Source of the DNA: a virus
DNA length: 64,000 bases
Virus record (IMG/VR): IMGVR_UViG_3300020442_000015
Span: 35,496-99,495 of that record
Strand: one strand, 5' to 3'
Shown here: positions 1 to 64,000 of the stretch, piece by piece
Layout of the letters: each line of letters opens with the position of its first letter
Numbering within the stretch: the first letter of the stretch is position 1
Made by a program: the position numbers and the translations under genes
The notes under the pieces: generated by a model
What the model was told of the DNA's origin: nothing
The model's input: only the letters and a program-made list of their open reading frames with translations
Databases searched by the model: none

Positions 1-1
1 A

Positions 2-2671
2 ACAGAAACCGACTCGAACCTGTATAATGGTTCTTTCCTTGTTACATCTGCACAAGGTAACCAGTTTACCTATCAGATGTCAGCAGAACCATCGGGTAAT
101 GCAATCGGTTCCAACGTTCTTGTGAAGGTTGAGATTGACACGGTTGACTCTGCGTCACCATATGTGTTCAATATGTCATTGAGATCGGTGTGGGGCATCA
201 ACGGGATGCACGCAGATGGTTCTCAGGCAACTGGTTTCAAATCGATGGTTGTGGCACAGTTCACGGGTATCTCTCTACAAAAGGATGACCGTGCCTTCGT
301 GCTATATAACCCATCCACAGGTAACTATGAAGCGCAGGCAGCAGGATCTGGTGCCCATATTAACGGTCTATGTAAATACCGTAAAGGATGGCGTCACGTC
401 CATATTAGAGCATCCAACGACTCATTCATTCAGGTTGTGTCTGTGTTTGCTGTGGGATTTGGTGACCATTTCTTCAGTGACAGCGGTGGCGACCTTTCTA
501 TTACTAACAGTAACTCAAACTTCGGAAACACCTCCCTGCGATCCAAAGGATTTAAGTCAGCAGCGTTTACAAAGGATAAAGCAGGTCAGATAACACATAT
601 TATTCCACCTAAAGGAATCTCTGATGTTGCTGAGGTTTCTATTAACTGGGTGACATTTGATATTAACAAGATCCGTGCAGCAGCAGATCCTACAAAACTG
701 TATCTGTACGGTTATACAAACGAGAACGCAAAACCCCCTAGCAAAATTCAGGGTTATACCATCGGTGCACGTAGAGATTCACCTACACTGCCTGATAAGA
801 TTAACGTTCTCTTGGTTGCATCTGGTGCAAACGCACCTACAACTCACACTGCAAAGATCGACCCCTCTGGTCCTACAGTGACGGGTACATCTCCTGGAGA
901 TGATGAGTCCCCGATCAAGTATGATCCTAACCAGTCTAACTGGTACTTGCAGGTTGACTCTGCAAATAATGATATTTACACAACTCTAATCGCTAACAGT
1001 CAGTATCAAAATCTTGGATTCACGCCAACATCATTCATCAGAAGAGTCCCTGACGCAAGAGACCTTAAGGATAGAATCTACAGATTTAGATATGTACTGG
1101 ACAAGGATGCGTTCCCGATTCCTAGAGAACCCATTACTGGTTTCGTGGTACAACCTAGATCTTCAGAGACTAACTCTCCTGCATATGATAAGACATACTA
1201 CATCTATGAAGTAGAAACTTATCAAGAGTTTGAGCGTGGTGTTGCTGATGGTATCTACTATCTGACATTCTTGAACGCATCTGTGTCTCCTGCAACGTCT
1301 AACTTCGACGACTTTGCATTCTCACAACAGACTGTTGACTTGTATCCTGCATTTGACAGAGACAACCCTGTTGCTGACCCTGGTCCTGCTATCTCTGTTG
1401 CAGATAATGATGTTCTGGGTCTGGTTAGAACAACTGATGGTGCAACTCCTACTCCTAATGAAGACACTAAACTGTCTATCACTAAGGAAACATCACAGTT
1501 CTTCCTGCTTGAGCAAGAGAACAACCTTGGTTACAATACCACATCCAACACACTGAATAGTATTGTTGTTACTGCACGTTTGGGTGATGAGGAAGAAAGA
1601 AAGATTCCTTTGAAACTGAATGCAGACAACTCTGTTGCACCTATCCTCTGTGAATTGAGAAGATACTCGATTCTTAGAGCATCTGGTCACACGTTTGAAT
1701 ATCTTGGTTTCGGTCCTGGTAACTACTCAACTGCATTCCCATCTACTCAGGTGGAAGTGTTGTCACCTGCACAGGTTAGACTGTCACAGTCACTCAAAGA
1801 AGCAGCAGGTGTTGCATACTACTCTGGTGTGAACTCTGATGGTGAACTGTTCGTTGGTAACCAGGTTATTAACCCAGTTACGGGTCAGATCACAAACGAG
1901 GATATTGCACAGTTGAACGTCTTGGGTGAAGAAGGTACAACGATTGAGACCTTCTCTGAGATCGTTCTTACTGACAAACTCACCGTTATCGGTGGTGCAT
2001 CTAACCAGTTGGAATCTGTCTTCTCAGGTCCTGTTACTTTCCAGAAGCGTATTACTGCTCAGGAAAACATTCAGACCCTGAAACTTACTTACAGTAACGA
2101 TGATGGTACTGTACTAAAGCAGACGTTCCTTGCAGAAGATGATGGATCAGGTCAACCAGATATTGATTCGTCACTTGCATTTAATGATGGCGATATTATC
2201 TATAATATTGATTGGCAGGCAGGTGATTCACTTGGTTGGATTTATGAAACAGGAACTTGGTATCAGTTTGGTCTGACAGATACCTCACCTATTACTGCAC
2301 GTCGTTTCAGTGGTGTGACCAACTATGGTATCGGTATGGCACCCGATGCCAATAACAGAATGAAGATCAGTGGCAACACTTACATCGATGGTAACCTTGA
2401 TGTGAGTGGCAATTATGGTGCTGCTGATAAATATAGACTGGCAACTGGTATTGCAAATGGCAATAACGGTGTCACGTACAGTGGCAATGGATCTACATCA
2501 TCCTTTGCTATCTCCGCTGGACACACCTCCTACTCTGTGTTGGTGTTCCTTAATGGTGTTGCACAGATCCCTGGTGTTGATTATCAGGTTTCTGGTAACG
2601 CAGTTGACTTTAGTATTAGCACTCCCCCTGCGACTGGTGACGTGATTCAGATCAGAGAACTCGTTATCTAA
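2..2671 (+). CDS. Virion structural / tail fibre-associated protein, 5' truncated
   Basis: The frame is open from position 2 (TETDSNLYNGSF...) into the listed ORF. Beta-rich; C-terminal 'VFLNGVAQIPGVDYQVSGNAVDF...PPATGDVIQIR' module typical of cyanomyovirus structural proteins. Confidence 0.75.
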   Translation, partial: TETDSNLYNGSFLVTSAQGNQFTYQMSAEPSGNAIGSNVLVKVEIDTVDSASPYVFNMSLRSVWGINGMHADGSQATGFKSMVVAQFTGISLQKDDRAFVLYNPSTGNYEAQAAGSGAHINGLCKYRKGWRHVHIRASNDSFIQVVSVFAVGFGDHFFSDSGGDLSITNSNSNFGNTSLRSKGFKSAAFTKDKAGQITHIIPPKGISDVAEVSINWVTFDINKIRAAADPTKLYLYGYTNENAKPPSKIQGYTIGARRDSPTLPDKINVLLVASGANAPTTHTAKIDPSGPTVTGTSPGDDESPIKYDPNQSNWYLQVDSANNDIYTTLIANSQYQNLGFTPTSFIRRVPDARDLKDRIYRFRYVLDKDAFPIPREPITGFVVQPRSSETNSPAYDKTYYIYEVETYQEFERGVADGIYYLTFLNASVSPATSNFDDFAFSQQTVDLYPAFDRDNPVADPGPAISVADNDVLGLVRTTDGATPTPNEDTKLSITKETSQFFLLEQENNLGYNTTSNTLNSIVVTARLGDEEERKIPLKLNADNSVAPILCELRRYSILRASGHTFEYLGFGPGNYSTAFPSTQVEVLSPAQVRLSQSLKEAAGVAYYSGVNSDGELFVGNQVINPVTGQITNEDIAQLNVLGEEGTTIETFSEIVLTDKLTVIGGASNQLESVFSGPVTFQKRITAQENIQTLKLTYSNDDGTVLKQTFLAEDDGSGQPDIDSSLAFNDGDIIYNIDWQAGDSLGWIYETGTWYQFGLTDTSPITARRFSGVTNYGIGMAPDANNRMKISGNTYIDGNLDVSGNYGAADKYRLATGIANGNNGVTYSGNGSTSSFAISAGHTSYSVLVFLNGVAQIPGVDYQVSGNAVDFSISTPPATGDVIQIRELVI

Positions 2672-2674
2672 ATA
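2669..2674 (+). promoter_or_regulatory. T4-type late promoter (TAAATA)
   Basis: CTAAATA overlapping the stop codon, 22 nt before the next ATG. Confidence 0.55.
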
Positions 2675-2696
2675 CTATTGTAGAGACTAGGTTCCT

Positions 2697-3551
2697 ATGG
2701 CAACCAAGATTAACGGTAATCAGATACAAGCGACCACCAGAGGTTTGGTGGAAGCGTGGCAGATTACTGAACAACTTAACCTTCCCTCGCTAAACCAATC
2801 ACAGGTCAATGCTCTTGGCACTCCTGCGTTTGGTACGGTTGTGTATAACTCAACCGAGGATATGGCGCAGATCTATAAACAGGATGCCAACCAAGGTAAC
2901 CCTGGATGGAGTGACGTTGGTGGAGGTGGTCCTGCGATTGGTGATAAGTCAATCATCAGAACGAACGGTACAACTATTGCCGAAAACCTGACGATTGGTG
3001 CTACATTCAACGGTGGTGTTGAATTTACTAACGGTTTCTCCGCTGGTCCGATTGAGATTGCGTCTGGATATACACTCACCATTGAGAATGGTGCATCCTG
3101 GATGATTATGGGTGACGACGATCTGTCGTTCGCTGAGTTTGTTGATATTGAATCACAGCACGCTACGTTTACTGGAACTCTACACTTCAGTGAAACGAAA
3201 GAGAGCATTTATTATTATATGACGAGTGGGTCAGTTACCCACGATTTCAATAACGGTAACACGATCTGGATTAACAAAACTGGTGGTGGTAACTTCACAC
3301 TTACCCTAAACAATGTGCCTACTGATGGTGCACACGGTTATGGTATTACTGTGGTTATGAAAACTGAAGGTGGTAGTGGTATTCCTACTGGACTTGTAAT
3401 TAACGGACAATCCACAAGTATTTTCTGGTCTGGTGGTAACGTTCCTGGTATGGATGGTACATACTGTATCATCTCTTTTGCTATGGTTTATATCTCTAAC
3501 CCTAACCAGCAAGCATTCTCTGTCTTCGGTTCCGCTGTTAATTATTCCTGA
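2697..3551 (+). CDS. Virion structural protein (fibre-associated)
   Basis: 284 aa; 'IIRTNGTTIAENLTI...NGFSAGPIEIASGYTLTIENGASW' module typical of phage fibre proteins; fibre-gene context. Confidence 0.65.
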   Translation: MATKINGNQIQATTRGLVEAWQITEQLNLPSLNQSQVNALGTPAFGTVVYNSTEDMAQIYKQDANQGNPGWSDVGGGGPAIGDKSIIRTNGTTIAENLTIGATFNGGVEFTNGFSAGPIEIASGYTLTIENGASWMIMGDDDLSFAEFVDIESQHATFTGTLHFSETKESIYYYMTSGSVTHDFNNGNTIWINKTGGGNFTLTLNNVPTDGAHGYGITVVMKTEGGSGIPTGLVINGQSTSIFWSGGNVPGMDGTYCIISFAMVYISNPNQQAFSVFGSAVNYS

Positions 3552-3553
3552 TT

Positions 3554-4543
3554 ATGTCCACTCAAATCGGTTTTTCTGGAAACTTCAATCCTCTCTCATC
3601 TTCAATGTGTTCCCGTGGAGGTGGAGCAGGTGGTGGCGGTGGTGTTCCTAAAATTACAGCAGATAATAACGGTACAGTTTTTAATACACAACACCCTAGT
3701 AACGGAAAACAACTGAAGTGCCATAGATTTACTGGTACTGGTGATAATAGTTTGTACATCCGTGATGGTGCTGGTGGTAGCATTTACGTTTGGATGTGGG
3801 GTGCTGCTGGTGGTAGAGGTGGTCAGGGTGGTAACTCTGGCGGTGCTGGTGGTCACTCATATTCTGAGATTGAAGTACAAGAATCCTGGATCAATGCTGG
3901 CGGTAGAATGAGAATCTACGTCGGTGGTGGCGGTGGTGGAGGAAATGGTTGCTACGGTTGCTGGGGCGGCGGTGGTAACGGTACCAATGGATCTGGATAT
4001 GGTTCTGGTGGTCGTGGAACTCACGCTTCTTGCAGAGGTTGCTCAGCAGGTGGTGGTGGAGGTGGAGCAGCAACGATGCTGTTCTCCCCTATGGGTGTCA
4101 ATATGAATCAAGGCAACATTCTCCAAGTCGCTGGAGGCGGCGGAGGAGGTGGAGGTCGCGAAGGTTGTGGTGGTGCTGGTAGAGGCGGTGCAGGCGGTCA
4201 ACGTGGTGAGAATGGACAGTGTGGATCCCAAGGTGGTGGCGCTGGACAGAATGGTGATACCAATGGTGATGAGTGCGGAAGACCTGGTAACGACGCTTCA
4301 GGCGGCGGTGGAGGCGGTGGAGGTTACAATGCAGGAAACTGTGGTGGTAACCCTGGTTGCGATTGTAATGGTGCTGCTGGAGGTGGTGGAGGTAACAGTT
4401 GGACATCAAGTCCATACACCATAGATAGTTCTATATCTAATGGTAACTACACAACTCCTGGTGATACTAATAACAGTTTCCGTAATGGTGCTGCTGGCAG
4501 TGATGGCGGCAGTGGCATTTGTACCATATGCTATGAAGAGTAA
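3554..4543 (+). CDS. Glycine-rich, cysteine-rich fibre/adhesin-like protein
   Basis: Poly-Gly runs alternating with short beta strands (VWMWGAAGG, IYVGGGG, LQVAGGGG); 14 Cys. Confidence 0.7.
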   Translation: MSTQIGFSGNFNPLSSSMCSRGGGAGGGGGVPKITADNNGTVFNTQHPSNGKQLKCHRFTGTGDNSLYIRDGAGGSIYVWMWGAAGGRGGQGGNSGGAGGHSYSEIEVQESWINAGGRMRIYVGGGGGGGNGCYGCWGGGGNGTNGSGYGSGGRGTHASCRGCSAGGGGGGAATMLFSPMGVNMNQGNILQVAGGGGGGGGREGCGGAGRGGAGGQRGENGQCGSQGGGAGQNGDTNGDECGRPGNDASGGGGGGGGYNAGNCGGNPGCDCNGAAGGGGGNSWTSSPYTIDSSISNGNYTTPGDTNNSFRNGAAGSDGGSGICTICYEE

Positions 4544-5076
4544 TGCCTACTAAAAGTATCTACGAACCTAAAACAGAAGACAATGATTATGAGCAGTTGA
4601 ATACTGCTTCAGTTCTTATTGACTTCGACAGAGGTATTATTGAGGTTGGATCTCTTCAAACCTTGAAAGCAAACTCTGTTATGGTTAGAGTTAGCATCCG
4701 TAAGGATAATAAATATGAATGCACGTTTGATAAACTGCAAGTTGGTGTCCTCATCACAAAGGGTGCTGAAGTCATTCTTGAGGATAAACTCGAAGGAGTT
4801 ATCTGCACAGACCAACGTTATATTATGATGTGCAATGTTCCTCCCTTGGTAAAGGGTCAGGAATATACATTACAAGTCTGGTGTCACGAAGGTGATTCTA
4901 AGTTGACATTCAGAGAAAATTTCACAGTTCCTGATTACGAAGATCAGACAACTGAAATGGATAATCCAGTTGGTACCGTTGTGTATCACGATGGATATTA
5001 CCCTGATGATGAACAATGGGAGAGAGATCAACCATACCTTCCAGAAGGATATGTTAGACCTGTCCCGCCTACATAA
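4543..5076 (+). CDS. Hypothetical protein
   Basis: 177-aa ORF coupled to the upstream stop (TAATG). Confidence 0.7.
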   Translation: MPTKSIYEPKTEDNDYEQLNTASVLIDFDRGIIEVGSLQTLKANSVMVRVSIRKDNKYECTFDKLQVGVLITKGAEVILEDKLEGVICTDQRYIMMCNVPPLVKGQEYTLQVWCHEGDSKLTFRENFTVPDYEDQTTEMDNPVGTVVYHDGYYPDDEQWERDQPYLPEGYVRPVPPT

Positions 5077-5079
5077 TTG

Positions 5080-5087
5080 TATAAATA
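5080..5087 (+). promoter_or_regulatory. T4-type late promoter TATAAATA
   Basis: Perfect T4 late consensus, intergenic, with AGGAG downstream. Confidence 0.75.
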
Positions 5088-5112
5088 ACACTAGGAGAAT
5101 TCTTAAGGTCAA

Positions 5113-5913
5113 ATGAGTACACTCAAAGTTGCATCTATTAGAGACCTGTCTGGTATTGGTGGTTTTACCCTTGCATCGGGTAACATTACTGCGAACGGTA
5201 CGCTCACCGTTAGTAATTTAACGGTCAACGGCACAATGTCTGGTTCCTCTGGTCAGATTGTACCGAGTGTCTCAGGACAGGCAGGCAAATTCCTCACAAC
5301 TGATGGTTCCAATATGTCTTGGACATCTGTGAGTTCAGAGAACATCAGCTCTATGCAAGTCTGGACAGGTAATGGTACCTGGAACAGACCATCTGGTGTT
5401 AAGTATATCCACGTTCGCCTAAATGGTGGCGGAGGCGGTGGTGCTGGTCACGGCGAATCTGGCGGTGCTGGTGGTTACGCTGAGCGCGTTATGTCTGTTG
5501 CTAACATCTCGTCGGTGGGTATTTCCATCGGTGGTGGTGGCGGTGGAACCTGGTATTTCAACCGAGGTGGTGATGGTGGATCCACATCCTTCGGTCCTTA
5601 TATGTCTGCGGGTGGTGGTCACGGTGCTGCTCGTAACAACTCTCACTCTGGTGGTCTCGGCAGACAGGGTTCTGGCGGTGACCTGAACATCTGGGGTGGT
5701 GGCGGTCAGTCTCACGCTGCTCACGGCGGTGGAACTGGTGGTCCTTCTCACTTCGGTGGATCTGTGGCAGCAGGTTGGCCCAATGGTGGCAACTTCTCCC
5801 ACAATCACCAAGACCACGCTGCATTTGGTGCAGGCGGTTCTGGTGGTCACTTCTCTTCTTTCCGTGGATCTAACGGCAAGTATGGTGTCGTTACTGTCAT
5901 CAACTACAAGTAA
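5113..5913 (+). CDS. Glycine-rich, histidine-rich fibre/adhesin-like protein
   Basis: Fibre-type N-terminus (MSTLKVASIRDLSG, 'GKFLTTDGSNMSW'), then 'TWNRPSGVKYIHVRLNGGGGGG' glycine-rich domain; 11 His, no Cys. Confidence 0.75.
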   Translation: MSTLKVASIRDLSGIGGFTLASGNITANGTLTVSNLTVNGTMSGSSGQIVPSVSGQAGKFLTTDGSNMSWTSVSSENISSMQVWTGNGTWNRPSGVKYIHVRLNGGGGGGAGHGESGGAGGYAERVMSVANISSVGISIGGGGGGTWYFNRGGDGGSTSFGPYMSAGGGHGAARNNSHSGGLGRQGSGGDLNIWGGGGQSHAAHGGGTGGPSHFGGSVAAGWPNGGNFSHNHQDHAAFGAGGSGGHFSSFRGSNGKYGVVTVINYK

Positions 5914-5926
5914 TTAAGGGGAAGCA

Positions 5927-6451
5927 ATGAAGAAAGCACTTATGGATTTTACAGGCGGTGTCGCTGACATCGTTGAACCTGGCGAAGAGTATCCTCTGTT
6001 CTTGGGACGTGGATGTGCTCAGATGTGGGTGAATGCACCCGACGACATCACTAAAGTTTGGACTCTTGAATGGTCACCTTCTGCTGAAGATATGATCTGG
6101 GTTGAGCGTACTGAAACTTACGCTGATCCTGCTACCACTCGTAGAGTTGCATATGGTGAAGTTGGTCAGCAACTGGATCTTCTCTATAAAGATCTTGCTG
6201 CTGGTAGAGACCTTGCAGGTGCTGATGCACTGTGGTTTAATCACATTAAGACAGTCAAAGAAAATACAGTTCGCCCTTCTGACGTTGAGGAACCAATGGA
6301 TCCTACAATGACTGAGGAAGAGGTTTCTGAATTTATGTCTGATGCTGTTGAACCAAGCAAAGATCGTCCTATGAAGATCTCTTCTCCTGAGAATCCTTGC
6401 TGGGAAAGATACAGCAACTGGGGACGTACTTACGAGGAACTTCCTGAGTGA
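5927..6451 (+). CDS. Hypothetical protein, possible tail fibre assembly/chaperone
   Basis: 'RRVAYGEVGQQLDLLYKDL...WFNHIKTVK' motif is common in ORFs that follow fibre genes. Confidence 0.55.
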   Translation: MKKALMDFTGGVADIVEPGEEYPLFLGRGCAQMWVNAPDDITKVWTLEWSPSAEDMIWVERTETYADPATTRRVAYGEVGQQLDLLYKDLAAGRDLAGADALWFNHIKTVKENTVRPSDVEEPMDPTMTEEEVSEFMSDAVEPSKDRPMKISSPENPCWERYSNWGRTYEELPE

Positions 6452-6455
6452 TAAA

Positions 6456-6474
6456 ATAGCACTTGTGCTATACT
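6456..6474 (+). promoter_or_regulatory. Extended -10 promoter (TG-C-TATACT) overlapped by palindrome ATAGCAC-TT-GTGCTAT
   Basis: Seen directly in the intergenic gap before the halogenase gene. Confidence 0.5.
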
Positions 6475-6496
6475 ATATAAAGAAAGTGATTAAGTT

Positions 6497-8188
6497 ATGC
6501 AGGTAAACAATGTAGTTATTGTTGGCGGCGGGTCGTCTGGATGGATGACCGCCGCTGCTTTGTTGAAACTATGCCCTTGGGTTAATGTTGTGTTGGTCGA
6601 GAGTGCCAAGCATCCAACTGTGGGTGTTGGTGAATCTACTCTTGGTCACTTCAATAAGTATTTGAAAGCACTGGGTCTTCGTGACGAAGATTGGATGGCA
6701 GCGTGTAATGCCACCTATAAGAATAGTATCCAGTTCACTAATTTTAGAGATAATAACGATTCTGTCTTCCAGTATCCTTTTGGTGTCTATGATTATCATC
6801 TAGACACAATGGAAATCGGAATTGGTGGTGGAAATATAGAAGATTTCTTTGACATTCAAGCAAGTATTGGTGCAGGAGAAGATTTGTATGAGTCTCCTGA
6901 TGGATTTGCAACGTACTACAATGCAGAGAATACTCTCCTAGCAACGCATAATAAACAGACAGACAATAAGGATGGTAAGTTCCGTAACTTTGATCCTGCT
7001 GTTGATGTAGCATATCATCTGGATGCTGAAAAGTTTGGACAGTGGTTGAGAGTAAATGTCTGCGAACCTTGGAAGCAAGTTGATCGCTTCACTCACATTA
7101 TTGGTGATGTGCGTGGTATGGTGAAAGATGTGACTGCTGGTGGTTCACCTGCTCAGTCTAATCGTATTATCAAACAACTTGCAGTTAGACTAGACGAATC
7201 TAAGAAAACTATTGGTGTGGTTGGTGATCTGTTCATTGACTGTACTGGTTTCAAGGGTGCATTGATCGAAGGATTGATGAATGTTCGCCATATTAGTTTC
7301 GAGAAAGTTCTTCCTAACAACAAAGCATATTTTGCACGGATTCCCTATGAGGATCAGAAGTTCCGTGAGATTGCAATGCACAACACAACTGATTGTGAGG
7401 GTGCAGAGAATGGTTGGATGTGGACTATTCCACTGTGGGATCGTATCGGTGTAGGATATTGTTGGTCAGATAGATTTGCTATGCCCACTGAGGCAAAGCA
7501 AGAGTTTGAGATGTGGATTGAACGTAAATTCAACATCGAACCAGGCACATATGAGATCAAGGAACTTGACATCAAGCACGGTTATCGTGAGAAGGCGTGG
7601 GAACTGAACTGTCTGTCAATCGGTCTGTCTTATGGTTTTGTTGAACCACTAGAATCTACTGGTCTGTTGACTACACACGAGAACGTTCTCCGTCTGGTTG
7701 ATGTCTTGAAGCGCCGTAAAGGATATGTTACCAATCTGGAAAGATCGTGGTATAATTATCAAGCACAGCGTGAAGTGATCGGTTTCAGCAAGTTTGTGGC
7801 AATGCACTATGCACTGTCTATGCGTACTGATAACCCTTATTGGCGTCACGCCACACAACGCTGTGATTATATGGAAGATAACTTTGATGGTAATGTCAAA
7901 GTGAATGATAACTATGAGCGTATGGGTGACATTCTGGACAACAACTGTCCACTTGCTGCCAATATGCTTGGTATGAATTATATTGCTGCTGGTATGGGTC
8001 TGCGCCTTGGTACTAGGTTTAGTTACCACGATATGGACCTAGATACTTTGGCAATTAAGAAACAGGATAGAGAAGAGTACATTGCATATGTACACAACGA
8101 AGTTCACAAACTTCCTTCTCATTACCAGTATCTACTTGACAACATTTATGGAGGAGTTGATGAAATTCGGGATTCCCTGGAGGCGTAA
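6497..8188 (+). CDS. Flavin-dependent halogenase (tryptophan halogenase/PrnA family)
   Basis: GGGSSG FAD motif, VGVGES, catalytic-Lys region 'ATYKNSIQF', 'AYHLDA', 'DLFIDCTGF', WxWxIP (WMWTIP), FVEPLESTG. Confidence 0.93.
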   Translation: MQVNNVVIVGGGSSGWMTAAALLKLCPWVNVVLVESAKHPTVGVGESTLGHFNKYLKALGLRDEDWMAACNATYKNSIQFTNFRDNNDSVFQYPFGVYDYHLDTMEIGIGGGNIEDFFDIQASIGAGEDLYESPDGFATYYNAENTLLATHNKQTDNKDGKFRNFDPAVDVAYHLDAEKFGQWLRVNVCEPWKQVDRFTHIIGDVRGMVKDVTAGGSPAQSNRIIKQLAVRLDESKKTIGVVGDLFIDCTGFKGALIEGLMNVRHISFEKVLPNNKAYFARIPYEDQKFREIAMHNTTDCEGAENGWMWTIPLWDRIGVGYCWSDRFAMPTEAKQEFEMWIERKFNIEPGTYEIKELDIKHGYREKAWELNCLSIGLSYGFVEPLESTGLLTTHENVLRLVDVLKRRKGYVTNLERSWYNYQAQREVIGFSKFVAMHYALSMRTDNPYWRHATQRCDYMEDNFDGNVKVNDNYERMGDILDNNCPLAANMLGMNYIAAGMGLRLGTRFSYHDMDLDTLAIKKQDREEYIAYVHNEVHKLPSHYQYLLDNIYGGVDEIRDSLEA

Positions 8189-8945
8189 GAAACCGTGGTT
8201 GCGGTTCTTCTCACTCGAACCAGGACTTGCTGAGAATTATCCACTAATACCCACATCATCTATTAAGAGGACGTGGCAGGATAAGGAGCACAAAGAATCA
8301 CGATGCCCATTTATGGGCACACAGAATGTTGCTAACTGTCCTGGTTTGAAACAAATCACTAGGATGGGTTATGTTGTTACTGCTCCTATGGACTTCACTA
8401 TCATCACTAATGGTGATGGAGTATCTTACGAGTGGGAAACACCAGCAACATTCGCAAGGCATAGTAACTACATCGGGGATCACTCTCCTGATCAGGTTGT
8501 ACCACTGGTTGATAATCCTCGGGATTGTTTGGCACATATTATCAAACTAGAGACACCTTGGCGTGTTCGTGCTAGTGATGATCTTGTGTTTATGCAACTT
8601 CCTGTTTATTGGAATAATGAGTCAAGATTTGAAGCAGTTGCTGGGATCTATGATCCTAGATTTGCAATGCAGGTGAATGTGCAACTGCTATGGTATGTTA
8701 TGGATGGTCATACGTTGGTCAAGGCAGGTACACCCCTAGCACAGTTTGTGCCTGTTCCAAGATCATCTATCGAGAGAACTTGGTACGATATGACTATAGA
8801 TAATGCAACCCAAGAAGATTGGGATCTTGAAGCAGCGTTCAACTATAGTCTCAGAGCAGAATACTCGACAGAAGACACAGTTAATGCTAAGATCAAGCGT
8901 GCTATGCGTGCTATTAACTATCACAGCAATGGAAAAACCCGATGA
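8160..8945 (+). CDS. Hypothetical protein (DUF6065-like, dUTPase-like C-terminal motif)
   Basis: Start moved to ATG 8160 behind GGAGG; 'CPGLKQITRMGYVVTAP' and 'VKAGTPLAQFVP'. Confidence 0.55.
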   Translation: MKFGIPWRRKKPWLRFFSLEPGLAENYPLIPTSSIKRTWQDKEHKESRCPFMGTQNVANCPGLKQITRMGYVVTAPMDFTIITNGDGVSYEWETPATFARHSNYIGDHSPDQVVPLVDNPRDCLAHIIKLETPWRVRASDDLVFMQLPVYWNNESRFEAVAGIYDPRFAMQVNVQLLWYVMDGHTLVKAGTPLAQFVPVPRSSIERTWYDMTIDNATQEDWDLEAAFNYSLRAEYSTEDTVNAKIKRAMRAINYHSNGKTR

Positions 8946-9292
8946 CTATTGACGAACTGATTCAGAACTTTCACCTCCAGAAGGAGGCAGTACAAGAACT
9001 TATCAAGGGATATGATAGGGACTTCTCTAATAAAAAACTCAATCCATATGGTGTGACAACTATTGAGTTCCAACAACGTAGTGATGCGTTTGCTCAACAG
9101 TCTCGCCTTGAAGGTGCTATTGATGCACTCTATATTGTGAAACGTGATATTATGGGAGAGGAAGGTGATGTTCCTATTCCTAGCGCAGCACTAGATATTG
9201 CTGAGCAGGATATGGAAATGGAAATTGTTGGTCAAACCAGCGATGACAACCTCCCACTAGATGATGACATCCCAGGTGATCCAAGTTACTAA
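8942..9292 (+). CDS. Hypothetical protein
   Basis: ATGA overlap with the upstream gene; helical with an acidic tail. Confidence 0.65.
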   Translation: MTIDELIQNFHLQKEAVQELIKGYDRDFSNKKLNPYGVTTIEFQQRSDAFAQQSRLEGAIDALYIVKRDIMGEEGDVPIPSAALDIAEQDMEMEIVGQTSDDNLPLDDDIPGDPSY

Positions 9293-9866
9293 ACCACATC
9301 AGTTTCATCCAAACTATCTTTGGAAGACACAGTATGATTTTAACTATGAAGGTAGTCCCCTTCAGACACATTGTGGTCAACTGTTAGATCATACTGGTAG
9401 GTCCTCAGTATTAGAAACTGGCAACGCATTTTCAACAGCAGGTAATCTTCAGCAGTCTCCACATCATTGGGAGATACTTGAAGATTTTCTTGTCTGGATG
9501 CAAGCACAGATTATTCCTATCTGGGATCACTGGAACTATTTCCCGTGTATGCCTCAACCATTTAATTCGTGGGTGAATCTACATAAGAGAGGAGGAGAAA
9601 CACTAGAGCACTATCACTCACCCTGTCCACTTGTGGTGTCGTGCTATTTGAAGTGTCCTCCTAATTCTGGTAACTTTCTTGTCAGAGATCCGTTTGAGTA
9701 TCATCTCTTCGGTACACCATCTGAACCACAAGAAAAATTATGGACAGAGATACCAGTACAAACAAATGACATCCTAATCTTCCCTGGTTGGTTGAAACAT
9801 AAGACACAACCAAATGAGACTGACGAAGACCGAATTGTTCTCACTCTAAATTATGAAGGTAATTAA
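9261..9866 (+). CDS. 2OG-Fe(II) oxygenase (TIGR02466-like)
   Basis: 'SWVNLH...EHYH...VVSCYLK', 'ILIFPGWLKHKT', 'RIVLTLN'. Confidence 0.85.
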   Translation: MMTSQVIQVTKPHQFHPNYLWKTQYDFNYEGSPLQTHCGQLLDHTGRSSVLETGNAFSTAGNLQQSPHHWEILEDFLVWMQAQIIPIWDHWNYFPCMPQPFNSWVNLHKRGGETLEHYHSPCPLVVSCYLKCPPNSGNFLVRDPFEYHLFGTPSEPQEKLWTEIPVQTNDILIFPGWLKHKTQPNETDEDRIVLTLNYEGN

Positions 9867-10374
9867 AAATGTTATCTCTCCGCTGTATGCGGACAAGATT
9901 GAAGAACTGATGAGTGATGTACAATTTCAGTGGGGATTTCTGAAAGATGTAACTTACGTCGATCAGGCAGCATTTGGTGCTAATCGTGGAACCCCAGGAT
10001 TTGCACATTTATTCTTCGACGCACAAAATGGTCATCAGTCTGACCATTGTAATTTTATCCTCCCTCTGTTCTATACACTCTGTGGTGATGGATTCCACGA
10101 GTTAATAAGGATTAAGGGAGGATTGCTTTTACCAACGCAAGAAGGATATAATAATAAACACGTGGATTTTGACTTTCCACACACGACAGCATTGTATTAT
10201 GTTAATGATTCAGACGGCGACACGCTCTTCTTCAATGACAATTTGGAGATTGTTAATCGAGTTAAACCAGAGAAAGGAAAACTAATTATTTTTGATGGTT
10301 CTATTTTACACGCATCGTCCTGTCCTACCTCCCACACAAATAGAATTGTGATAAATTTCAACTATGTCAAGTAA
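9853..10374 (+). CDS. 2OG-Fe(II) oxygenase
   Basis: HxD (HVD), 'LYYVNDSDGDT', 'FDGSILHASS', 'RIVINFN'. Confidence 0.9.
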   Translation: MKVIKNVISPLYADKIEELMSDVQFQWGFLKDVTYVDQAAFGANRGTPGFAHLFFDAQNGHQSDHCNFILPLFYTLCGDGFHELIRIKGGLLLPTQEGYNNKHVDFDFPHTTALYYVNDSDGDTLFFNDNLEIVNRVKPEKGKLIIFDGSILHASSCPTSHTNRIVINFNYVK

Positions 10375-11053
10375 GATTTTCTACTATCAATATGAAGGTG
10401 CTCGTGATCCAATCACGATGCTAGATTCTCCTCTTGATATAGAAGGAGTGGGTCTTGAACCAAGAAAAGAGATCGACAATCACTCTCCAAAGGATACACC
10501 GTTCTACGATTGTCCTGCGTGGAGTCATCGTGCTAAGCGAGAGTTCGTAGTTTATGCACCTCGTGACATCACACTGCACGTTAATAACGAAACAGGAGAA
10601 CTTCACGCACCAAATATTTCACAGGAAGATTTTGAGAGATGGGTGAACGTACAAGATGCAACGTTGCCTATCACCACAATTCAGATTCCTGTCCCTATGT
10701 TTCTATTCTGGACAGAGAGTAAGAATATTTGGATCGAACAGATTGACCATCCACAGACAGCATCAAAGAATAATTTCACACTGGTGACAGGATGGTTCAA
10801 TCTCTCTTCTTGGTGTCGTCCTATCTCTCTAGGTGTGCGTCTGGTTGATGATAAGAAACCCATCATAATTAAACGTGGTGATCCACTATATAAGATCAGG
10901 TTTATGAAGGAAGGAAACTTCAATAAAACTTTCGAGTTGGTGAAGTCACGACCTGAACCTGAAATTATGTTGGATGTTCACAAACGTGTCAAAGCGAAAA
11001 AGATCATTCCATATCTTTCCGACAAACTTATCTTTGGGTGTCCGTTCAAATGA
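10364..11053 (+). CDS. Hypothetical protein (related to 8160..8945; DUF6065-like)
   Basis: 'CPAW...FVVYAP', 'IKRGDPLYKIRF', C-terminal GCPF. Confidence 0.55.
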   Translation: MSSKIFYYQYEGARDPITMLDSPLDIEGVGLEPRKEIDNHSPKDTPFYDCPAWSHRAKREFVVYAPRDITLHVNNETGELHAPNISQEDFERWVNVQDATLPITTIQIPVPMFLFWTESKNIWIEQIDHPQTASKNNFTLVTGWFNLSSWCRPISLGVRLVDDKKPIIIKRGDPLYKIRFMKEGNFNKTFELVKSRPEPEIMLDVHKRVKAKKIIPYLSDKLIFGCPFK

Positions 11054-11700
11054 ATAATTACGCTGAAGAGTTTGTTCCCACAACGGTGATCGATAATTTC
11101 TTTGAGACACCATCACTCGTGAGAGCATTTGCTCAACAACAAGAATACTTTCTCTGCACAGATCACCCTCGTGGTGGTAATTGGCCAGGGAAAAGATGTA
11201 ACCTGTTAAATGAGATCGATCCAGTCTTTCACGAGATTGTGTGTAAGAAACTGGTAAGGTATCTTCCACATCATCAAGCATTTGACATCGCAGATATGAC
11301 ATTTCATATGTGTGATGGAGCAAACTCTCCTGGGTGGATCCACACTGACCCACCACATTTGGGCATCGGTGCTGTTATCTATTTGAATCAAGGTATTAGA
11401 CCAGGCACAGGAACTTGTCTGTATGATGTACCGCCTGGGTTTAATGGTCAGGGATATGAAGAAGAGTTCCAACAACAACTTGCTCTTCAGGGTACACCTG
11501 AGGCAGCAAAGTTCGAGAAGTATAAAGAAGATTGTAATGGTGTATTTCGACCGTCAGTGACTGTTGAAGCACGCTATAATCGATGTATACTATTTGATGG
11601 ACGTAAATACCACGGAGGTATGAACTTCTTTGGTAATGACGTTACTGATGCTAGACTAACACTTGTATTCTTTGGGAGGGGTATTTTAATTGGACCTTGA
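11050..11700 (+). CDS. 2OG-Fe(II) oxygenase (DUF6445-like)
   Basis: 'VIDNFFETP', 'WPGKR', WIHTD, 'AVIYLN', 'YNRCILFDGRKYHG', 'RLTLVFF'. Confidence 0.85.
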   Translation: MNNYAEEFVPTTVIDNFFETPSLVRAFAQQQEYFLCTDHPRGGNWPGKRCNLLNEIDPVFHEIVCKKLVRYLPHHQAFDIADMTFHMCDGANSPGWIHTDPPHLGIGAVIYLNQGIRPGTGTCLYDVPPGFNGQGYEEEFQQQLALQGTPEAAKFEKYKEDCNGVFRPSVTVEARYNRCILFDGRKYHGGMNFFGNDVTDARLTLVFFGRGILIGP

Positions 11701-12325
11701 AACACTTGCTGACAATAAACTGTACCTGATTAAAGGTGCACTCAGTACAGATCTCTGTGAGTATCTGAAGACTGAGTTTATGATGATTAAGGACATCATT
11801 GAGGCAAACCCGATGGGTCCAACCAGTGATCCTATTATGCCTGGGGCATTTGCAATGTATTCACCTATTTGTTTTGAAGCAATGGGTGATAAGATCAAAC
11901 CACAGATTGAGGAAGTGCTCGATGCAGAACTATGGCAAACCTTTTCCTACGCGAGGGTGTACGTTAAGGGTACCAATCTTGTACGACATCGTGATAGAAC
12001 CTCAGGAGAATGGGTCGGTAATGTTTGCATCACTCGTGATGATACCGATTGGCCCTTCTATATTGAGATCGATGGAAAGTCGCATCAAATTGTCCTCAAT
12101 CAAGGCGATTTATTGATATTCAGGGGACACAAAGATTTCCACTGGAGACCAAAATATCAGGGAGATCTTCAAATCCAAGCATTTGTCTCTTATGTTGACA
12201 AAAATGGCAAATATAGTAAGAATAAGTGGGATGGTCGCCCTGGTCTTGCTTATCCTTGGGAAACTGCATCCGAAGAGATACAGTATGAACAGTCGATGAT
12301 TAACTCTTCACCTTATTACACCTGA
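11690..12325 (+). CDS. 2OG-Fe(II) oxygenase
   Basis: TTG start with GGGAGG; 'TFSYARVY', 'RHRDR', 'GDLLIFRG...HWR'. Confidence 0.85.
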   Translation: MDLETLADNKLYLIKGALSTDLCEYLKTEFMMIKDIIEANPMGPTSDPIMPGAFAMYSPICFEAMGDKIKPQIEEVLDAELWQTFSYARVYVKGTNLVRHRDRTSGEWVGNVCITRDDTDWPFYIEIDGKSHQIVLNQGDLLIFRGHKDFHWRPKYQGDLQIQAFVSYVDKNGKYSKNKWDGRPGLAYPWETASEEIQYEQSMINSSPYYT

Positions 12326-12483
12326 TGAATTTTGACTCTGAAGAACTGAAGTATCTGCTCACAGTATTGGGCAGAACATCATCTTTCACCCGTGCTAGAG
12401 GTGAACAAATCGATCACCCAACAATTAAACATCAACGTATTGAACGTAAAGTTCAAGATCAACTAAGACGTTTGCATCAATGA
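12325..12483 (+). CDS. Small hypothetical protein (52 aa, below ORF-track cutoff)
   Basis: MNFDSEELKYLL...RRLHQ fills the gap exactly, with TGATG and ATGA overlaps. Confidence 0.65.
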   Translation: MNFDSEELKYLLTVLGRTSSFTRARGEQIDHPTIKHQRIERKVQDQLRRLHQ

Positions 12484-13103
12484 AACTAACAATCGAAAAT
12501 CCATTCGATACATTCTATAAGAAGGCAAAAGATGTCATCGTGTTTGATGATATTATTCCTGAGGTATACCAAAATTGGTTGATAGATTGTATCAAGAATG
12601 AAGACCTGATGTGGCACCGTAAGGATGCTGCAATTAGTGATATGTTTGAGGATGATCCTCGCAATGGATTCTGCAACTTTCACTATCTCTTTGATAAGGA
12701 TGAGGGTGGAGAGTTGAGTCCATTGTGTAATGCGTTTATGCCACTGGCATTGCAGTTTAGAGAGAAACTTCAGGCAGAATGTTTGTTTCGTATGCGTGTG
12801 AATTGTGTGCCTGCTTGGCACTCTAATCAAGTACAACTTCCACACGTTGATTCGTATCATTTTGAAGCGTGGAATGTTATCTACTACATTGATGACAGTA
12901 ATGGTGATACAATCATCTATGATGAACGTACGAGAGATCATCAAGAATACTTGAAGATTGCAACGAGAGATATGTACACAGTTAAGACAGCAGTATCACC
13001 CAAGAAAGGACGTGCTGTTGCTATTAAAGGTGATCTCTTTCACGCTTCTACATTGCCAATGGGAACTTGGAGACCAGTGTTAAATATGGTAGTACATTCT
13101 TGA
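12480..13103 (+). CDS. 2OG-Fe(II) oxygenase
   Basis: PHVD, 'IYYIDDSNGDT', 'PKKGRAV...FHAS'. Confidence 0.88.
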   Translation: MKLTIENPFDTFYKKAKDVIVFDDIIPEVYQNWLIDCIKNEDLMWHRKDAAISDMFEDDPRNGFCNFHYLFDKDEGGELSPLCNAFMPLALQFREKLQAECLFRMRVNCVPAWHSNQVQLPHVDSYHFEAWNVIYYIDDSNGDTIIYDERTRDHQEYLKIATRDMYTVKTAVSPKKGRAVAIKGDLFHASTLPMGTWRPVLNMVVHS

Positions 13104-13105
13104 TT

Positions 13106-13780
13106 ATGGATAAAGTCTATAAGGTATATGATGGTGACGCTCACTGTTTGTGGAGGTCACCTGTTGTTGTAAATGAACAAGATGAGATGATTGCACAACT
13201 TGGTCGTGCACATCGTCATTTCAAGAATACTTTCACTGGGTTCGATTCTTCTCTCACTGGTAATGAATTGACTCTTGGTGCTCTACCTAACTTGTTCTCA
13301 CAACAGGAACAACGAGAGGATGACAAAGTATTTCTAGATGGTGAGAAGGATTTCAGTGGTTATAGGTTCTATAATATATTTGCACTGACAGCACCATCAC
13401 CACTATTTTGGCAACTATATCGTGACATTCAAACTGTAGTTCGCACAACACTTGCACACGATGAACCACTGTATATGCAATGTTGGATGAATTATCATAC
13501 TCCTGACAAGGTATTGAAGTGGCACGATCATAAGTTTCCATACCACGGTTATGTGAGTATTGATCCCAAGAATACCACCACTAAGTTTAGAAACGGTGAG
13601 GATCCTGTCCTCTATGAGATCAATAACGAAGTGGGAAACATATATTTTGGTGCTGCCCCAGGCAGGTATCACAAAGTATTCGTAAACGATGACTTCGGGG
13701 GTAGACGAATTACCCTTGGATTTGATATAGTAGAGACGCCTGATCTTCCTGACGATCAGTTCTCACTAATCCCTATCTAA
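13106..13780 (+). CDS. 2OG-Fe(II) oxygenase
   Basis: 'CWMNYH...LKWHDH...HGYVSI', 'YHKV', 'RITLGFD'. Confidence 0.8.
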   Translation: MDKVYKVYDGDAHCLWRSPVVVNEQDEMIAQLGRAHRHFKNTFTGFDSSLTGNELTLGALPNLFSQQEQREDDKVFLDGEKDFSGYRFYNIFALTAPSPLFWQLYRDIQTVVRTTLAHDEPLYMQCWMNYHTPDKVLKWHDHKFPYHGYVSIDPKNTTTKFRNGEDPVLYEINNEVGNIYFGAAPGRYHKVFVNDDFGGRRITLGFDIVETPDLPDDQFSLIPI

Positions 13781-13783
13781 ATA
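13777..13783 (+). promoter_or_regulatory. T4-type late promoter (CTAAATA) upstream of the bilin lyase gene
   Basis: Same motif and placement (overlapping a stop codon, about 23 nt before ATG) as at 2669. Confidence 0.55.
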
Positions 13784-13806
13784 CTGTTAAGCAACTTCGA
13801 CAACTT

Positions 13807-14316
13807 ATGGACACACGAGTCACTAACTGGATGGATCGTTCTTGTGGTAGATGGACTTCATATCGTAGGTATATCTACACCAAGTTCAACAAACAAATTA
13901 AGTATGAAACAACATTGATTTGTGACAAGAGATCTGACAACAGTTGGGGTAGTCAATGGTGTTCAAAAGATGAGGAAGGCAACTACTTCAGTGAAGGAGA
14001 TATGGAACTATTCATCACTCCTGACAATAAGTGTGAGCGTTCCAGAGGTTATATGTCAGAAGAACCAGACACAAGTGACATCTCAGTGATCGATGATGAT
14101 TGCCTTGTCTGGGAAACTTCGTATAATGGTATGACATTCCGCGAGGAGATTCGTCTCTGCGAGAATGACACCGTTAGGTTGAGACAAACCTACGGCAAGA
14201 AGTTGTCCGATGGGACAGTTTTTCTTGTTGGACAGTATTACGAAAAACGTTCTGGGGGGAACGAAAATGTACCTGAAGTCACAGATTCTGTCAGAGAATC
14301 AGAAGTGCATACTTAG
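13807..14316 (+). CDS. Phycobiliprotein (bilin) lyase, CpcS/CpeS/CpcV (S/U-type) family
   Basis: 'SCGRWTSYRRY' (cf. S.G.W.S.R), 'RSRGYMSEEP' (cf. R..GY.E..P), 'TSYNGMTFREEIRL', 'RLRQT', terminal 'YEKR'. Size and strand pattern fit the lyase beta-barrel. Confidence 0.8.
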   Translation: MDTRVTNWMDRSCGRWTSYRRYIYTKFNKQIKYETTLICDKRSDNSWGSQWCSKDEEGNYFSEGDMELFITPDNKCERSRGYMSEEPDTSDISVIDDDCLVWETSYNGMTFREEIRLCENDTVRLRQTYGKKLSDGTVFLVGQYYEKRSGGNENVPEVTDSVRESEVHT

Positions 14317-14455
14317 AAAAGCACTTATGTTATATCTGGCAAATACGCACCGCAAGCACCACAACAAACAGATCAGTGACACTCAATTAACTGTCACAGA
14401 GTGCAACCTCGATGAGATTGCAGATCTGCTACACTTAAGGCACGTCCTTAAATGA
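14267..14455 (+). CDS. Small hypothetical protein
   Basis: ATG 14267 behind GGGGG; coupled to the next gene. Confidence 0.5.
   Translation: MYLKSQILSENQKCILRKALMLYLANTHRKHHNKQISDTQLTVTECNLDEIADLLHLRHVLK
14376..14435 (+). promoter_or_regulatory. Promoter cassette copy 1 (GTGACA-N10-TGTCAC ... TGCTACACT)
   Basis: Inverted repeat plus extended -10; matches the other copies. Confidence 0.6.
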
Positions 14456-14784
14456 CGACGCCTCTCTTTCTATCGGAGTCCGTACCTTTGGAAGTAAGAA
14501 ACATTCTCAAGGCACTTGAAGTGGGTATGCCTGCAAAATGGGGCACGATTCAAGGAGAGATCGAGTACATTGGGGACGAATATCTCACCATTTGTGTTGC
14601 TTCTAAGGAGCAATGTGATGAGCATTGTTTTCGCAAAGAAACCAAATGTTGTGTTATAGTATATCAAGCGGACTGGGATGATCTTGAGATTGATCCTGCT
14701 GTCTTTCAATATAAGAAAGCATACAGGGGAAAAACTAACGATCACCCAGGAAACGAGATGCTCCCACCTACCGATCAACGATGA
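14452..14784 (+). CDS. Hypothetical protein
   Basis: 110-aa ORF downstream of the promoter cassette. Confidence 0.7.
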   Translation: MTTPLFLSESVPLEVRNILKALEVGMPAKWGTIQGEIEYIGDEYLTICVASKEQCDEHCFRKETKCCVIVYQADWDDLEIDPAVFQYKKAYRGKTNDHPGNEMLPPTDQR

Positions 14785-14847
14785 GAAACTACGCAACCGA
14801 AATGTACACATACAACGACAAGTTGTATAAACAGATCTGTCTTTATT

Positions 14848-15015
14848 ATGAACAAATTCAACGTGACGTGGAAGAAGCAAAAGAAACGAGGAAGTTTCTC
14901 AACTCAGCAAGTTACGTTCCTAAGTCTGTCGGACGCGGTATGGTACAGCACTGAGTTGCAATTAGATCCCAAATGTACTAAGATTGAAGTAATTCCGATC
15001 TTTCACGATGACTGA
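14848..15015 (+). CDS. Small hypothetical protein (55 aa)
   Basis: MNKFNVTWKKQKKRG...IPIFHDD; overlaps the next start. Confidence 0.55.
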   Translation: MNKFNVTWKKQKKRGSFSTQQVTFLSLSDAVWYSTELQLDPKCTKIEVIPIFHDD

Positions 15016-15175
15016 CGCCGAATCTGCTAAGATGTGGGAGAACCGTTATTGGTCTCTACGTCGATGGATTGAAAAACAACGTCTTGACATTGATTCAATG
15101 TCTGACGATGATGCCACAGTTGACCTATTCTGGGAAACCCTTGTAATTGACAATCAAAATGATCGGAAACCTTGA
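15008..15175 (+). CDS. Small hypothetical protein (55 aa)
   Basis: MTDAESAKMWENRYW...; tiles with its neighbours. Confidence 0.55.
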   Translation: MTDAESAKMWENRYWSLRRWIEKQRLDIDSMSDDDATVDLFWETLVIDNQNDRKP

Positions 15176-15503
15176 ACCTGAAGAACACGTTATGAGCGAC
15201 AAATGTTTCACTCAAGAGGATCTATGGCAGTTAATGCAAACTCTCGGATGGGATGTTCGCAATGATAACATTGCCCTCGAAGTTGGCGGAACCTCAGTCT
15301 ATATGATTGATGGCGATGGAACTAAATGGGCACCAGTGAAAGGAACGAGAAAGTATAATAAAGATGCTTTCATCGTTATCAAGAACAGGAGTCGTGATCC
15401 TGTTGTACCATCTATGCCAATTCCTATTCAACAAGATGAACAAACTGAACAAAAGGGAGACGATCGCACTACAGACAGCAATGCAACTGATGTCAAAGCG
15501 TGA
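15159..15503 (+). CDS. Hypothetical protein
   Basis: ORF track 15147..15503; ATG at 15159 preferred. Confidence 0.65.
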   Translation: MIGNLEPEEHVMSDKCFTQEDLWQLMQTLGWDVRNDNIALEVGGTSVYMIDGDGTKWAPVKGTRKYNKDAFIVIKNRSRDPVVPSMPIPIQQDEQTEQKGDDRTTDSNATDVKA

Positions 15504-15615
15504 TCAACAACTGCAAGAGAATCTTCTAAATATCTCCTACAGTAACCTGTTCGATAAACTAGAAGATTATGTCAATGCCATTGAGGAAACTGGCGAAACT
15601 CACGCCAGTGTCTGA
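15436..15615 (+). CDS. Small hypothetical protein
   Basis: MNKLNKRETIAL...; in frame with the 15364 ORF. Confidence 0.5.
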   Translation: MNKLNKRETIALQTAMQLMSKRDQQLQENLLNISYSNLFDKLEDYVNAIEETGETHASV

Positions 15616-15784
15616 TCGTGCTAAACTACAGTTTGCACAAATAATGAACAACAATCCGATGTGTACTATTGAAGAACGTAGATCTGACGGTCGTACGTTC
15701 TTCTCTAGTCATCAAGAACCAGAGTTCTGGATGTGGTCGGATGGAAGAGATGATCCGCACTGGACTTATGAGCAACTTGCCTGA
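15569..15784 (+). CDS. Small hypothetical protein
   Basis: 71-aa ORF in a tiled array. Confidence 0.6.
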   Translation: MSMPLRKLAKLTPVSDRAKLQFAQIMNNNPMCTIEERRSDGRTFFSSHQEPEFWMWSDGRDDPHWTYEQLA

Positions 15785-15977
15785 TTTCTTCAAACAAACA
15801 TCAGATGCACCTTATGATCGCCACTGGTATAAGATCTGGTGCACTGATAATAGTGTTAAGATCGTAGAATCTTACGAGGAAGTTCAAACCGCTTGGTGGA
15901 ACTTCAAACAATTTATTTCACATATTGAGGTGATTGATGCCAAACGAAACAGAGGGTCAGGCAGGGGATTCGCTTAA
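15768..15977 (+). CDS. Small hypothetical protein
   Basis: MSNLPDFFKQTSDAPYDRH...GRGFA. Confidence 0.6.
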   Translation: MSNLPDFFKQTSDAPYDRHWYKIWCTDNSVKIVESYEEVQTAWWNFKQFISHIEVIDAKRNRGSGRGFA

Positions 15978-16152
15978 GATTGATGTAACTGACGACGGTC
16001 AAGTTACCATCGACTGGGATCCAAACGATCCACAATGGGGATGGTTGTCTGCACTAAATGATGAACAATTACAGGAATTTGTAAACAATGCCTTATCACA
16101 ACTTGTCGAATCCAGCAGTGAAGATGAACGAGATGGAGCAGATGATCTATGA
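15937..16152 (+). CDS. Small acidic hypothetical protein
   Basis: GAGGTG RBS; 'VTIDWDPNDPQWGWL'. Confidence 0.65.
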   Translation: MPNETEGQAGDSLKIDVTDDGQVTIDWDPNDPQWGWLSALNDEQLQEFVNNALSQLVESSSEDERDGADDL

Positions 16153-16387
16153 GGTAGAATCACTGAGAGTCAGAGTATCTGGATCCACTGAGTTTACCAA
16201 GTCACAGATCAACAGAATGCAAGATTTGCTTGCTATTGTACACCGAGACCTTATTCGTTGGAATGGAGATGTGCAACAATCCACAGACGTGTCCAGCGTG
16301 GATACAATCGAATCTGGAGATACTGTCGAAGGTGAAGATACCTTGCGACACTCCGATGCATATTATGATTACTTCAGAAACCGATAA
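16124..16387 (+). CDS. Hypothetical protein
   Basis: Coiled-coil-like ORF in a tiled array. Confidence 0.55.
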   Translation: MNEMEQMIYEVESLRVRVSGSTEFTKSQINRMQDLLAIVHRDLIRWNGDVQQSTDVSSVDTIESGDTVEGEDTLRHSDAYYDYFRNR

Positions 16388-16515
16388 GAAAGTACACCAA
16401 AGCAACAAATAGTAGTTAAGTTTGGTATTGTACTATACATAATAGTAGAGTTTAGCGAGGTGAAACGATGTCCCCTAAGTTTAACTTTATTATGTGATTG
16501 TTCTTTATGGAGTTT

Positions 16516-16695
16516 ATGATGCACAACATCATTTCCAAAGATCAAATGGCAGAATGGAGACACTTTGAACACACTGTTGATACTTGTACTGAAGAACTTG
16601 ACAATGTGAACGACTACTTCGATTGCCTAATTGATTGTTCGATTGAAACTAAATCGCACGGAGAATGCAGGAGGATATGTAGAGAAATGCTATGA
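16516..16695 (+). CDS. Small Cys-rich protein (Cx3C-x9-Cx3C)
   Basis: GGAG RBS; 'NDYFDCLIDC...ECRRICREML' resembles a conserved picocyanobacterial/cyanophage small-protein family. Confidence 0.7.
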   Translation: MMHNIISKDQMAEWRHFEHTVDTCTEELDNVNDYFDCLIDCSIETKSHGECRRICREML

Positions 16696-16748
16696 CACTC
16701 ACGGTACTGTCCACCGCCCTTGCCCCAGGGCGGTTTTTTTTGTATAAT
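16692..16748 (+). promoter_or_regulatory. Promoter cassette copy 2 with an embedded terminator
   Basis: TGACA-N9-CTGTCCAC ... TGTATAAT. Confidence 0.65.
16713..16741 (+). terminator. Rho-independent terminator
   Basis: ACCGCCCT-tgcccc-AGGGCGGT followed by a T-tract. Confidence 0.8.
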
Positions 16749-16771
16749 TATGGGACAGACGACAAACAGAC

Positions 16772-18013
16772 TTGACAATCACCCTCAGACCCCACCAGCA
16801 ACGCGCTCTCGATGCAATGAGCACTGCCGATAAGGGTCAGATCATTGTGCCTACTGGTGGCGGCAAAACATTCATTATGATTCAGGATTGCCTGCGTCAA
16901 CTTAACAACGGTCCTAAGACTATTGTTGTTGTTGCTCCTCGCATTCTTCTTGCTAATCAACTCTGTGATGAGTTTATGCAGCAAGTTTCTAATACTTGGA
17001 CACACGTTGCACACTGCCACAGTGGTGAAACTCACTACTTCAGCACTACTAAGTCTCATAAACTTGCTCTCTTCGCTAACACTGCAAGAGCAGCAAATGA
17101 GTCTGTAATTATCTTCACAACCTATCATTCTCTTGCTCGTGTTGTTGATTCTGGCATTGATATTGATTGTGCTTATTTCGACGAAGCACATAACAGTGTC
17201 AAGAGGTCTTTCTTTGTTCCTACTGTCGCTGTTAGTGATCTCGCTAAGCGCACCTATTTCTTTACTGCTACTCCTCGCATTGCTCGTCATCATCGCGGGA
17301 TGAACAATGTGGACGTTTATGGTCCTATCATCGAGAATGTTCCTGCTCCTGAGTTGTTGAACAACGGCAGCATTATTGCTCCCACGATTGTACCTTTTGA
17401 GGTTGATCTTAATCGTGACAAGAAAACAGCACATCACGCTGATGCTACCACTGTGCAGGATGTGATTGACCAACTCGATGATAATCACGCCGCTAAGGTG
17501 CTTGTAGCGGTCCCCAGCAGTCGTGTTCTCGGTAATATTATTGCCAAGACAGATTTGCTGTTTCAACTCAAGCAGCGCGGTTACAACGTGCTTCACGTTA
17601 CATCTAAGTTCGGTGCATATGTCAACGATAAGAAGGTAAACCGTGAGCAATTCTTCGACACGTTGACTGCTTGGGGCAAGGATAAGGAGAAGAAGTTTGT
17701 TATCTTCCACTACAGTATTCTGTCTGAAGGTATCAACGTGCCTGGTCTTACCCACACAATTCTTCTTCGCAACCTGCAAATCGTTGAGATGGCACAAACA
17801 ATCGGTCGTGTGATTCGTCTCGATCGTGATGATGCTGCTGACATTGCTGCTGGTAACATCGTTGCAGGTAAATTCTCTCTCTATCGTAAACCCACGGGTT
17901 ATGTTTCTGTCCCCGTGTACAAGAACTATGGCAAGCGTACGATTCAGCGTCTCCAAAATGTGTGTGATGCTATCTTCGTCAAGGGTATCCCCCCTGAGTC
18001 GTTTGTTGCATAA
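16772..18013 (+). CDS. Superfamily 2 DEAH helicase (type III restriction Res-like)
   Basis: LRPHQ Q-motif, PTGGGKT, DEAH, TAT, LSEGINV, QTIGRVIR. Confidence 0.9.
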   Translation: MTITLRPHQQRALDAMSTADKGQIIVPTGGGKTFIMIQDCLRQLNNGPKTIVVVAPRILLANQLCDEFMQQVSNTWTHVAHCHSGETHYFSTTKSHKLALFANTARAANESVIIFTTYHSLARVVDSGIDIDCAYFDEAHNSVKRSFFVPTVAVSDLAKRTYFFTATPRIARHHRGMNNVDVYGPIIENVPAPELLNNGSIIAPTIVPFEVDLNRDKKTAHHADATTVQDVIDQLDDNHAAKVLVAVPSSRVLGNIIAKTDLLFQLKQRGYNVLHVTSKFGAYVNDKKVNREQFFDTLTAWGKDKEKKFVIFHYSILSEGINVPGLTHTILLRNLQIVEMAQTIGRVIRLDRDDAADIAAGNIVAGKFSLYRKPTGYVSVPVYKNYGKRTIQRLQNVCDAIFVKGIPPESFVA

Positions 18014-18045
18014 ATAAGACAGGACACTAACACTGAGAAAAGTAA

Positions 18046-18474
18046 ATGGCATCCGAAACTGTTAATGGGCAGGCAGATCTCCTGCTTGCAAAGTTAGGTG
18101 AGAAGGCAAAAGCATACCGTCTCGCTAACATCAACAAGAGACTGACTGAGAGTTCTGTTGGTGTTGGATCCGCAGGATTAGGCGCTGGAGGTAGTGCTGA
18201 CCGCATCCAACAAAAGAAAGACAAAGTAGAAGCAAATCACGCCTCTGTTACTTGGCAATTCACCAAGGAAGATGGGCAAAACGGTGATCTTATCATCAAA
18301 GCGATTGCACCCGCTGATAGAGGTGGATACACTAAAGTTTGGGGATACGTTGATGGTGAGACTGGTAAAGTTCGCCCTGATTTGAATGCAGCATATGTGG
18401 ATGCTAACAGCATTAGTGACACATATAGAGCAGCATTCTTTGATAAAATTACACATTTAGGCACACACTGGTAA
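18046..18474 (+). CDS. Hypothetical protein
   Basis: 142 aa; preceded by the late-type motif CATAAATA (18009-18016). Confidence 0.7.
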   Translation: MASETVNGQADLLLAKLGEKAKAYRLANINKRLTESSVGVGSAGLGAGGSADRIQQKKDKVEANHASVTWQFTKEDGQNGDLIIKAIAPADRGGYTKVWGYVDGETGKVRPDLNAAYVDANSISDTYRAAFFDKITHLGTHW

Positions 18475-18481
18475 ACCCCTT

Positions 18482-18556
18482 GTGCCAATTAGATAAAGTG
18501 TCCACTGAACCACCCCACGGGGTGGTTTTCGTGTATTCTATGAGAGTCAAAGGAAC
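18482..18556 (+). promoter_or_regulatory. Promoter cassette copy 3 with a stem-loop
   Basis: GTGCCA-N10-GTGTCCAC, hairpin AACCACCC-cacg-GGGTGGTT, then TCGTGTATTCT-ATGAGAGTCAAAGGAAC. Confidence 0.7.
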
Positions 18557-18562
18557 AGCACT

Positions 18563-18859
18563 ATGGAACTCGATCACATCTGCGTCTACTTCGGTAAGGG
18601 ATCTGATGGTGAAGAATGGTCCATCACTGCTCGTGGATTCTCTACACCACGACAGGCAGAAAAGCACGGTCTGTTTATGATGCCAGTGCCTGGATGTTTC
18701 GGGTTCGCTGTTATCACTCAAGGAGAATCTGAAAGCGGTCCCTGCTTCTGGCAAGTTCGTGAAGATCTGAGCATCCTCCCTAACGATCGTTCGATCACAA
18801 TGGGAGACTACAATAATTTCAAGATCACCACTCTCGTCGGTAAACTTCAGTACGTTTGA
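18563..18859 (+). CDS. Hypothetical protein (putative early)
   Basis: AAGGA RBS within the cassette. Confidence 0.7.
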   Translation: MELDHICVYFGKGSDGEEWSITARGFSTPRQAEKHGLFMMPVPGCFGFAVITQGESESGPCFWQVREDLSILPNDRSITMGDYNNFKITTLVGKLQYV

Positions 18860-19065
18860 TGACAATGACCACTGCAACTTTCCCCATCCTGAGTAAAATG
18901 ATCCACTCCAAAAGAATGATCCTCGACGTGATCGCAGAGAACCCACAAACTCACACATTGGACCGTACTCAAAAGTTTATGGTCTTCTGCAACGTTTGTG
19001 ATAATTTGTTGGATGAAGGTAGGATAACAAAAGCAAACCATAAAAGGTGGACCGAGATCGTGTGA
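18856..19065 (+). CDS. Small hypothetical protein (putative early)
   Basis: Coupled ORF; 'FCNVCDNLLDEGRIT'. Confidence 0.65.
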   Translation: MMTMTTATFPILSKMIHSKRMILDVIAENPQTHTLDRTQKFMVFCNVCDNLLDEGRITKANHKRWTEIV

Positions 19066-19135
19066 CAGTCGGCAAGGTGCCCACTATTGCCCCACAGCAC
19101 CCCAAAATCGTGTATATTAAGAGAGTCAAAGGAAC
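19062..19135 (+). promoter_or_regulatory. Promoter cassette copy 4
   Basis: GTGACA-N9-GTGCCCAC ... AAAATCGTGTATATTAAGAGAGTCAAAGGAAC. Confidence 0.75.
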
Positions 19136-19147
19136 GCACTGAACCAA

Positions 19148-19414
19148 ATGCAAGTCACCAACAACAACTGCATCGTTGATTATTTCCCCGAGGCATTTGT
19201 TGCTGAGGCAGATCCTATCAAAGGGATGCGAGTTACAATCAAACGTTTTGTCCGTCGTGTCACTTTCCGTGCTAATGGTATGAAATCATACAGCACGATT
19301 CTTCACATCGAAGCGAAGCACGATTGGCAGTCTCGTATTGCTAACGGTGCTGAGGTTACTGGTTACAACACCGACAAATTGCCTTCCTCTGAGTATATGC
19401 CACTGTACTGCTGA
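19148..19414 (+). CDS. Hypothetical protein (putative early)
   Basis: 88-aa ORF after the cassette. Confidence 0.7.
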   Translation: MQVTNNNCIVDYFPEAFVAEADPIKGMRVTIKRFVRRVTFRANGMKSYSTILHIEAKHDWQSRIANGAEVTGYNTDKLPSSEYMPLYC

Positions 19415-19459
19415 TTATGTCAATCCTCTTTTATTCTGTCCTCTTCATTATTACTCACC

Positions 19460-19657
19460 GTGACTTCTAAATTCTACACAAAAGCGCAAGTTCTTCAACA
19501 ATTCCGCTACAACTGGAAAGTTGCTTGTATGTCATCACCACGTTTGCGCGGAGATGTTATCGCAAAGCGCGAATCGTGGAGCAACTTTACTGATATGCTC
19601 TGCAAATGCAATGAAATTAGTATGAATCAGTACGAAAGTTGGACCAACCCGTTCTGA
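19460..19657 (+). CDS. Small hypothetical protein (putative early)
   Basis: 'TKAQVLQQFRYNW...WSNFTDMLCK...WTNPF'. Confidence 0.65.
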   Translation: MTSKFYTKAQVLQQFRYNWKVACMSSPRLRGDVIAKRESWSNFTDMLCKCNEISMNQYESWTNPF

Positions 19658-19658
19658 T

Positions 19659-19715
19659 ATGACAATCGCAGAGGTGTCCACTATCTTCACACAGGGCACC
19701 AATCTGCGTTAATAT
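19659..19715 (+). promoter_or_regulatory. Promoter cassette copy 5
   Basis: TGACA-N9-GTGTCCAC ... TAATAT. Confidence 0.65.
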
Positions 19716-19736
19716 ACATACATCGACAAAAGACCA

Positions 19737-20240
19737 ATGACTGTGACTCTCACTCCCGAACAACGTTATCAACAACTGTTTGAGCAGATGTATGAACTCT
19801 GCGACCAACAGTCTTGGGGAGATCCTTTCTCTTACGCTCGTTCTCGTGAGATTCACTTAGCAGGCGTCTTGGGTCACACTATTGCTGACGATTATAGTGG
19901 TGCTGATGCATACGATGAGGATGGTCCTTGTGAGTATAAATCAACAATCGGTAAAAATCTCACCGCTACATATAACGGTATCTCCGTTCAACCAACTTGG
20001 AAAGATCAAGTCAATTATCTTATCAATGACAAGATCGGTAAGTATAAGAACCACTATTTCGCACGTTATCACCTTGGCAAGATCGTTGAGGTTTACAAAC
20101 TTTCTGCCGATGATGTGCTTGCTATTCTTATACCTAACCTCAAGCGTCAGTACGAGAATCCCAGCAACCGCAAAGATCCTCGTCTCGGATATACTATCTC
20201 CAACAGGTATATCAAAGCAAATGGAACACGAATCGTCTGA
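19737..20240 (+). CDS. PD-(D/E)xK endonuclease, PvuII-like
   Basis: 'SGADAYDEDGPCEYKS' catalytic motif; size and C-terminal 'FARY...IVEVYKL...YIKANGTRIV' parallel PvuII as recalled. Confidence 0.65.
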   Translation: MTVTLTPEQRYQQLFEQMYELCDQQSWGDPFSYARSREIHLAGVLGHTIADDYSGADAYDEDGPCEYKSTIGKNLTATYNGISVQPTWKDQVNYLINDKIGKYKNHYFARYHLGKIVEVYKLSADDVLAILIPNLKRQYENPSNRKDPRLGYTISNRYIKANGTRIV

Positions 20241-20289
20241 AGATTTCACCATCTCTTCAATCACTGAAACCAACGATTACACTGAAACA

Positions 20290-20466
20290 ATGCAACAATC
20301 CATTGATCTCCTCGGTGAACACTATATGGAGCAGATTTCACGACACGTTGAGAACAACGACCGCGACAGTGCTGATGCCATCTTCAAAGAATTTGTTGTC
20401 GATGGTATAGATCCAGAGGACGGATCTTACGAGTGGTTGTTTCTTGATGAAATCACAGTCTCCTGA
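20290..20466 (+). CDS. Small acidic hypothetical protein
   Basis: 3' part of the 19882 ORF; start at 20290 (or 20221). Confidence 0.55.
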   Translation: MQQSIDLLGEHYMEQISRHVENNDRDSADAIFKEFVVDGIDPEDGSYEWLFLDEITVS

Positions 20467-20489
20467 GCAAACTTTCATTATTCTGACCA

Positions 20490-20807
20490 ATGAACATCCA
20501 ACTGACTAACATCCAACGCGACGAGTTGATTGTCAACGCGGTTGACCAAATTGTGGAGGATATGGACATTGACGCTCTTCAACAGTTTGTGAAAGAAACT
20601 CTCGCGGAGGGTTATAGTCAATGCGGTGATCTTGAGTTGCTTGATACTGTGCTCCTAAATGTGTGTCACGACAATGTAGACGAGTTTGAAGAATTGACTG
20701 AAGATGTACTCACTGAAGAACAACTCAATGTTTACATCGACGACAATAATCAAGGCGTCTGGGTTGACACTAAAGAAGAACCAAGCGAGGCAACGGGATG
20801 GCAGTGA
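20490..20807 (+). CDS. Acidic hypothetical protein
   Basis: 105 aa, strongly D/E-rich. Confidence 0.7.
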   Translation: MNIQLTNIQRDELIVNAVDQIVEDMDIDALQQFVKETLAEGYSQCGDLELLDTVLLNVCHDNVDEFEELTEDVLTEEQLNVYIDDNNQGVWVDTKEEPSEATGWQ

Positions 20808-20882
20808 CACTTTGAGAATTGGTTTTCCCGTTTTGTATCACCACGAACTACCGCGCCCCAGGATCTGTGCAATCATACTGGT

Positions 20883-21071
20883 ATGAACAAAACAAACAAC
20901 GTGCTTCTCTTCTCTGACTCCAACCTGACTGAACTTCAGGATTTTATGTTTGACACGATGCTCCCTGCTGATGATTGTGTTGATTGGTTCTGCGATCGTT
21001 TCGATGTTAGTGCAACCGATGACGTGATTGATTTCGTTGTTGATGCTCACTTTGCTTTCCACGGAGAATAA
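20883..21071 (+). CDS. Small acidic hypothetical protein
   Basis: 62 aa, D-rich. Confidence 0.65.
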   Translation: MNKTNNVLLFSDSNLTELQDFMFDTMLPADDCVDWFCDRFDVSATDDVIDFVVDAHFAFHGE

Positions 21072-21140
21072 TTATGAACGACATTTTTTCTGACATTCAA
21101 GACCAACTAAATTCACTCTCAATCTACAAAAGACCAAATT

Positions 21141-21305
21141 ATGATGTTCACAACTCCCAACGGAAAGCAACACTACTTCCCCGACCAACTTACCCCGTCC
21201 GAAGCAACAAAGCGGATGCAACGTGAAGAGCGTTGGTGTCAAGAACACCGCGACGAATTAGAGCGTGATTCTCAAGAACTTTTCGATCAAATGTTTGGAG
21301 GTTGA
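21141..21305 (+). CDS. Small hypothetical protein (54 aa)
   Basis: MMFTTPNGKQHYFP...QELFDQMFGG; its 3' end supplies the GGAGG RBS of the next gene. Confidence 0.55.
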   Translation: MMFTTPNGKQHYFPDQLTPSEATKRMQREERWCQEHRDELERDSQELFDQMFGG

Positions 21306-21523
21306 TGACAATGAGCGACAACATCAAGGACGTAACGAATTCACCTAAAGACTGGGAGGATTTTTGGCATTCACCTGAAAAATATGGGTCTTGGGATTAC
21401 CTAGACTCAGAATCTGAGGGTCTCGATGTTCCTAACCCTCACAACATTGATTCTGCTTATGTGCAAGACATTATTGCAGGTAAGGAAGTATTTCGACGCA
21501 AACAATCGCCCCTCAATGATTGA
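21305..21523 (+). CDS. Small hypothetical protein
   Basis: 'KDVTNSPKDWEDFW'. Confidence 0.6.
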   Translation: MTMSDNIKDVTNSPKDWEDFWHSPEKYGSWDYLDSESEGLDVPNPHNIDSAYVQDIIAGKEVFRRKQSPLND

Positions 21524-21813
21524 TGTTTTATTGCACCGCATTTGGTAATGTTCCCGAAGCAAAGTACCCAGCAACTGTATGGAATCACCGCAGCGAACAT
21601 AACACCAAAGAGGAGGCAATTCGCTCAGGTGACTTATCAATGGTTGAACCAACAACGATCGGATATGTTATCACTGAGGTCGATGATGTGCGTGGAGTTT
21701 GGATCATTGTAGATGAGAAGAATGCAGGAGGGATGCAATACCAATGGGTTGAAGATGGCAAGATTCAGATCACTAAATCTACAGCATATCCGCTCCATTA
21801 CTATCAAGAATAA
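21520..21813 (+). CDS. Hypothetical protein
   Basis: 97-aa coupled ORF. Confidence 0.65.
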   Translation: MMFYCTAFGNVPEAKYPATVWNHRSEHNTKEEAIRSGDLSMVEPTTIGYVITEVDDVRGVWIIVDEKNAGGMQYQWVEDGKIQITKSTAYPLHYYQE

Positions 21814-21882
21814 ACCAGTTGACGAAGTGGCACAATACGATGGCACAGCGTCCTAAAATCGTGTATATTAAAAGAGTCAAAG
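21813..21882 (+). promoter_or_regulatory. Promoter cassette copy 6
   Basis: AACCA-N9-GTGGCAC ... AAAATCGTGTATATTAAAAGAGTCAAAG. Confidence 0.7.
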
Positions 21883-21895
21883 AAATCACACCAAA

Positions 21896-22219
21896 ATGCG
21901 TAAGATCGAAACCCAAATGAATGCCGCTCTCGCTAACAGCAAGAACTGGACATCTGGCAACACTTCTGTTCACTACAACGAAGAAAACAACACCTCTGTT
22001 GTTCGTCTTCACGGTAACAAAATTGCTGTCTTGGGTGATGACTTCCTTGAGATCTTTGATGGCGGTTGGCAAACAACAACCACCAAATCTCGTCTCAATG
22101 CTATCATCAACTGCTTCTGCAATGGCGTGACTGATGGTGTTTTTCAAAAGAACTATGAGTGGTTCGTTCGTGACAACAATGTCGTGAAAGAATTCACCAA
22201 CGGTTACATCTTTGCCTGA
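21896..22219 (+). CDS. Conserved-type phage hypothetical protein
   Basis: 'MRKIETQM...VRLHGNKIA...GGWQTTTTKSRLNAI'. Confidence 0.75.
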   Translation: MRKIETQMNAALANSKNWTSGNTSVHYNEENNTSVVRLHGNKIAVLGDDFLEIFDGGWQTTTTKSRLNAIINCFCNGVTDGVFQKNYEWFVRDNNVVKEFTNGYIFA

Positions 22220-22300
22220 TTTCTTCAGAGGGTTTATATAATTGTATCTCCATCCGCGAGATCTCCCCTCTCTCTTTTTTTCCTCATCTCACTATCACAA

Positions 22301-22432
22301 ATGCGCCTCGCACTTACTGCCATTGTTGTTCTCCTCGGTGCTAATCTTGTTGTCGATTTACTTGACAGCAATCTGTCTGACGTTATCAACAATCGCCGTG
22401 AAACTATTGAGCGCCAGATCAATCAATTATGA
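22301..22432 (+). CDS. Small membrane/secreted protein (43 aa)
   Basis: MRLALTAIVVLLGANLVV... hydrophobic N-terminus. Confidence 0.55.
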   Translation: MRLALTAIVVLLGANLVVDLLDSNLSDVINNRRETIERQINQL

Positions 22433-22461
22433 TTGACAATTAACTCTAAATAAGTTACACT
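22433..22461 (+). promoter_or_regulatory. Sigma70-like promoter (TTGACA-N17-TACACT) with an internal late motif CTAAATA
   Basis: Seen directly. Confidence 0.7.
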
Positions 22462-22462
22462 T

Positions 22463-22489
22463 AGGGGATCAAATTGATCTCCTTTTTTA
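22463..22489 (+). terminator. Rho-independent terminator
   Basis: AGGGGATCA-aat-TGATCTCCT followed by a T-tract. Confidence 0.65.
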
Positions 22490-22508
22490 TTGTCGTTATT
22501 GCTCCATT

Positions 22509-23153
22509 ATGCCTAACTTATCGGACAATTTTGAGTCGATTGCAACAACTAACGTCTACGGCGTGTTTCTGACACCTATTGGCGTATATCGCAACCCAGA
22601 CCATAAAGAACATAAGCAACTAATTCTTGACTATATTCGGTCAATGAATCCCGAAGATGTGAACGTCTCGCCCCGTTCTGATATTAACACTGGTATCAAG
22701 CAATTAGGCGGGATGAATATACTTTCGACCCCAGAGTTAGCACCAATCAGAGAGACCATCTCTAAGGCGGTTCTAGAGGTCAATGACGGAGGATTAGCAT
22801 ATGATATGCAACAACCAGTCTTCACAGATTCTGTTCTTGAGTTAGCAGATAAGGGATCATTCTACGCGCCCCACGAGTATTCCAATACTGTCTATAGTGG
22901 CGTCTATTATGTTAATTTCGATCACGATCAACATAGTCAACTAAAGTGGAAAAGATGCATCGGTTCGCCTTTCTATCCGATCGTACAAATGCCACAAACT
23001 AAGATCACTGCTTTCAATCAATTAGATACACAAATCCCCACAGAAGAAGGAGACATTGTTATCTTCCCCTCTAATCTTTCCCACGGGTATGAATCAAACA
23101 CTCACGGGAATAGAATTACTTTGTCCTTTAATGTTGCCCCTTGGTCAGAATGA
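22509..23153 (+). CDS. 2OG-Fe(II) oxygenase (TIGR02466-like)
   Basis: 'APHEYSN..YSGVYY', 'EGDIVIFPSNLSHG', 'RITLSFN'. Confidence 0.85.
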   Translation: MPNLSDNFESIATTNVYGVFLTPIGVYRNPDHKEHKQLILDYIRSMNPEDVNVSPRSDINTGIKQLGGMNILSTPELAPIRETISKAVLEVNDGGLAYDMQQPVFTDSVLELADKGSFYAPHEYSNTVYSGVYYVNFDHDQHSQLKWKRCIGSPFYPIVQMPQTKITAFNQLDTQIPTEEGDIVIFPSNLSHGYESNTHGNRITLSFNVAPWSE

Positions 23154-23485
23154 ATCCTTTTACTAAAATCAACGAAAATACCTACCAAGATATGGCAGGA
23201 GTGTTATACAAACCTATCCCACAATACGAAGATTATTTTGTATCAAGTGATGGAGAGATCTATTCAACTAAGTGGGGTAAATGGAAACGCCTTAAAGTTC
23301 ATCTAAATGAAAACGGTTATAGAAGAGTAACCCTCAGACAAGAGGGGCGGACAGTAGTAAGAAGATGCGCCAGATTGACCGCTCTTGCTTTTCATCCTGC
23401 GGACTCTAATCATACCAACGTTTTTCACATCGACGGAGACAAAGTGAACGACCATTATACTAACTTAAGATGGGGACAAGAGTAA
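23150..23485 (+). CDS. NUMOD4/HNH homing-endonuclease-like protein (short)
   Basis: 'KPIPQYEDYFVSSDGEIYS', 'RLTALAF', 'HIDGDKVNDHYTNLRW'. Confidence 0.75.
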   Translation: MNPFTKINENTYQDMAGVLYKPIPQYEDYFVSSDGEIYSTKWGKWKRLKVHLNENGYRRVTLRQEGRTVVRRCARLTALAFHPADSNHTNVFHIDGDKVNDHYTNLRWGQE

Positions 23486-23488
23486 TAG

Positions 23489-23533
23489 TTTTCCACAATG
23501 TTTTCCACAAAAGGTATCAATCTCTGTGGAAAA
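23489..23533. repeat. Three TTTTCCACA 9-mers (cyanobacterial DnaA-box consensus)
   Basis: 23489-23497 (+), 23501-23509 (+), 23525-23533 (-); followed by an AT-rich tract. Confidence 0.75.
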
Positions 23534-23668
23534 TAAATGGTTAAATAAATATACTCTCGAATTTTATCTTTCGCCTTAAATGTACGGAACTGATGTGACC
23601 TTAGACTCTACTCTATCGCGAGACAGTTGTCAACACTCAGAGGACGGAAGAGAAATTGACACAAACCA

Positions 23669-23697
23669 TTGACATTTTCGGAGGTTTTCCTTATAGT
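23669..23697 (+). promoter_or_regulatory. Sigma70-like promoter TTGACA-N17-TATAGT
   Basis: Near-consensus with 17-nt spacing. Confidence 0.75.
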
Positions 23698-23738
23698 TCC
23701 TAAGTAGTCCAGTTCTGCACATTATTGCCGACAATCTG

Positions 23739-23933
23739 ATGGGTCGCACTTACAAACGCAATGACACGTATAGGTCAAATAGACCGAAATCTTTGAGGGA
23801 AAAACGATCAACAAGAACCCGCACTAAGTATGATCAATTCAATGACACATACAAGGGTGAACAACACAATCGAACAAACAGTAAGCAACAACTAGACAAC
23901 AATGATTTCGACGGAGATGTATTCAATGGTTGA
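23739..23933 (+). CDS. Small basic protein
   Basis: K/R-rich N-terminal half (MGRTYKRN...). Confidence 0.65.
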   Translation: MGRTYKRNDTYRSNRPKSLREKRSTRTRTKYDQFNDTYKGEQHNRTNSKQQLDNNDFDGDVFNG

Positions 23934-24072
23934 CCCTAATGAGTATCAACAACTAGACAACGATTGGATAGATGAATTCCTCGAAGATGACTCGGATGAT
24001 GTCTTTGAAGATCTCGAATTTGATGATCAATCAGGGGGAGATATTGACATCGATTACACTACACAAGAATGA
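23926..24072 (+). CDS. Small hyperacidic protein (48 aa)
   Basis: GGAG RBS; 20 of 48 residues are D/E, no K/R; overlaps both neighbours. Confidence 0.6.
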   Translation: MVDPNEYQQLDNDWIDEFLEDDSDDVFEDLEFDDQSGGDIDIDYTTQE

Positions 24073-24257
24073 AACGATTTGAGTTCTTATGTGAACTAAT
24101 GGAGGCACAATCTCTGCCTCCTTCGGAGTTAGTGGAGTGGGCACAATTTGTGCTTGACACTGAGATCGAACCGTGGTACACTAAGTATCATAAACTATTA
24201 GATTATTGCGTCTCGGAGGGTATGTGCTACCACGTGCAATCCTCTGAGGGTTATTGA
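24069..24257 (+). CDS. Small hypothetical protein
   Basis: ATGA overlap. Confidence 0.65.
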   Translation: MKRFEFLCELMEAQSLPPSELVEWAQFVLDTEIEPWYTKYHKLLDYCVSEGMCYHVQSSEGY

Positions 24258-24375
24258 CATTTTTCGCATATTAAAAAGGGACCCGCTCTGCAACCTACAA
24301 CAGTATAGGGTCGCATATATTATCGAAAACGCATTTATGGGTCCCCCCATATACAAAATTTTTTTCTGGTAAAAA

Positions 24376-24801
24376 ATGACCAAAAGAGTCCGTTTAGCAT
24401 TTGAGGAAGAGTATTCTGAGTTCCTCGGAAGGGAGTGGGGAGGACAACGAGGAGGTGGGTGTTTCCGCCTGCTGTATGACGTTGGAATCGCTCTGGGCAT
24501 CCACGAGTGTAAGGAAGACTATTCATTCAACCACCGAGCGTTCCTGAGGGACCTCTGGGAGGACGAAGGATGGGAGGTGTTCAGGGAATCAGAGATGGGT
24601 GAGCAGTTCGACCTCGGAGATTTGAAAAAATGGGATGTGTTGCTGATGAACCTCGGCAGCAATCGGTTAAATCACGGGGCACTGTACTTAGGGGATGGTT
24701 ATATCTTACATCACAAAGCATTCGATATTAGTCGCGTGGAAAAAGTTCAAACATACATAGCTTCAACAATGTATGTTATTAGGAAACGGGATGTCTCGTA
24801 G
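24376..24801 (+). CDS. NlpC/P60-family peptidase-like protein
   Basis: 'GCFRLL' (catalytic Cys), 'DVLLM', 'LNHGALYLGDGYILHH'. Confidence 0.8.
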   Translation: MTKRVRLAFEEEYSEFLGREWGGQRGGGCFRLLYDVGIALGIHECKEDYSFNHRAFLRDLWEDEGWEVFRESEMGEQFDLGDLKKWDVLLMNLGSNRLNHGALYLGDGYILHHKAFDISRVEKVQTYIASTMYVIRKRDVS

Positions 24802-24952
24802 ATTTATTCTTACGATTGACGAAGATGACCACGGCGATCTCTTTGTCACACTACCCGATGAGTTAACAGAAGAACTTGGATGGCTCATTGGGGATACACT
24901 ACAATACCAAGTCGATGATGAAACCCTTGTTGTAACTAAACTGGATGAATAA
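24791..24952 (+). CDS. AbrB/MazE/SpoVT-like DNA-binding protein (53 aa)
   Basis: 'GDLFVTLPDELTEELGWLIGDTLQY...LVVTK'. Confidence 0.7.
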   Translation: MSRRFILTIDEDDHGDLFVTLPDELTEELGWLIGDTLQYQVDDETLVVTKLDE

Positions 24953-25115
24953 ACTGACATTAGACCAGAAGAAACTGATCTTTGATGCTGTTCGTTACTA
25001 TCAGATGAATGCGATTGGACCTTTTAAGGAAAGACGCTATAATGAATGCGACAAGATTCTACAGCAACTTGAATCCTCCAGGAAGTTTTATGAAAAAGGC
25101 GAGTGCGACATCTAA
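24945..25115 (+). CDS. Small hypothetical protein (56 aa)
   Basis: MNKLTLDQKKLIFDAVRYYQ...; tiles with its neighbours. Confidence 0.6.
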   Translation: MNKLTLDQKKLIFDAVRYYQMNAIGPFKERRYNECDKILQQLESSRKFYEKGECDI

Positions 25116-25296
25116 GTGGGAGATCTCTCTCACTGATGAAGAGCGTAAACTTATCTGCAACTCAGGTAAGTGGGCTCTTATTTACAAGGCAGATGTTTGT
25201 GGTGGCAAGGAACTGGAGAAGGTACAAGCATTATGGCGTTCTATTCGTGAAAAACTAGGAGAGTATGATGACAGTCCCTTCGTTGGAGGTAATTGA
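25090..25296 (+). CDS. Small hypothetical protein
   Basis: AGGA RBS before ATG 25090. Confidence 0.55.
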   Translation: MKKASATSKWEISLTDEERKLICNSGKWALIYKADVCGGKELEKVQALWRSIREKLGEYDDSPFVGGN

Positions 25297-25816
25297 CAAT
25301 TTCTTGCCTGAAGATTTGTTCTACAAGATGCAAGAACAGATTTGTGGAGATCAATGTTTTCCTTGGTATCTGAATCACGCGAAGGTGATGCACGTTGCTC
25401 GTGCATTTGATCCAGAACTACAAGCGAAGGAATTATACAACTGGCAAATGGTGCACAAGTTCTATGAGTTAGGTAGACCACAATCCCAGGAGTGGGAATA
25501 CATCTTACCTCTCATTAACTACTTGCGACCTCGTGCCTTAATACGGATCAAAGGAAATTTGAACCATCACACGGATAGTATGATAGAGTATGACTATCAC
25601 ACAGACTGTGGAGAGTATGGTATGAACGACTTTGAGGGGGCAACCACTGCGGTGTTCTATCTGAATACCTGCGATGGTTATACCTTCTTCAAGGACGGTA
25701 CGAAGGTGAACTCGGTAGAGAACCGACTTGTTCGTTTCCCTGTTGATACACCACACGCTGGCACATCTACAACTGACCAGAAGTTTCGTTTTGTCCTAAA
25801 TTTGAATTATTTCTGA
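25265..25816 (+). CDS. 2OG-Fe(II) oxygenase
   Basis: 'VIDNFL', YHTD, 'FYLNTCDGYT', 'ENRLVRF...PHAG', 'RFVLNLNY'. Confidence 0.9.
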   Translation: MMTVPSLEVIDNFLPEDLFYKMQEQICGDQCFPWYLNHAKVMHVARAFDPELQAKELYNWQMVHKFYELGRPQSQEWEYILPLINYLRPRALIRIKGNLNHHTDSMIEYDYHTDCGEYGMNDFEGATTAVFYLNTCDGYTFFKDGTKVNSVENRLVRFPVDTPHAGTSTTDQKFRFVLNLNYF

Positions 25817-25892
25817 TATATAAGGGGAAGTAAAACGGTTCTAGGGGCACCCCCCGCGAGCGTTTTCCCTATACTAATACATTAAACATACT

Positions 25893-26705
25893 ATGACATT
25901 TGGCACAAACTTCGATCCAGACTACGATTACAATCCAAACTTCATACAACCAAAAGGCACCAGACAAAACACTGAACTAAAAGATATACTCGATATACCC
26001 TATACAGTACCAGGAGAGCTAGTTACATCCCTACCTGGGGAGAAGTGGAAACTAGCGCGTGTAGTAGAATACGGTAAGGAGATTATCCTACCGTGGTATC
26101 ACGTCAGTAACTTAGGGCGTGTGATTAGTCATATCCGCCATAACCGTACGCCATTGTATCGTTCGGGTAATCGGTGGGGTTATGACGAGAACCGTATCTG
26201 CAACGGTAAGATGAAGAAGTTCGGTTCACCTAATAAAGGGAGGAACGCAGCAGTTGAAGACTATCACTGGAAACTCTTCCTGAAGGTAGTGCACTGGGGT
26301 TTACTGGAACCAATCTGGTTGGATGAGGCAAAGACTAAACAGTCTGCTTCATCTGAAAGACAAGAGAAGGATCTACCTATCCATAGACTTGTCATTGACA
26401 CCTGGGCACCTATCTACGAGGTGGATCCCGACATTCCTGCAGAGATGCTAGAAGCAATGAGATGGCACTCTATGCCTAAGGAAGGCAAACTGTGGATGAA
26501 CCCTATGTTTGAAGTTGATCATAGTGGTGAAGAACAGAACTCACTTGACAACAGAGTGCACAAACTTCGTCGTACTACTGGGGGCGACAACAACCGTGCG
26601 GCATTGATTGCACGTGGAGGTAGTCACGCTAATCCTATTCAGGCACGTGTCACGACTTCAAAACCCAAAGAAACCCCAACCCTCGAAACCTTTTTTGTAA
26701 AATGA
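25893..26705 (+). CDS. NUMOD4/HNH homing endonuclease
   Basis: 'WYHVSNLGRV', 'IHRLVIDTW', 'EVDH...DNRVHKL...N'. Confidence 0.7.
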   Translation: MTFGTNFDPDYDYNPNFIQPKGTRQNTELKDILDIPYTVPGELVTSLPGEKWKLARVVEYGKEIILPWYHVSNLGRVISHIRHNRTPLYRSGNRWGYDENRICNGKMKKFGSPNKGRNAAVEDYHWKLFLKVVHWGLLEPIWLDEAKTKQSASSERQEKDLPIHRLVIDTWAPIYEVDPDIPAEMLEAMRWHSMPKEGKLWMNPMFEVDHSGEEQNSLDNRVHKLRRTTGGDNNRAALIARGGSHANPIQARVTTSKPKETPTLETFFVK

Positions 26706-26956
26706 CCCAAACACCACCTGCTATTCCAGAATTTGAAACCTATGAGGAGGAGATTGAATGGAGATTCGGCAAGATCGCTGAGAGCATCAAGACTCTTGCG
26801 GAACGTAGTCAATCAACAGAAGCGTTCCTACAGAGGGGTGCTGATATGATTCAGTACAAGATCCCAGGTCACACTGAGTATTCAAACTTACGTCAGATCT
26901 TTGACGATCTCTATTCCAGAATAAATACACTGGAAGAGAAACTTAACAGTGACTAA
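26702..26956 (+). CDS. Hypothetical protein
   Basis: Coupled ORF, coiled-coil-like; contains the late motif AATAAATA at 26920. Confidence 0.7.
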   Translation: MTQTPPAIPEFETYEEEIEWRFGKIAESIKTLAERSQSTEAFLQRGADMIQYKIPGHTEYSNLRQIFDDLYSRINTLEEKLNSD

Positions 26957-29900
26957 TGCCAGCCTACATTATTGAAACTGGTCGTAGTTATCCGAATCCT
27001 GTAGATTCTGAAGACTATGATAGAACCTATACATCTGATGAACATCCCTCCTTTGGAAGTGGTTATCAGATTGAGATTGAGGGCTCTGGACCAGGTTCAT
27101 ATGCATTTGGCAGGGATGAAGTCTTCTATATTGGTGATCCTACCGAGACTTGTGTAGAGTTTTGCGATGCAGACCGTAGAGCGGTCTATCGTTTCTACAG
27201 TGGTCGTTGGGAGGATCATTTTTATTATCATAAGGAAAAGATTCCTAAGGACATTCCTCAAGAAAGAAAGAGATATAATATTGAACCTCGTAATGGACAA
27301 GACTATTTTCAACTCAACAAGAGCAACGTATCTGGTTCTATTCCTGTGTATGTTGCTTGGAATGGGGGCGACAAAAATAGTTACCTTTCTACTTCTGGTG
27401 GACAGAAGTTGCTTGGATACGGGTTCCCAAGTGTATCTGCAGCAACCAGTGCGGGGGTAAGTTTCGTTAATGAGATGCCAACGGCACTCTATCACTATAG
27501 AAAGAATGCAGATGGTGATGTTGATGACTTTTACACCATCAATCCTGCCAATGAAGTCAATTTATCTGGTGGACCTATCCCTCCAAGGGAAGCAAGGCAG
27601 GGTGAGTACGTCTACCAAGGCATTTTCTGCTATGTTTGGACTGGTGGAGCGCCTAGAAACCGTAAAAGAGTCGAAACATCGGGTAAAGCGTACAATACTG
27701 GCGAAGTTGACCGCAATGGGTGGTATCAATACAACCAAACTTGGTCAAAAGCACGTTATCACGACGAACCAGAGGCAACTCCTGCTCAAGAAGGGTGGGG
27801 TGACCCAAATAATGCGGAACTAATCAGTACAAATGCCAACTTTGAGTGGTTTTACGGCAAAAATGGTGCTGTCAAAGCGGCAATGCCAAGATTCCTTGGT
27901 TTTCACGACTGTTTTGAGGGTCAATTTGTCTATTATCTGTATGATACGTCATTTCCCTTCAATGGTCCCATCTATGGTATCAACTTTACTACCACAGATG
28001 CTCCGTGTTGCCCTCAAAGAAGTCAAACACCGTGTGAACCCAATGTTAGGTACCACTCATTGTACTATGAGATGCGTCAAGACGCTTGGGTAACCAAGAG
28101 AACCTCAATGACAGTGGATAGCACTGAACACGGTAGTCAAGGAGACTCATTCTGGACTGTTGGTACAGATGAAGAGATGATCTTCTTCCGTTATACGTCT
28201 GCTACTGGTGCTTTCCGTGTTGGGGAGACTCTCAACAACTGGACAATTATGAAAGTACGATACTTCGGTGATGAATTGAAGTGTGGTTATATGAAATTGT
28301 TCAAAGAGGGTAAAGCAAGGGGCAATGAATTCACCTATCTGCAGAATATCACATCAGATGATGGTGCAACTGCTTCAGTTTTGGCAGGATATGGTATCAA
28401 AGACAAGGTTGCGTTCTTTGGTGTGTATGAATTTCCCAAAAAACTGTCATATTACCGTGTAGAGATCGATAATAAGGCACTGATTCCAAAAAGAACGCTG
28501 GATGTGGCAGTTCTGAAGGCAGTTATCAATAACAAAGGTCAGATTGGGCGCATTGAAATCATAAATGCGGGCAAAGATTATGTAAATCCGTCACTGATTA
28601 TTGGTATTCCCGATGTTGTGCGCGAAGAAGGGTTCGCAGATACGGCAAAAAACGTTCCAGAAGCGTTTGAAGACGACTTTGAGGTTGATTATGCGATCAA
28701 TCTTGAGTCATCAGACGAATTTGACTCCACAGAGCGTGCAGCACAAGAGGTTGCACGCAACATTCAGACACAACAATACATTACTGAAGACAATTTTACG
28801 GGTAACTTCCGCCAAGCGAAGGGTACAGTTACTGTAAATGAAGAGGGTTGCGTCAAATCTGTCACAATTACCGACAAAGGCGCGGGGTATCAACCTGGTG
28901 AAGAGGTGTATGTACAGGTTGTTGAGCGTGAAACCGAGACTAGAGAGGACATTGTTGTTGGTGAAAGCGCAAAGATTACTGATGATGAGGTTCAAAGATC
29001 CATTAAATCGGGTGGAATTCCTGATCCAGAGGTAAGATCTGGTTTTGATGAGATGTATAAGAGTGCTGGACAAGCACTTGGCACACTAAAAAACCCAATT
29101 CAGACATCTTATGTGACTGGATACATCAAAAGCACGGATATTGACATCAAAGAGAAGACAAAATTCTGCGAAAATGTCATTCCTAAGATCTGTATTAACC
29201 CAAATATCGGTGAAAACTGGCACGACATCAACACTTTTACCGATTTGGAGTCACTTTGGGGTAATGTCTCACAGCAAGACCCAAATTGGAATCAAAATAA
29301 TGCGTTTCTTGCTGGTGCAAAACAGAATTCTAGGAAAAATACGGGTCAAATCAACGCTAAAATGACTCAAGGTCTCCGTGGAATCTTCGGAGGTGACTGT
29401 ATTGAGATGGATCAAGCGAATCTTTATATGGTAAAACGCTTTTTTGATGTTCCTTGTCCGTATACAGCGTTCGATACTGACGGAAAAGAGAGAACTTATG
29501 GATGGATGCCATTCAAGTATTGCGGTAGTAAGAAAGAAGAGGCAACTATTCGTGTGACAATGACCATTGAAGGTGATGTCACTGGTGTTAGTGAAGCAGT
29601 AAACCAAAGATTCTTGGCTTGGTTGAAGTGGTTGCCTAAACCCACATTGACCGCTGGACGCCCCGTGACGGGCGGTTACAAGACACACGCCTGTACTAGA
29701 GGGTCAAACGTAAAAGGACGCTGCTACAGCACAGGAAACGGGCAGTATGAGTTCGTACCGACCTCTGGTGATGAGAATACCTTCGACTTTAATGGTCCTG
29801 GTGCTACTCTATCAACATCAAACATAGAGTTGGGACAACTTAGCACTTGGATTGGAGATAATATCCAGGTTTACACAGGTTTATTCTTCAACCAGATCAT

Positions 29901-30321
29901 TGTGGATGAGAATGATGTTGAACTTAGTCAAAATAATGTCCCATATACTCAACTAGCACTATCTAATTGTAGTGGTGGTAAGTTTCCTAATGACAACTGG
30001 CACAACTTTGTTGCAGATGGTGTGCTGAATGTTTATGGAGGATATGATTCCAATGGAAATGGCATCAGCGCATCCGATCCTTGTAATAACAATGACTTCT
30101 TCGGATCGTGCGGATTCGGAAACTGGGCACTGAGAAACGTTATTCACTCAACGATTGCGTTTGACTCAGGTAAATTATCGGAGGATGGTCCCTATATAGA
30201 ACTAGGACCCGTAAATGGAACAATGCATTGGAAGAACTGGGCAACTGGTTCTACGCGACTTTTGTCAACGACATTGGACAATTATGGAAATCCATACTTT
30301 GATGAGTGTGATTTGACCTAA
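26956..30321 (+). CDS. Large virion structural protein (baseplate region)
   Basis: 1121 aa; 'IEIINAGKDY', 'VTITDKGAGY' beta repeats shared with other baseplate proteins. Confidence 0.7.
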   Translation: MPAYIIETGRSYPNPVDSEDYDRTYTSDEHPSFGSGYQIEIEGSGPGSYAFGRDEVFYIGDPTETCVEFCDADRRAVYRFYSGRWEDHFYYHKEKIPKDIPQERKRYNIEPRNGQDYFQLNKSNVSGSIPVYVAWNGGDKNSYLSTSGGQKLLGYGFPSVSAATSAGVSFVNEMPTALYHYRKNADGDVDDFYTINPANEVNLSGGPIPPREARQGEYVYQGIFCYVWTGGAPRNRKRVETSGKAYNTGEVDRNGWYQYNQTWSKARYHDEPEATPAQEGWGDPNNAELISTNANFEWFYGKNGAVKAAMPRFLGFHDCFEGQFVYYLYDTSFPFNGPIYGINFTTTDAPCCPQRSQTPCEPNVRYHSLYYEMRQDAWVTKRTSMTVDSTEHGSQGDSFWTVGTDEEMIFFRYTSATGAFRVGETLNNWTIMKVRYFGDELKCGYMKLFKEGKARGNEFTYLQNITSDDGATASVLAGYGIKDKVAFFGVYEFPKKLSYYRVEIDNKALIPKRTLDVAVLKAVINNKGQIGRIEIINAGKDYVNPSLIIGIPDVVREEGFADTAKNVPEAFEDDFEVDYAINLESSDEFDSTERAAQEVARNIQTQQYITEDNFTGNFRQAKGTVTVNEEGCVKSVTITDKGAGYQPGEEVYVQVVERETETREDIVVGESAKITDDEVQRSIKSGGIPDPEVRSGFDEMYKSAGQALGTLKNPIQTSYVTGYIKSTDIDIKEKTKFCENVIPKICINPNIGENWHDINTFTDLESLWGNVSQQDPNWNQNNAFLAGAKQNSRKNTGQINAKMTQGLRGIFGGDCIEMDQANLYMVKRFFDVPCPYTAFDTDGKERTYGWMPFKYCGSKKEEATIRVTMTIEGDVTGVSEAVNQRFLAWLKWLPKPTLTAGRPVTGGYKTHACTRGSNVKGRCYSTGNGQYEFVPTSGDENTFDFNGPGATLSTSNIELGQLSTWIGDNIQVYTGLFFNQIIVDENDVELSQNNVPYTQLALSNCSGGKFPNDNWHNFVADGVLNVYGGYDSNGNGISASDPCNNNDFFGSCGFGNWALRNVIHSTIAFDSGKLSEDGPYIELGPVNGTMHWKNWATGSTRLLSTTLDNYGNPYFDECDLT

Positions 30322-30854
30322 TGGCATTAGGAATTAACAAACCAGTAGCTTCAATCAATGGATTGCCTTGCTCTGGGCACGGCATTCCGATTCCTGCGAC
30401 TATTCATATGTGGCAGGCTTGTGGCACACCACCTATCCCTCTCAGTATTATTGTGAAGGATAAGACTTGTATGTGGCCACCAATGCCATTGATCCCATTG
30501 ACTGCAATCAACCCATTGAGAGCGACAGTTCTTGTGAACTTCCTCCCGATTATGATTTTCGGTGATATGTTTACACCACATACATCGTTTGGTACCAATA
30601 TTATTAACTTCTCTTGCCCTTGTGGTAAGGCAATGTGTATCATTCCCACTCCCACGACTTGTAGTATGCTCTCTGTGGAGGATATGGGAGGTGTTGGACA
30701 CGCTAGACTTGCGGAAGCAACAACACTGAGTGTATATGCATTCAAAGTTCCCGTCGCACGAATGCTTGATCCTCTTGGAATCGGAGCACCTGGCGCAAGT
30801 TACCCTTGCTCAAGTGTTATTGCGTATGGATCTCCTAATGTGCTTGCTTGCTAA
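30321..30854 (+). CDS. PAAR-like spike tip protein (gp5.4-like)
   Basis: 'CSGH', 'TVLVNFLP...GD..TPH', 'SVYAFKVPVARMLDPL', 'GSPNV'; lies upstream of gp25. Confidence 0.75.
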   Translation: MALGINKPVASINGLPCSGHGIPIPATIHMWQACGTPPIPLSIIVKDKTCMWPPMPLIPLTAINPLRATVLVNFLPIMIFGDMFTPHTSFGTNIINFSCPCGKAMCIIPTPTTCSMLSVEDMGGVGHARLAEATTLSVYAFKVPVARMLDPLGIGAPGASYPCSSVIAYGSPNVLAC

Positions 30855-30890
30855 TTTGTGATATAATTACTGAGTACCACACCAATCACT

Positions 30891-31037
30891 ATGGCACGAG
30901 CAAAAGTAGGTCTCTCTGGACAGAAACTCATTGAGACAAAGCCCAAGAAAACGCGGCAGGGATCAGGACAGCACACCAAGTACGCTGCATCTAGTGGCAA
31001 TAAGGCAAAGAAACGCTACAGGGGGCAAGGTAAATAG
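30891..31037 (+). CDS. Small basic protein (48 aa)
   Basis: 'PKKTRQGSGQHTKY...KKRYRGQGK'; extended -10 TGATATAAT upstream. Confidence 0.7.
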   Translation: MARAKVGLSGQKLIETKPKKTRQGSGQHTKYAASSGNKAKKRYRGQGK

Positions 31038-31201
31038 TGCGTCCAGAGACACGTAAAGCAATGGAGATGCTGTGGTCTGCAAAGTGGAACCTTCCTAAAG
31101 CTGCAGACCATTGCGGTCTCACAAACAAAGAGATGAAAATCACCTTCAACGAGTATTGTGCTTTTCACCCACCCACATACGTTCTAAATAACAATGGCTA
31201 A
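31037..31201 (+). CDS. Small hypothetical protein (54 aa)
   Basis: GTG start; 'RPETRKAMEML..AKWNLPKAA.HCGLT'. Confidence 0.65.
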   Translation: MRPETRKAMEMLWSAKWNLPKAADHCGLTNKEMKITFNEYCAFHPPTYVLNNNG

Positions 31202-31388
31202 CTCACCAATTCCAGACCAGGGACAAGAGTTCATTAAGAGCGGGATGGTTTTAATAACCGACCCCCGCTCTGATAAATACCTAAACAGATCAAAAAAGAA
31301 ACCCAACGATCCCCCTGCGGATCGTTTATCTAAACAATGTGGCGGTGAAGGAGGTTTCGATGATTACGTCGAACAACTTGACACTTAA
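31194..31388 (+). CDS. Small hypothetical protein
   Basis: 64 aa; contains the late motif GATAAATA (31272), which could serve gp25. Confidence 0.65.
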   Translation: MANSPIPDQGQEFIKSGMVLITDPRSDKYLNRSKKKPNDPPADRLSKQCGGEGGFDDYVEQLDT

Positions 31389-31795
31389 TGGCATACCGTT
31401 TTAAGGCAGAACGAAATTTATCTCGCGAATTTAGAGACCTCGGTATTGGGATGTTGGCAAACCCTAATACCGAGGATTTTGCTGTGGTTAAAAATGAGAA
31501 CGCTATTAAGCAATCGATTAGGAATCTAATCTTAACTGGTTATGGTGAAAGACCCTTTCAACCAAATATTGGGTCAAGACTTCGTGAAATGCTTTTTGAG
31601 AACTTCGATGTCTTTATGATTGAAGAACTCAAAGAAGAAATCATCAATACTATTATCAGACTTGAACCTAGAGTGACAGTCAATGAAGTTCGTATGACCT
31701 ATGAAGGTGCAAACGAACTACAAGTTGAAATTGATTACACAATTATTGGTGAAACCCTTGTACAAACCGTAGACTTCCTGCTGGAGCCCACCTAA
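31388..31795 (+). CDS. gp25: Baseplate wedge subunit gp25
   Basis: 'AIKQSIRNLILT..GERPFQPNIGS', 'EPRV'. Confidence 0.93.
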   Translation: MAYRFKAERNLSREFRDLGIGMLANPNTEDFAVVKNENAIKQSIRNLILTGYGERPFQPNIGSRLREMLFENFDVFMIEELKEEIINTIIRLEPRVTVNEVRMTYEGANELQVEIDYTIIGETLVQTVDFLLEPT

Positions 31796-31797
31796 AA

Positions 31798-33879
31798 ATG
31801 GCAGCAATACCATCTAATCTTACATCTCTAGATTTTACAGAGATTCGTGAATCAATCAGATCCTATCTGAGAACTCGCACGGAGTTCACTGATTACGACT
31901 TTGAAGGTTCCGCTGCGTCTTATTTGCTGGACGTTTTATCATATAACACATACTACGCTGCGTTCAATGCCAATATGGCGATGAACGAGGCATTTTTGGA
32001 ATCGGCAACTATTAGAGACAATGTTGTCAAGATTGCAAAGCAACTGAATTATACACCAAAATCCATAAAAGCGCCAAAAGCGTGTGTCAGATTTGCTGTA
32101 CAGACACAAGTTATTGGTTCTAGCACCGCATATCCCCAGTCTGTGGAACTCCAGAAGGGCGATGTGTTCGTTTCTAGTACATCTGGTGCAAGTTTCACCT
32201 TTACGCTGCCACAGGCGCTCTCAGTGACCGTAAATCAAGCTGATGGTGTTGCTACCTTCGAGAAAGTGGTGATTTATCAGGGCAATAGTCTTGATTATGA
32301 GTACACAGTTACTGATGTTAAGCAGAGATCATATCCTATCCCCTCTGATCAGGTCGATACAGACCTTCTGCGTGTTTCTATCTCTCCTAATGCAACATCT
32401 GAAGAGATTGACACCTATAACCTTGTTCAAAACATCGTTGATGTGGATGGAACCACTCGTGGTTACTTCCTAGAAGAGGCAGATGACCAAAGATACAACG
32501 TTGTGTTTGGTGATGGTGTCATTTGTCGTGAACTGATTGCTGGTGAGGTGATCAGAATGTCCTATGTCCGTACGGAAGGACCTGCTGGTAATGGTTGTAA
32601 GAGATTTAACTTTGTTGGACGAGTCATTGACTCTGAAGGACGCCTGGTTCCTGCTGCCAACCTCTCTATGGCGACCGTAGACGGCGCACAAGATGGTGCT
32701 GACGTGGAATCTACCCTGAGCATCAAATTCAACGCTCCTAGAGCGTTTAACAGTCAAAACAGAGCGGTTACAGAGTCTGATTATGAGTTCATCACCAAAA
32801 AGGTGTATTCTCAAGCAAGATCTGTTACTGCATACGGTGGAGAACGTCTAAATCCTCCAGTTTACGGAAAAGTGTACGTTGCTATCCGTACTAAGTCAGG
32901 TGCATCTCTGAATAGTAGCACTAAGAAGAGAATTAAGACTGATTTGTTGAAATATTCGATTGCATCGATCGAACCAGTGATTATTGACCCAACTTCACTG
33001 TACATTCGTCCTAAAACTTGGGCATTCTTCGATGGCAACAAGACAAATCTGTCAAACAACGAAATTGCTACCAAGATTCTTGCTGCAATCGATCAATACA
33101 ATAGTCAATCGGAAGCAACACGTTTTAATGGACGTGTGGACATCTCCGCTTATCAATCAATGATTGATGATTCCGATCCTTCTATTAGCGGCAACGTTAC
33201 TCATATGACTTTGGGTATGAACGTGGAAGGATTTGATTTTGGACAAACTTTCACACAATGTCTCGATTTTGGTAATGAAATTGCAAATCCAAACGATCTC
33301 TCTGGTGGAGACAAGGGTGATGGATCTGGAGATGGAAGTTGTATCCCCAAATACTCGACTGTCAAGAGTGGAACGTTCTATTCCACGGGATATACGGAAA
33401 ATCTCCTGAATCTTCAGACAACTCTCACTGCTGGTCAAATTTCTTCCGCAGTTCTGCTTGAAAATGATACATCTGCTCTGCTTCCTGTGAATCTTCGTGA
33501 TGATGGGTACGGAAATCTGATTATGGTGACAAAACTCGATGAAAAAGAAGTCATCTTGAAGCGCAACGTTGGCACAGTCGATTACAAGAACGGTATCGTC
33601 TGCGTTGGTCCTATTAACGTTGCAAATACACCTGACGGTACAAATCGCATCCCAGTGACGGTTCTTCCCGCTTCTTCCAACATCAATGTTGGCACAGGTG
33701 TTGATCCTGCGATCTTCAACCCGACCGTTCAAACTATTGACTATACCATTGACGGAACTAACGTTCCTACCTTCGATCCGTTCGACTTCACTCCAATTAA
33801 CTTCGACGGAACCCCACTAAATATCATTGATTATCCGACAGTAGTGTTTGAACTCCCCGAGTTCGAGTCCTGCTTCTAA
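31798..33879 (+). CDS. gp6: Baseplate wedge subunit gp6
   Basis: 'LDF..I...FTDYDFEGS...LLDVLSYNTYY...NEAFLESA', 'QNRAVT..DY'. Confidence 0.93.
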   Translation: MAAIPSNLTSLDFTEIRESIRSYLRTRTEFTDYDFEGSAASYLLDVLSYNTYYAAFNANMAMNEAFLESATIRDNVVKIAKQLNYTPKSIKAPKACVRFAVQTQVIGSSTAYPQSVELQKGDVFVSSTSGASFTFTLPQALSVTVNQADGVATFEKVVIYQGNSLDYEYTVTDVKQRSYPIPSDQVDTDLLRVSISPNATSEEIDTYNLVQNIVDVDGTTRGYFLEEADDQRYNVVFGDGVICRELIAGEVIRMSYVRTEGPAGNGCKRFNFVGRVIDSEGRLVPAANLSMATVDGAQDGADVESTLSIKFNAPRAFNSQNRAVTESDYEFITKKVYSQARSVTAYGGERLNPPVYGKVYVAIRTKSGASLNSSTKKRIKTDLLKYSIASIEPVIIDPTSLYIRPKTWAFFDGNKTNLSNNEIATKILAAIDQYNSQSEATRFNGRVDISAYQSMIDDSDPSISGNVTHMTLGMNVEGFDFGQTFTQCLDFGNEIANPNDLSGGDKGDGSGDGSCIPKYSTVKSGTFYSTGYTENLLNLQTTLTAGQISSAVLLENDTSALLPVNLRDDGYGNLIMVTKLDEKEVILKRNVGTVDYKNGIVCVGPINVANTPDGTNRIPVTVLPASSNINVGTGVDPAIFNPTVQTIDYTIDGTNVPTFDPFDFTPINFDGTPLNIIDYPTVVFELPEFESCF

Positions 33880-33908
33880 TAAACCCATAAGATAGCCTAT
33901 ACCAGCAG

Positions 33909-36900
33909 ATGAAGGCAGTAACCGTATCTCAGAGAGTACAGGATCAAATTCCTGCATTCATTAAGGAAGACAACGAACAGTTTGTCAATCTTCTTGCCGA
34001 ATATTACCGTTCGCAAGAGAAACCTGGTCGTCCGTACGATATTCTCAACAATATCTTGAGATATACGGACATCGGTTCTGGTGAGTTTGATCCTAACTTC
34101 CTGTCTTCGGAATCTGCTGTTCTGAGCGCGGTTGACCCATATCAAAATACTATTGTTGCCGAAAACGTAAACTACTTCCTTGAGAAGGACGGCACACTCA
34201 AGATCGACGATGAGATCATTTATTACGAGTCGATCACACATTCGCCAGACGTTGTTTTCACTCCTGGTGTTAATAAAGAAGAATTTGATCGTAAGATCCA
34301 AGAATTTGAACCGATTGCATCTCAGTTCAACGGTTCTACCACAGAATTTAATCTGAAACTGTTGGGTGACCCAGTTTCGCCACAATCTGCTGATCACCTG
34401 CTGGTTATCGTCAATAATGAATTTCAGTTCCCAAATAGGGACTATTTTGTTGATGGTGATCGTATTCGCTTTGTAAACCCTCCTGTAGCGCCTACAGGTG
34501 CTCTTACAGGTGCTCTTAATACTATCAGGTACCTGATTGGTTATACAAGCGTTCCTGTCCGTTCTCTGGACCCTATTTCTGTTGGTGCTGATTCTAAGCA
34601 GTTCCATCTTACAAGAAATACTCAACCTTATCAACCACTATCAACGATTTCTTCGATTGTTGTCGTTGATAGAGTTGAGAAGAGACCCTTTGAAGAATTC
34701 ACGATCTTTGAAGACAAGATCATTTTCAAAGACACTCTTGGTGCAGGATCGACAGTTGATGTTAGATCTATTGAACTGATTGCTCCCGAATTCGGTGCTA
34801 ATGCTGAAGCAGTCGTCAAAGTTCAAAATGGTGAAGTAGAAGACATCATCGTTAAGGATGGTGGTTCTGGATACAGAATGAGTTTCTCTCCCAAGGTGAC
34901 TATTGCGTCAAACCTTGGTACTGGTAGCGATGCTACTGCAGAGGCACTTGTCAATGGTATCAAGAATGTTAGTCTTCTGTTTTCTGGTCAAGGTTATAGC
35001 GCAAACAACCCACCATTGGTTGAAGTCGATGCTCCTGCAGATCCCGAAGGTAAAACTGCTAAAATCACTGCAACTGTTAGTGATGAGATTGAAGGTGTCG
35101 TTCAGCTGAATGTTCTGTCTTCTGGTTCTGGATATGACAGAATTCCTTCTATCAAGTTCACGAATCCTGGTGGTGCAATCATCAGTGGTCCTACTTTGAC
35201 GGATGGAAGAATCGATGCAGATTCTTTCACTGTTGTTGATCGTGGTAGCGGATACACCACTGCTCCTCTTGTATACATCGATCCCCCAACGGGTTCAAAT
35301 GCAATCGTTGCATCCGTTATGGCACACCTCGATGCTGACGGTAGACTTGACAGAATTGAAGTTCTCAGTGGTGGTCAAGGATATGAAACTGTTCCTAGAG
35401 CAAAAATCATTGATCCTGTTGGCGCACAGATTCTCGATGTGAATGTTACTGGTGGCAGAGTCACCAACATCGAACTGTTGACTGGTGGTAAAGGTTATAC
35501 CGATGCACCTTCTGTGTATATCGTCGATAACCGCAAAGACGTTGCTAATAATCCTATTGGTGGTACTGGTGCAACAGCAGTTGCTACCATCTTTAACGGT
35601 GAAATCACCGACATCAACATTACCAGTTTCGGTGAGGGTTACTCTGATACTGAACCTCCAAAGGTTTTCATCGCTGCACCTCCTGCACCTGAGGCATCTT
35701 GTGATGTTGGTTTTGGTGAAATTACTGGTTTCACTATTCATAATCCTGGATCTGATTATCAACCCTCTGCTTTTGTAAATTGTAAGCGTGGTGTTTCCGC
35801 TGTTTCAGCGTATTCTCAGAAAGGAAACCAAATTTACAGCAAAGAGTCCGACACAATTCAGTCTTCTCACGCTGTTGGTTCGACTATTCACAACCTTGAC
35901 AACCTGTTTGCTAAGGAACTTTATCGTAGATATATCAATCAGTATCTGCCAAATGCAGAAATTGACTATAACAAAGTAAATGCTCCGCAGATCATTAAGA
36001 CGATCAGCGACTTCTACTCTTCAAAAGGTACGAAAATCTCCACACAGTATCTGTTCAAGATGCTGTTCTCGGAGAATGTTGATGTTTCATACCCGAAAGA
36101 TGAGGTTATCAAGCCATCTGCCGCAACTTGGAACGTCGATACCGTTCTTCGTGCGGAACTTTTAAGTGGTGATCCGCGTGATTTGCTGGATTCACAGTTG
36201 TTCCAATACCGAGATGCGGTTGATACGACTGTTGGCGCGGCATCTGCACTGATTGAAAACGTGATTGCGATCAATACTGGTGTGGGCACCGTGTATGAAC
36301 TCGCAATTTCTGAAGAAACTCTGCAAGGTCAGTTCTCTATTCCGTATAGGACGACTCTGGTTGAGGCACTTGACACTACAGAAAGTATTATTACGGTTGA
36401 CTCTACGATTGGTTGGCCAGAGAGAAACGGAACAATCCGTATCAATGATCAAGAAATTGTTCAGTATAAGGAAAAAACACTCAACCAGTTCATTGAATGT
36501 ACTCGTTCTAAGAACGGTGTTGTAGAAGATTGGGATGCTGGCACGCAAATTTACTCCGATGTCTTTGTTTATGTTAATCAGGGTCAGTCAAATGAACTGA
36601 AACTGCGCGTTCTGGGTATTGCAGACGCTAAGTCTACGGTTCTTTCTGACACAGGTTCTTACTATCTGCCTGGTGACAAACTGAATGTTGCGTCTCTTGG
36701 TTCTACAAGTGACGATCAAAGAATCACATCTTGGTTGTACAACGTTAAGAAACTGATTCAGGTTACTGGTATTGTCCCTGGTGGTCTCAATAACCAAACT
36801 GCAACTGTTACTTGCTCCAATAACCACGGTTTGTTGGTTGGTGACTCTGTTACCATCTATGGTGCAAACCCAACAGTGTTCAACGGCACATTCCTGGTGA

Positions 36901-39900
36901 CATCCCGTTTGAGCAATACGGTATTTGAATATAATATTCCACAACCAGCACCTAATGCTCCCCAAGGTAATATCCTTCTTTCAGTTGACCTGAACAAAGG
37001 TAAGTCCTCAGAAAGCGGTATCAACATTGCTATTAAGGACTTTACCACTAACGTCCAGAACACTTTCTTCAATGAGCAGTATTCATATATTGCTTCATCT
37101 GGTATTCCCAACTATGAGGTTGGTCCTTTCCTTGGATCTGCACTGCTTCCTGGTAACCAGCGCAAACTGATTCGTATTCCTCGCGTTATTAACACAGTTT
37201 CTAAGCGTGAAGATGTCAAGTTTGGTCCTGTTGGTGCTTGGGTTAACGGCGTTTCCGCTTGGTCCTATAAATCCAATAGCAAGATTAAGTTCGGTGGTGT
37301 GACGAGTATCACCATCGATAATCCTGGTAAGGGTTATGACGCAGCATCTCCACCAGTCATTGAAGTCAATGGTGGCGGTGGATCTGGTGGTGCGGCAACT
37401 GTTGTCGTCAATGGATCTCTTTATGAAATCGAAGTTACTTCTGGCGGTACTGGTTACACTAGCAGCCCTCTTGTTTCTATCGTGGGTGGTGGTGGATTCG
37501 GCGCTACTGCTACCGCTGTTATTACCAATGGTGTAGTTAGTAGAATTCTGGTCGAATCGCCAGGTCAAGGATATACATCACAACCCACCGTTTCTGTTTC
37601 TGGTGGGGGTGGAACAGGTTGTACTGCAACGGCATCAGTTCGTGGTCCGATTCAATCCGTATCTGTTACCAACTCTGGTAGCTCGTACACACTATCTCCT
37701 GAAATTAAACTGAATTCGGGTGAAGGTGCTGTTGCACAACCAATTATTATCAATGGTCGTATCGTTTCTATCGCTATCATTGCTGCTGGTAGAGGATACA
37801 CCACTGCACCTGAAGTTGTTATCAATGGTGATGGTTATGGTGCTGTTGCTAGAGCAACTATTGGTACTATTGGTGAGGATAGAGGAAAGGTCATTGGCGT
37901 TACTGTTGTAAACAGAGGTATTGGTTATTCCACTGGAATGACTACCATTCGCCTTGAAGCTATTGGTGAGCAAGCACAATTCTCTGCAAATGTCTTTGAG
38001 TGGACTCGTAACCTTCAAGATGAACTCTCTCTGAACTTTGATGCAGCGCGTGGTTACGTGTTTGCTGGATACAACACCCAATATGGTGGCGAATATGCAC
38101 ACGTCTCCGATCCTAAGCAACTAAGATACGTTCTTGGAGACAACGTGTTCAGAAACCAGTCAACTGGTCAACTCCAAGAACTGTCTACTGGTTATGTTCA
38201 CTCTCCGATTCTGGGATGGGCATTTGATGGTAACCCGATCTACGGTCCCTACGGTTATATCGATGCTACCGACCAGTCTTCTGGTATTAGAAGAATCCGT
38301 TCTTCTTACAAGGTTAAGGATGCATTGATATATGATGCTGCAACAAATCCGAACCCTGTGCGTGCGGATGGTCCACTTCTCACTGATTATCCTGCGGGTT
38401 CATTCATTGATGACTTTGAATATGTCTTCCAAGAAGGCGATCTAGATCAATATAACGGTCGTTTCTGTAAAACACCACAGTTCCCCGAAGGTGTGTATGC
38501 ATACTTTGTTTCTATTGATGCATCTGACTTCGGTAATCCAGTTTTCCCGTATGTTTGCGGTCCTCAACTGTATTCTTCTCCCGATCAGTGGAACTACTCT
38601 CAGAATGCTGTTCAGACTAATATCCCAGCAGATGTGGTTCGCTTCCGTGATCCATATGAGGATGTTGATATTGATATTGACCGTCAACCCAACCAAGACA
38701 CCGATACTCTTGTTACGGAAGAAGGTCTTGCTCTAATCTTTGAAATCGAAGATATTAACAGAAACGGTATCATTGATGGTGATGAATCTACCGCAACAAT
38801 CAATATTGCTGAAGAACCTGTCCTGCAACTCTTCGATTACTATCCTAGAGTTTCGGTTAGATCTGAAGTTGACATCGATATTGAGACAACTACTAAATTT
38901 GAGGATGCTCAAGTTGACGGATTCGTCATTGAGAACCCTGGTATCTCCTATAAAGTCAGTGACAAACTGTACTTTGATAATGAAGGCACTGAAGGTTTCG
39001 GTGCATCTGCAAAAGTTGACGCTGTTAAGGGTCTGACAATTTCTGGTTACTCCAGTTATATGGCAAATGATACTCCTTATGGACGTATCACCACTCCTGA
39101 TGAGCACGAATTGCGTGTTGGCGACGAAGTTATCGTCCAAAGTACACCTATTATTGATGACACCAACAAAACCTTTAAGGTTAAGGTCATCTCTGGTGTT
39201 GAAACTGTTACTGTTACTCAAGCTGGTTCTGGTTACTCTGAGGAACTGCCTCCCACATACGAGGTTATCTCTTCCACTGGTCAAGACTTTAGAATTGACA
39301 TCCCAAGAACAGAAGCAGGTGCTGTTAACACTGTTAATATTATTAACTCTGGTTCTGGATACGATAAGGATGAACCCCCTCAAATTCGTGTCTCTCACCC
39401 ACAGAGATTTAAGAAAGCGACTTACTTCCTGTCCTTCTTGAAGGAAAATGCATCTACAACTACTATCACTGACATTAAAGTTGCAGATGACAGAACAATC
39501 TATGTTTGCGGTAAAACTGTAAAGTCTGACGGTGACACAGCTGGTCTCCTCGCTAAGTTCAATAGTGATGGTCGTCTTCTCTGGCAGCGTACATTGTTCC
39601 CAACTGTTCCTGCATCAGGAACCAAGAGTTTGGAATGGAAAGCACTGTATGTTGAAAACAGCAATCCCCACAACATCTATGTTGTTGGTGAGACTGTTCC
39701 TAACAGTGTTAACCTCACACACAATCCTGACGTTGTTGTTGCTAAGTATAGATCTGGTTTCGATAACGCTAACAACCCTGATGGTATTATCCAGTGGCAG
39801 CGTGATATTGCTGGTATCTCTGGTGCTACCAGACGTGACTATGCAGCATCTATCGCTCTAGATCAAGACGGCAGAGTGATGATTGGTGGTTACACCGATG

Positions 39901-42900
39901 CAAACTCCCTTGCTCCCGACGATATGTGGGTAGCACTGCTGGATATTGACGGCACCATTATGGAGAAGCGTAAGATCGCTTCTGAAAGTGGTAGTGAGCA
40001 TCTGGTTGATCTCCAATGGAAATCCACCGATACCTTTATGTTCATCGGTATTTCTGATCCTGCTGGTGCAAGTGATATTATTCTTGGTGAAACTTACTAC
40101 GATACTGCAACTGTTGAACTGCAGTGGGCAAAGAAAATTGAGAGTGGCGCATATAAGTTTATGCACCCCACCTTCACCATTGATGAATATGGTGCTGTAT
40201 ATGTCGCAGCAACTGCTGTGAATGCTCAGGACAAGAATTATGGTGTGTTGTACGTCAAGTTTGATAATAATGACTACACTACACCTGTTGAGCATAAGAT
40301 TTATGTTCCTACTGGAACCTATGATGGATGCCACAATGCTGGTATTAAGTTCGACGTGTTTGGTAACATTGACCTTGGAGTCTCTGTCACTAAGGCATTT
40401 AATGATGTTCAGTCCACAACTCTGAAGATTTCTTGGAATAGTGGCAACATTATCAGTGCTTCCTCTGCAAGTGAGAGTAGTGGTATTGGTTATCACGCTG
40501 TTGACTTGTCAAGTGATAACTCTGGCGACACAGTTGTTATTGGTAATAAGGTTGAAGCAGATCAACTTGCAATCTTCAACTGGAACACTGCCGATAATCT
40601 GCTTGATGAAACTTACAATGACACTCTGAAAACTGGTACGAACAAGGCTTGGTATGATACGAACTATGCAACTATCGATACTGCTAAAAAGCAAGATGGT
40701 GCATCTTCTGTTCAGATCATAGACCCCAACTCACTTGTTCTCCAATATGGTTCTGATGTAGCAACTGAGTGGGCAACTGAAGCGTATTTCGCAATGCCTG
40801 CAGCTAGCTACACTGCAAATAACACTGACCCCGAGTTCTTCTCTGTTTCTGATGCTCTGAACAACACTGTTAGGTGTGGTCTTATTGCTGATCAATCCGA
40901 TGCCAACAATGGTAAGGTGTTTATTGCTATTGGAGGATCTTCATCATATTCTGCTGCAGCAACTTATCGTGCAGCGTTCAATGCCGAAAGTTTCGTTCAC
41001 GTTGCATTCACTAAGGAGCGTCCTGGTGTTGGTAACTATCGTTATCGTGTTTTCATTAACGGTGTACTTGCTCTCGAAACTCTGAGCACAACTGTTGATG
41101 TCAATCTTAAGGATGTAACCCTCGGACCTGTATCCACACCGAGTACCAATAATAGCTGGATAGGATGGGTTGATAACTTTGTTGTCTCTCCAGTATTCAA
41201 ATACAACGATGCATTCACTCCTGCAGTTGTTGCTGGTACAAGCAGCCCGACTCAAGCATTCCTCTACAAGATTGATAAGGACAAGACGAAACTTGGCACC
41301 TTCAACCTTGACGATGTTGAGACAGGTCACACTCTTGTAACCGCCGCTGAGAGTGGTTATACGTTTAATACCCAACCTGTCACTGTTAATCCCTGGATTA
41401 TTGGTCCTGCAGGTATTCAGATTCTTGATTATTCTGACGTAACCTCTACTCACGTTCCTGGTATCTACACATTTACAGATTCCTCAGAGAAGTTTAGTGA
41501 GAGAACTGCAACCATTCCTACACAAGGTGGTACGAAGCTTCTGCTTTCTGCAACTGTTATTCCCAAGTTCTACTTGCGTGATGCAACATATAACAGTATT
41601 GACCTTGTTAAGACCCTTACATTCAATCAACCCGCAACTTTCACTAAAGGTTCCATCCTCCAACAGTATTCTGTAATTGGTGGAAGCGATGTTGTTTCTG
41701 CATATGGAACAATCGTTGAAGCTGGAACAAACTATGCAAAGATCGGTAAGATTATTGGTAACTTTGACACCACAAAACTCCTGAAGTCAACGGCAGGTGA
41801 CATCAATACTCTTGATCGTAACTTCACTGTTGAAACTACAACACCTCAATGGGTTGAGAACTTCTCATATACTGTTGGTGATGTTGTTTACAATGCTGGT
41901 AAGATTTACACTGCAACTTCTACAGGCGTTTCTGGTCCTTTGGCACCAGAGCACACCACTGGTATTGTGACCGATGGTGCTGTCAACTGGTCTTTCACCA
42001 GTGTTTCTGGCAGTTTCGACGTTGATCTGGCAAATACTGTTTACAATGGCAGCACTCTGGGAGCGTTTACTTCGTGGAGAGCATTTGCTGCAGAAGATTA
42101 TACTATTAAGATTGAAGAAATCTATGGCGATTCCTCCTTTATTAAGGGTGATACCATTGATGCGGATGCAGTCAACCTACAATTTACCGTTGATGCAACT
42201 GGTAAGATTGCTACATTTGCTGGATTGATTGGTGTTAAGAAGTTCTCTTTGATTGCTACACTTGACAAAGACGTTATTCCTGCTTCTGGTCTTGCAAATA
42301 CCGATCTGGTGTACTGCTCCGCCAACAGTAGACATAACTTTGAGGCAAATGAAATCATCTTTACAGAGAGATTTGCCACTAATGACTACAACGGATCCTT
42401 CTTTGTTGAAGAAGTCTTTAGTTCTAGAGAGTTTACATTCCGTTTGAGAGGAACTGCTGTTCAGGATCCCACATTCTCAGGCACAGGTTCTTCTGTTTCC
42501 AACGTTAATATCTACGCTAAGCACCCCAAACTGCTGTTTGTTCGCTATCACCAGTACATTTTTGACCTGGATGATCCATCAAACCTCGGTTATTACCTGT
42601 CTTTCTCTAAGGATAACCAGTACAAACTGGAATATCCGTTCATTAACATCATTAGAGAGGGTACACCTGGTCTGACTGACGACGATTCACCCACTCCGTT
42701 GGTTAAATTCATCGTTACAGACTCCGTTACCAATATTTCATACTATTTTGATCCATCTAGAACTGGAGCAGACTCTCCTGTTGGTGAAGGATCCTTTATT
42801 GACGTTATTCAGAGTCCTTATTCTGGTAGATTTAGAGTTTCTGCAACTGGAACTCAAGGAACTACCTTCGATTTCCCACTTCTCGTTGAACCTGAGAAGA

Positions 42901-45900
42901 CTATCGCTCCCGTTGGTAATAATGAGTTCGGTAATGCTCGTTCTTCTTACTCTACAACCTCTCCAAAAGCGATTGGACCTATTGCAAGCATCAAACTTGT
43001 CAACCCAGGTGGTTTCTATCAGAAACTTCCCATCGTTACGGACATTGCATCGAACAGAGAAATTGAAAAAGTTCGTATTCTCAACGGTGGTACTGAGTAT
43101 GTGAACGGTATTTACTACAATGTACCTATTACTGGTGACGGTGAAGGTGCAAGTTGCAATATTACAGTTCAGGATGATGGAGATTTCACTGGTGTTATCA
43201 CCGATGTCACTCTTACATCCGCTGGTAAAGGATATAAAACTGCATCTATCGACGTTGATGCTATCCCTGGCATTCTTGGACCTCTTCTTGCAGGTTCTGG
43301 TGCACAACTTCAAGTTGTGATTCCTGATGAAGGTTCGGGTGCATCGGTGTTCCTGCAAGGTAAGAGCATCGGTAAGATCAAGAAACTGAAGAACAACGAA
43401 TTTGGTTTCGGATATTCTCACGATTACACTCTGAGACCCGAAATTACTTTCCCCGTCAACCTTCAACTGTTTAATACCGCTATTCTGTCGGAGATCAAGA
43501 TCACCGATCCTGGTTCTGGTTATACCTCGGTTCCTGCTGTTGTTATCAGTGGTGGCGGTGGATCTGGTGCAGAAGCAGAAGCAATCGTCAAGAACAACAG
43601 ACTTTCTGAAGTTATCATCAAGAACCCTGGTTCTGGTTACTCTTCTGAACCGACTGTTACCCTGAAGTCTGAATTTAACTACGTTGTCAACGTTGACTTG
43701 GGTTATTTACAGTTCAACTTCCCGCACGGCATCACAACTGGTGCAGAAGTTCAGTTGAGAGCAGAAGATCTTGGTTCTACAGTTGGTGTTCTGCCGAAAC
43801 CGAGTTCTGCAGGTTTGGTTAGCTTGAGCCCAAATCAGATCTACTACGCAATCGCTGGTGAGCAAAACTCCTTGGAATCTGACCAACTTCGTATTGCACT
43901 GACCAAACTTGACGCAGAATCTGGTTCTTTCATCACATTCTTGACTCAAGGTGATGGTCGTCAGGTTCTGTTGACCGAAGTGTTTGGTGGTCAAGCGACT
44001 GCAATCGTTGAAACCTCCAGATTCCTTGAAGGTGAACTTGTTTATCAGGGTTCTTCGCTGGAACTCGCATCTGCAACTGGTTATGTTTCTACTAACGAAG
44101 GTTGGCAGATCGGTCCTCGTATCCTGAAACTTGAAAACTATGATGGTATCTGGAAAGAAGGTGAGCGTGTAACTGGTCAGGTGTCTCGTGCATCTGGTTT
44201 GGTTGACAACCTGTCTATTGCTCGCGGTACTCTGAACATTGCATCTCTGACTAATACACCTGGTCAGTTTATCGATGACGTGGGTAAACCCTCCGAAATC
44301 GTTCAGAAGATCCAAGATTCCTATTTCTATCAGAACTTCTCTTACGTTATTAAGTCTCAGACACCTATTAACGACTGGAGAAAGTCTGTTCTGGAAACAA
44401 ACCACCCTGTTGGTTTCAACCTCTTCGGTGAACTAGCAATCACAGGTGGTAAGGATATTTCGGGTCGTAAAGTTATTTCCGACTTGATCAAGGAAGTTAA
44501 TATCAACTCCTTCACTAATATCAATGAAATTACATCATTTGCTAACGCACAACCGATTTACACCCAGTTTAATAATACTGAGGTGCTCTTCAGACAGAAG
44601 AGACTTACTAACTCTGAGGAAATTCTAACCTCTATCGTTAAGAAGATCGATGATGTTTCTGATCAATTCAATGGTATTAAAACCCAGTTCCCACTGAATG
44701 TTGAGGGCGAATCTATCACAGCAACTGAAACTCAGATGTTTGTGTTGATTAACGGTGTTGCACAGGCACCTCAAGAAGCATTCTCTACTGCTGGTCCTTC
44801 CATCGTCTTCTCTGAAGCACCTAAGGCACCTTCTAGAATTAAATTCCGTGAAATTCAATACTCCCAAATTACTCTGACTCGTTTGACGTTCAGTAACATT
44901 GGTGGTATCTTCCCGCTGACTGGTAATACTGTTAGAGGTATTGTTTCTGAGGCAACTGCAACTGTTATTGATTCTGGTGTTGACTATATCGATGTTTTCG
45001 ATGTTGAAGGTACATTCCAGACCAACGAACAAATTCTTAGCAGTGCAACTGGATTCAACTCCACTCTTGCAACTGTAAACCCTGTTACTTCTAAGACGAT
45101 CTTTGAGCAAGGTGAAAGAATCACCAACCTCAAGGGCGACTTTGCAATTATTGAAGAAAATAACTTGCAGGGTGGTGTTATTGGTAACGAACTGGTCGTT
45201 TCTCGTACTTCTGGTACTGATAAGTTTGAGACTGGTGAATTTAACATCAAGTTTAACGATGTTATCTACTCTTCTAGATCCAAAATTGCTGCTACTGTTA
45301 CTGTTATCGCTCCGTATAGCGATGACACCAGTAATCAAATTATTGACCAGGTTGATCTGTCTCCCTCGTCTTCGTTCTTTGCTCTTGTTTTCCAGAGAGT
45401 TCCTTCAACAACATTCCCGAACGTCATTCTTGACGACATCGGTGCAACTGTTATTAACCCAACAGAACTCAATGACCTTGAGTCACCCAATAACCAAGAT
45501 TTCCTTGACTTCGAGTCTGTCCGTAACCAAGAAATTCGTTACGATCAACTGACTGGTACCGATTTCGCACCTGGAACCAACATCAGATTGAAGAAGATCT
45601 ACTTCGGCAACTCTTCTCTTAGACAGGTTACTGATACTCGTGCTAAGAATGCATCTGACGCATTGGTGAAGAATGCACGCTTTATTGCTGAAGAAGCCGT
45701 GGGTGATATGTTGAATTTCTACCCCTCCTTTAGCATCAATACTGTTGGTGGTAATCAGGATTGTATGGATGACATCGTTGATGTTATCAACGCAGCTGCT
45801 TGGCAACTTGAGTTTGATGGCAACTCTGAGATCTGGGACATTGCTAACACATATGTCCAGAACCAGGCAATCTACCATCTTGACGGTGCAGTTCCTCAAA

Positions 45901-48900
45901 CCATCTATGCAATGAACGCAGCAAGAGATCTTGCTCTGAAGTGCATCAGAATGGAGAATATTGATACTGAGTATACAACTCTGTCTCAGTGGAAGGATCT
46001 GACCCTGACTCCTGAATACGAAGTTGTTAGCAACAGTCACGCTGACGCTCGTACACTGATCCTTGCTAACAAGTGGTATATCGCACACGAATCACTGCAC
46101 TACGCTAAGACGCAGAATCCATCTCTGGTAGTTCCTGGTGGAGATGTCAACTGCTTGTCTGACATCGTGGATATGGTTGAATCGATGGCATACAACTTGG
46201 CACACGGTGGTAACGACTTTGTTTACGATGCAACTCGTTACTATATGGCAGGTGCACACGTTGCTGGATATGAAGATGACACCGTAAATGCCTTCACTAA
46301 GGCAAAGGCGATGGCAATCAGCATTATGAGAAACGAAGCTGTTGTTAAGCAAGGTTCCCACGGTTGGAACCAAGTGACTGACACTTCTATTACTGCCGAT
46401 CCTGCTAACCCGACTTGTCAAGCAGTTGCTGCTGCAATCACAACTCTGATGGATATTCCCATCAATGCTCTGGGTACTAACGCATCTCCTGGAACTTTAG
46501 CAGCATTTGAGGCAGCATATACTAAGACTGCACCTCAAGCAAACTATGCTGATGGTAGAACATCTATCGGTAGCAGCACTGCTTGCGTGAGTCAGACATC
46601 TGCCGTTACTAACTTTATTAAGATCATCACAGATTCTCTGCAAGATCCTACAGGTGCAGATCCTGCAACCTATCAGTGGTCTATCAGTAATGTTACTCGT
46701 GTTGAACCCCCATATGCGTTTGAAGATAACGAAACTATTCGTTCTATCAAGCACAACTATAGTAATAAGTCTTCTGGTGGATTCTTCAACTTCGGTGACA
46801 CGATGAAGGGTATCACCTCTGGTGCTACCGCCGAAATTATCGGTACAAATGCTGGTAACAAGTGGATCTACACCAAGGGCGTTACTGGTGCGTTCTCTGG
46901 AAATGAGTACATCACCAACTCCAAGATTACCTATGCAAATGTCTCCGTAGACAACATTACATTTGGTGTTGGACCTGGATCTCTTGATTTCAGTGGATCT
47001 GGTAGCAAAATTGATATGATTGCTGACCAAAGAGTCAATTTTGGTACTGCTGACTTCACTATCGAAGCTTGGATTCGCCCTGACAGCGTAACTGGTGTTC
47101 AGAGAATTATCGACGCTCGTTCTACATCTTCAAGCGTTGCGCCAACACTCTTTATGAGTGGAACCTCTCTCCGTTATGGTACTGGTGCTGGTGACCATAT
47201 CACTGCTACTGGTGCCATCACAACCATCGATACCTGGTATCACATCGCTGTTTCCCGTGCATCGAACGTTACTAAGATGTTCGTGAACGGTACGCAAGTC
47301 GGTTCTGATTATACTGACAATAACGACTATGGCGATACAGCGTTCAAGGTTGGTGCTGCTTGGAACAATGGTGAAACCTATGACGGACATCTGGACCAAA
47401 TGGTCATCAGAAAATCCGCTGCATATTCTTCTACTTTTACTCCCCCCACCGTATACACTACAATATACGAAGGTCTTGATGTCACATTCGGTCTTAACGG
47501 TAGTCAACCGTTCCCGATGGAAACTACTGCAATCTACGCGACTTATGGTCAGACCATAATCTCTTCTGCAACTGCTGACGGTGTTGAACTGTGGCGTAGT
47601 GAGATTATGACTGAGGAAGTTGATGTTTCTCGCGATGATTATCGTGAATGTGCTGACATCATTGATAAGAACCGCTTCTGGATTGCAGAAGAAGCAGTTG
47701 GTCGTATGAAGGCAAAGTATCCTGACTTTGTTATTCCTGGAGACGTTGGTCTCGCTACTACAGGTACCGACAAGTGTCTCCGTGATACTCACTCCTTTAT
47801 CATCCCCGCAATCATTAACGATCTTCGTTATGGTGGCAACTTCAACACTATCGTTGCAGGTCGTGGATACCTGGAAGGATCTGGTGCTCTGAAGCACGTG
47901 AACGGTGAACTTCTCCAGTCCATCTATACCTGGCGTGAAGTTGGTAAGATCTGTATTGATGTTATCACTGCAAACCAAGATGATCTGACTGGTGAATATA
48001 CCAACAGAATTCGTGTTCCTAACTACTTCTCCTCACCAGCGTCTTCTCAAATTACAACGTTTATTACTGATCTGATTGACAATATGTTGGATGTTATTGC
48101 TCCAACTGGTCACAGATTCCGTGATGGTGCTGACCTTCTCTACTTCAACCGTAAGTCTATTGCTGATGAAGCAGTGGCAATGCTGGAAGAGAAATGGCTT
48201 GTCAACATTGCGTTCTATCAGCAAAGCAAACTCACTATCCCCAACAGAGAGAAGTGCATCCGAGATCTTAGAGATCACATTATCCCTGCTGTTGCTGGTG
48301 ACTTGATTACTGGTGGTAACTCCAATATCCAAGGTATTATCGATTCTTACTTGGATAGTCAAGAAGACATCAACTACATTGAAGGTGAACTTCTTCCTAT
48401 GCTGGATGCATTTGAAGATGTGAAGTTCCTGTGTGGTAAAGCACTGGAAAACCTGTTGGTTGGTCGTAATGAGAACATTGCTAACCTGACTGGAACTAAC
48501 GCTCAAACAATTAACGATTTCTATCAGTATCAGTACACTGATCTCCCCGCATACAGAAAGGTTTACGATGCTGCTGTCAACTACAGTGTTGATGGTGCTG
48601 AAATTACTGAGAGCACTTTCTATCCTCCCGATCCCCACATCTTCTCTGGTACCGATCGTGCACTTGATTCTGCAAACATCCTAGAGGAAAATGCACGTAT
48701 CATCGCTGAGGAAGCGGTTGATCTGGTTATGAAGACCTCTGCGTTTAAGCATACTGGTTTCAAAGTTCCTGGTGGTAAGGTCAACTGTGAAGATGACCTG
48801 GTTGATTACATCAATGCAGTCTGCCACGACCTCAGATTCACAGTAAACGAGAAGTCTTACGACGCATCTGCACTCTATCTGGATACTCAGATGGGTCTGC

Positions 48901-51900
48901 AGCACGTTACCAATCAATCCGCAGAGACTGTTCACGCCTATAAGTTGGCACGTGATATGTCAATTCTCGCGATCCGCAACAAGCTTGGGTTTAATCCCTT
49001 CGAGGAGTCCACTGGAGGCGGTGGTGCTCTTGGAGGAGGCGGTGGCGGTGGCGTCCCTCGCGGTGATTATGATAACAATGCAACTGCAAATGGTTTCTAC
49101 GATTCTGCAAACAGCATTGAAAATAACCTCAGATTCATTGCTACAACTGCAGTTGGACGTGGACTGACTAATTATCCTTCTCTGACTATCCCTGGTGGTT
49201 ACCAGAACTGTGTTGATGACGTTATTGACATCCTGAATGCTCTGATCTTCAACTTGAAGCACGGTGGCAACAACAAGATGTACTACGCAACTGAGTTCTA
49301 CATCAGCAACGCTAACGCAGTTGTTCACGTGCTTTCTCAGGCAACTGAGACTAAGTACATTATGGAACAGGCACGCGATATTGCTATTGAGGTTCTCAGA
49401 AATCAGTCTGTCACAACCAACGGTACAACAGAAGGATCTCAAGCGATTGACAGCACAATCACTACTGACACTGCTAACCCCACTTGCCAAAATGAGGCAG
49501 CAGCAGTTACAACACTGATGGGTATTCCTATCAACCTGTTCACTCAAACTTCTAACCCTCAGGGTTACCTGAATGGTGTAACGAGAACACTTCCTGATGA
49601 GTGGCCACTTACTGGTGAGCGTGCACTCAGACGTGACATCGACATTACCTATGATATGGCAGGTAACGGTGACTGTGCTCTGGTTTCTGCTTCTATTGAC
49701 ACCCTGTTCTCGTATGTGATCAACGTCGTTAATACTGCTGCAGCAGGTAGCGGTAACTGGTTGACAAATAGTGGTCTCGTTAGAACCACCAAGGCAACTG
49801 GCAACACTCTGAATAATGGTGGTGGTCTTTGCTACAACGTTAGATCTGCTTCCAATGTCCTCTTCGATCTTCTTGAGGATACTCTGGGTAGAGCAGGTGA
49901 GATGTATCGTCAGGCAGCACGTCTGCTTATTATCAATGATAACTACATCAACCGTGAGGCATACTACAAGACTACTCAGCAGTACAGTGGTTATGGTGGT
50001 GATGAAGCATATGGTAGTTCTATCCGTAAGGCATTCATCTACGACTTGCTCACCGATGGTAATGCTGCAACCCTGCAACTCGTTAACTCCTGGTTCGATG
50101 CTGAGGGTAACTTTATTGCATTCCCTGGCGTCTTCAGAACTTATCTGATCTATCACGCAACTGCAATTAAAGATTTCTGTAAGCAAATCATTGGTCAGAG
50201 AGCAATTACTCCTGGTACTTACAACCAAGAACCCACGTACACGGATCGCGAACTTCGCCCAACTGTTTACGCTGAGCATAAGATCGATCAACTTGATCAC
50301 TTTATTCAGACCGCTCTGCTGCGCTCTACTCCTCCGACAGTTATCCTTAAGCAGTCCTTCGACGCTGGTGTTGCGGTCAATACCAACGGTTCTATCACTG
50401 CTGCGGGTCATCCGTTTGAAGCATACGATAGAGTCAGTTATCAAGTTCTTGGTAGCAATATTGCCGAACTTACCTTCACGCAATATTATATTCACCCCGA
50501 TACGACTGCAAATACCATCTGGTTGGCAGAATATATCGATGGTCACAAGATTACAAGTCTGACACCTGGAACCGCAGGTCAAATTCATACGTTCGTCTGC
50601 TTACGTGAGAGCGGTATTGACAGAATTACCACCACATATGGTGATCGTGTCATTCCTACTCCTATCACTGGTGGTATTCAACCTGCTGACATCTTCTATG
50701 GCACTTCTTCTGGTGCATATGGTGAGGTCATCCGTATTCAGGACAACCTCGCAGAGGTTATGTACAAGATCAAGCACGCAGAAGTTAATGTTACAACTGA
50801 AACCTTCTTCACTCTTGGTGAGACTGTGGTTGTTCAGGGTGCTACTGGAAACACTTCAACATTGCTTGCTTCTACTGGAGCAACTGGTACGGGTTACGTC
50901 AAACTCATCGTCAATGGCGGTCAATTCCAGCAAGGCGATGTTATTGAGGGAACTACTAGCGGTGCACAAGCATCGATCACAAGTATTCCCGACGATAGAA
51001 TCCTGGTCAACTTCGACAAGGGTGAGTTCATTGCAACTGACATCGTTTACTCCAAAGAAGATTCTGGTAAGGCAAATGCACTAATCGTCCGTAATAATGA
51101 CGGTGCTCTGATCAACAACCAACTTGGTCGCGTTACATTTGACATCGAAACTGTCAAAGGCGAATTCAAGGAGAGAGATGTTATCTACGGTTCTGTTACA
51201 GATCAGATCATTGAAATTGAAGGATTCAACATTCTTCCTGGATTCGGTGAGTATCTGCACTCTACGGAGATCACACGCTTCACGTATGCAAGTTTGACCA
51301 CTGATACTGGTGTTACAGACACATTCCAAGTTGGTGACGTGCTGCAACTCCAAAACGCAGGTCAGTCTGTGGGTCACACCTTCGTGGTTACCGAGCACGA
51401 TACTGATAACAACTACGTTTATCTCGCTAACGAGACGAACAGATACATTGGTATCATTGACGACTTGAGCAATGACCTGACCGCTATTGCAAACAATACT
51501 GCATACCAACTTGCCAAGATTCCTCCTGGTTCTAACTTCCCAAGTGTTTACACCAGCGCGATCTCCAACGTTACAATCACACCGACTTCTGCATATGGTA
51601 AGGTCGCGAAGATTGAACAAGTTGGTCTTCGCCTGATTATCCACCTGGAAGATAGTAATGGAACATTCCTGAAGAACTCTCAGATTATTGGTGACTTTGG
51701 ATTCCAAGGTGCTTGTGGTGGGGCGAAATACCTACGCGGGCGCGTGAAGAGATTCTTCCGTGGTTTTGATGGTTCTCAACAGAACTTCAAGTTGACCACT
51801 GATAACGGAACTCCTTACTTCCCAGATCCCGCAGGTCATATGATGATCTTCGTGAACGGTATCCTCCAACCTCCTGGCGGTAACAACGCTTACACGGCAT

Positions 51901-53051
51901 TCTCTGACAACATTCAGTTCACTGAAGCACCTGCTATCAACTCCACGTTCCACGGCGTCTACGTGGGTAAACTGAGACAGTTGGATGACATCTCCTTCGA
52001 CTTCGACTCGTTGAGGAACTCCTTCAACCTGAAACTGGGTGGTGTGTTCTACTCACTGACTCTGACTGAAGGTGTTCAGTCCAACACGATCAGACCTGAG
52101 AACAACATCATCTGTCAGTTGAACGGTGTTATTCAGGAACCTGGAATTGGTTTCGAGATCGTTGGTTCTAGAATCATCTTCTCTGAGATTCCTCGCGCAG
52201 GTTCGACCTTCGTTGCATTCTCCTACATCGGTTCTGACGTTGACGTTATCGCGGCAACCGTCGTTCCTCCGATCGAAGCAGGTGACATTCTGCAGATCGA
52301 AGGTGAGGACGAGAGTAGAGAGGTTGCTTTGATTGAATCTTCCAACTCCCTGATCACGTTTGAATACTCAGGCGCTGTTCGCGGTCGTAACGGTCAAGCA
52401 TTGGCAGAGATTGAAAAGGGTCGCGTTACTAGAGCAATTCTTACTAACTCTGGTGATGGTTACACTTCACGCCCACAGGTGGATGTGATTTCCTCCTCTG
52501 GTTTCGGTGCACGCATCAAGGCACTTGTTGGTCTCGCACGCATTGACGTGAAGAACGCAGGTCAGGGTTATGTTCAACCTACCGTTGCAGTCAACACGAC
52601 TGTTGCAGACAACTTCTTCGCACCTACTGGTGCTCCTCTCAACGGTGGTATTGACATCTACGATCCGAATTATGTTCCTCCTGGCGAAACTGAAGCACAG
52701 GGTGAACAGGCAATCATCATCGAATCTCAACCAGTTAACACAACTGTCAACCAGGGTCAAACCGCATCGTTCACCGTGGTCGCTTCTACTAACCCCGCAG
52801 GCGGTACAATCGCTTACCAGTGGCAGAAGAAGGACTATGGCACAAGTTCCTGGACTAACATCCCAGGCGCGACTAGCCCAACTTACACTACGAGTGCTAC
52901 AACTCAAGGTGATGGTGGTGACGAGTTCAGATGTGGTCTCACTGCAGCGGGCGCAACTCCAACGCTCTCCAACTCTGCAGTCCTGACGATCAATATCGGT
53001 GCAACCGTGATCCCAGGATTCACCTCAGACCAGATCTTCGACGACAACTAA
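33909..53051 (+). CDS. gp7: Giant (6380 aa) gp7-like baseplate wedge initiator / multidomain virion protein
   Basis: Follows gp6; 'QIPAFI', 'ISDFYSSKGT', 'IQDSYFYQNFSYVIKS...HPVG' gp7-type motifs; GxGY beta repeats, a YHYH-associated segment, LamG-like domains, helical repeats and a C-terminal Ig-like domain. Confidence 0.8.
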   Translation: MKAVTVSQRVQDQIPAFIKEDNEQFVNLLAEYYRSQEKPGRPYDILNNILRYTDIGSGEFDPNFLSSESAVLSAVDPYQNTIVAENVNYFLEKDGTLKIDDEIIYYESITHSPDVVFTPGVNKEEFDRKIQEFEPIASQFNGSTTEFNLKLLGDPVSPQSADHLLVIVNNEFQFPNRDYFVDGDRIRFVNPPVAPTGALTGALNTIRYLIGYTSVPVRSLDPISVGADSKQFHLTRNTQPYQPLSTISSIVVVDRVEKRPFEEFTIFEDKIIFKDTLGAGSTVDVRSIELIAPEFGANAEAVVKVQNGEVEDIIVKDGGSGYRMSFSPKVTIASNLGTGSDATAEALVNGIKNVSLLFSGQGYSANNPPLVEVDAPADPEGKTAKITATVSDEIEGVVQLNVLSSGSGYDRIPSIKFTNPGGAIISGPTLTDGRIDADSFTVVDRGSGYTTAPLVYIDPPTGSNAIVASVMAHLDADGRLDRIEVLSGGQGYETVPRAKIIDPVGAQILDVNVTGGRVTNIELLTGGKGYTDAPSVYIVDNRKDVANNPIGGTGATAVATIFNGEITDINITSFGEGYSDTEPPKVFIAAPPAPEASCDVGFGEITGFTIHNPGSDYQPSAFVNCKRGVSAVSAYSQKGNQIYSKESDTIQSSHAVGSTIHNLDNLFAKELYRRYINQYLPNAEIDYNKVNAPQIIKTISDFYSSKGTKISTQYLFKMLFSENVDVSYPKDEVIKPSAATWNVDTVLRAELLSGDPRDLLDSQLFQYRDAVDTTVGAASALIENVIAINTGVGTVYELAISEETLQGQFSIPYRTTLVEALDTTESIITVDSTIGWPERNGTIRINDQEIVQYKEKTLNQFIECTRSKNGVVEDWDAGTQIYSDVFVYVNQGQSNELKLRVLGIADAKSTVLSDTGSYYLPGDKLNVASLGSTSDDQRITSWLYNVKKLIQVTGIVPGGLNNQTATVTCSNNHGLLVGDSVTIYGANPTVFNGTFLVTSRLSNTVFEYNIPQPAPNAPQGNILLSVDLNKGKSSESGINIAIKDFTTNVQNTFFNEQYSYIASSGIPNYEVGPFLGSALLPGNQRKLIRIPRVINTVSKREDVKFGPVGAWVNGVSAWSYKSNSKIKFGGVTSITIDNPGKGYDAASPPVIEVNGGGGSGGAATVVVNGSLYEIEVTSGGTGYTSSPLVSIVGGGGFGATATAVITNGVVSRILVESPGQGYTSQPTVSVSGGGGTGCTATASVRGPIQSVSVTNSGSSYTLSPEIKLNSGEGAVAQPIIINGRIVSIAIIAAGRGYTTAPEVVINGDGYGAVARATIGTIGEDRGKVIGVTVVNRGIGYSTGMTTIRLEAIGEQAQFSANVFEWTRNLQDELSLNFDAARGYVFAGYNTQYGGEYAHVSDPKQLRYVLGDNVFRNQSTGQLQELSTGYVHSPILGWAFDGNPIYGPYGYIDATDQSSGIRRIRSSYKVKDALIYDAATNPNPVRADGPLLTDYPAGSFIDDFEYVFQEGDLDQYNGRFCKTPQFPEGVYAYFVSIDASDFGNPVFPYVCGPQLYSSPDQWNYSQNAVQTNIPADVVRFRDPYEDVDIDIDRQPNQDTDTLVTEEGLALIFEIEDINRNGIIDGDESTATINIAEEPVLQLFDYYPRVSVRSEVDIDIETTTKFEDAQVDGFVIENPGISYKVSDKLYFDNEGTEGFGASAKVDAVKGLTISGYSSYMANDTPYGRITTPDEHELRVGDEVIVQSTPIIDDTNKTFKVKVISGVETVTVTQAGSGYSEELPPTYEVISSTGQDFRIDIPRTEAGAVNTVNIINSGSGYDKDEPPQIRVSHPQRFKKATYFLSFLKENASTTTITDIKVADDRTIYVCGKTVKSDGDTAGLLAKFNSDGRLLWQRTLFPTVPASGTKSLEWKALYVENSNPHNIYVVGETVPNSVNLTHNPDVVVAKYRSGFDNANNPDGIIQWQRDIAGISGATRRDYAASIALDQDGRVMIGGYTDANSLAPDDMWVALLDIDGTIMEKRKIASESGSEHLVDLQWKSTDTFMFIGISDPAGASDIILGETYYDTATVELQWAKKIESGAYKFMHPTFTIDEYGAVYVAATAVNAQDKNYGVLYVKFDNNDYTTPVEHKIYVPTGTYDGCHNAGIKFDVFGNIDLGVSVTKAFNDVQSTTLKISWNSGNIISASSASESSGIGYHAVDLSSDNSGDTVVIGNKVEADQLAIFNWNTADNLLDETYNDTLKTGTNKAWYDTNYATIDTAKKQDGASSVQIIDPNSLVLQYGSDVATEWATEAYFAMPAASYTANNTDPEFFSVSDALNNTVRCGLIADQSDANNGKVFIAIGGSSSYSAAATYRAAFNAESFVHVAFTKERPGVGNYRYRVFINGVLALETLSTTVDVNLKDVTLGPVSTPSTNNSWIGWVDNFVVSPVFKYNDAFTPAVVAGTSSPTQAFLYKIDKDKTKLGTFNLDDVETGHTLVTAAESGYTFNTQPVTVNPWIIGPAGIQILDYSDVTSTHVPGIYTFTDSSEKFSERTATIPTQGGTKLLLSATVIPKFYLRDATYNSIDLVKTLTFNQPATFTKGSILQQYSVIGGSDVVSAYGTIVEAGTNYAKIGKIIGNFDTTKLLKSTAGDINTLDRNFTVETTTPQWVENFSYTVGDVVYNAGKIYTATSTGVSGPLAPEHTTGIVTDGAVNWSFTSVSGSFDVDLANTVYNGSTLGAFTSWRAFAAEDYTIKIEEIYGDSSFIKGDTIDADAVNLQFTVDATGKIATFAGLIGVKKFSLIATLDKDVIPASGLANTDLVYCSANSRHNFEANEIIFTERFATNDYNGSFFVEEVFSSREFTFRLRGTAVQDPTFSGTGSSVSNVNIYAKHPKLLFVRYHQYIFDLDDPSNLGYYLSFSKDNQYKLEYPFINIIREGTPGLTDDDSPTPLVKFIVTDSVTNISYYFDPSRTGADSPVGEGSFIDVIQSPYSGRFRVSATGTQGTTFDFPLLVEPEKTIAPVGNNEFGNARSSYSTTSPKAIGPIASIKLVNPGGFYQKLPIVTDIASNREIEKVRILNGGTEYVNGIYYNVPITGDGEGASCNITVQDDGDFTGVITDVTLTSAGKGYKTASIDVDAIPGILGPLLAGSGAQLQVVIPDEGSGASVFLQGKSIGKIKKLKNNEFGFGYSHDYTLRPEITFPVNLQLFNTAILSEIKITDPGSGYTSVPAVVISGGGGSGAEAEAIVKNNRLSEVIIKNPGSGYSSEPTVTLKSEFNYVVNVDLGYLQFNFPHGITTGAEVQLRAEDLGSTVGVLPKPSSAGLVSLSPNQIYYAIAGEQNSLESDQLRIALTKLDAESGSFITFLTQGDGRQVLLTEVFGGQATAIVETSRFLEGELVYQGSSLELASATGYVSTNEGWQIGPRILKLENYDGIWKEGERVTGQVSRASGLVDNLSIARGTLNIASLTNTPGQFIDDVGKPSEIVQKIQDSYFYQNFSYVIKSQTPINDWRKSVLETNHPVGFNLFGELAITGGKDISGRKVISDLIKEVNINSFTNINEITSFANAQPIYTQFNNTEVLFRQKRLTNSEEILTSIVKKIDDVSDQFNGIKTQFPLNVEGESITATETQMFVLINGVAQAPQEAFSTAGPSIVFSEAPKAPSRIKFREIQYSQITLTRLTFSNIGGIFPLTGNTVRGIVSEATATVIDSGVDYIDVFDVEGTFQTNEQILSSATGFNSTLATVNPVTSKTIFEQGERITNLKGDFAIIEENNLQGGVIGNELVVSRTSGTDKFETGEFNIKFNDVIYSSRSKIAATVTVIAPYSDDTSNQIIDQVDLSPSSSFFALVFQRVPSTTFPNVILDDIGATVINPTELNDLESPNNQDFLDFESVRNQEIRYDQLTGTDFAPGTNIRLKKIYFGNSSLRQVTDTRAKNASDALVKNARFIAEEAVGDMLNFYPSFSINTVGGNQDCMDDIVDVINAAAWQLEFDGNSEIWDIANTYVQNQAIYHLDGAVPQTIYAMNAARDLALKCIRMENIDTEYTTLSQWKDLTLTPEYEVVSNSHADARTLILANKWYIAHESLHYAKTQNPSLVVPGGDVNCLSDIVDMVESMAYNLAHGGNDFVYDATRYYMAGAHVAGYEDDTVNAFTKAKAMAISIMRNEAVVKQGSHGWNQVTDTSITADPANPTCQAVAAAITTLMDIPINALGTNASPGTLAAFEAAYTKTAPQANYADGRTSIGSSTACVSQTSAVTNFIKIITDSLQDPTGADPATYQWSISNVTRVEPPYAFEDNETIRSIKHNYSNKSSGGFFNFGDTMKGITSGATAEIIGTNAGNKWIYTKGVTGAFSGNEYITNSKITYANVSVDNITFGVGPGSLDFSGSGSKIDMIADQRVNFGTADFTIEAWIRPDSVTGVQRIIDARSTSSSVAPTLFMSGTSLRYGTGAGDHITATGAITTIDTWYHIAVSRASNVTKMFVNGTQVGSDYTDNNDYGDTAFKVGAAWNNGETYDGHLDQMVIRKSAAYSSTFTPPTVYTTIYEGLDVTFGLNGSQPFPMETTAIYATYGQTIISSATADGVELWRSEIMTEEVDVSRDDYRECADIIDKNRFWIAEEAVGRMKAKYPDFVIPGDVGLATTGTDKCLRDTHSFIIPAIINDLRYGGNFNTIVAGRGYLEGSGALKHVNGELLQSIYTWREVGKICIDVITANQDDLTGEYTNRIRVPNYFSSPASSQITTFITDLIDNMLDVIAPTGHRFRDGADLLYFNRKSIADEAVAMLEEKWLVNIAFYQQSKLTIPNREKCIRDLRDHIIPAVAGDLITGGNSNIQGIIDSYLDSQEDINYIEGELLPMLDAFEDVKFLCGKALENLLVGRNENIANLTGTNAQTINDFYQYQYTDLPAYRKVYDAAVNYSVDGAEITESTFYPPDPHIFSGTDRALDSANILEENARIIAEEAVDLVMKTSAFKHTGFKVPGGKVNCEDDLVDYINAVCHDLRFTVNEKSYDASALYLDTQMGLQHVTNQSAETVHAYKLARDMSILAIRNKLGFNPFEESTGGGGALGGGGGGGVPRGDYDNNATANGFYDSANSIENNLRFIATTAVGRGLTNYPSLTIPGGYQNCVDDVIDILNALIFNLKHGGNNKMYYATEFYISNANAVVHVLSQATETKYIMEQARDIAIEVLRNQSVTTNGTTEGSQAIDSTITTDTANPTCQNEAAAVTTLMGIPINLFTQTSNPQGYLNGVTRTLPDEWPLTGERALRRDIDITYDMAGNGDCALVSASIDTLFSYVINVVNTAAAGSGNWLTNSGLVRTTKATGNTLNNGGGLCYNVRSASNVLFDLLEDTLGRAGEMYRQAARLLIINDNYINREAYYKTTQQYSGYGGDEAYGSSIRKAFIYDLLTDGNAATLQLVNSWFDAEGNFIAFPGVFRTYLIYHATAIKDFCKQIIGQRAITPGTYNQEPTYTDRELRPTVYAEHKIDQLDHFIQTALLRSTPPTVILKQSFDAGVAVNTNGSITAAGHPFEAYDRVSYQVLGSNIAELTFTQYYIHPDTTANTIWLAEYIDGHKITSLTPGTAGQIHTFVCLRESGIDRITTTYGDRVIPTPITGGIQPADIFYGTSSGAYGEVIRIQDNLAEVMYKIKHAEVNVTTETFFTLGETVVVQGATGNTSTLLASTGATGTGYVKLIVNGGQFQQGDVIEGTTSGAQASITSIPDDRILVNFDKGEFIATDIVYSKEDSGKANALIVRNNDGALINNQLGRVTFDIETVKGEFKERDVIYGSVTDQIIEIEGFNILPGFGEYLHSTEITRFTYASLTTDTGVTDTFQVGDVLQLQNAGQSVGHTFVVTEHDTDNNYVYLANETNRYIGIIDDLSNDLTAIANNTAYQLAKIPPGSNFPSVYTSAISNVTITPTSAYGKVAKIEQVGLRLIIHLEDSNGTFLKNSQIIGDFGFQGACGGAKYLRGRVKRFFRGFDGSQQNFKLTTDNGTPYFPDPAGHMMIFVNGILQPPGGNNAYTAFSDNIQFTEAPAINSTFHGVYVGKLRQLDDISFDFDSLRNSFNLKLGGVFYSLTLTEGVQSNTIRPENNIICQLNGVIQEPGIGFEIVGSRIIFSEIPRAGSTFVAFSYIGSDVDVIAATVVPPIEAGDILQIEGEDESREVALIESSNSLITFEYSGAVRGRNGQALAEIEKGRVTRAILTNSGDGYTSRPQVDVISSSGFGARIKALVGLARIDVKNAGQGYVQPTVAVNTTVADNFFAPTGAPLNGGIDIYDPNYVPPGETEAQGEQAIIIESQPVNTTVNQGQTASFTVVASTNPAGGTIAYQWQKKDYGTSSWTNIPGATSPTYTTSATTQGDGGDEFRCGLTAAGATPTLSNSAVLTINIGATVIPGFTSDQIFDDN
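45642..50325 (+). repeat. Array of about 7 phycobiliprotein-like helical domains within the giant protein (interrupted by a LamG-like domain)
   Basis: Recurring pattern A..l..N..fIa.eA......P....PG...C..D...i..a...L..GGN; Cys codons at 45762, 46152, 47775, 48255, 48786, 49209. Confidence 0.7.
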
Positions 53052-53059
53052 ATAGCAGT

Positions 53060-53251
53060 ATGGAAGAAGAATTCACCATCCAGTGGTCGATGAGCATTGA
53101 TGAAATTCGTGCTCTTCACAACTCTATATCATATTTAATTGAGATTTGGCCTGGTTCTCCTGCTCGACCTGCTGAAGAGCAAGTGTATCTTCAGCAGTTG
53201 AAATCGAGTTTGTTTGCAATGATTATGGACTATAACTTCTCTAATATGTAA
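53060..53251 (+). CDS. Small hypothetical protein
   Basis: 'WPGSPARPAEEQ'; late motif TAAATA at 53049. Confidence 0.7.
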   Translation: MEEEFTIQWSMSIDEIRALHNSISYLIEIWPGSPARPAEEQVYLQQLKSSLFAMIMDYNFSNM

Positions 53252-53256
53252 CTGCT

Positions 53257-54999
53257 ATGGCAGCAACAGGTTCTTACAACGCAGTAACAGACATCCTAAC
53301 GGTAACGGGTGATGGATTACCAACACCAGTCAGTTACGGAACGTTCCCTAATGCAAATAACCCAAACTCAGTTACAAGTTATACCTTTAGTCACGCTTTT
53401 ACAGATAGAGGCGGTGATAATACATCTGGAGGATCTACTGTACCTCTAGGTATTGTTGGTATTGCAGCAAATGGTGTTGCACTCTTTAATCCCAGTGCTG
53501 GTGATGGTGGAGCTCCTCCAGCGGGATTTAACTGGATTGCTGCTGGACACAATCCACAGGTTAATTTTGGTGAGGACGAATGTGGTGGTCATCCCGAGCA
53601 ATCGGGGCAATACCACTATCACGATGCTCATTTTATGGATTGCTGGAAAGCAAACCAGGTGATTGCTGGATATAATGATTATTATGGTTTGACTCAGTTC
53701 CAAGGTGATAACCTTCGTCACCCTGATGGACACTCCAAGATTCTTGGTTATTGTTTTGATGGGTATCCTGTTTATGGACCCTATGGATACTCCGATCCAA
53801 ATAATAATGAATCTGCTGTGCAGATTATGAAACCTGGGTATAAACTCAGAGAAACTGAAGCAGTAAATAGACCTTCTTATAGCACATACCCTGCAGGATC
53901 CTTTATGCAGGATTTTGTGTATGACGAGTCTATTCCTGGAAGACACCTAGATTCATTTAACGGAAGGTTTGCAAAAACTCCTGAGTTCCCTTCAGGAACA
54001 TTTGCGTATTTTGTCACAGTGTTCCCAGATGAATCTGAGAACATCACATATAATGTAACCGTGACAAGTGAAAGTGATGGTAATAAATACCGTTTGGATG
54101 GCAATCTATATCCTGATCTAGATTTTGTTCGTGGTAGCACTTACAAGTTTGATCAAAGTGATGCATCAAATGCTAGTCACTCCATTCGTTTTTCTACTCA
54201 ACTCAATGGTACCCACGCTGGTGGGCAAGCATATACCAATGGAGTTACTGTAGTTGGTGAGGCTGGACAAGCAGGAGCATATACTCAAATTGTTGTTCCT
54301 AATGATGCTCCAGCAACGATTTACTATTACTGTGTAAATCACTCTGGTATGGCAAATAATGCTGTCGTTACCACTAGACCTAACAAGTTTTTGGAACCTA
54401 AGTTCCCATATATGTTTGGTCTTGCATCGAAAGAGGCACTGAACATTCCTGCAAACCAAGGTATTGGTCAGGAAGAATCGGGTGGTGGTGAACAAGGTGG
54501 TGGTGAAGGTGGTGGACCAGCAGAACCTCCCTCTCTCGTTATCAATAATCAACCAACTAATGCAACTATTGCAGCAGGTGGTACTCAACAATTTTCGGTC
54601 TTGGCAATCGTCGAACCTGAAAACGGACCTATAAATTATCAATGGCAAGTATCTACTGACGGTGGCTTTGCGTGGTCAAACGTTAGTGGTGCAACCTCAT
54701 CAACATATTCATTTGTTGCTCTGGCGTATATGACGGGGTATAGGTACAGATGTATCCTCACTGGACCTATTGGTGCTCCCCAACAAGCACAAAACTCTCC
54801 TTTGGCATCAAACCTTGTTATTCTCACTGTCACTGGTAGTGAGTCGCAGATTGATTACACATCGATTCTCAAGCTTGACGATACTAATGGAAGATATGAT
54901 GTTACCGCAGTCACATTTGATAGAGACAATACCAACCCTGGTTTTACAACAACTTCTATCAGATTAGACAGCACCAGCTATGAGTTTGACCTTACATAA
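53257..54999 (+). CDS. YHYH-domain virion protein with cupredoxin-like and Ig-like domains
   Basis: 'GIAANGV', 'GHP...QYHYH', 'HSKILGYCFDGYPVYGPYG'; 'H...YYYCVNHSGM'; 'NYQWQVS...YRCIL'. Confidence 0.8.
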   Translation: MAATGSYNAVTDILTVTGDGLPTPVSYGTFPNANNPNSVTSYTFSHAFTDRGGDNTSGGSTVPLGIVGIAANGVALFNPSAGDGGAPPAGFNWIAAGHNPQVNFGEDECGGHPEQSGQYHYHDAHFMDCWKANQVIAGYNDYYGLTQFQGDNLRHPDGHSKILGYCFDGYPVYGPYGYSDPNNNESAVQIMKPGYKLRETEAVNRPSYSTYPAGSFMQDFVYDESIPGRHLDSFNGRFAKTPEFPSGTFAYFVTVFPDESENITYNVTVTSESDGNKYRLDGNLYPDLDFVRGSTYKFDQSDASNASHSIRFSTQLNGTHAGGQAYTNGVTVVGEAGQAGAYTQIVVPNDAPATIYYYCVNHSGMANNAVVTTRPNKFLEPKFPYMFGLASKEALNIPANQGIGQEESGGGEQGGGEGGGPAEPPSLVINNQPTNATIAAGGTQQFSVLAIVEPENGPINYQWQVSTDGGFAWSNVSGATSSTYSFVALAYMTGYRYRCILTGPIGAPQQAQNSPLASNLVILTVTGSESQIDYTSILKLDDTNGRYDVTAVTFDRDNTNPGFTTTSIRLDSTSYEFDLT

Positions 55000-55026
55000 A
55001 TAAAACTGTAGAAAAACCCCCCTATT

Positions 55027-56709
55027 ATGGCTAAGCAGAATCTGAATATTGGCGTTTCCGCTAATGACGGAACTGGAGATACCCTCAGAGACGGCGCTAT
55101 TAAACTGAATAACGTCATCAATGAGTTGTACACCGCTCTGGGTGATAACACCAACCTGCAGATTAGTATTGGTTCTCCGTCTACCAATCAGGTTCTGAAG
55201 TGGAATGGCAGCGTCTTCACCGAAGGACAACTTGCAGTTTCTAACCTGACAGACATCGATGTTAGTGGAGTCACTAACGGTCAGGTTCTGAAATGGAACG
55301 ATGCTAATGCACGTTGGCAACCTGGAGACGATTTACAAGGCGGTGGAGGTGGCGGTTCGTCTATCACGAACCTGTCAAACAATGGATCGGGTAACGTTGT
55401 TATTGACACCCACTTCCTTCCTAATACAAACGAAACTTACGACATCGGTTCTTCTACACTCAAGTTTCGTGACATCTATCTGAGCGATTCGACCATTTAT
55501 TTGGGCGACACTGCGCTTTCTTCTGACCCAACTACACAAGAACTTCAGAGAAAGAAAAAGCAAGTTCACACTGTGAATAGCATCGATACTGGTGCTACTC
55601 GTACTGTTGCTTCCAAACTTGCTTCCGAGAACTCAACTGCAGAAGAAAAGTTCCGCACTCGTTTTAGTGTGATGAAGGCAGGCACTAAGTTGGAGTTCGC
55701 TGATCCTTCTGGTGCTAAGTTTGTAGCAGATTTTGTAGACTTTACTGCTGAGAATGGCGGTGCACGTGGTTTTATTCGTGTTACTGCTGCAGGTGCAAAC
55801 CAATCTCAAGAACTGAATGTTACTGGTGATATTCATATCACATCTGTTAATAACCTCGTTTCTTTTGATGAAGCTGGTGCGATTGATCTTGGTGGTCAAC
55901 CGCTCTCCTTTGGTGCTGGTCGTACAATGTCTATCGATGGTGATGGCATTTTGGAACTGCCTGCCAACAGCTCTATCCGTTTTGGTGACATTGCTTCAAC
56001 CAAGACGATTGGTATTGACGCAAACGGTAACCTCGATCTTGCTGCTGGAACAGACATCCGTTTTGGTGCTGATGCTAACAAGGCAATCAAGTTTGATGGT
56101 AGCGGCAACCTTGAGATTCCTACTGGCGCTGAAATTCGTTTCGGTTCTGGTGGAACCAAGAAAATCGCTATTGACACAGACGATAACCTAGTTCTCCCCA
56201 CAGATGCTGAGATCAAGGTTGGAACTAAGCGTATAAAGATCGATACCAACGGTGAGTTGCAGATCGCAAACGATGGCACTACCTTCCAAGACGTTGACCA
56301 AGGATTCCGTCGTCAGATGGGTAATGCTCCTGTAGGTGCATCCATCATCAAAGGTCACGATAACGCAACTATTCATCAACCCTCTCCTGCACTACTCTTC
56401 AGATTCTCCCCAGCAGGTGGATCTTCTGCTTACACAGTTCAGGGTCCTGGGTTTGTTGGTCCTGGTGTGAGTAATGCAACGATCGTTCTGTATCGTGGAT
56501 TTACATACGTTTTGAATAACGTAGGTGGCGGTGCTCACCCATTGAGAATCCAGTCCACTACTGGTCTGGGTCAAAGTGCATATACTGCTGGTATCACTGG
56601 TTCTGAGTCTGGTGTTCAGACTTTCACAGTTCCTCACGATGCTCCAACTACACTGTACTATCAGTGTACTGCACACTCTGCTATGAATGGTACACTTGAT
56701 ATTCGTTGA
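55027..56709 (+). CDS. gp9: gp9/gp10-like baseplate-fibre connector with beta-repeat shaft and C-terminal cupredoxin-like domain
   Basis: 'MAKQNLNIG..ANDGTGDTLRDGA.KLN..INELY'; ~27-aa IRFG repeats; 'HP...YYQCTAHSAM'; late motif CATAAATA at 54995. Confidence 0.75.
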   Translation: MAKQNLNIGVSANDGTGDTLRDGAIKLNNVINELYTALGDNTNLQISIGSPSTNQVLKWNGSVFTEGQLAVSNLTDIDVSGVTNGQVLKWNDANARWQPGDDLQGGGGGGSSITNLSNNGSGNVVIDTHFLPNTNETYDIGSSTLKFRDIYLSDSTIYLGDTALSSDPTTQELQRKKKQVHTVNSIDTGATRTVASKLASENSTAEEKFRTRFSVMKAGTKLEFADPSGAKFVADFVDFTAENGGARGFIRVTAAGANQSQELNVTGDIHITSVNNLVSFDEAGAIDLGGQPLSFGAGRTMSIDGDGILELPANSSIRFGDIASTKTIGIDANGNLDLAAGTDIRFGADANKAIKFDGSGNLEIPTGAEIRFGSGGTKKIAIDTDDNLVLPTDAEIKVGTKRIKIDTNGELQIANDGTTFQDVDQGFRRQMGNAPVGASIIKGHDNATIHQPSPALLFRFSPAGGSSAYTVQGPGFVGPGVSNATIVLYRGFTYVLNNVGGGAHPLRIQSTTGLGQSAYTAGITGSESGVQTFTVPHDAPTTLYYQCTAHSAMNGTLDIR

Positions 56710-56712
56710 TAA

Positions 56713-58587
56713 ATGCCGAGAACTGTTCCTGGATCTGGTGCTGTAATTGAACCCGTCTTTAATTCCATCTTTGGCGTTAAAGACGTTTTCGTAAACGATG
56801 GTGGGAGTGGGTATAACGCATCAGACCCACCAGAATTAAAAATTGCTAATTGCGGTACACCAATCCGTGAAGCAATCTTAGAACCAGTTATTGAAAATGG
56901 TCAGATTGCTGCAGTTAAAGTTCTTGACCCAGGTGAAGGTTACGATCCATTTAGAATTGACATCGATACCGTTGGTGACGGTGCAGGTGCTGTAGCAAAA
57001 GCAATTCTATATGAGACTGACCAGTTGGCACCTGATGGTACTGTTATTGCTCCTGCTGGATCGATTCAGTACATACAAGTTTTGTCGAATGGTGATTTCT
57101 ATTTTAATGATGCGACAACTGCCGTTGTTAAAGGCGGTGGCGGATCTGGAGCGGAACTACGTCCAGTTACAGGTCTGATTACTGGTTTGTCCCTGGAACA
57201 ACCAGGTGCAAACTACGAACTCGGAGACATTAACCTCATTGTTTCTGGTGGCGGCGGTCAAGGTGCTACTGGTGTTGCTGATGTTGATGAATTCGGTGTT
57301 GTTAAACAAGTTAGAATCACCAACCCTGGTGAATTCTATGAAACTCCCCCTGTCATTCTTCTGAATGGCGGTGGCGGTTCTGGTGCCAGAGCAGTTGCTA
57401 ACCTGAATCTGGGCGCTATTGAATCCATCAATATTCTTGATGGTGGCGGCGGTTACTCATCTAACCCCCAGGTTCTGTTTACTAGAAAGACTAACCTCAC
57501 TAGATCTTCTAGAAACAGACAATCTTTCAACTCAAATTTATATAATGTAACTGGTTTGTTGGGAGATGTTAGTGAAAACGACACTACCCTTTATGTACAG
57601 ACGACTACTCCTTACCCTGGTTCGGGCAAAATTCTTGTCGGAAGAGAGGTTATTAGATATACGGGTAAAACACTTACCTCGTTCACAGGTTGCGACCGTG
57701 CTCTTAACTTCAGATATGACCAGAAAGTAACCCTGGATTCACTGGCAAACGACAGTTACGGGGTGTCTCAGTACAACTTCAACGTTGGTGACAGGGTTGT
57801 TAGAACAACTGAGAGTGCATCCAACAAGATTGCTCGTGTTTATGACTGGATTCCATCTCAGAGAGCACTCTTCCTCGTCTTTGAGGTTGATGAACTTGCT
57901 TTTATTGATGGTGGATCTTCCCAGGTCAAGTCACAGGTTATTGACTTCACTGGTGGCGTGTCCTCAGCGTCTGCTACTGGTGTTGCACCACACAATGTTG
58001 TGGAAGATATTGGTGAAAGAATCATCACTTTAACGGTTCCTATCAATTATATCCAAGACAGATCGTTTGAAGATATTGCGGAATTGAACGGACTCGGTGA
58101 TGGAATTCCTGATTTGATCAATACAAATACAGACTACGAAGGCGAAATCAGTCTCGATGGTGGTATCGCATCTTCTCTGTATGGTATTGAAGAGACAGTT
58201 GGTGGACAGAACACCACTCTGTTTGCTGTTGGTGACCAAATGTCTGATGGTTCCAACCCACCTCTTGCACCCACAGTGTCCATCGCTGGACAGTTGGGTG
58301 ATGGTGATGTACACGATGCAACAGTTGAATTTACATTCAGACTTCTTGCACCAACCACTGGTAACTATACCATCGGTGAAACTGTAACAGGTTCGATTAC
58401 AGGTATCTCCGCGACAGTTGAAGGTTGGAATTATGCAACCAAGATATTGACTGTCGGATCCGTTGTTCCAAACTCAGGTAATTACCTTTGGAACAAGAAC
58501 GAACTAATAACGGGTGGATCATCTGGTGTTGCGGGAACGATCCAAGAAATCAATTTCCCAACATTCGTCAGAAACGAACCCGACTAA
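56713..58587 (+). CDS. Baseplate-associated structural protein
   Basis: GxGY/GGGGSGA beta repeats; lies between gp9-like and gp8. Confidence 0.75.
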   Translation: MPRTVPGSGAVIEPVFNSIFGVKDVFVNDGGSGYNASDPPELKIANCGTPIREAILEPVIENGQIAAVKVLDPGEGYDPFRIDIDTVGDGAGAVAKAILYETDQLAPDGTVIAPAGSIQYIQVLSNGDFYFNDATTAVVKGGGGSGAELRPVTGLITGLSLEQPGANYELGDINLIVSGGGGQGATGVADVDEFGVVKQVRITNPGEFYETPPVILLNGGGGSGARAVANLNLGAIESINILDGGGGYSSNPQVLFTRKTNLTRSSRNRQSFNSNLYNVTGLLGDVSENDTTLYVQTTTPYPGSGKILVGREVIRYTGKTLTSFTGCDRALNFRYDQKVTLDSLANDSYGVSQYNFNVGDRVVRTTESASNKIARVYDWIPSQRALFLVFEVDELAFIDGGSSQVKSQVIDFTGGVSSASATGVAPHNVVEDIGERIITLTVPINYIQDRSFEDIAELNGLGDGIPDLINTNTDYEGEISLDGGIASSLYGIEETVGGQNTTLFAVGDQMSDGSNPPLAPTVSIAGQLGDGDVHDATVEFTFRLLAPTTGNYTIGETVTGSITGISATVEGWNYATKILTVGSVVPNSGNYLWNKNELITGGSSGVAGTIQEINFPTFVRNEPD

Positions 58588-58591
58588 CCCC

Positions 58592-58599
58592 TATAAATA
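58592..58599 (+). promoter_or_regulatory. T4-type late promoter TATAAATA
   Basis: Perfect consensus, intergenic. Confidence 0.8.
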
Positions 58600-58621
58600 A
58601 AGAGAAGGTAGATTCTGTTCA

Positions 58622-60157
58622 ATGGCACTACTTACTGACCAATTTAGAATTTTTACTGCGGAAAAATTCATCAAGTCTCTGGAAGGTCCCGATAAGAACC
58701 AGAGTGACATCGCTGCTGGTGCGAATCGTGATCGCCTGTATGTGTTCATTGGACGCCCTCAGGAATGGGATAACGAGAATAATCCTCCTACCCCAGTTGA
58801 TTCATTCCAAGAATTTTCGGATTCTTTTGACGATATGATCTCGATGAAGCGTGTTCTTGCGAACGACGCTATTCAGGTTATTCGTCGTATTGACTGGATT
58901 CCCCCTGAGCAAACCACTGGTGGTTTGGGTTATGTGTACGATATGTATCGTCACGACTATTCATCCTCCAAAACTGCATCTTCTGGTGCTACCAAACTAT
59001 ATGATGCAGACTTCTATGTGGTGAACTCTTCGTATCAGTGCTACAAGTGTATCTACAACGGTACATCTCCTAGCGATCCCAACGGTAAACCTTCTACTGT
59101 TGAACCTACTGGTACATCTACTTCTATTATTACCACCGCAGATGGTTATCGTTGGAAGTATATGTTCACTGTGCCTGTGGGACAGGTGCTGAAGTTTTTC
59201 TCTGGCGACTATATGCCAGTTTTGAGTGACACCGCTGTTATCTCTGACGCTGTTGGTGGTGAGATTGACACTGTTGTTATTCAGTCTTCTGGTTCTGGAT
59301 ATAACAATGGTACCTATGAAAACGTACCGATTAAGGGCGATGGTACAGGTGGTCGTATTTCTATCGTTGTTGACGGCGGTAGAATCGTATCTGCAACAGT
59401 TACATCAGGTGGATCCAACTATTCCTTCGGTAAAGTCATCATCGATGAGGTGAACGGTATCGGTGCTGGTACTGGATCTGGTGGTGCTATCGACGTTATC
59501 ATTCCCCCGAAAGGTGGTCACGGATCAGGTCCCCAAGTTGAACTTGGTGGTTTCCGTGTGATGATTAACACTAAGTTTACCTATGATGAAGGTTCGGGCG
59601 ACTTCCCGACTGATAACGACTACAGACGTATCGGTTTGGTTCTGAACCCCCTCAAGTATGGTACAGAAGAATTAGCAGATGCTATTACGCTTTCTGCTAC
59701 TAACGCTGTGATTTTCTCCCCAGATTTCACAGGTTCGTTTAACACAGACGAAATTATTACACAGACTCGTACTATTGGTGGTCAGCAAGTGACTGCTAGA
59801 GGTCGTGTTGTTTCCTGGAACTCCACAACAAAAGTTCTGAAGTTCTATCAGAACAGAGTTGACGGTATCTTCCCCGAAATTTCTGGTAGTAAAACCGTGT
59901 TTGATGGTGGTAACACCGTTGTTGGTTCTGGTTCTGGTACTTCTGCCGATCCAGATATTAACTTCCCGATTGTTCCTGGTGAAGCAACTCGTGTTATTAA
60001 CAACACTGAGTATGATTTGGGTATGTCATTCACCTCTGGTTACGCCAAACCTGAAGTGAAAAAGGACTCAGGAAAAGTTATCTACATAGACAATAGGAGA
60101 GCAATCTCCCGTGCTGGCGACCAAATTGAAGACATTAAGATCGTAGTAGAGTTCTAA
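58622..60157 (+). CDS. gp8: Baseplate wedge subunit gp8
   Basis: 'LLTDQFRI', 'YVFIGRPQEW', 'YKCIYN', 'DGYRWKYMF', 'YIDNR..I.R..DQIEDIKIVVEF'. Confidence 0.9.
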   Translation: MALLTDQFRIFTAEKFIKSLEGPDKNQSDIAAGANRDRLYVFIGRPQEWDNENNPPTPVDSFQEFSDSFDDMISMKRVLANDAIQVIRRIDWIPPEQTTGGLGYVYDMYRHDYSSSKTASSGATKLYDADFYVVNSSYQCYKCIYNGTSPSDPNGKPSTVEPTGTSTSIITTADGYRWKYMFTVPVGQVLKFFSGDYMPVLSDTAVISDAVGGEIDTVVIQSSGSGYNNGTYENVPIKGDGTGGRISIVVDGGRIVSATVTSGGSNYSFGKVIIDEVNGIGAGTGSGGAIDVIIPPKGGHGSGPQVELGGFRVMINTKFTYDEGSGDFPTDNDYRRIGLVLNPLKYGTEELADAITLSATNAVIFSPDFTGSFNTDEIITQTRTIGGQQVTARGRVVSWNSTTKVLKFYQNRVDGIFPEISGSKTVFDGGNTVVGSGSGTSADPDINFPIVPGEATRVINNTEYDLGMSFTSGYAKPEVKKDSGKVIYIDNRRAISRAGDQIEDIKIVVEF

Positions 60158-60161
60158 AACA

Positions 60162-63100
60162 ATGCCTCAGAATACCAATCTGAACATCTCTCCATATTTC
60201 GACGATTTCGATAAGGAGAATAATTTTTACCGAGTGCTATTCCGCCCTGGGTACCCCATTCAGGCGCGTGAACTGACTACGCTTCAATCTCTGATGCAGA
60301 ATCAGATTGAATCGTTTGGTACGCATATGTTCAAGGATGGCAGTATGGTCATCCCTGGTCAGATTGGTTACGATCTGGACGCTAAGGCAGTTCTGCTGCA
60401 GGAATCCTTCTTGGGTTCTGACGTTGAGCAATATAGACAACAACTCGATGGTAAGATCATCGAAGGTCTGACAACAGGTGTTAGAGCAAAGGTTTTGTTC
60501 TCTATCCCTGCTGCTACCTCTGAGCGTGGATACATCACACTGTATCTTAAGTATCTGACCTCTGGTGGTGATGATAGTGACATCAACACTTTCGTTAATA
60601 ACGAGCAGTTGATTTGTGATAATGAGATCACTTATGGTAACTCCCTGATTGAGATCGGAACTCCTTTCTCTCAGTTGCTCCCAACTAATGCTACTGCTGT
60701 TGGTTCGACTGCATCTGTTGCTAAGGGTGTGTACTTCATCCGTGGTTACTTCGTCGATGTTGACGAACAGACCATTATTCTTGATCAATATACAAACGAT
60801 CCTTCTTATAGGGTTGGTCTAGAAATCTTTGAATCGATCGTTACTCCTGAAGACGATCCGAGTCTAAACGATAATGCTACTGGTACATCTAATTATTCTG
60901 CACCTGGTTCTCACAGATTTAGAATTAGAACCAGTCTAGTCAAAAAAGTTATCGATGATGATACCGATAAGAACTTCATCGAACTTTTAAGAATTAACAA
61001 GTCTCAGATCGAGACATTCGTTGAGAGAAGTGCATATAACGAACTGGCAAGAGAACTTGCTAGAAGAACATTTGACGAATCTGGTGATTACACCGTTCGT
61101 GACTTTGACATCCGTGTTAGAGAGCACCAGAATGATGGTGTTAATGACGGTGTTTATCTGCCTGGTGTGAATTCACCTGGTGGTATTGAATCTTCTGAAG
61201 CACATTATTGTGTTGAGGTTGGTCCTGGTAAAGCATATGTCCGTGGTTTTGAGTCTGAAACTCTTGCACCCACATATGTTGACCTGATCAAACCCAGAAC
61301 AACTGTTGGTCTCCAGAACTCGATCATTCCGTTTGAACTCGGCAACTATATGCTGATGAACAACGTGAAGGGTTCTCCCATCATCAATGGTACTGGTATT
61401 ACTGCAAACTATCAGGTTGTTGAGCTCCGTGATGTTGCACCCAATAATGTTCTGACCGCATCTGGTCGTGTTATTGGTCTAGCACGTGTTGCAGCATATG
61501 AATACCATAGTGGTACTAATGTAAACTCCACTTCAACTGTATTCAAAGCATACCTGTTTGATATTCAGCCTCTAACCATCTTCAAGATGGATGCTGCTGT
61601 TACTCTGTCCCAAGGTCACGTTATCCGTGGTCGTAGCTCCAAGGCAAAGGCATTTGTTGAGGCAGATGTTGTTGGTGGACAGATGTTCAATGTCTATCAG
61701 GTGTATGGTAACTTCCGTGCAGGTGAAGTTATTGAACGTGATGGAGTTGAGATCGGTACACTCAACGATATGTTCTCGTTTGAGATTACTGATGCTAAAG
61801 GTATCACTGGTAGAGACCCTGACACAAACTCTATTACATTTGCTGGTGACTTTATCCTGGATAGTGAGACACTTATCCTTGGTAGTAACTTCAACATCAG
61901 CAGCAGTGGTGCTACTGGTACATTGACTGGTACACAGTCTAACTTCACTCTGGACATTCGTCCTGGTGACATCTTGACTGCAAATGGTACTGATACATTC
62001 CAAGTCAATCTGATTAGCACTGTCAGTACAAATATTGACAACAAAATTACTAACGCAACCACTGCTAGTTACAGCGGTAATGGACTGTCAGCTGGTGACT
62101 ATGCATTCTTGGTGAGACAGCGTGCTCAAGTCTATGACAAAGAGACTGCTGATCTGATGATCGAGATGCCTAAGGAATCGATCAACAATATTAGTGATGA
62201 ATCTGCAATCGTTGCACGTTCCTTTGATGACATCACTGTTACTGGTGCAAACGACTTCACGATCTCTCTGCCTGCTGACGAACAGTTCCTGGCATATGAT
62301 AAGGATCACTATCAACTGGTGTCTCTTGCTCCTACAGCAGGCACTTTGATTGATATTGAATCCAATATTACATTCAACTCTACTGGTACTCCTAGAACAT
62401 CTCTGACCGTCTCTGGTCTGTCTGGTGTATCTACCTGTCGTTTGATTGCTTCTGTCTCCAAGAACCAAGCGGAGAAGAAACTTAAGAACGCAACCCAGAT
62501 GGAAGTGATGAAGGTCGAAAGAACTTCAAACTCTTCTGATAACGTTAAGTATGGTCTGACATATGGTTCCTTGTATGGAACACGTATCGAAGATGATGAG
62601 ATCTCTCTCGGTTCTACTGACGTTTACAAGATTCACGCTGTTTATGAATCTCTGGATGACAATGCAGCGCAAATTCCTCATCTGACGATGCAGGATGCGA
62701 CTATCTTCCAGAAAGGTACTATCATTGAAGGTTTGACTTCTAAGGCAAAGGCACGTGTTGTGAACTTCAACCCAGTGTCTTATGTTTGCCACTTTGTTTA
62801 TGAAAATGACAACTTCTTCACTCTGGGTGAGACTGTCCGTGGTTTTGATGCCAATGGTAATGTCATTTCTGGTCTGATTAACGACGCTGATGGTTCTGTT
62901 AACAACGGTTCCAGAAATATTACCGATACATTCTTCCTTGATCCCAACCAGCAAGGTCATTTCTACGACATCTCTAAGATGATTCGTTTTGCTGGTTCAA
63001 CCAAACCACTTCGTAAGTTGATGATTGTGTTTGATAGATTCACCCACGAAGCAACGGGTGACTATTTTGCATCTCAATCTTATGTTGGTATCAACTACAA

Positions 63101-64000
63101 GGATATTCCTTCAGTTAAGATCTTAGGTGAAACCCGTGAACTTAGAGATGTCCTTGATTTCAGACCTGCTGTTACTCCTGTTCTATCTGGTTCTGGTTCT
63201 GTTGGTAGCCCGTATTATGTAAACTGTGCATCTTTGGACTTCAAAGATCGTGGTTTCTCATCTGGTGGTGTTGCAAACAACGCTACGGTTATCGATATTC
63301 CGAAACCCGAATCCGATTTCCGTTGTGACTACGATTATTTTGTTGGCAGAATCGACAAGATGTTCCTGACTGACCAACAGCAATTTAAGATTGTTAAAGG
63401 TATTGCTGGTGAGTCGGAAGATATTCCTGCTGACATTGATAATGCAATGCTTCTGGCAACCTTCTATCACGAAGCATATGGTTATGGACCTGAGAACGTC
63501 CATATTGTTAGAGAGAACAATCGTCGTTTCACGATGCGTGACATTGGTCACATCGAAAGACGTGTTGACAACCTCGAATATTACACCTCTTTGAGTCTGC
63601 TCGAACTTGAAACTAGCACCACATCTGTTAAGGATAGTGATGGTTTCGATAAGTTCAAGAATGGATTCCTAGTTGATAGCTTTACATCATTTGATTCTGC
63701 TGATACTACTCAGCAAGACTTTGCTTGCTCTATCGACTTTGGTAAAGGAGAACTCCGTCCTTCTCACTACACTACGAACGTTCCGTTGCAGTTCAACGAG
63801 ACAGCATCAAATGGTGTCACCCTGCACGAAACTGGAACTCTGACTCTTCCATATCAGGCAATTCAGTTCATCGTTCAACCCTATGCATCCCGTGTTGAGA
63901 ACGTCAACCCGTTCAACGTGTTTGCATACATCGGTCGTCTTGACTTGTTCCCCTCTTCTGATGACTGGGTGGATACTCGTCGTGCTCCTGACCGTGTTGT
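60162..64000 (+). CDS. vrlC: VrlC/DUF4815-like large structural protein, 3' truncated (absent from ORF track)
   Basis: MPQNTNLNISPYFDDFD...FYRVLFRPGYPIQARELTTLQS...; no in-frame stop noticed before the window end. Confidence 0.85.
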   Translation, partial: MPQNTNLNISPYFDDFDKENNFYRVLFRPGYPIQARELTTLQSLMQNQIESFGTHMFKDGSMVIPGQIGYDLDAKAVLLQESFLGSDVEQYRQQLDGKIIEGLTTGVRAKVLFSIPAATSERGYITLYLKYLTSGGDDSDINTFVNNEQLICDNEITYGNSLIEIGTPFSQLLPTNATAVGSTASVAKGVYFIRGYFVDVDEQTIILDQYTNDPSYRVGLEIFESIVTPEDDPSLNDNATGTSNYSAPGSHRFRIRTSLVKKVIDDDTDKNFIELLRINKSQIETFVERSAYNELARELARRTFDESGDYTVRDFDIRVREHQNDGVNDGVYLPGVNSPGGIESSEAHYCVEVGPGKAYVRGFESETLAPTYVDLIKPRTTVGLQNSIIPFELGNYMLMNNVKGSPIINGTGITANYQVVELRDVAPNNVLTASGRVIGLARVAAYEYHSGTNVNSTSTVFKAYLFDIQPLTIFKMDAAVTLSQGHVIRGRSSKAKAFVEADVVGGQMFNVYQVYGNFRAGEVIERDGVEIGTLNDMFSFEITDAKGITGRDPDTNSITFAGDFILDSETLILGSNFNISSSGATGTLTGTQSNFTLDIRPGDILTANGTDTFQVNLISTVSTNIDNKITNATTASYSGNGLSAGDYAFLVRQRAQVYDKETADLMIEMPKESINNISDESAIVARSFDDITVTGANDFTISLPADEQFLAYDKDHYQLVSLAPTAGTLIDIESNITFNSTGTPRTSLTVSGLSGVSTCRLIASVSKNQAEKKLKNATQMEVMKVERTSNSSDNVKYGLTYGSLYGTRIEDDEISLGSTDVYKIHAVYESLDDNAAQIPHLTMQDATIFQKGTIIEGLTSKAKARVVNFNPVSYVCHFVYENDNFFTLGETVRGFDANGNVISGLINDADGSVNNGSRNITDTFFLDPNQQGHFYDISKMIRFAGSTKPLRKLMIVFDRFTHEATGDYFASQSYVGINYKDIPSVKILGETRELRDVLDFRPAVTPVLSGSGSVGSPYYVNCASLDFKDRGFSSGGVANNATVIDIPKPESDFRCDYDYFVGRIDKMFLTDQQQFKIVKGIAGESEDIPADIDNAMLLATFYHEAYGYGPENVHIVRENNRRFTMRDIGHIERRVDNLEYYTSLSLLELETSTTSVKDSDGFDKFKNGFLVDSFTSFDSADTTQQDFACSIDFGKGELRPSHYTTNVPLQFNETASNGVTLHETGTLTLPYQAIQFIVQPYASRVENVNPFNVFAYIGRLDLFPSSDDWVDTRRAPDRV

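Follow-up and report, generated by a model that had tools for sequence, protein, structure and literature searches.

Among phycobilin lyases, those of the S-type form the Cys82/84 class and those of the T-type (CpeT) serve beta-Cys153/155. In work by Gasper and colleagues from 2017, a phage CpeT reportedly bound PEB, transfer to host subunits not being demonstrated, and we know of no phage bilin lyase with a proven client. In cyanomyoviruses CpeT is the lyase usually reported, as the original prediction for this locus stated (PMC10665884). S-type lyases have been described there only in cluster C and in S-CBWM1, clusters A and B having the T-type only, under the gene name 'cpcV', and a role in serving the host is assumed for them; the subfamily name rests on that publication only (PMC10665884). 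Cyanophage S-type lyases are, then, already published (S-CBWM1; cluster C, e.g. S-CREM2), and the same family is annotated as S-type lyase in S-CBWM1, S-CRES1-3 and the cluster C myoviruses. For the cellular enzyme GtCPES of Guillardia theta (4TQ2), mutagenesis showed that E136, R146, R148 and E168 have a role either in binding PEB or in keeping the structure intact (bioRxiv 10.1101/2020.03.31.018853). What is new in the locus described here is an S-type lyase gene in a P-TIM40-like myovirus, beside two tandem cpeT genes and in a late-promoter context, which corrects the published view that limits S-type lyases to S-CBWM1 and the cyanomyoviruses of cluster C.

The stretch of DNA analysed (the window, 64 kb) is the last part of a 99,495-bp IMG/VR viral contig (G000) that is estimated to be ~54% complete. 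Tail-fibre, baseplate and helicase genes indicate a T4-like cyanomyovirus. Its closest isolates by baseplate gp6 are P-RSM6, S-SZBM1, P-TIM40 and S-WAM1 (52–57% identity), and by these sequence comparisons the phage is a P-TIM40/P-RSM6-like myovirus. The S-type lyase gene (nt 13807–14316, plus strand) specifies a protein of 169 aa. It is preceded by the last gene of an oxygenase-rich run (phrog_2696, nt 13106–13780, plus strand), and downstream is a conserved small gene (phrog_8681, nt 14452–14784, plus strand) that provides a synteny anchor with P-TIM40 gp056 and S-SZBM1 gp038. Upstream of the window, the contig carries two tandem CpeT-like (T-type lyase) genes (L029:8903-9343 and L029:9348-9794, corresponding to nt 28903–29794 of G000) that encode proteins of 146 and 148 aa, so that this phage carries three bilin lyases. 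A search of the 99.5 kb of this only ~54% complete contig yielded neither an ho1 gene nor one for a bilin reductase.

The product of the gene had been predicted from the bare sequence to be a CpeS/CpcS-like lyase of the S/U type, and this was borne out by profile and structure comparisons. In a check against the family profile (Pfam CpeS, PF09367) it scored 37.8 bits (cut-off 23.3), with residues 78–148 covered, while searches of PHROGs and NCBIfam gave no match for the lyase and a Megablast search of phages also returned none. A phmmer search of 1.84 billion cluster representatives recovered 82 relatives, nearly all of them 140–175 aa long, and an alignment of 40 family members (A1) provided the basis for the conservation calls and for a profile. 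Five residues (G14, S18, E113, R126 and E146) are invariant in A1, and the wider set of E113, R124, R126 and E146 plus G14-W16-S18-R20, which form a G-x-W-x-S-x-R motif, is either invariant or at least 90% conserved. The A1 profile was needed to reach proteins of known structure, as the single sequence gave only marginal phmmer matches to the PDB; with the profile, GtCPES (4TQ2) was matched at an E-value of 8.6e-15 (positions 4–148) and CpcS-III/Ycf58 of Thermosynechococcus elongatus (3BDR) at 5e-9.

Modelling of the protein (AF2, pLDDT 91.8) returned an N-terminal helix followed by a ten-stranded barrel and disorder past residue 150, the barrel taking up residues 3–148 and the disordered tail residues 150–169. 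The model thus has the ten-stranded antiparallel lipocalin/FABP-like beta-barrel by which the family is recognised. The best Foldseek matches were 3bdr and 4tq2, and in VIA-align comparisons 3BDR scored a Z of 17.2 (rmsd 1.7 over 129 residues) and 4TQ2 a Z of 16.9 (rmsd 3.2 over 144 residues), which is ~2.5 above the next barrels (nitrobindin-like). When residues are mapped to 4TQ2 with a chain numbering offset of 15, E136, R146, R148 and E168 of GtCPES align with E113, R124, R126 and E146 of the phage protein, and R18 and W69 align with R20 and W51. Going by the profile matches and the model, the product is very probably a bilin-binding protein of the S-type lyase family.

Compared with the cyanophage CpcV proteins (S-CBWM1 gp164, S-CREM2 gp109, and those of S-B68, S-N03, S-H34 and S-CRES1-3), the protein belongs to the same short-form family, with 34–40% identity over 83–88% of the length. 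They share the five invariant residues and fall into one starred short-form clade of 37 rows. The phages themselves differ, those with CpcV being T4-like cluster C viruses, S-CBWM1 or 73-kb phages, all of which lack cpeT and the phycobiliprotein-fold units described below, whereas the phage of the window has both (two cpeT genes and units). CpeT of cyanophages, the other bilin lyase class of cyanomyoviruses, has a related barrel but is assigned to another Pfam family (PF06206). Among cellular enzymes, the best structural match is CpcS-III/Ycf58, although the two proteins share 23% identity and the cellular enzyme is ~190 aa long and carries a helical insertion. Identity to GtCPES is ~20%, and again the helical insertion of ~20 residues is not present in the phage protein. 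As judged from A1 and the profile alignment, no member of the short-form phage clade has this insertion or the cellular enzymes' Trp75 'lid' position; Trp75 falls in an insert state or unaligned loop. The two absences mark the protein as a short-form member and are a feature of the subfamily rather than family-defining; they also mean that recognition of the client may differ in the phage lyases. GtCPES Met67, a specificity residue, aligns with Ser49 of the phage protein, but this was dropped as a hint to the choice of bilin because it is too speculative.

In a tree of the lyases, the protein branches within a well-supported clade of five members (with P0002, P0005, L010 and L011), of which P0002 is 80% identical to it. 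Marine metagenomes commonly contain the protein cluster, one of its members being found on 192 contigs, and DNA of the lyase locus is present in runs of 13 studies. When 185,579 species genomes were screened for the phage signature motif, no relative from a cellular organism came up. One metagenomic protein (P0078, 163 aa) ends, over its C-terminal third, almost exactly like a phage-type lyase (FREEIRLL...RLRQT...GQYYETR), but its 110 N-terminal residues are unrelated, and it may be a chimera or the product of a truncated gene.

Directly ahead of the lyase gene is the late-promoter-like motif CTAAATA (nt 13777–13783, plus strand), of the T4 TATAAATA type, which overlaps the TAA stop codon of the upstream ORF. 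The spacing of about 23 nt originally noted is exact, with 23 nt between the motif and the ATG of the lyase, in an intergenic gap of 26 nt. The late box of T4 and S-PM2 is TATAAATA / NATAAATA (PMC2984593), and the sequence TCTAAATA, with its 23-nt gap before the ATG, is a TATAAATA-like box on the coding strand. The bare count of CTAAATA in the window is at the level of chance (seven against 6.6 expected). Position and strand set the motif apart: in the 99.5-kb contig all 15 copies of CTAAATA are on the plus strand and none on the minus strand, and of the 40 plus-strand TAAATA sites, 12 lie 15–35 nt ahead of a called start, against 0.9 expected. Ahead of the fibre and baseplate genes the spacing of [A/C]TAAATA to the start is 22–29 nt. 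The arrangement is indeed that of structural genes, as had been proposed, with eight of the 12 positioned sites preceding virion genes (a 1200-aa virion protein, the baseplate hub gp26, two fibre proteins, one fibre-assembly-like protein and three baseplate wedge/connector proteins); apart from the lyase, none of the 12 is recognisably metabolic. The two cpeT genes lack a late motif in the interval 15–35 nt ahead of their starts. The element resembles the T4-type late promoter in being an A/T-rich 7-8-mer ~22–29 nt before structural starts and strand-specific, and differs from the T4-type box in having C instead of A at the second position in the 15 copies here. Because the motif stands directly ahead of the gene and the gene is part of a co-directional block of late genes, the lyase is most likely made late, and transcription from CTAAATA itself is the probable route, as far as sequence can indicate.

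An operative promoter is not the only way to account for the motif. The lyase could be transcribed by read-through from the oxygenase run, or with some other timing, CTAAATA being a leftover of the insertion site. Some features of the locus fit this: the 26-nt gap, the overlap of the motif with the upstream stop codon, and the lack of a convincing terminator upstream. In scans around the gene, sigma-70 promoters and terminators were no richer than in shuffled sequences. Metatranscriptome contigs from two libraries of two studies cover nt 14065–14359 as pieces of the 3' half of the lyase gene, a weak sign of expression given that carry-over of DNA is possible. In a further pair of sister libraries of uncertain type, one contig bridges the motif site (nt 13593–14514), consistent with read-through, while another, of 584 nt and from the library labelled 'METAGENOMIC RNA-Seq', begins at nt 13789, 6 nt past CTAAATA. 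A T4-type late transcript would start ~6–7 nt downstream of the box. The second contig thus begins at the expected place, but this is a weak hint only, because contigs cannot show transcript ends.

Comparison with relatives bears on the same question. In S-CREM2, S-B68, S-N03, S-CBWM1, S-CRES1 and 13 other viral contigs the lyase start has no motif within 100–120 nt, and in this the lyase genes of the CpcV phages, with no late motif within 120 nt, are unlike that of the window. The two closest relatives (L010 and L011) carry CTAAATA 0.9 and 0.44 kb upstream of the lyase, with small ORFs between. Conversely, P-TIM40 (CTAAATA) and S-SZBM1 (TTAAATA) have the motif at the same architectural junction and no lyase. 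The junction consists of the end of a 2OG-oxygenase run, the late-like motif, small ORFs, the phrog_8681 gene and a helicase gene. What is common is the architecture alone: the ORFs immediately beside the lyase have no homologues among those at the junction of P-TIM40, and in the 2OG-Fe(II) oxygenase and cupin run (window nt 12480–13780; L030/L031) the architecture but not the gene content is conserved among P-TIM40, S-SZBM1 and this contig. Since the flanking ORFs are non-homologous between phages, the junction appears to be a variable slot. By these comparisons the motif is not tied to the lyase, and the simplest reading is that a lyase gene was inserted into a slot that already bore a late-type promoter. 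Homologous lyase genes without the motif, and the junction motif without a lyase, would both agree with an inert leftover, but the strong positional enrichment 22–29 nt before starts argues otherwise, and read-through would itself originate from fibre genes with late promoters further upstream. A non-operative motif is therefore considered rather unlikely. In cluster C phages, an unannotated gap of 300–600 nt precedes the lyase gene (L002:1853-2464, L003:1896-2494, L004:2183-2488), and the genes just downstream of the lyase carry CTAAATA 22–30 nt before their starts.

The reading that best accommodates these results is that of a host-antenna lyase. The protein would be made late, behind a gp55-type late-promoter motif, and its beta-barrel would hold PEB or PCB in the cavity by means of two glutamates (E113, E146) and two arginines (R124, R126). 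The bilin would then be presented to, and ligated or chaperoned onto, Cys82/84 of host phycobiliprotein subunits through a thioether bond. With host phycobiliprotein subunits as clients, the gene would be an auxiliary metabolic gene like the published 'cpcV'. S-CBWM1, S-CRES1 and the cluster C phages that carry the lyase have no units of their own, so host proteins are the only substrates available there. Against this reading stand the late timing, which would be uncommon for a gene that maintains the antenna, the missing insertion and Trp75 lid, with which client recognition may differ, and the Cys84-like units that the phage of the window, unlike most lyase-bearing ones, encodes; nor did the incomplete contig yield an ho1 or bilin reductase gene. 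Taken as a whole, the statement that this is a phage-lineage S-type lyase, made late and attaching bilin to Cys82/84 of the host, is held to be somewhat on the probable side, and the most fitting description of the gene is a further helper gene for the host antenna, carried by a new phage lineage.

The protein may instead bind bilin without passing it on productively, as a carrier or sequestering protein that holds free bilin from dismantled phycobilisomes or from a bilin reductase. Conserved binding residues without the lid Trp75 or the helical insertion would suit such a role, and the phage CpeT mentioned at the outset would be a precedent. On the other hand, conservation of the family, with its full lyase barrel, is strong over a range of very dissimilar phages (82 clusters), and bilin is transferred by those cellular S-type lyases that share its core residues, so a carrier without transfer seems improbable.

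A candidate substrate within the phage had been pointed out at 45.6–50.3 kb, and it does exist, in the form of six units of the phycobiliprotein fold with a cysteine aligned to Cys82/84. They lie at nt 45591–49511 (plus strand), inside a 6380-aa gp7-like baseplate-type ORF (nt 33909–53051). On this ORF Pfam Phycobilisome scored 37 bits, summed over the 45.6–50.3 kb slice, although single units alone mostly escaped Pfam (unit 3 scored 21.1 bits against a cut-off of 22.2). A self-search of the ORF delimited six units of ~150 aa each at residues 3895–5201, and a weak seventh at residues 5324–5449. Each of the six has one invariant Cys with Asp at C+3, in the pattern C-x-[R/D]-D. Searched against the whole PDB, the profile of the six units found almost only phycobiliproteins, in which the Cys falls at alpha-84/beta-82 and the Asp at Asp87. 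The model of a unit is of moderate confidence (pLDDT 65), and its fold matches are to PE beta (TM ~0.65) and to APC, PE and ApcE (Z 13–14). By uniting one S-type and two T-type lyases with six units that have an attachment Cys, this phage offers a compact test case for deciding if the clients of phage lyases are in the host antenna or in the virion.

The original prediction took late timing as a sign that the lyase modifies a virion protein. Spelled out for the six baseplate units, the enzyme would be made along with the structural proteins and place bilin on the Cys84-like cysteines, giving a pigmented virion. Several findings are in keeping with this, namely that the units retain the Cys and the Asp at C+3 in alignment with Cys82/84 and Asp87 of PC and PE, that S-type lyases are the class for Cys82/84, that the late-like motif is shared with structural genes, and that S-type lyase and eight units are likewise found together in a second lineage (G003/G004). 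Presence and absence of the three components were therefore compared across genomes by profiles with positive controls. The contig of the window has the S-type lyase, two CpeT and six to seven units; G003 has the lyase, one CpeT and eight units; and G004 (41% complete) has the lyase and eight units, CpeT not being found. S-RIM2, P-TIM40 and S-SZBM1 have no S-type lyase but one CpeT each, together with three units, nine units and units, respectively. The complete isolates S-CREM2, S-B68, S-N03, S-CBWM1 and S-CRES1, as well as G005 (97% complete) and G001 (79% complete), have the S-type lyase, no CpeT and no units. Among the genomes tested, lyase and units thus occur together only in the contig of the window and the G003/G004 lineage, both T4-like and metagenomic.

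With seven lyase genomes lacking units and three isolates with units lacking the lyase, co-occurrence of the S-type lyase with the units is unsupported. Overall, units were found in 368 cyanophage records and the S-type lyase in 15. The lyase of the other unit-bearing lineage (L014) branches elsewhere in the tree from the five-member clade described above; the two do not form sister clades, so there is no dedicated lyase subfamily for the units. Nor does the motif help, as P-TIM40 and S-SZBM1 carry it at the junction without a lyase, which makes it a matter of position. To our knowledge, no pigment has been reported in virions. The distribution of lyase, units and motif thus fails to support the step from late timing to a virion substrate, and tailoring of the virion by this lyase is regarded as quite improbable. 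Its extension, in which the S-type lyase and the two CpeT together pigment the Cys84-like (and Cys155-like) sites of the units and make the virion responsive to light, for example through light-dependent adsorption, is given slightly less credence still. These profiles point to CpeT, and not the S-type lyase, as the enzyme that travels with the units. CpeT is present in all five of the near-complete unit-bearing genomes counted (G000, G003, S-RIM2, P-TIM40 and S-SZBM1; G004 left out) and in none of the seven without units, a small sample that is confounded by phylogeny. The giant ORF also carries a YHYH domain (residues ~1357–1538), and a Laminin_G_3 domain lies between pairs of units.

Follow-up and report, generated by a model that had tools for sequence, protein, structure and literature searches.

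Six helical modules of ~140 aa, followed by a degenerate seventh, are embedded in a giant virion protein of 6380 aa and are very probably homologues of phycobiliproteins with a predicted phycobiliprotein/globin fold. The protein is encoded in the window, by which we mean the whole stretch of 64,000 nucleotides of viral DNA that was analysed. The homology is supported by the agreement of four methods, namely Pfam, profile searches of the PDB, hhalign and AlphaFold models. In the literature, no paper was found that describes a phycobiliprotein-like family of virion modules.

The gene comes from a T4-like cyanomyovirus and occupies the gp7 position, next after a gp6 homologue:

31798-33879, directly 5' of the 6380-aa ORF: gp6 homologue (phrog_219 match)
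33909..53051, plus strand: giant virion protein ORF, 6380 aa, a single ORF in the ORF list and translation

Its product aligns end to end with phrog_701 ('virion structural protein'), also matches phrog_2885 ('baseplate wedge subunit') and has an orthologue in S-WAM1 annotated as 'baseplate wedge initiator'. Synteny and annotation point to a possible baseplate location. Within the protein the modules are arranged as follows, with the codon positions of the cysteines in brackets:

45627..45950, plus strand: module R1, helices A-G, Cys3952 (45762) in CMDD, from the AF2 model
46026..46478, plus strand: module R2, contiguous A-H, first-site Cys4082 (46152) in CLSD, from VIA-align
46578..46646, plus strand: predicted displaced helix H of R1, beginning just past Cys4226 (46584), from AF2
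47028..47411, plus strand: laminin-G/concanavalin-like domain between R2 and R3 (Pfam PF13385, E 2.5e-18)
47631..48113, plus strand: module R3, contiguous A-H, Cys4623 (47775) in canonical CLRD
48120..48488, plus strand: module R4, helices A-G, Cys4783 (48255) in canonical CIRD (hmmsearch 142 bits, alignment)
48651..49013, plus strand: module R5, helices A-G, Cys4960 (48786) in CEDD (hmmsearch 149 bits)
49074..49553, plus strand: module R6, including a helix H of its own, Cys5101 (49209) in CVDD (hmmsearch 196 bits)
49668..49889, plus strand: two more Cys-initiated helices, with Cys5256 (49674) and Cys5308 (49830)
49902..50261, plus strand: degenerate seventh module, aa ~5332-5451, without Cys and without Asp (hmmsearch 13.3 bits)

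A profile built from the six repeats matches each of them with 142-197 bits, reproducing the helical repeats that the initial annotation had read from the sequence. The six sites it had listed as Cys with Asp at +3 were all found at their codons, and the C-x-x-D pattern occurs exactly six times in the whole protein, once per repeat and nowhere else. The +2 position is Arg only in R3 and R4; it is Asp in R1, R5 and R6, and Ser in R2.

Over the whole region the Pfam family PF00502 scores 36.7 bits, above its cut-off of 22.2, and R3 alone reaches 21.3 bits, slightly below it; the match is limited to profile positions 33-84, and relatives within the family score 27.7-61.2 bits. When the repeat profiles were searched against 177,635 PDB sequences, the best 60 matches were phycobiliproteins only (best E 6.5e-5), with all alignments in one register that covers residues ~30-101 and places the repeat Cys on Cys82/84. 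Comparison by hhalign with the real Acaryochloris CpcA/CpcB gave a probability of 94% and an E-value of 1.4e-7 over 100 columns, from helices A to G, with the repeat Cys on Cys82 and the repeat Asp on Asp85. The spacing in repeat 2 (C, D+3, I+4, Y+13, L+15, GG+18/19), compared in the initial annotation with phycocyanin alpha, is the same in the real CpcA sequence.

Structural models lead to the same family. The AF2 model of R3, the most phycobiliprotein-like module, contains six helices (pLDDT 85.6, pTM 0.84), and its top Foldseek matches are all phycobiliproteins with TM 0.67-0.70. So are its top 8 VIA-align matches (Z 13-16), PE beta 5aqd_M being aligned with Z 16.1 and rmsd 3.5 over 152 residues. 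The next ranks, at Z 11-12, are taken by photocobilin, RsbR and globin sensors. By AF2, Foldseek and VIA-align the predicted fold is that of a globin/phycobiliprotein, and a non-globin outcome did not occur. The N-terminal X/Y helices are absent, as had been surmised: alignments begin at phycobiliprotein residue ~30-34 and the model opens with helix A. In hhalign, the family consensus shows a 7-8 residue gap ahead of the Cys, at phycobiliprotein ~70-78, and most repeats have this deletion. The deleted segment, the B-E loop and beginning of helix E with Asn72, Arg77 and Arg78, wraps the bilin in phycobiliproteins, and R3 alone retains a full-length loop.

A second set of conserved cysteines lies downstream. 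The five second cysteines of the initial annotation (aa 4170, 4226, 5193, 5256 and 5308) stand at the codons it had named, each beginning a helix, and their place would correspond to beta-Cys153/155 before helix H; the models put them in the first turn of helices that would be helix H. In R2, Cys4170 (46416) marks the start of helix H, and this module (model residues 139..294) is aligned by VIA-align with ApcE 4xxi_A at Z 13.5 and rmsd 2.1 over 118 residues and with 8imk_G at rmsd 2.0 over 116 residues. Structure matches of R1 span model residues 1..348 with just ~130 residues aligned (globin hits), and these discontinuous alignments require the displaced helix at 46578-46646, an AF2 helix at model residues 326-344 with pLDDT about 86, next to Cys4226, which is invariant among 22 orthologues. 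In the model, R2 interrupts R1 between helices G and H, sitting in its G-H loop, and the downstream Cys-helix completes R1. R6 carries its second-site Cys5193 (49485) in its own helix H, and in many orthologues its G-H loop holds large beta-rich insertions, after which the Cys and the helix resume. By analogy with R1/R2 we infer that the helices with Cys5256 and Cys5308 belong, as displaced H helices, to R5 and R4. A Gly-rich linker follows R5. Cys5193, Cys5256 and Cys5308 are all invariant in 22/22 distinct orthologues. R3 has Ser instead of Cys at its second site, and helix G carries an additional Cys in three modules.

Conservation is strongest where a bilin would sit. Among orthologues of the same clade, the Cys and the Asp are kept in 197/197 repeat copies. 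The wider family comprises 1240 clusters at 50% identity, and in 1533 repeats read from the 150 best of these clusters Cys is conserved in 97.8%, Arg(+2) in 93.2% and Asp(+3) in 99.3%, so that the wider-family motif is C-x-R-D, the same as in phycobiliproteins. In these 1533 repeats no signature of another cofactor, such as a conserved His, was seen. In 14/14 repeat-bearing reference genomes the second Cys is found again, within the motif C-A-[ND]-V-x-[ST]-A-I-D-x-L. P0003-type proteins contain 29 CxRD motifs that have the first-site Cys without the second; its retention there and in R3, where the second Cys is missing, argues against an obligatory intradomain disulfide. The number of copies in one protein differs widely among phages, ranging from 3 to 35. 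Among 50,697 phage genomes the repeats are confined to cyanophages: the 368 and 356 records that carry them are all Synechococcus or Prochlorococcus phages. Within T4-like marine cyanophages, the family is limited to proteins of the tail fibres and the baseplate.

The reading we favour is that the modules carry a bilin covalently attached to the invariant Cys, which we hold tentatively, as a proposal whose chances are nearly balanced. The infected cell would supply the bilin, either phycoerythrobilin or phycocyanobilin. Lying along helix E, it would be held in place by the invariant Asp, at canonical sites also by the Arg, and a thioether would join it to the first-site Cys; a second bilin may be joined at the Cys preceding helix H. 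Attachment could be autocatalytic or lyase-assisted, and the assembled particle would then display tens of chromophores on baseplate or fibres. The deletion of the ~70-78 segment, the loss of Arg at 4/6 sites and the extra helix-G Cys speak against bilin attachment.

As a lyase, the initial annotation had proposed the product of a gene elsewhere in the window:

13807..14316, plus strand: CpeS-like (S-type lyase-like) ORF, 169 aa (Pfam PF09367, 37.8 bits)

Its match to PF09367 covers only the C-terminal part of the model (positions 102-169 of 170). A PF09367 counterpart is found in 0/14 repeat-bearing reference genomes, and the S-type lyase occurs only in S-CREM2 and S-CBWM1, both without repeats. 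Since S-type lyase and repeats never occur together in the reference genomes, this ORF is not supported as partner. The T-type CpeT is the better candidate, and the phage's own CpeT would be the best one to assist attachment. This phage has two tandem cpeT genes upstream of the window; all 12/12 genomes with cpeT (PF06206) have repeats, and cpeT is present in 0/6 repeat-less genomes. In S-PM2, Syn1 and S-RSM4, all of one clade, cpeT lies just upstream of the repeat-bearing fibre gene. P-SSM7 and S-ShM2 bear repeats without cpeT above threshold, and bilin reductase genes do not follow the repeat distribution in the reference genomes. Co-occurrence of repeats and lyases is not seen for the S-type and is seen for the T-type, but a single branch of the portal tree (support 86/86), with the 14 repeat-bearing genomes all on one side of it, explains the cpeT pattern. 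CpeT reportedly binds phycoerythrobilin tightly and shows no normal lyase action on host protein, a finding ascribed to Gasper et al. 2017.

The likeliest use of such a pigment would be to gate adsorption through a change of conformation triggered by light. The repeats are present in P-HM1, P-HM2 and S-PM2, which require light for adsorption, and lacking in P-SSM2, whose adsorption proceeds in the dark (PMC6628666). For S-PM2 the light requirement proved not to depend on photosynthesis, and the mechanism of light-dependent adsorption is stated as unknown (PMC6628666). The same portal-tree branch explains both the light phenotypes and the cpeT co-occurrence, which are therefore not independent evidence. 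That virions with CpeT-loaded, covalently bilin-bearing baseplate/fibre modules act as a photoreceptor making adsorption light-dependent is, taken as a whole, unlikely.

The modules might instead be pigment-free. A host phycobiliprotein gene captured in the distant past would then have supplied a compact helical fold that now acts as a spacer or scaffold for fibres and baseplate, its G-H loop tolerating domain insertions, with Cys, Asp and Arg kept for post-lysis stability, whether by disulfides between modules or subunits, by metal sites on the fibre axis or by salt bridges. We regard this as possible, if rather doubtful. It would fit the loss of the bilin-wrapping segment, the additional helix-G cysteines and the large unrelated domains (LamG, beta-rich) held by the G-H loops, as expected of a scaffold; Asp or Ser replaces Arg at 4/6 sites, C-x-D-D would suit a metal, and axial metal sites are a known feature of T4 fibres. 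Nor has a pigmented cyanophage been reported. Left unexplained, however, is why the top three conserved positions in ~1500 copies should be the chromophore-contacting C-x-R-D, and the first Cys persists in modules without a partner Cys. In phycobiliproteins the two attachment sites are far apart.

Modules that bind something other than a bilin are distinctly improbable. The old chromophore cleft would here accommodate a component of the host surface, or some other small molecule, in host recognition, which accords with the presence of the modules in tail-fibre/baseplate proteins alongside lectin-like LamG and YHYH domains, with a copy number as variable as in host-range determinants and with a globin fold that serves many ligands, as in the photocobilin, RsbR and sensor matches at Z 11-12. 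Yet the site shows almost no variation, unlike most receptor-binding surfaces; its conserved residues coincide with those that bind bilin, and neither a conserved His nor any other cofactor signature was seen. Chance or convergence, by which the repeats would be generic helical bundles unrelated to phycobiliproteins, has a negligible likelihood: single-domain scores are marginal (21.3 vs 22.2 bits, PDB E around 1e-4, Foldseek E around 2e-3) and helical folds raise background Z-scores, but four independent methods return the same family in the same register, the best 60 PDB matches are all phycobiliproteins, relatives reach 45-61 bits on PF00502, hhalign spans helices A to G and the structure search ranks phycobiliproteins above every other globin.

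If the modules do carry bilins, three open cyanophage questions would receive one testable answer: light-dependent adsorption, cpeT carriage and the bilin genes of Prochlorococcus phages, the reason for which is called unclear (PMC2984593). Prochlorococcus itself has no phycobilisomes. Virus particles that bear pigment would represent a novel type of virion function; even if no pigment is present, a light-harvesting fold of the host has been converted into a component of virions, with domains inserted one within another. Pigment on virions and light sensing by virions are now open to testing.

Compared with known systems, the modules are closest to the phycobiliprotein subunits of PF00502 (CpcA/B, CpeA/B, ApcA/B), with which they share, as predicted, the globin-type fold of helices A-B-E-F-G-H, a helix E that begins with Cys, with Asp at +3 and GG at +18/19, and across the family Arg at +2, here in R3 and R4. 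As in the beta subunits (beta-Cys153/155), the second Cys directly precedes the putative helix H, with Ser in R3. Sequence identity is about 15%. Unlike phycobiliproteins, the modules have a 7-8 residue deletion before the Cys and no X/Y helices, so that neither an alpha-beta monomer nor disc assembly is expected, and they are strung or nested in virion proteins of 3000-7000 aa with foreign domains in G-H loops. The bilin-binding domain of ApcE (PDB 4xxi) resembles them as a phycobiliprotein domain with a loop insertion within a large multidomain protein, but its Cys is at another position and it belongs to the core of the phycobilisome rather than to a virion. ApcE binds its bilin covalently without a lyase. 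Photocobilin (PDB 8j2w), RsbR and globin-coupled sensors share the phycobiliprotein-like/globin fold (Z 10-12), and photocobilin and the sensor globins employ it for sensing instead of light harvesting; they rank below phycobiliproteins, give no sequence-level match and do not share C-x-R-D. As a virion protein, the 6380-aa product may be compared with T4 gp7, likewise encoded after gp6, and with the giant cyanomyovirus baseplate/fibre proteins of PHROG 701, 2885, 4527 and 5342, whose annotations name virion structural, baseplate wedge or short tail fibre proteins; T4 gp7, in contrast, has about 1000 aa and is devoid of such modules.

The giant virion protein of this phage contains six modules of about 140 residues (R1-R6) that derive from phycobiliproteins. 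It is encoded at the following position of the window:

33909-53051, + strand: ORF for a giant virion protein of 6380 aa, directly after the gp6 homologue

The IMG/VR source record is 99.5 kb long and about 54% complete, with the window as its right-hand 64 kb, and PHROG matches in the window to gp6, baseplate wedge proteins and other tail proteins assign it to the T4-like cyanomyoviruses. PHROG 701 ('virion structural protein', 6136 positions) aligns with the whole 6380-aa protein including both ends, and the S-WAM1 orthologue is annotated as 'baseplate wedge initiator'. Synteny and annotation thus point to a putative location in the baseplate. The protein also includes a YHYH domain (PF14240, E 3e-30; window 37977-38522, aa 1357-1538), and a Gly-rich linker, GGGGALGGGGGGG (window 49017-49060), which joins R5 to R6 and differs in length among orthologues. 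Pfam matches to FliL, Amidase_6, PKD_4, DUF5122, DUF4867 and Alfin were below threshold and taken as noise.

The initial annotation had listed in this protein counterparts of the two bilin-attachment cysteines of phycobiliproteins, and the inventory bears out the codons given. The 6380 residues hold six C..D motifs, at codons 45762, 46152, 47775, 48255, 48786 and 49209, each within one of the helical repeats, which are about 140 aa long, and the five 'second' cysteines are present at codons 46416, 46584, 49485, 49674 and 49830. A profile of the six repeats recovers each of them at 142-197 bits, together with a seventh, degenerate repeat at 13 bits that has neither Cys nor Asp. The protein has 33 cysteines, 17 of them in the repeat region, where 11 belong to the two motif classes. 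Another cysteine recurs in helix G of R1, R3 and R4 (Cys4012, Cys4682 and Cys4842, at 45942, 47952 and 48432) in the context 'ARDxxxxC', and similar 'RD(L/I)C' contexts are found in repeats of P-HM1/2 and S-RSM4.

Kinship with phycobiliproteins, also proposed initially, is recovered by sequence profiles and structure prediction alike. The Pfam family PF00502 matches the region with 36.7 bits and repeat 3 alone with 21.3 bits (cut-off 22.2), over profile positions 33-84. We searched 177,635 PDB sequences with one profile built from the six repeats and another from 58 non-redundant repeats of 34 related IMG/VR loci; the best 60 matches are exclusively phycobiliproteins (best E 3.6e-4 and 6.5e-5, respectively), in a constant register that covers residues ~30-101 and places Cys on Cys82/84 and GG on GG. 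Similarly, hhalign against CpcA and CpcB proper, from an Acaryochloris plasmid, aligned the repeats over 100 columns from helix A to G (probability 94%, E 1.4e-7), pairing their Cys with Cys82 and their Asp with Asp85. An AlphaFold2 model of repeat 3 consists of six helices (pLDDT 85.6, pTM 0.84), and its top Foldseek matches are all phycobiliproteins (TM 0.67-0.70). In an independent all-against-all structure search eight phycobiliproteins rank first, among them phycoerythrin beta (Z 16.1, rmsd 3.5 over 152 residues) and ApcE (Z 14.3), with other globins at Z ≤12. Every score is modest by itself, but family and register agree across methods, and the homology is therefore secure. The alignments begin at about residue 30, in line with the earlier remark that the X/Y helices are absent. 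A tblastn search of plasmids with R3 gave no match, and a literature search found no description of phycobiliprotein-like domains in cyanophage virion proteins.

Invariant across 197 repeat copies of the window's clade are the Cys and the Asp at +3, as well as an Ile-Ala pair, a single Asn and the Asn in GGN. Searched exhaustively with a profile, 1.84 billion representative proteins yielded 1240 clusters at E ≤ 1e-3, whose proteins are giant and carry up to 35 repeat copies each. The 150 best proteins contribute 1533 repeats, of which 97.8% keep the Cys, 93.2% the Arg at +2 and 99.3% the Asp at +3, so the family motif is C-x-R-D, as in phycobiliproteins. The window protein is atypical in this respect, keeping the Arg only in R3 (CLRD) and R4 (CIRD), with Asp at +2 in R1, R5 and R6 and Ser in R2. 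Purifying selection on the repeats is securely centred on the old chromophore site. Most repeats lack the 7-8 residues preceding the Cys, which correspond in hhalign to phycobiliprotein segment ~70-78; this segment contains Asn72 and Arg77/78 and contributes to enclosing the bilin.

The second cysteine is likewise conserved. In tail-fibre-type relatives each unit of about 135 aa has C-x-R-D and, where its last helix starts, 'DPxSCANVQ..ID.L' with a second Cys. The latter motif occurs in 14/14 repeat-bearing reference genomes, and the five second-site cysteines of the window protein are invariant in all 22 distinct orthologues. Their arrangement can be understood from an AlphaFold2 model of R1-R2 and the two following helices (pLDDT 81.6, pTM 0.72). 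Here R2 is contiguous (rmsd 2.1 over 118 residues to ApcE), and many globins align discontinuously, on residues 1-112 plus the last helix 326-344. The model thus predicts that helix H of R1 is the one following Cys4226, with R2 nested in the G-H loop of R1. By analogy, Cys5256 and Cys5308 would head the displaced H helices of R5 and R4. In orthologues the G-H loop of R6 takes up large beta-rich insertions before Cys and helix resume; in seven related loci (L007, L009, L010, L012, L014, L033 and L034; columns ~495-900 of the orthologue alignment) these include repeated '...F(T/N)C..D.....(Y)PR..DP...' units. Such long insertions are absent from the window's protein.

What the modules do with the retained site can be read in several ways. 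Attachment of a bilin, as initially proposed for the baseplate, is a tentative reading, falling a little short of probable. A structural role free of pigment, through a disulfide, a metal or as a scaffold, is possible if rather doubtful. The helix-G cysteines of R1, R3 and R4 are relevant to its disulfide variant, of which the intradomain form, between the two conserved cysteines of one module, is unlikely because modules with a single Cys keep the first one. Binding of another ligand by the modules appears improbable, and a chance resemblance to phycobiliproteins is very improbable next to the agreement of methods on family and register.

The repeats form a large family of virion-protein domains that is securely restricted to cyanophages. 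A tblastn search of 50,697 phage genomes, with the repeats without the LamG domain as queries, yielded 368 records, all from Synechococcus or Prochlorococcus phages or labelled 'Cyanophage', plus one 'Marine' record; a second family member retrieved 356 records of the same kind. Megablast of the repeat region against the phage collection gave no match. One member carries the label of an actinobacterial 'Nanopelagicaceae MAG', but an origin outside cyanophages was rejected. It shares 65% identity with the S-RSM4 short tail fibre and its contig is only 2 kb long, so it is a misbinned cyanophage fragment. Among 20 reference genomes 14 carry repeats, and none were found in S-CREM2, S-CRM01, S-CBWM1, P-SSM2, S-SM2 and S-SSM7; the second query, applied to the five T4-like ones (all but S-CBWM1), confirmed the absence. 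In S-PM2 (NC_006820, 165928-177267; L144) the RefSeq record has 16 tRNA features within the giant 'short tail fiber' ORF, which looks like an error in annotation coordinates.

Bilin attachment raises the question of a lyase, and candidates of both S-type (CpeS) and T-type (CpeT) are encoded by this phage:

Window 13807-14316: CpeS-like (S-type lyase-like) ORF, matching the Pfam model over its C-terminal 40% only
Source contig (G000:C1) 28918-29782, loci L036-L039: two tandem CpeT-family genes (147 and 151 aa; PF06206, combined scores 44.7 and 48.3 bits)

The first of these had been put forward as the partner of the repeats, a role that the distribution of its family does not support. CpeS-family genes are missing from all 14 repeat-bearing reference genomes, and the two carriers, S-CREM2 and S-CBWM1, are both without repeats, so a lyase of this type is not the general partner of the repeats. 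The pattern agrees with a 2023 paper confining S-type lyases to cluster C and S-CBWM1 (PMC10665884); the window's phage, with its CpeS-like ORF, has a giant virion protein shared with clade A/B-type cyanomyoviruses. The sequence CTAAATA precedes the start codon of this ORF by 23 nt, and a series of ORFs of the 2OG-Fe(II) oxygenase family with a DUF6445 ORF lies further upstream (window 9261-11700).

All 12 reference genomes with CpeT carry the repeats, and the six that lack repeats also lack CpeT; a naive one-sided Fisher test on this 2x2 table (12/2/0/6) gives p of about 7e-4. The tandem cpeT genes of the window's phage lie about 6 kb upstream of the window start, and in S-PM2, Syn1 and S-RSM4 cpeT precedes the giant repeat-bearing 'short tail fiber' gene by 0.7-1.5 kb on the same strand, with a 2OG-Fe(II) oxygenase in between in S-PM2 and Syn1. 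A portal-protein tree, however, places all 14 repeat-bearing genomes on one side of a single branch (support 86/86) and needs one change only for the repeat-less group; one event can thus explain the entire co-distribution, which was set aside as independent evidence, and the three adjacency cases represent one clade. Taken as non-independent evidence, co-distribution and adjacency are consistent with a link between cpeT and the repeats. Genes for ferredoxin-dependent bilin reductases showed no association with them. A 148-aa ORF of P-SSM4 (NC_006884, 16642-17064) matches the CpeT family with 37.4 and 22.9 bits, whereas a 2010 review lists cpeT as absent from this phage.

The distribution can also be compared with light-dependent adsorption. 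In a 2019 study P-HM1 and P-HM2 did not adsorb in the dark and P-SSM2 did, and the light-dependent adsorption of S-PM2 is independent of photosynthesis (PMC6628666). Repeats are present in P-HM1, P-HM2 and S-PM2 and absent from P-SSM2. As this contrast falls on the same single branch of the portal tree, the three phenotypes were set aside as independent evidence. The match between repeats and phenotype is nonetheless suggestive, and for S-PM2, whose mechanism was termed unknown, light-sensitive fibres have been considered possible (PMC6628666).
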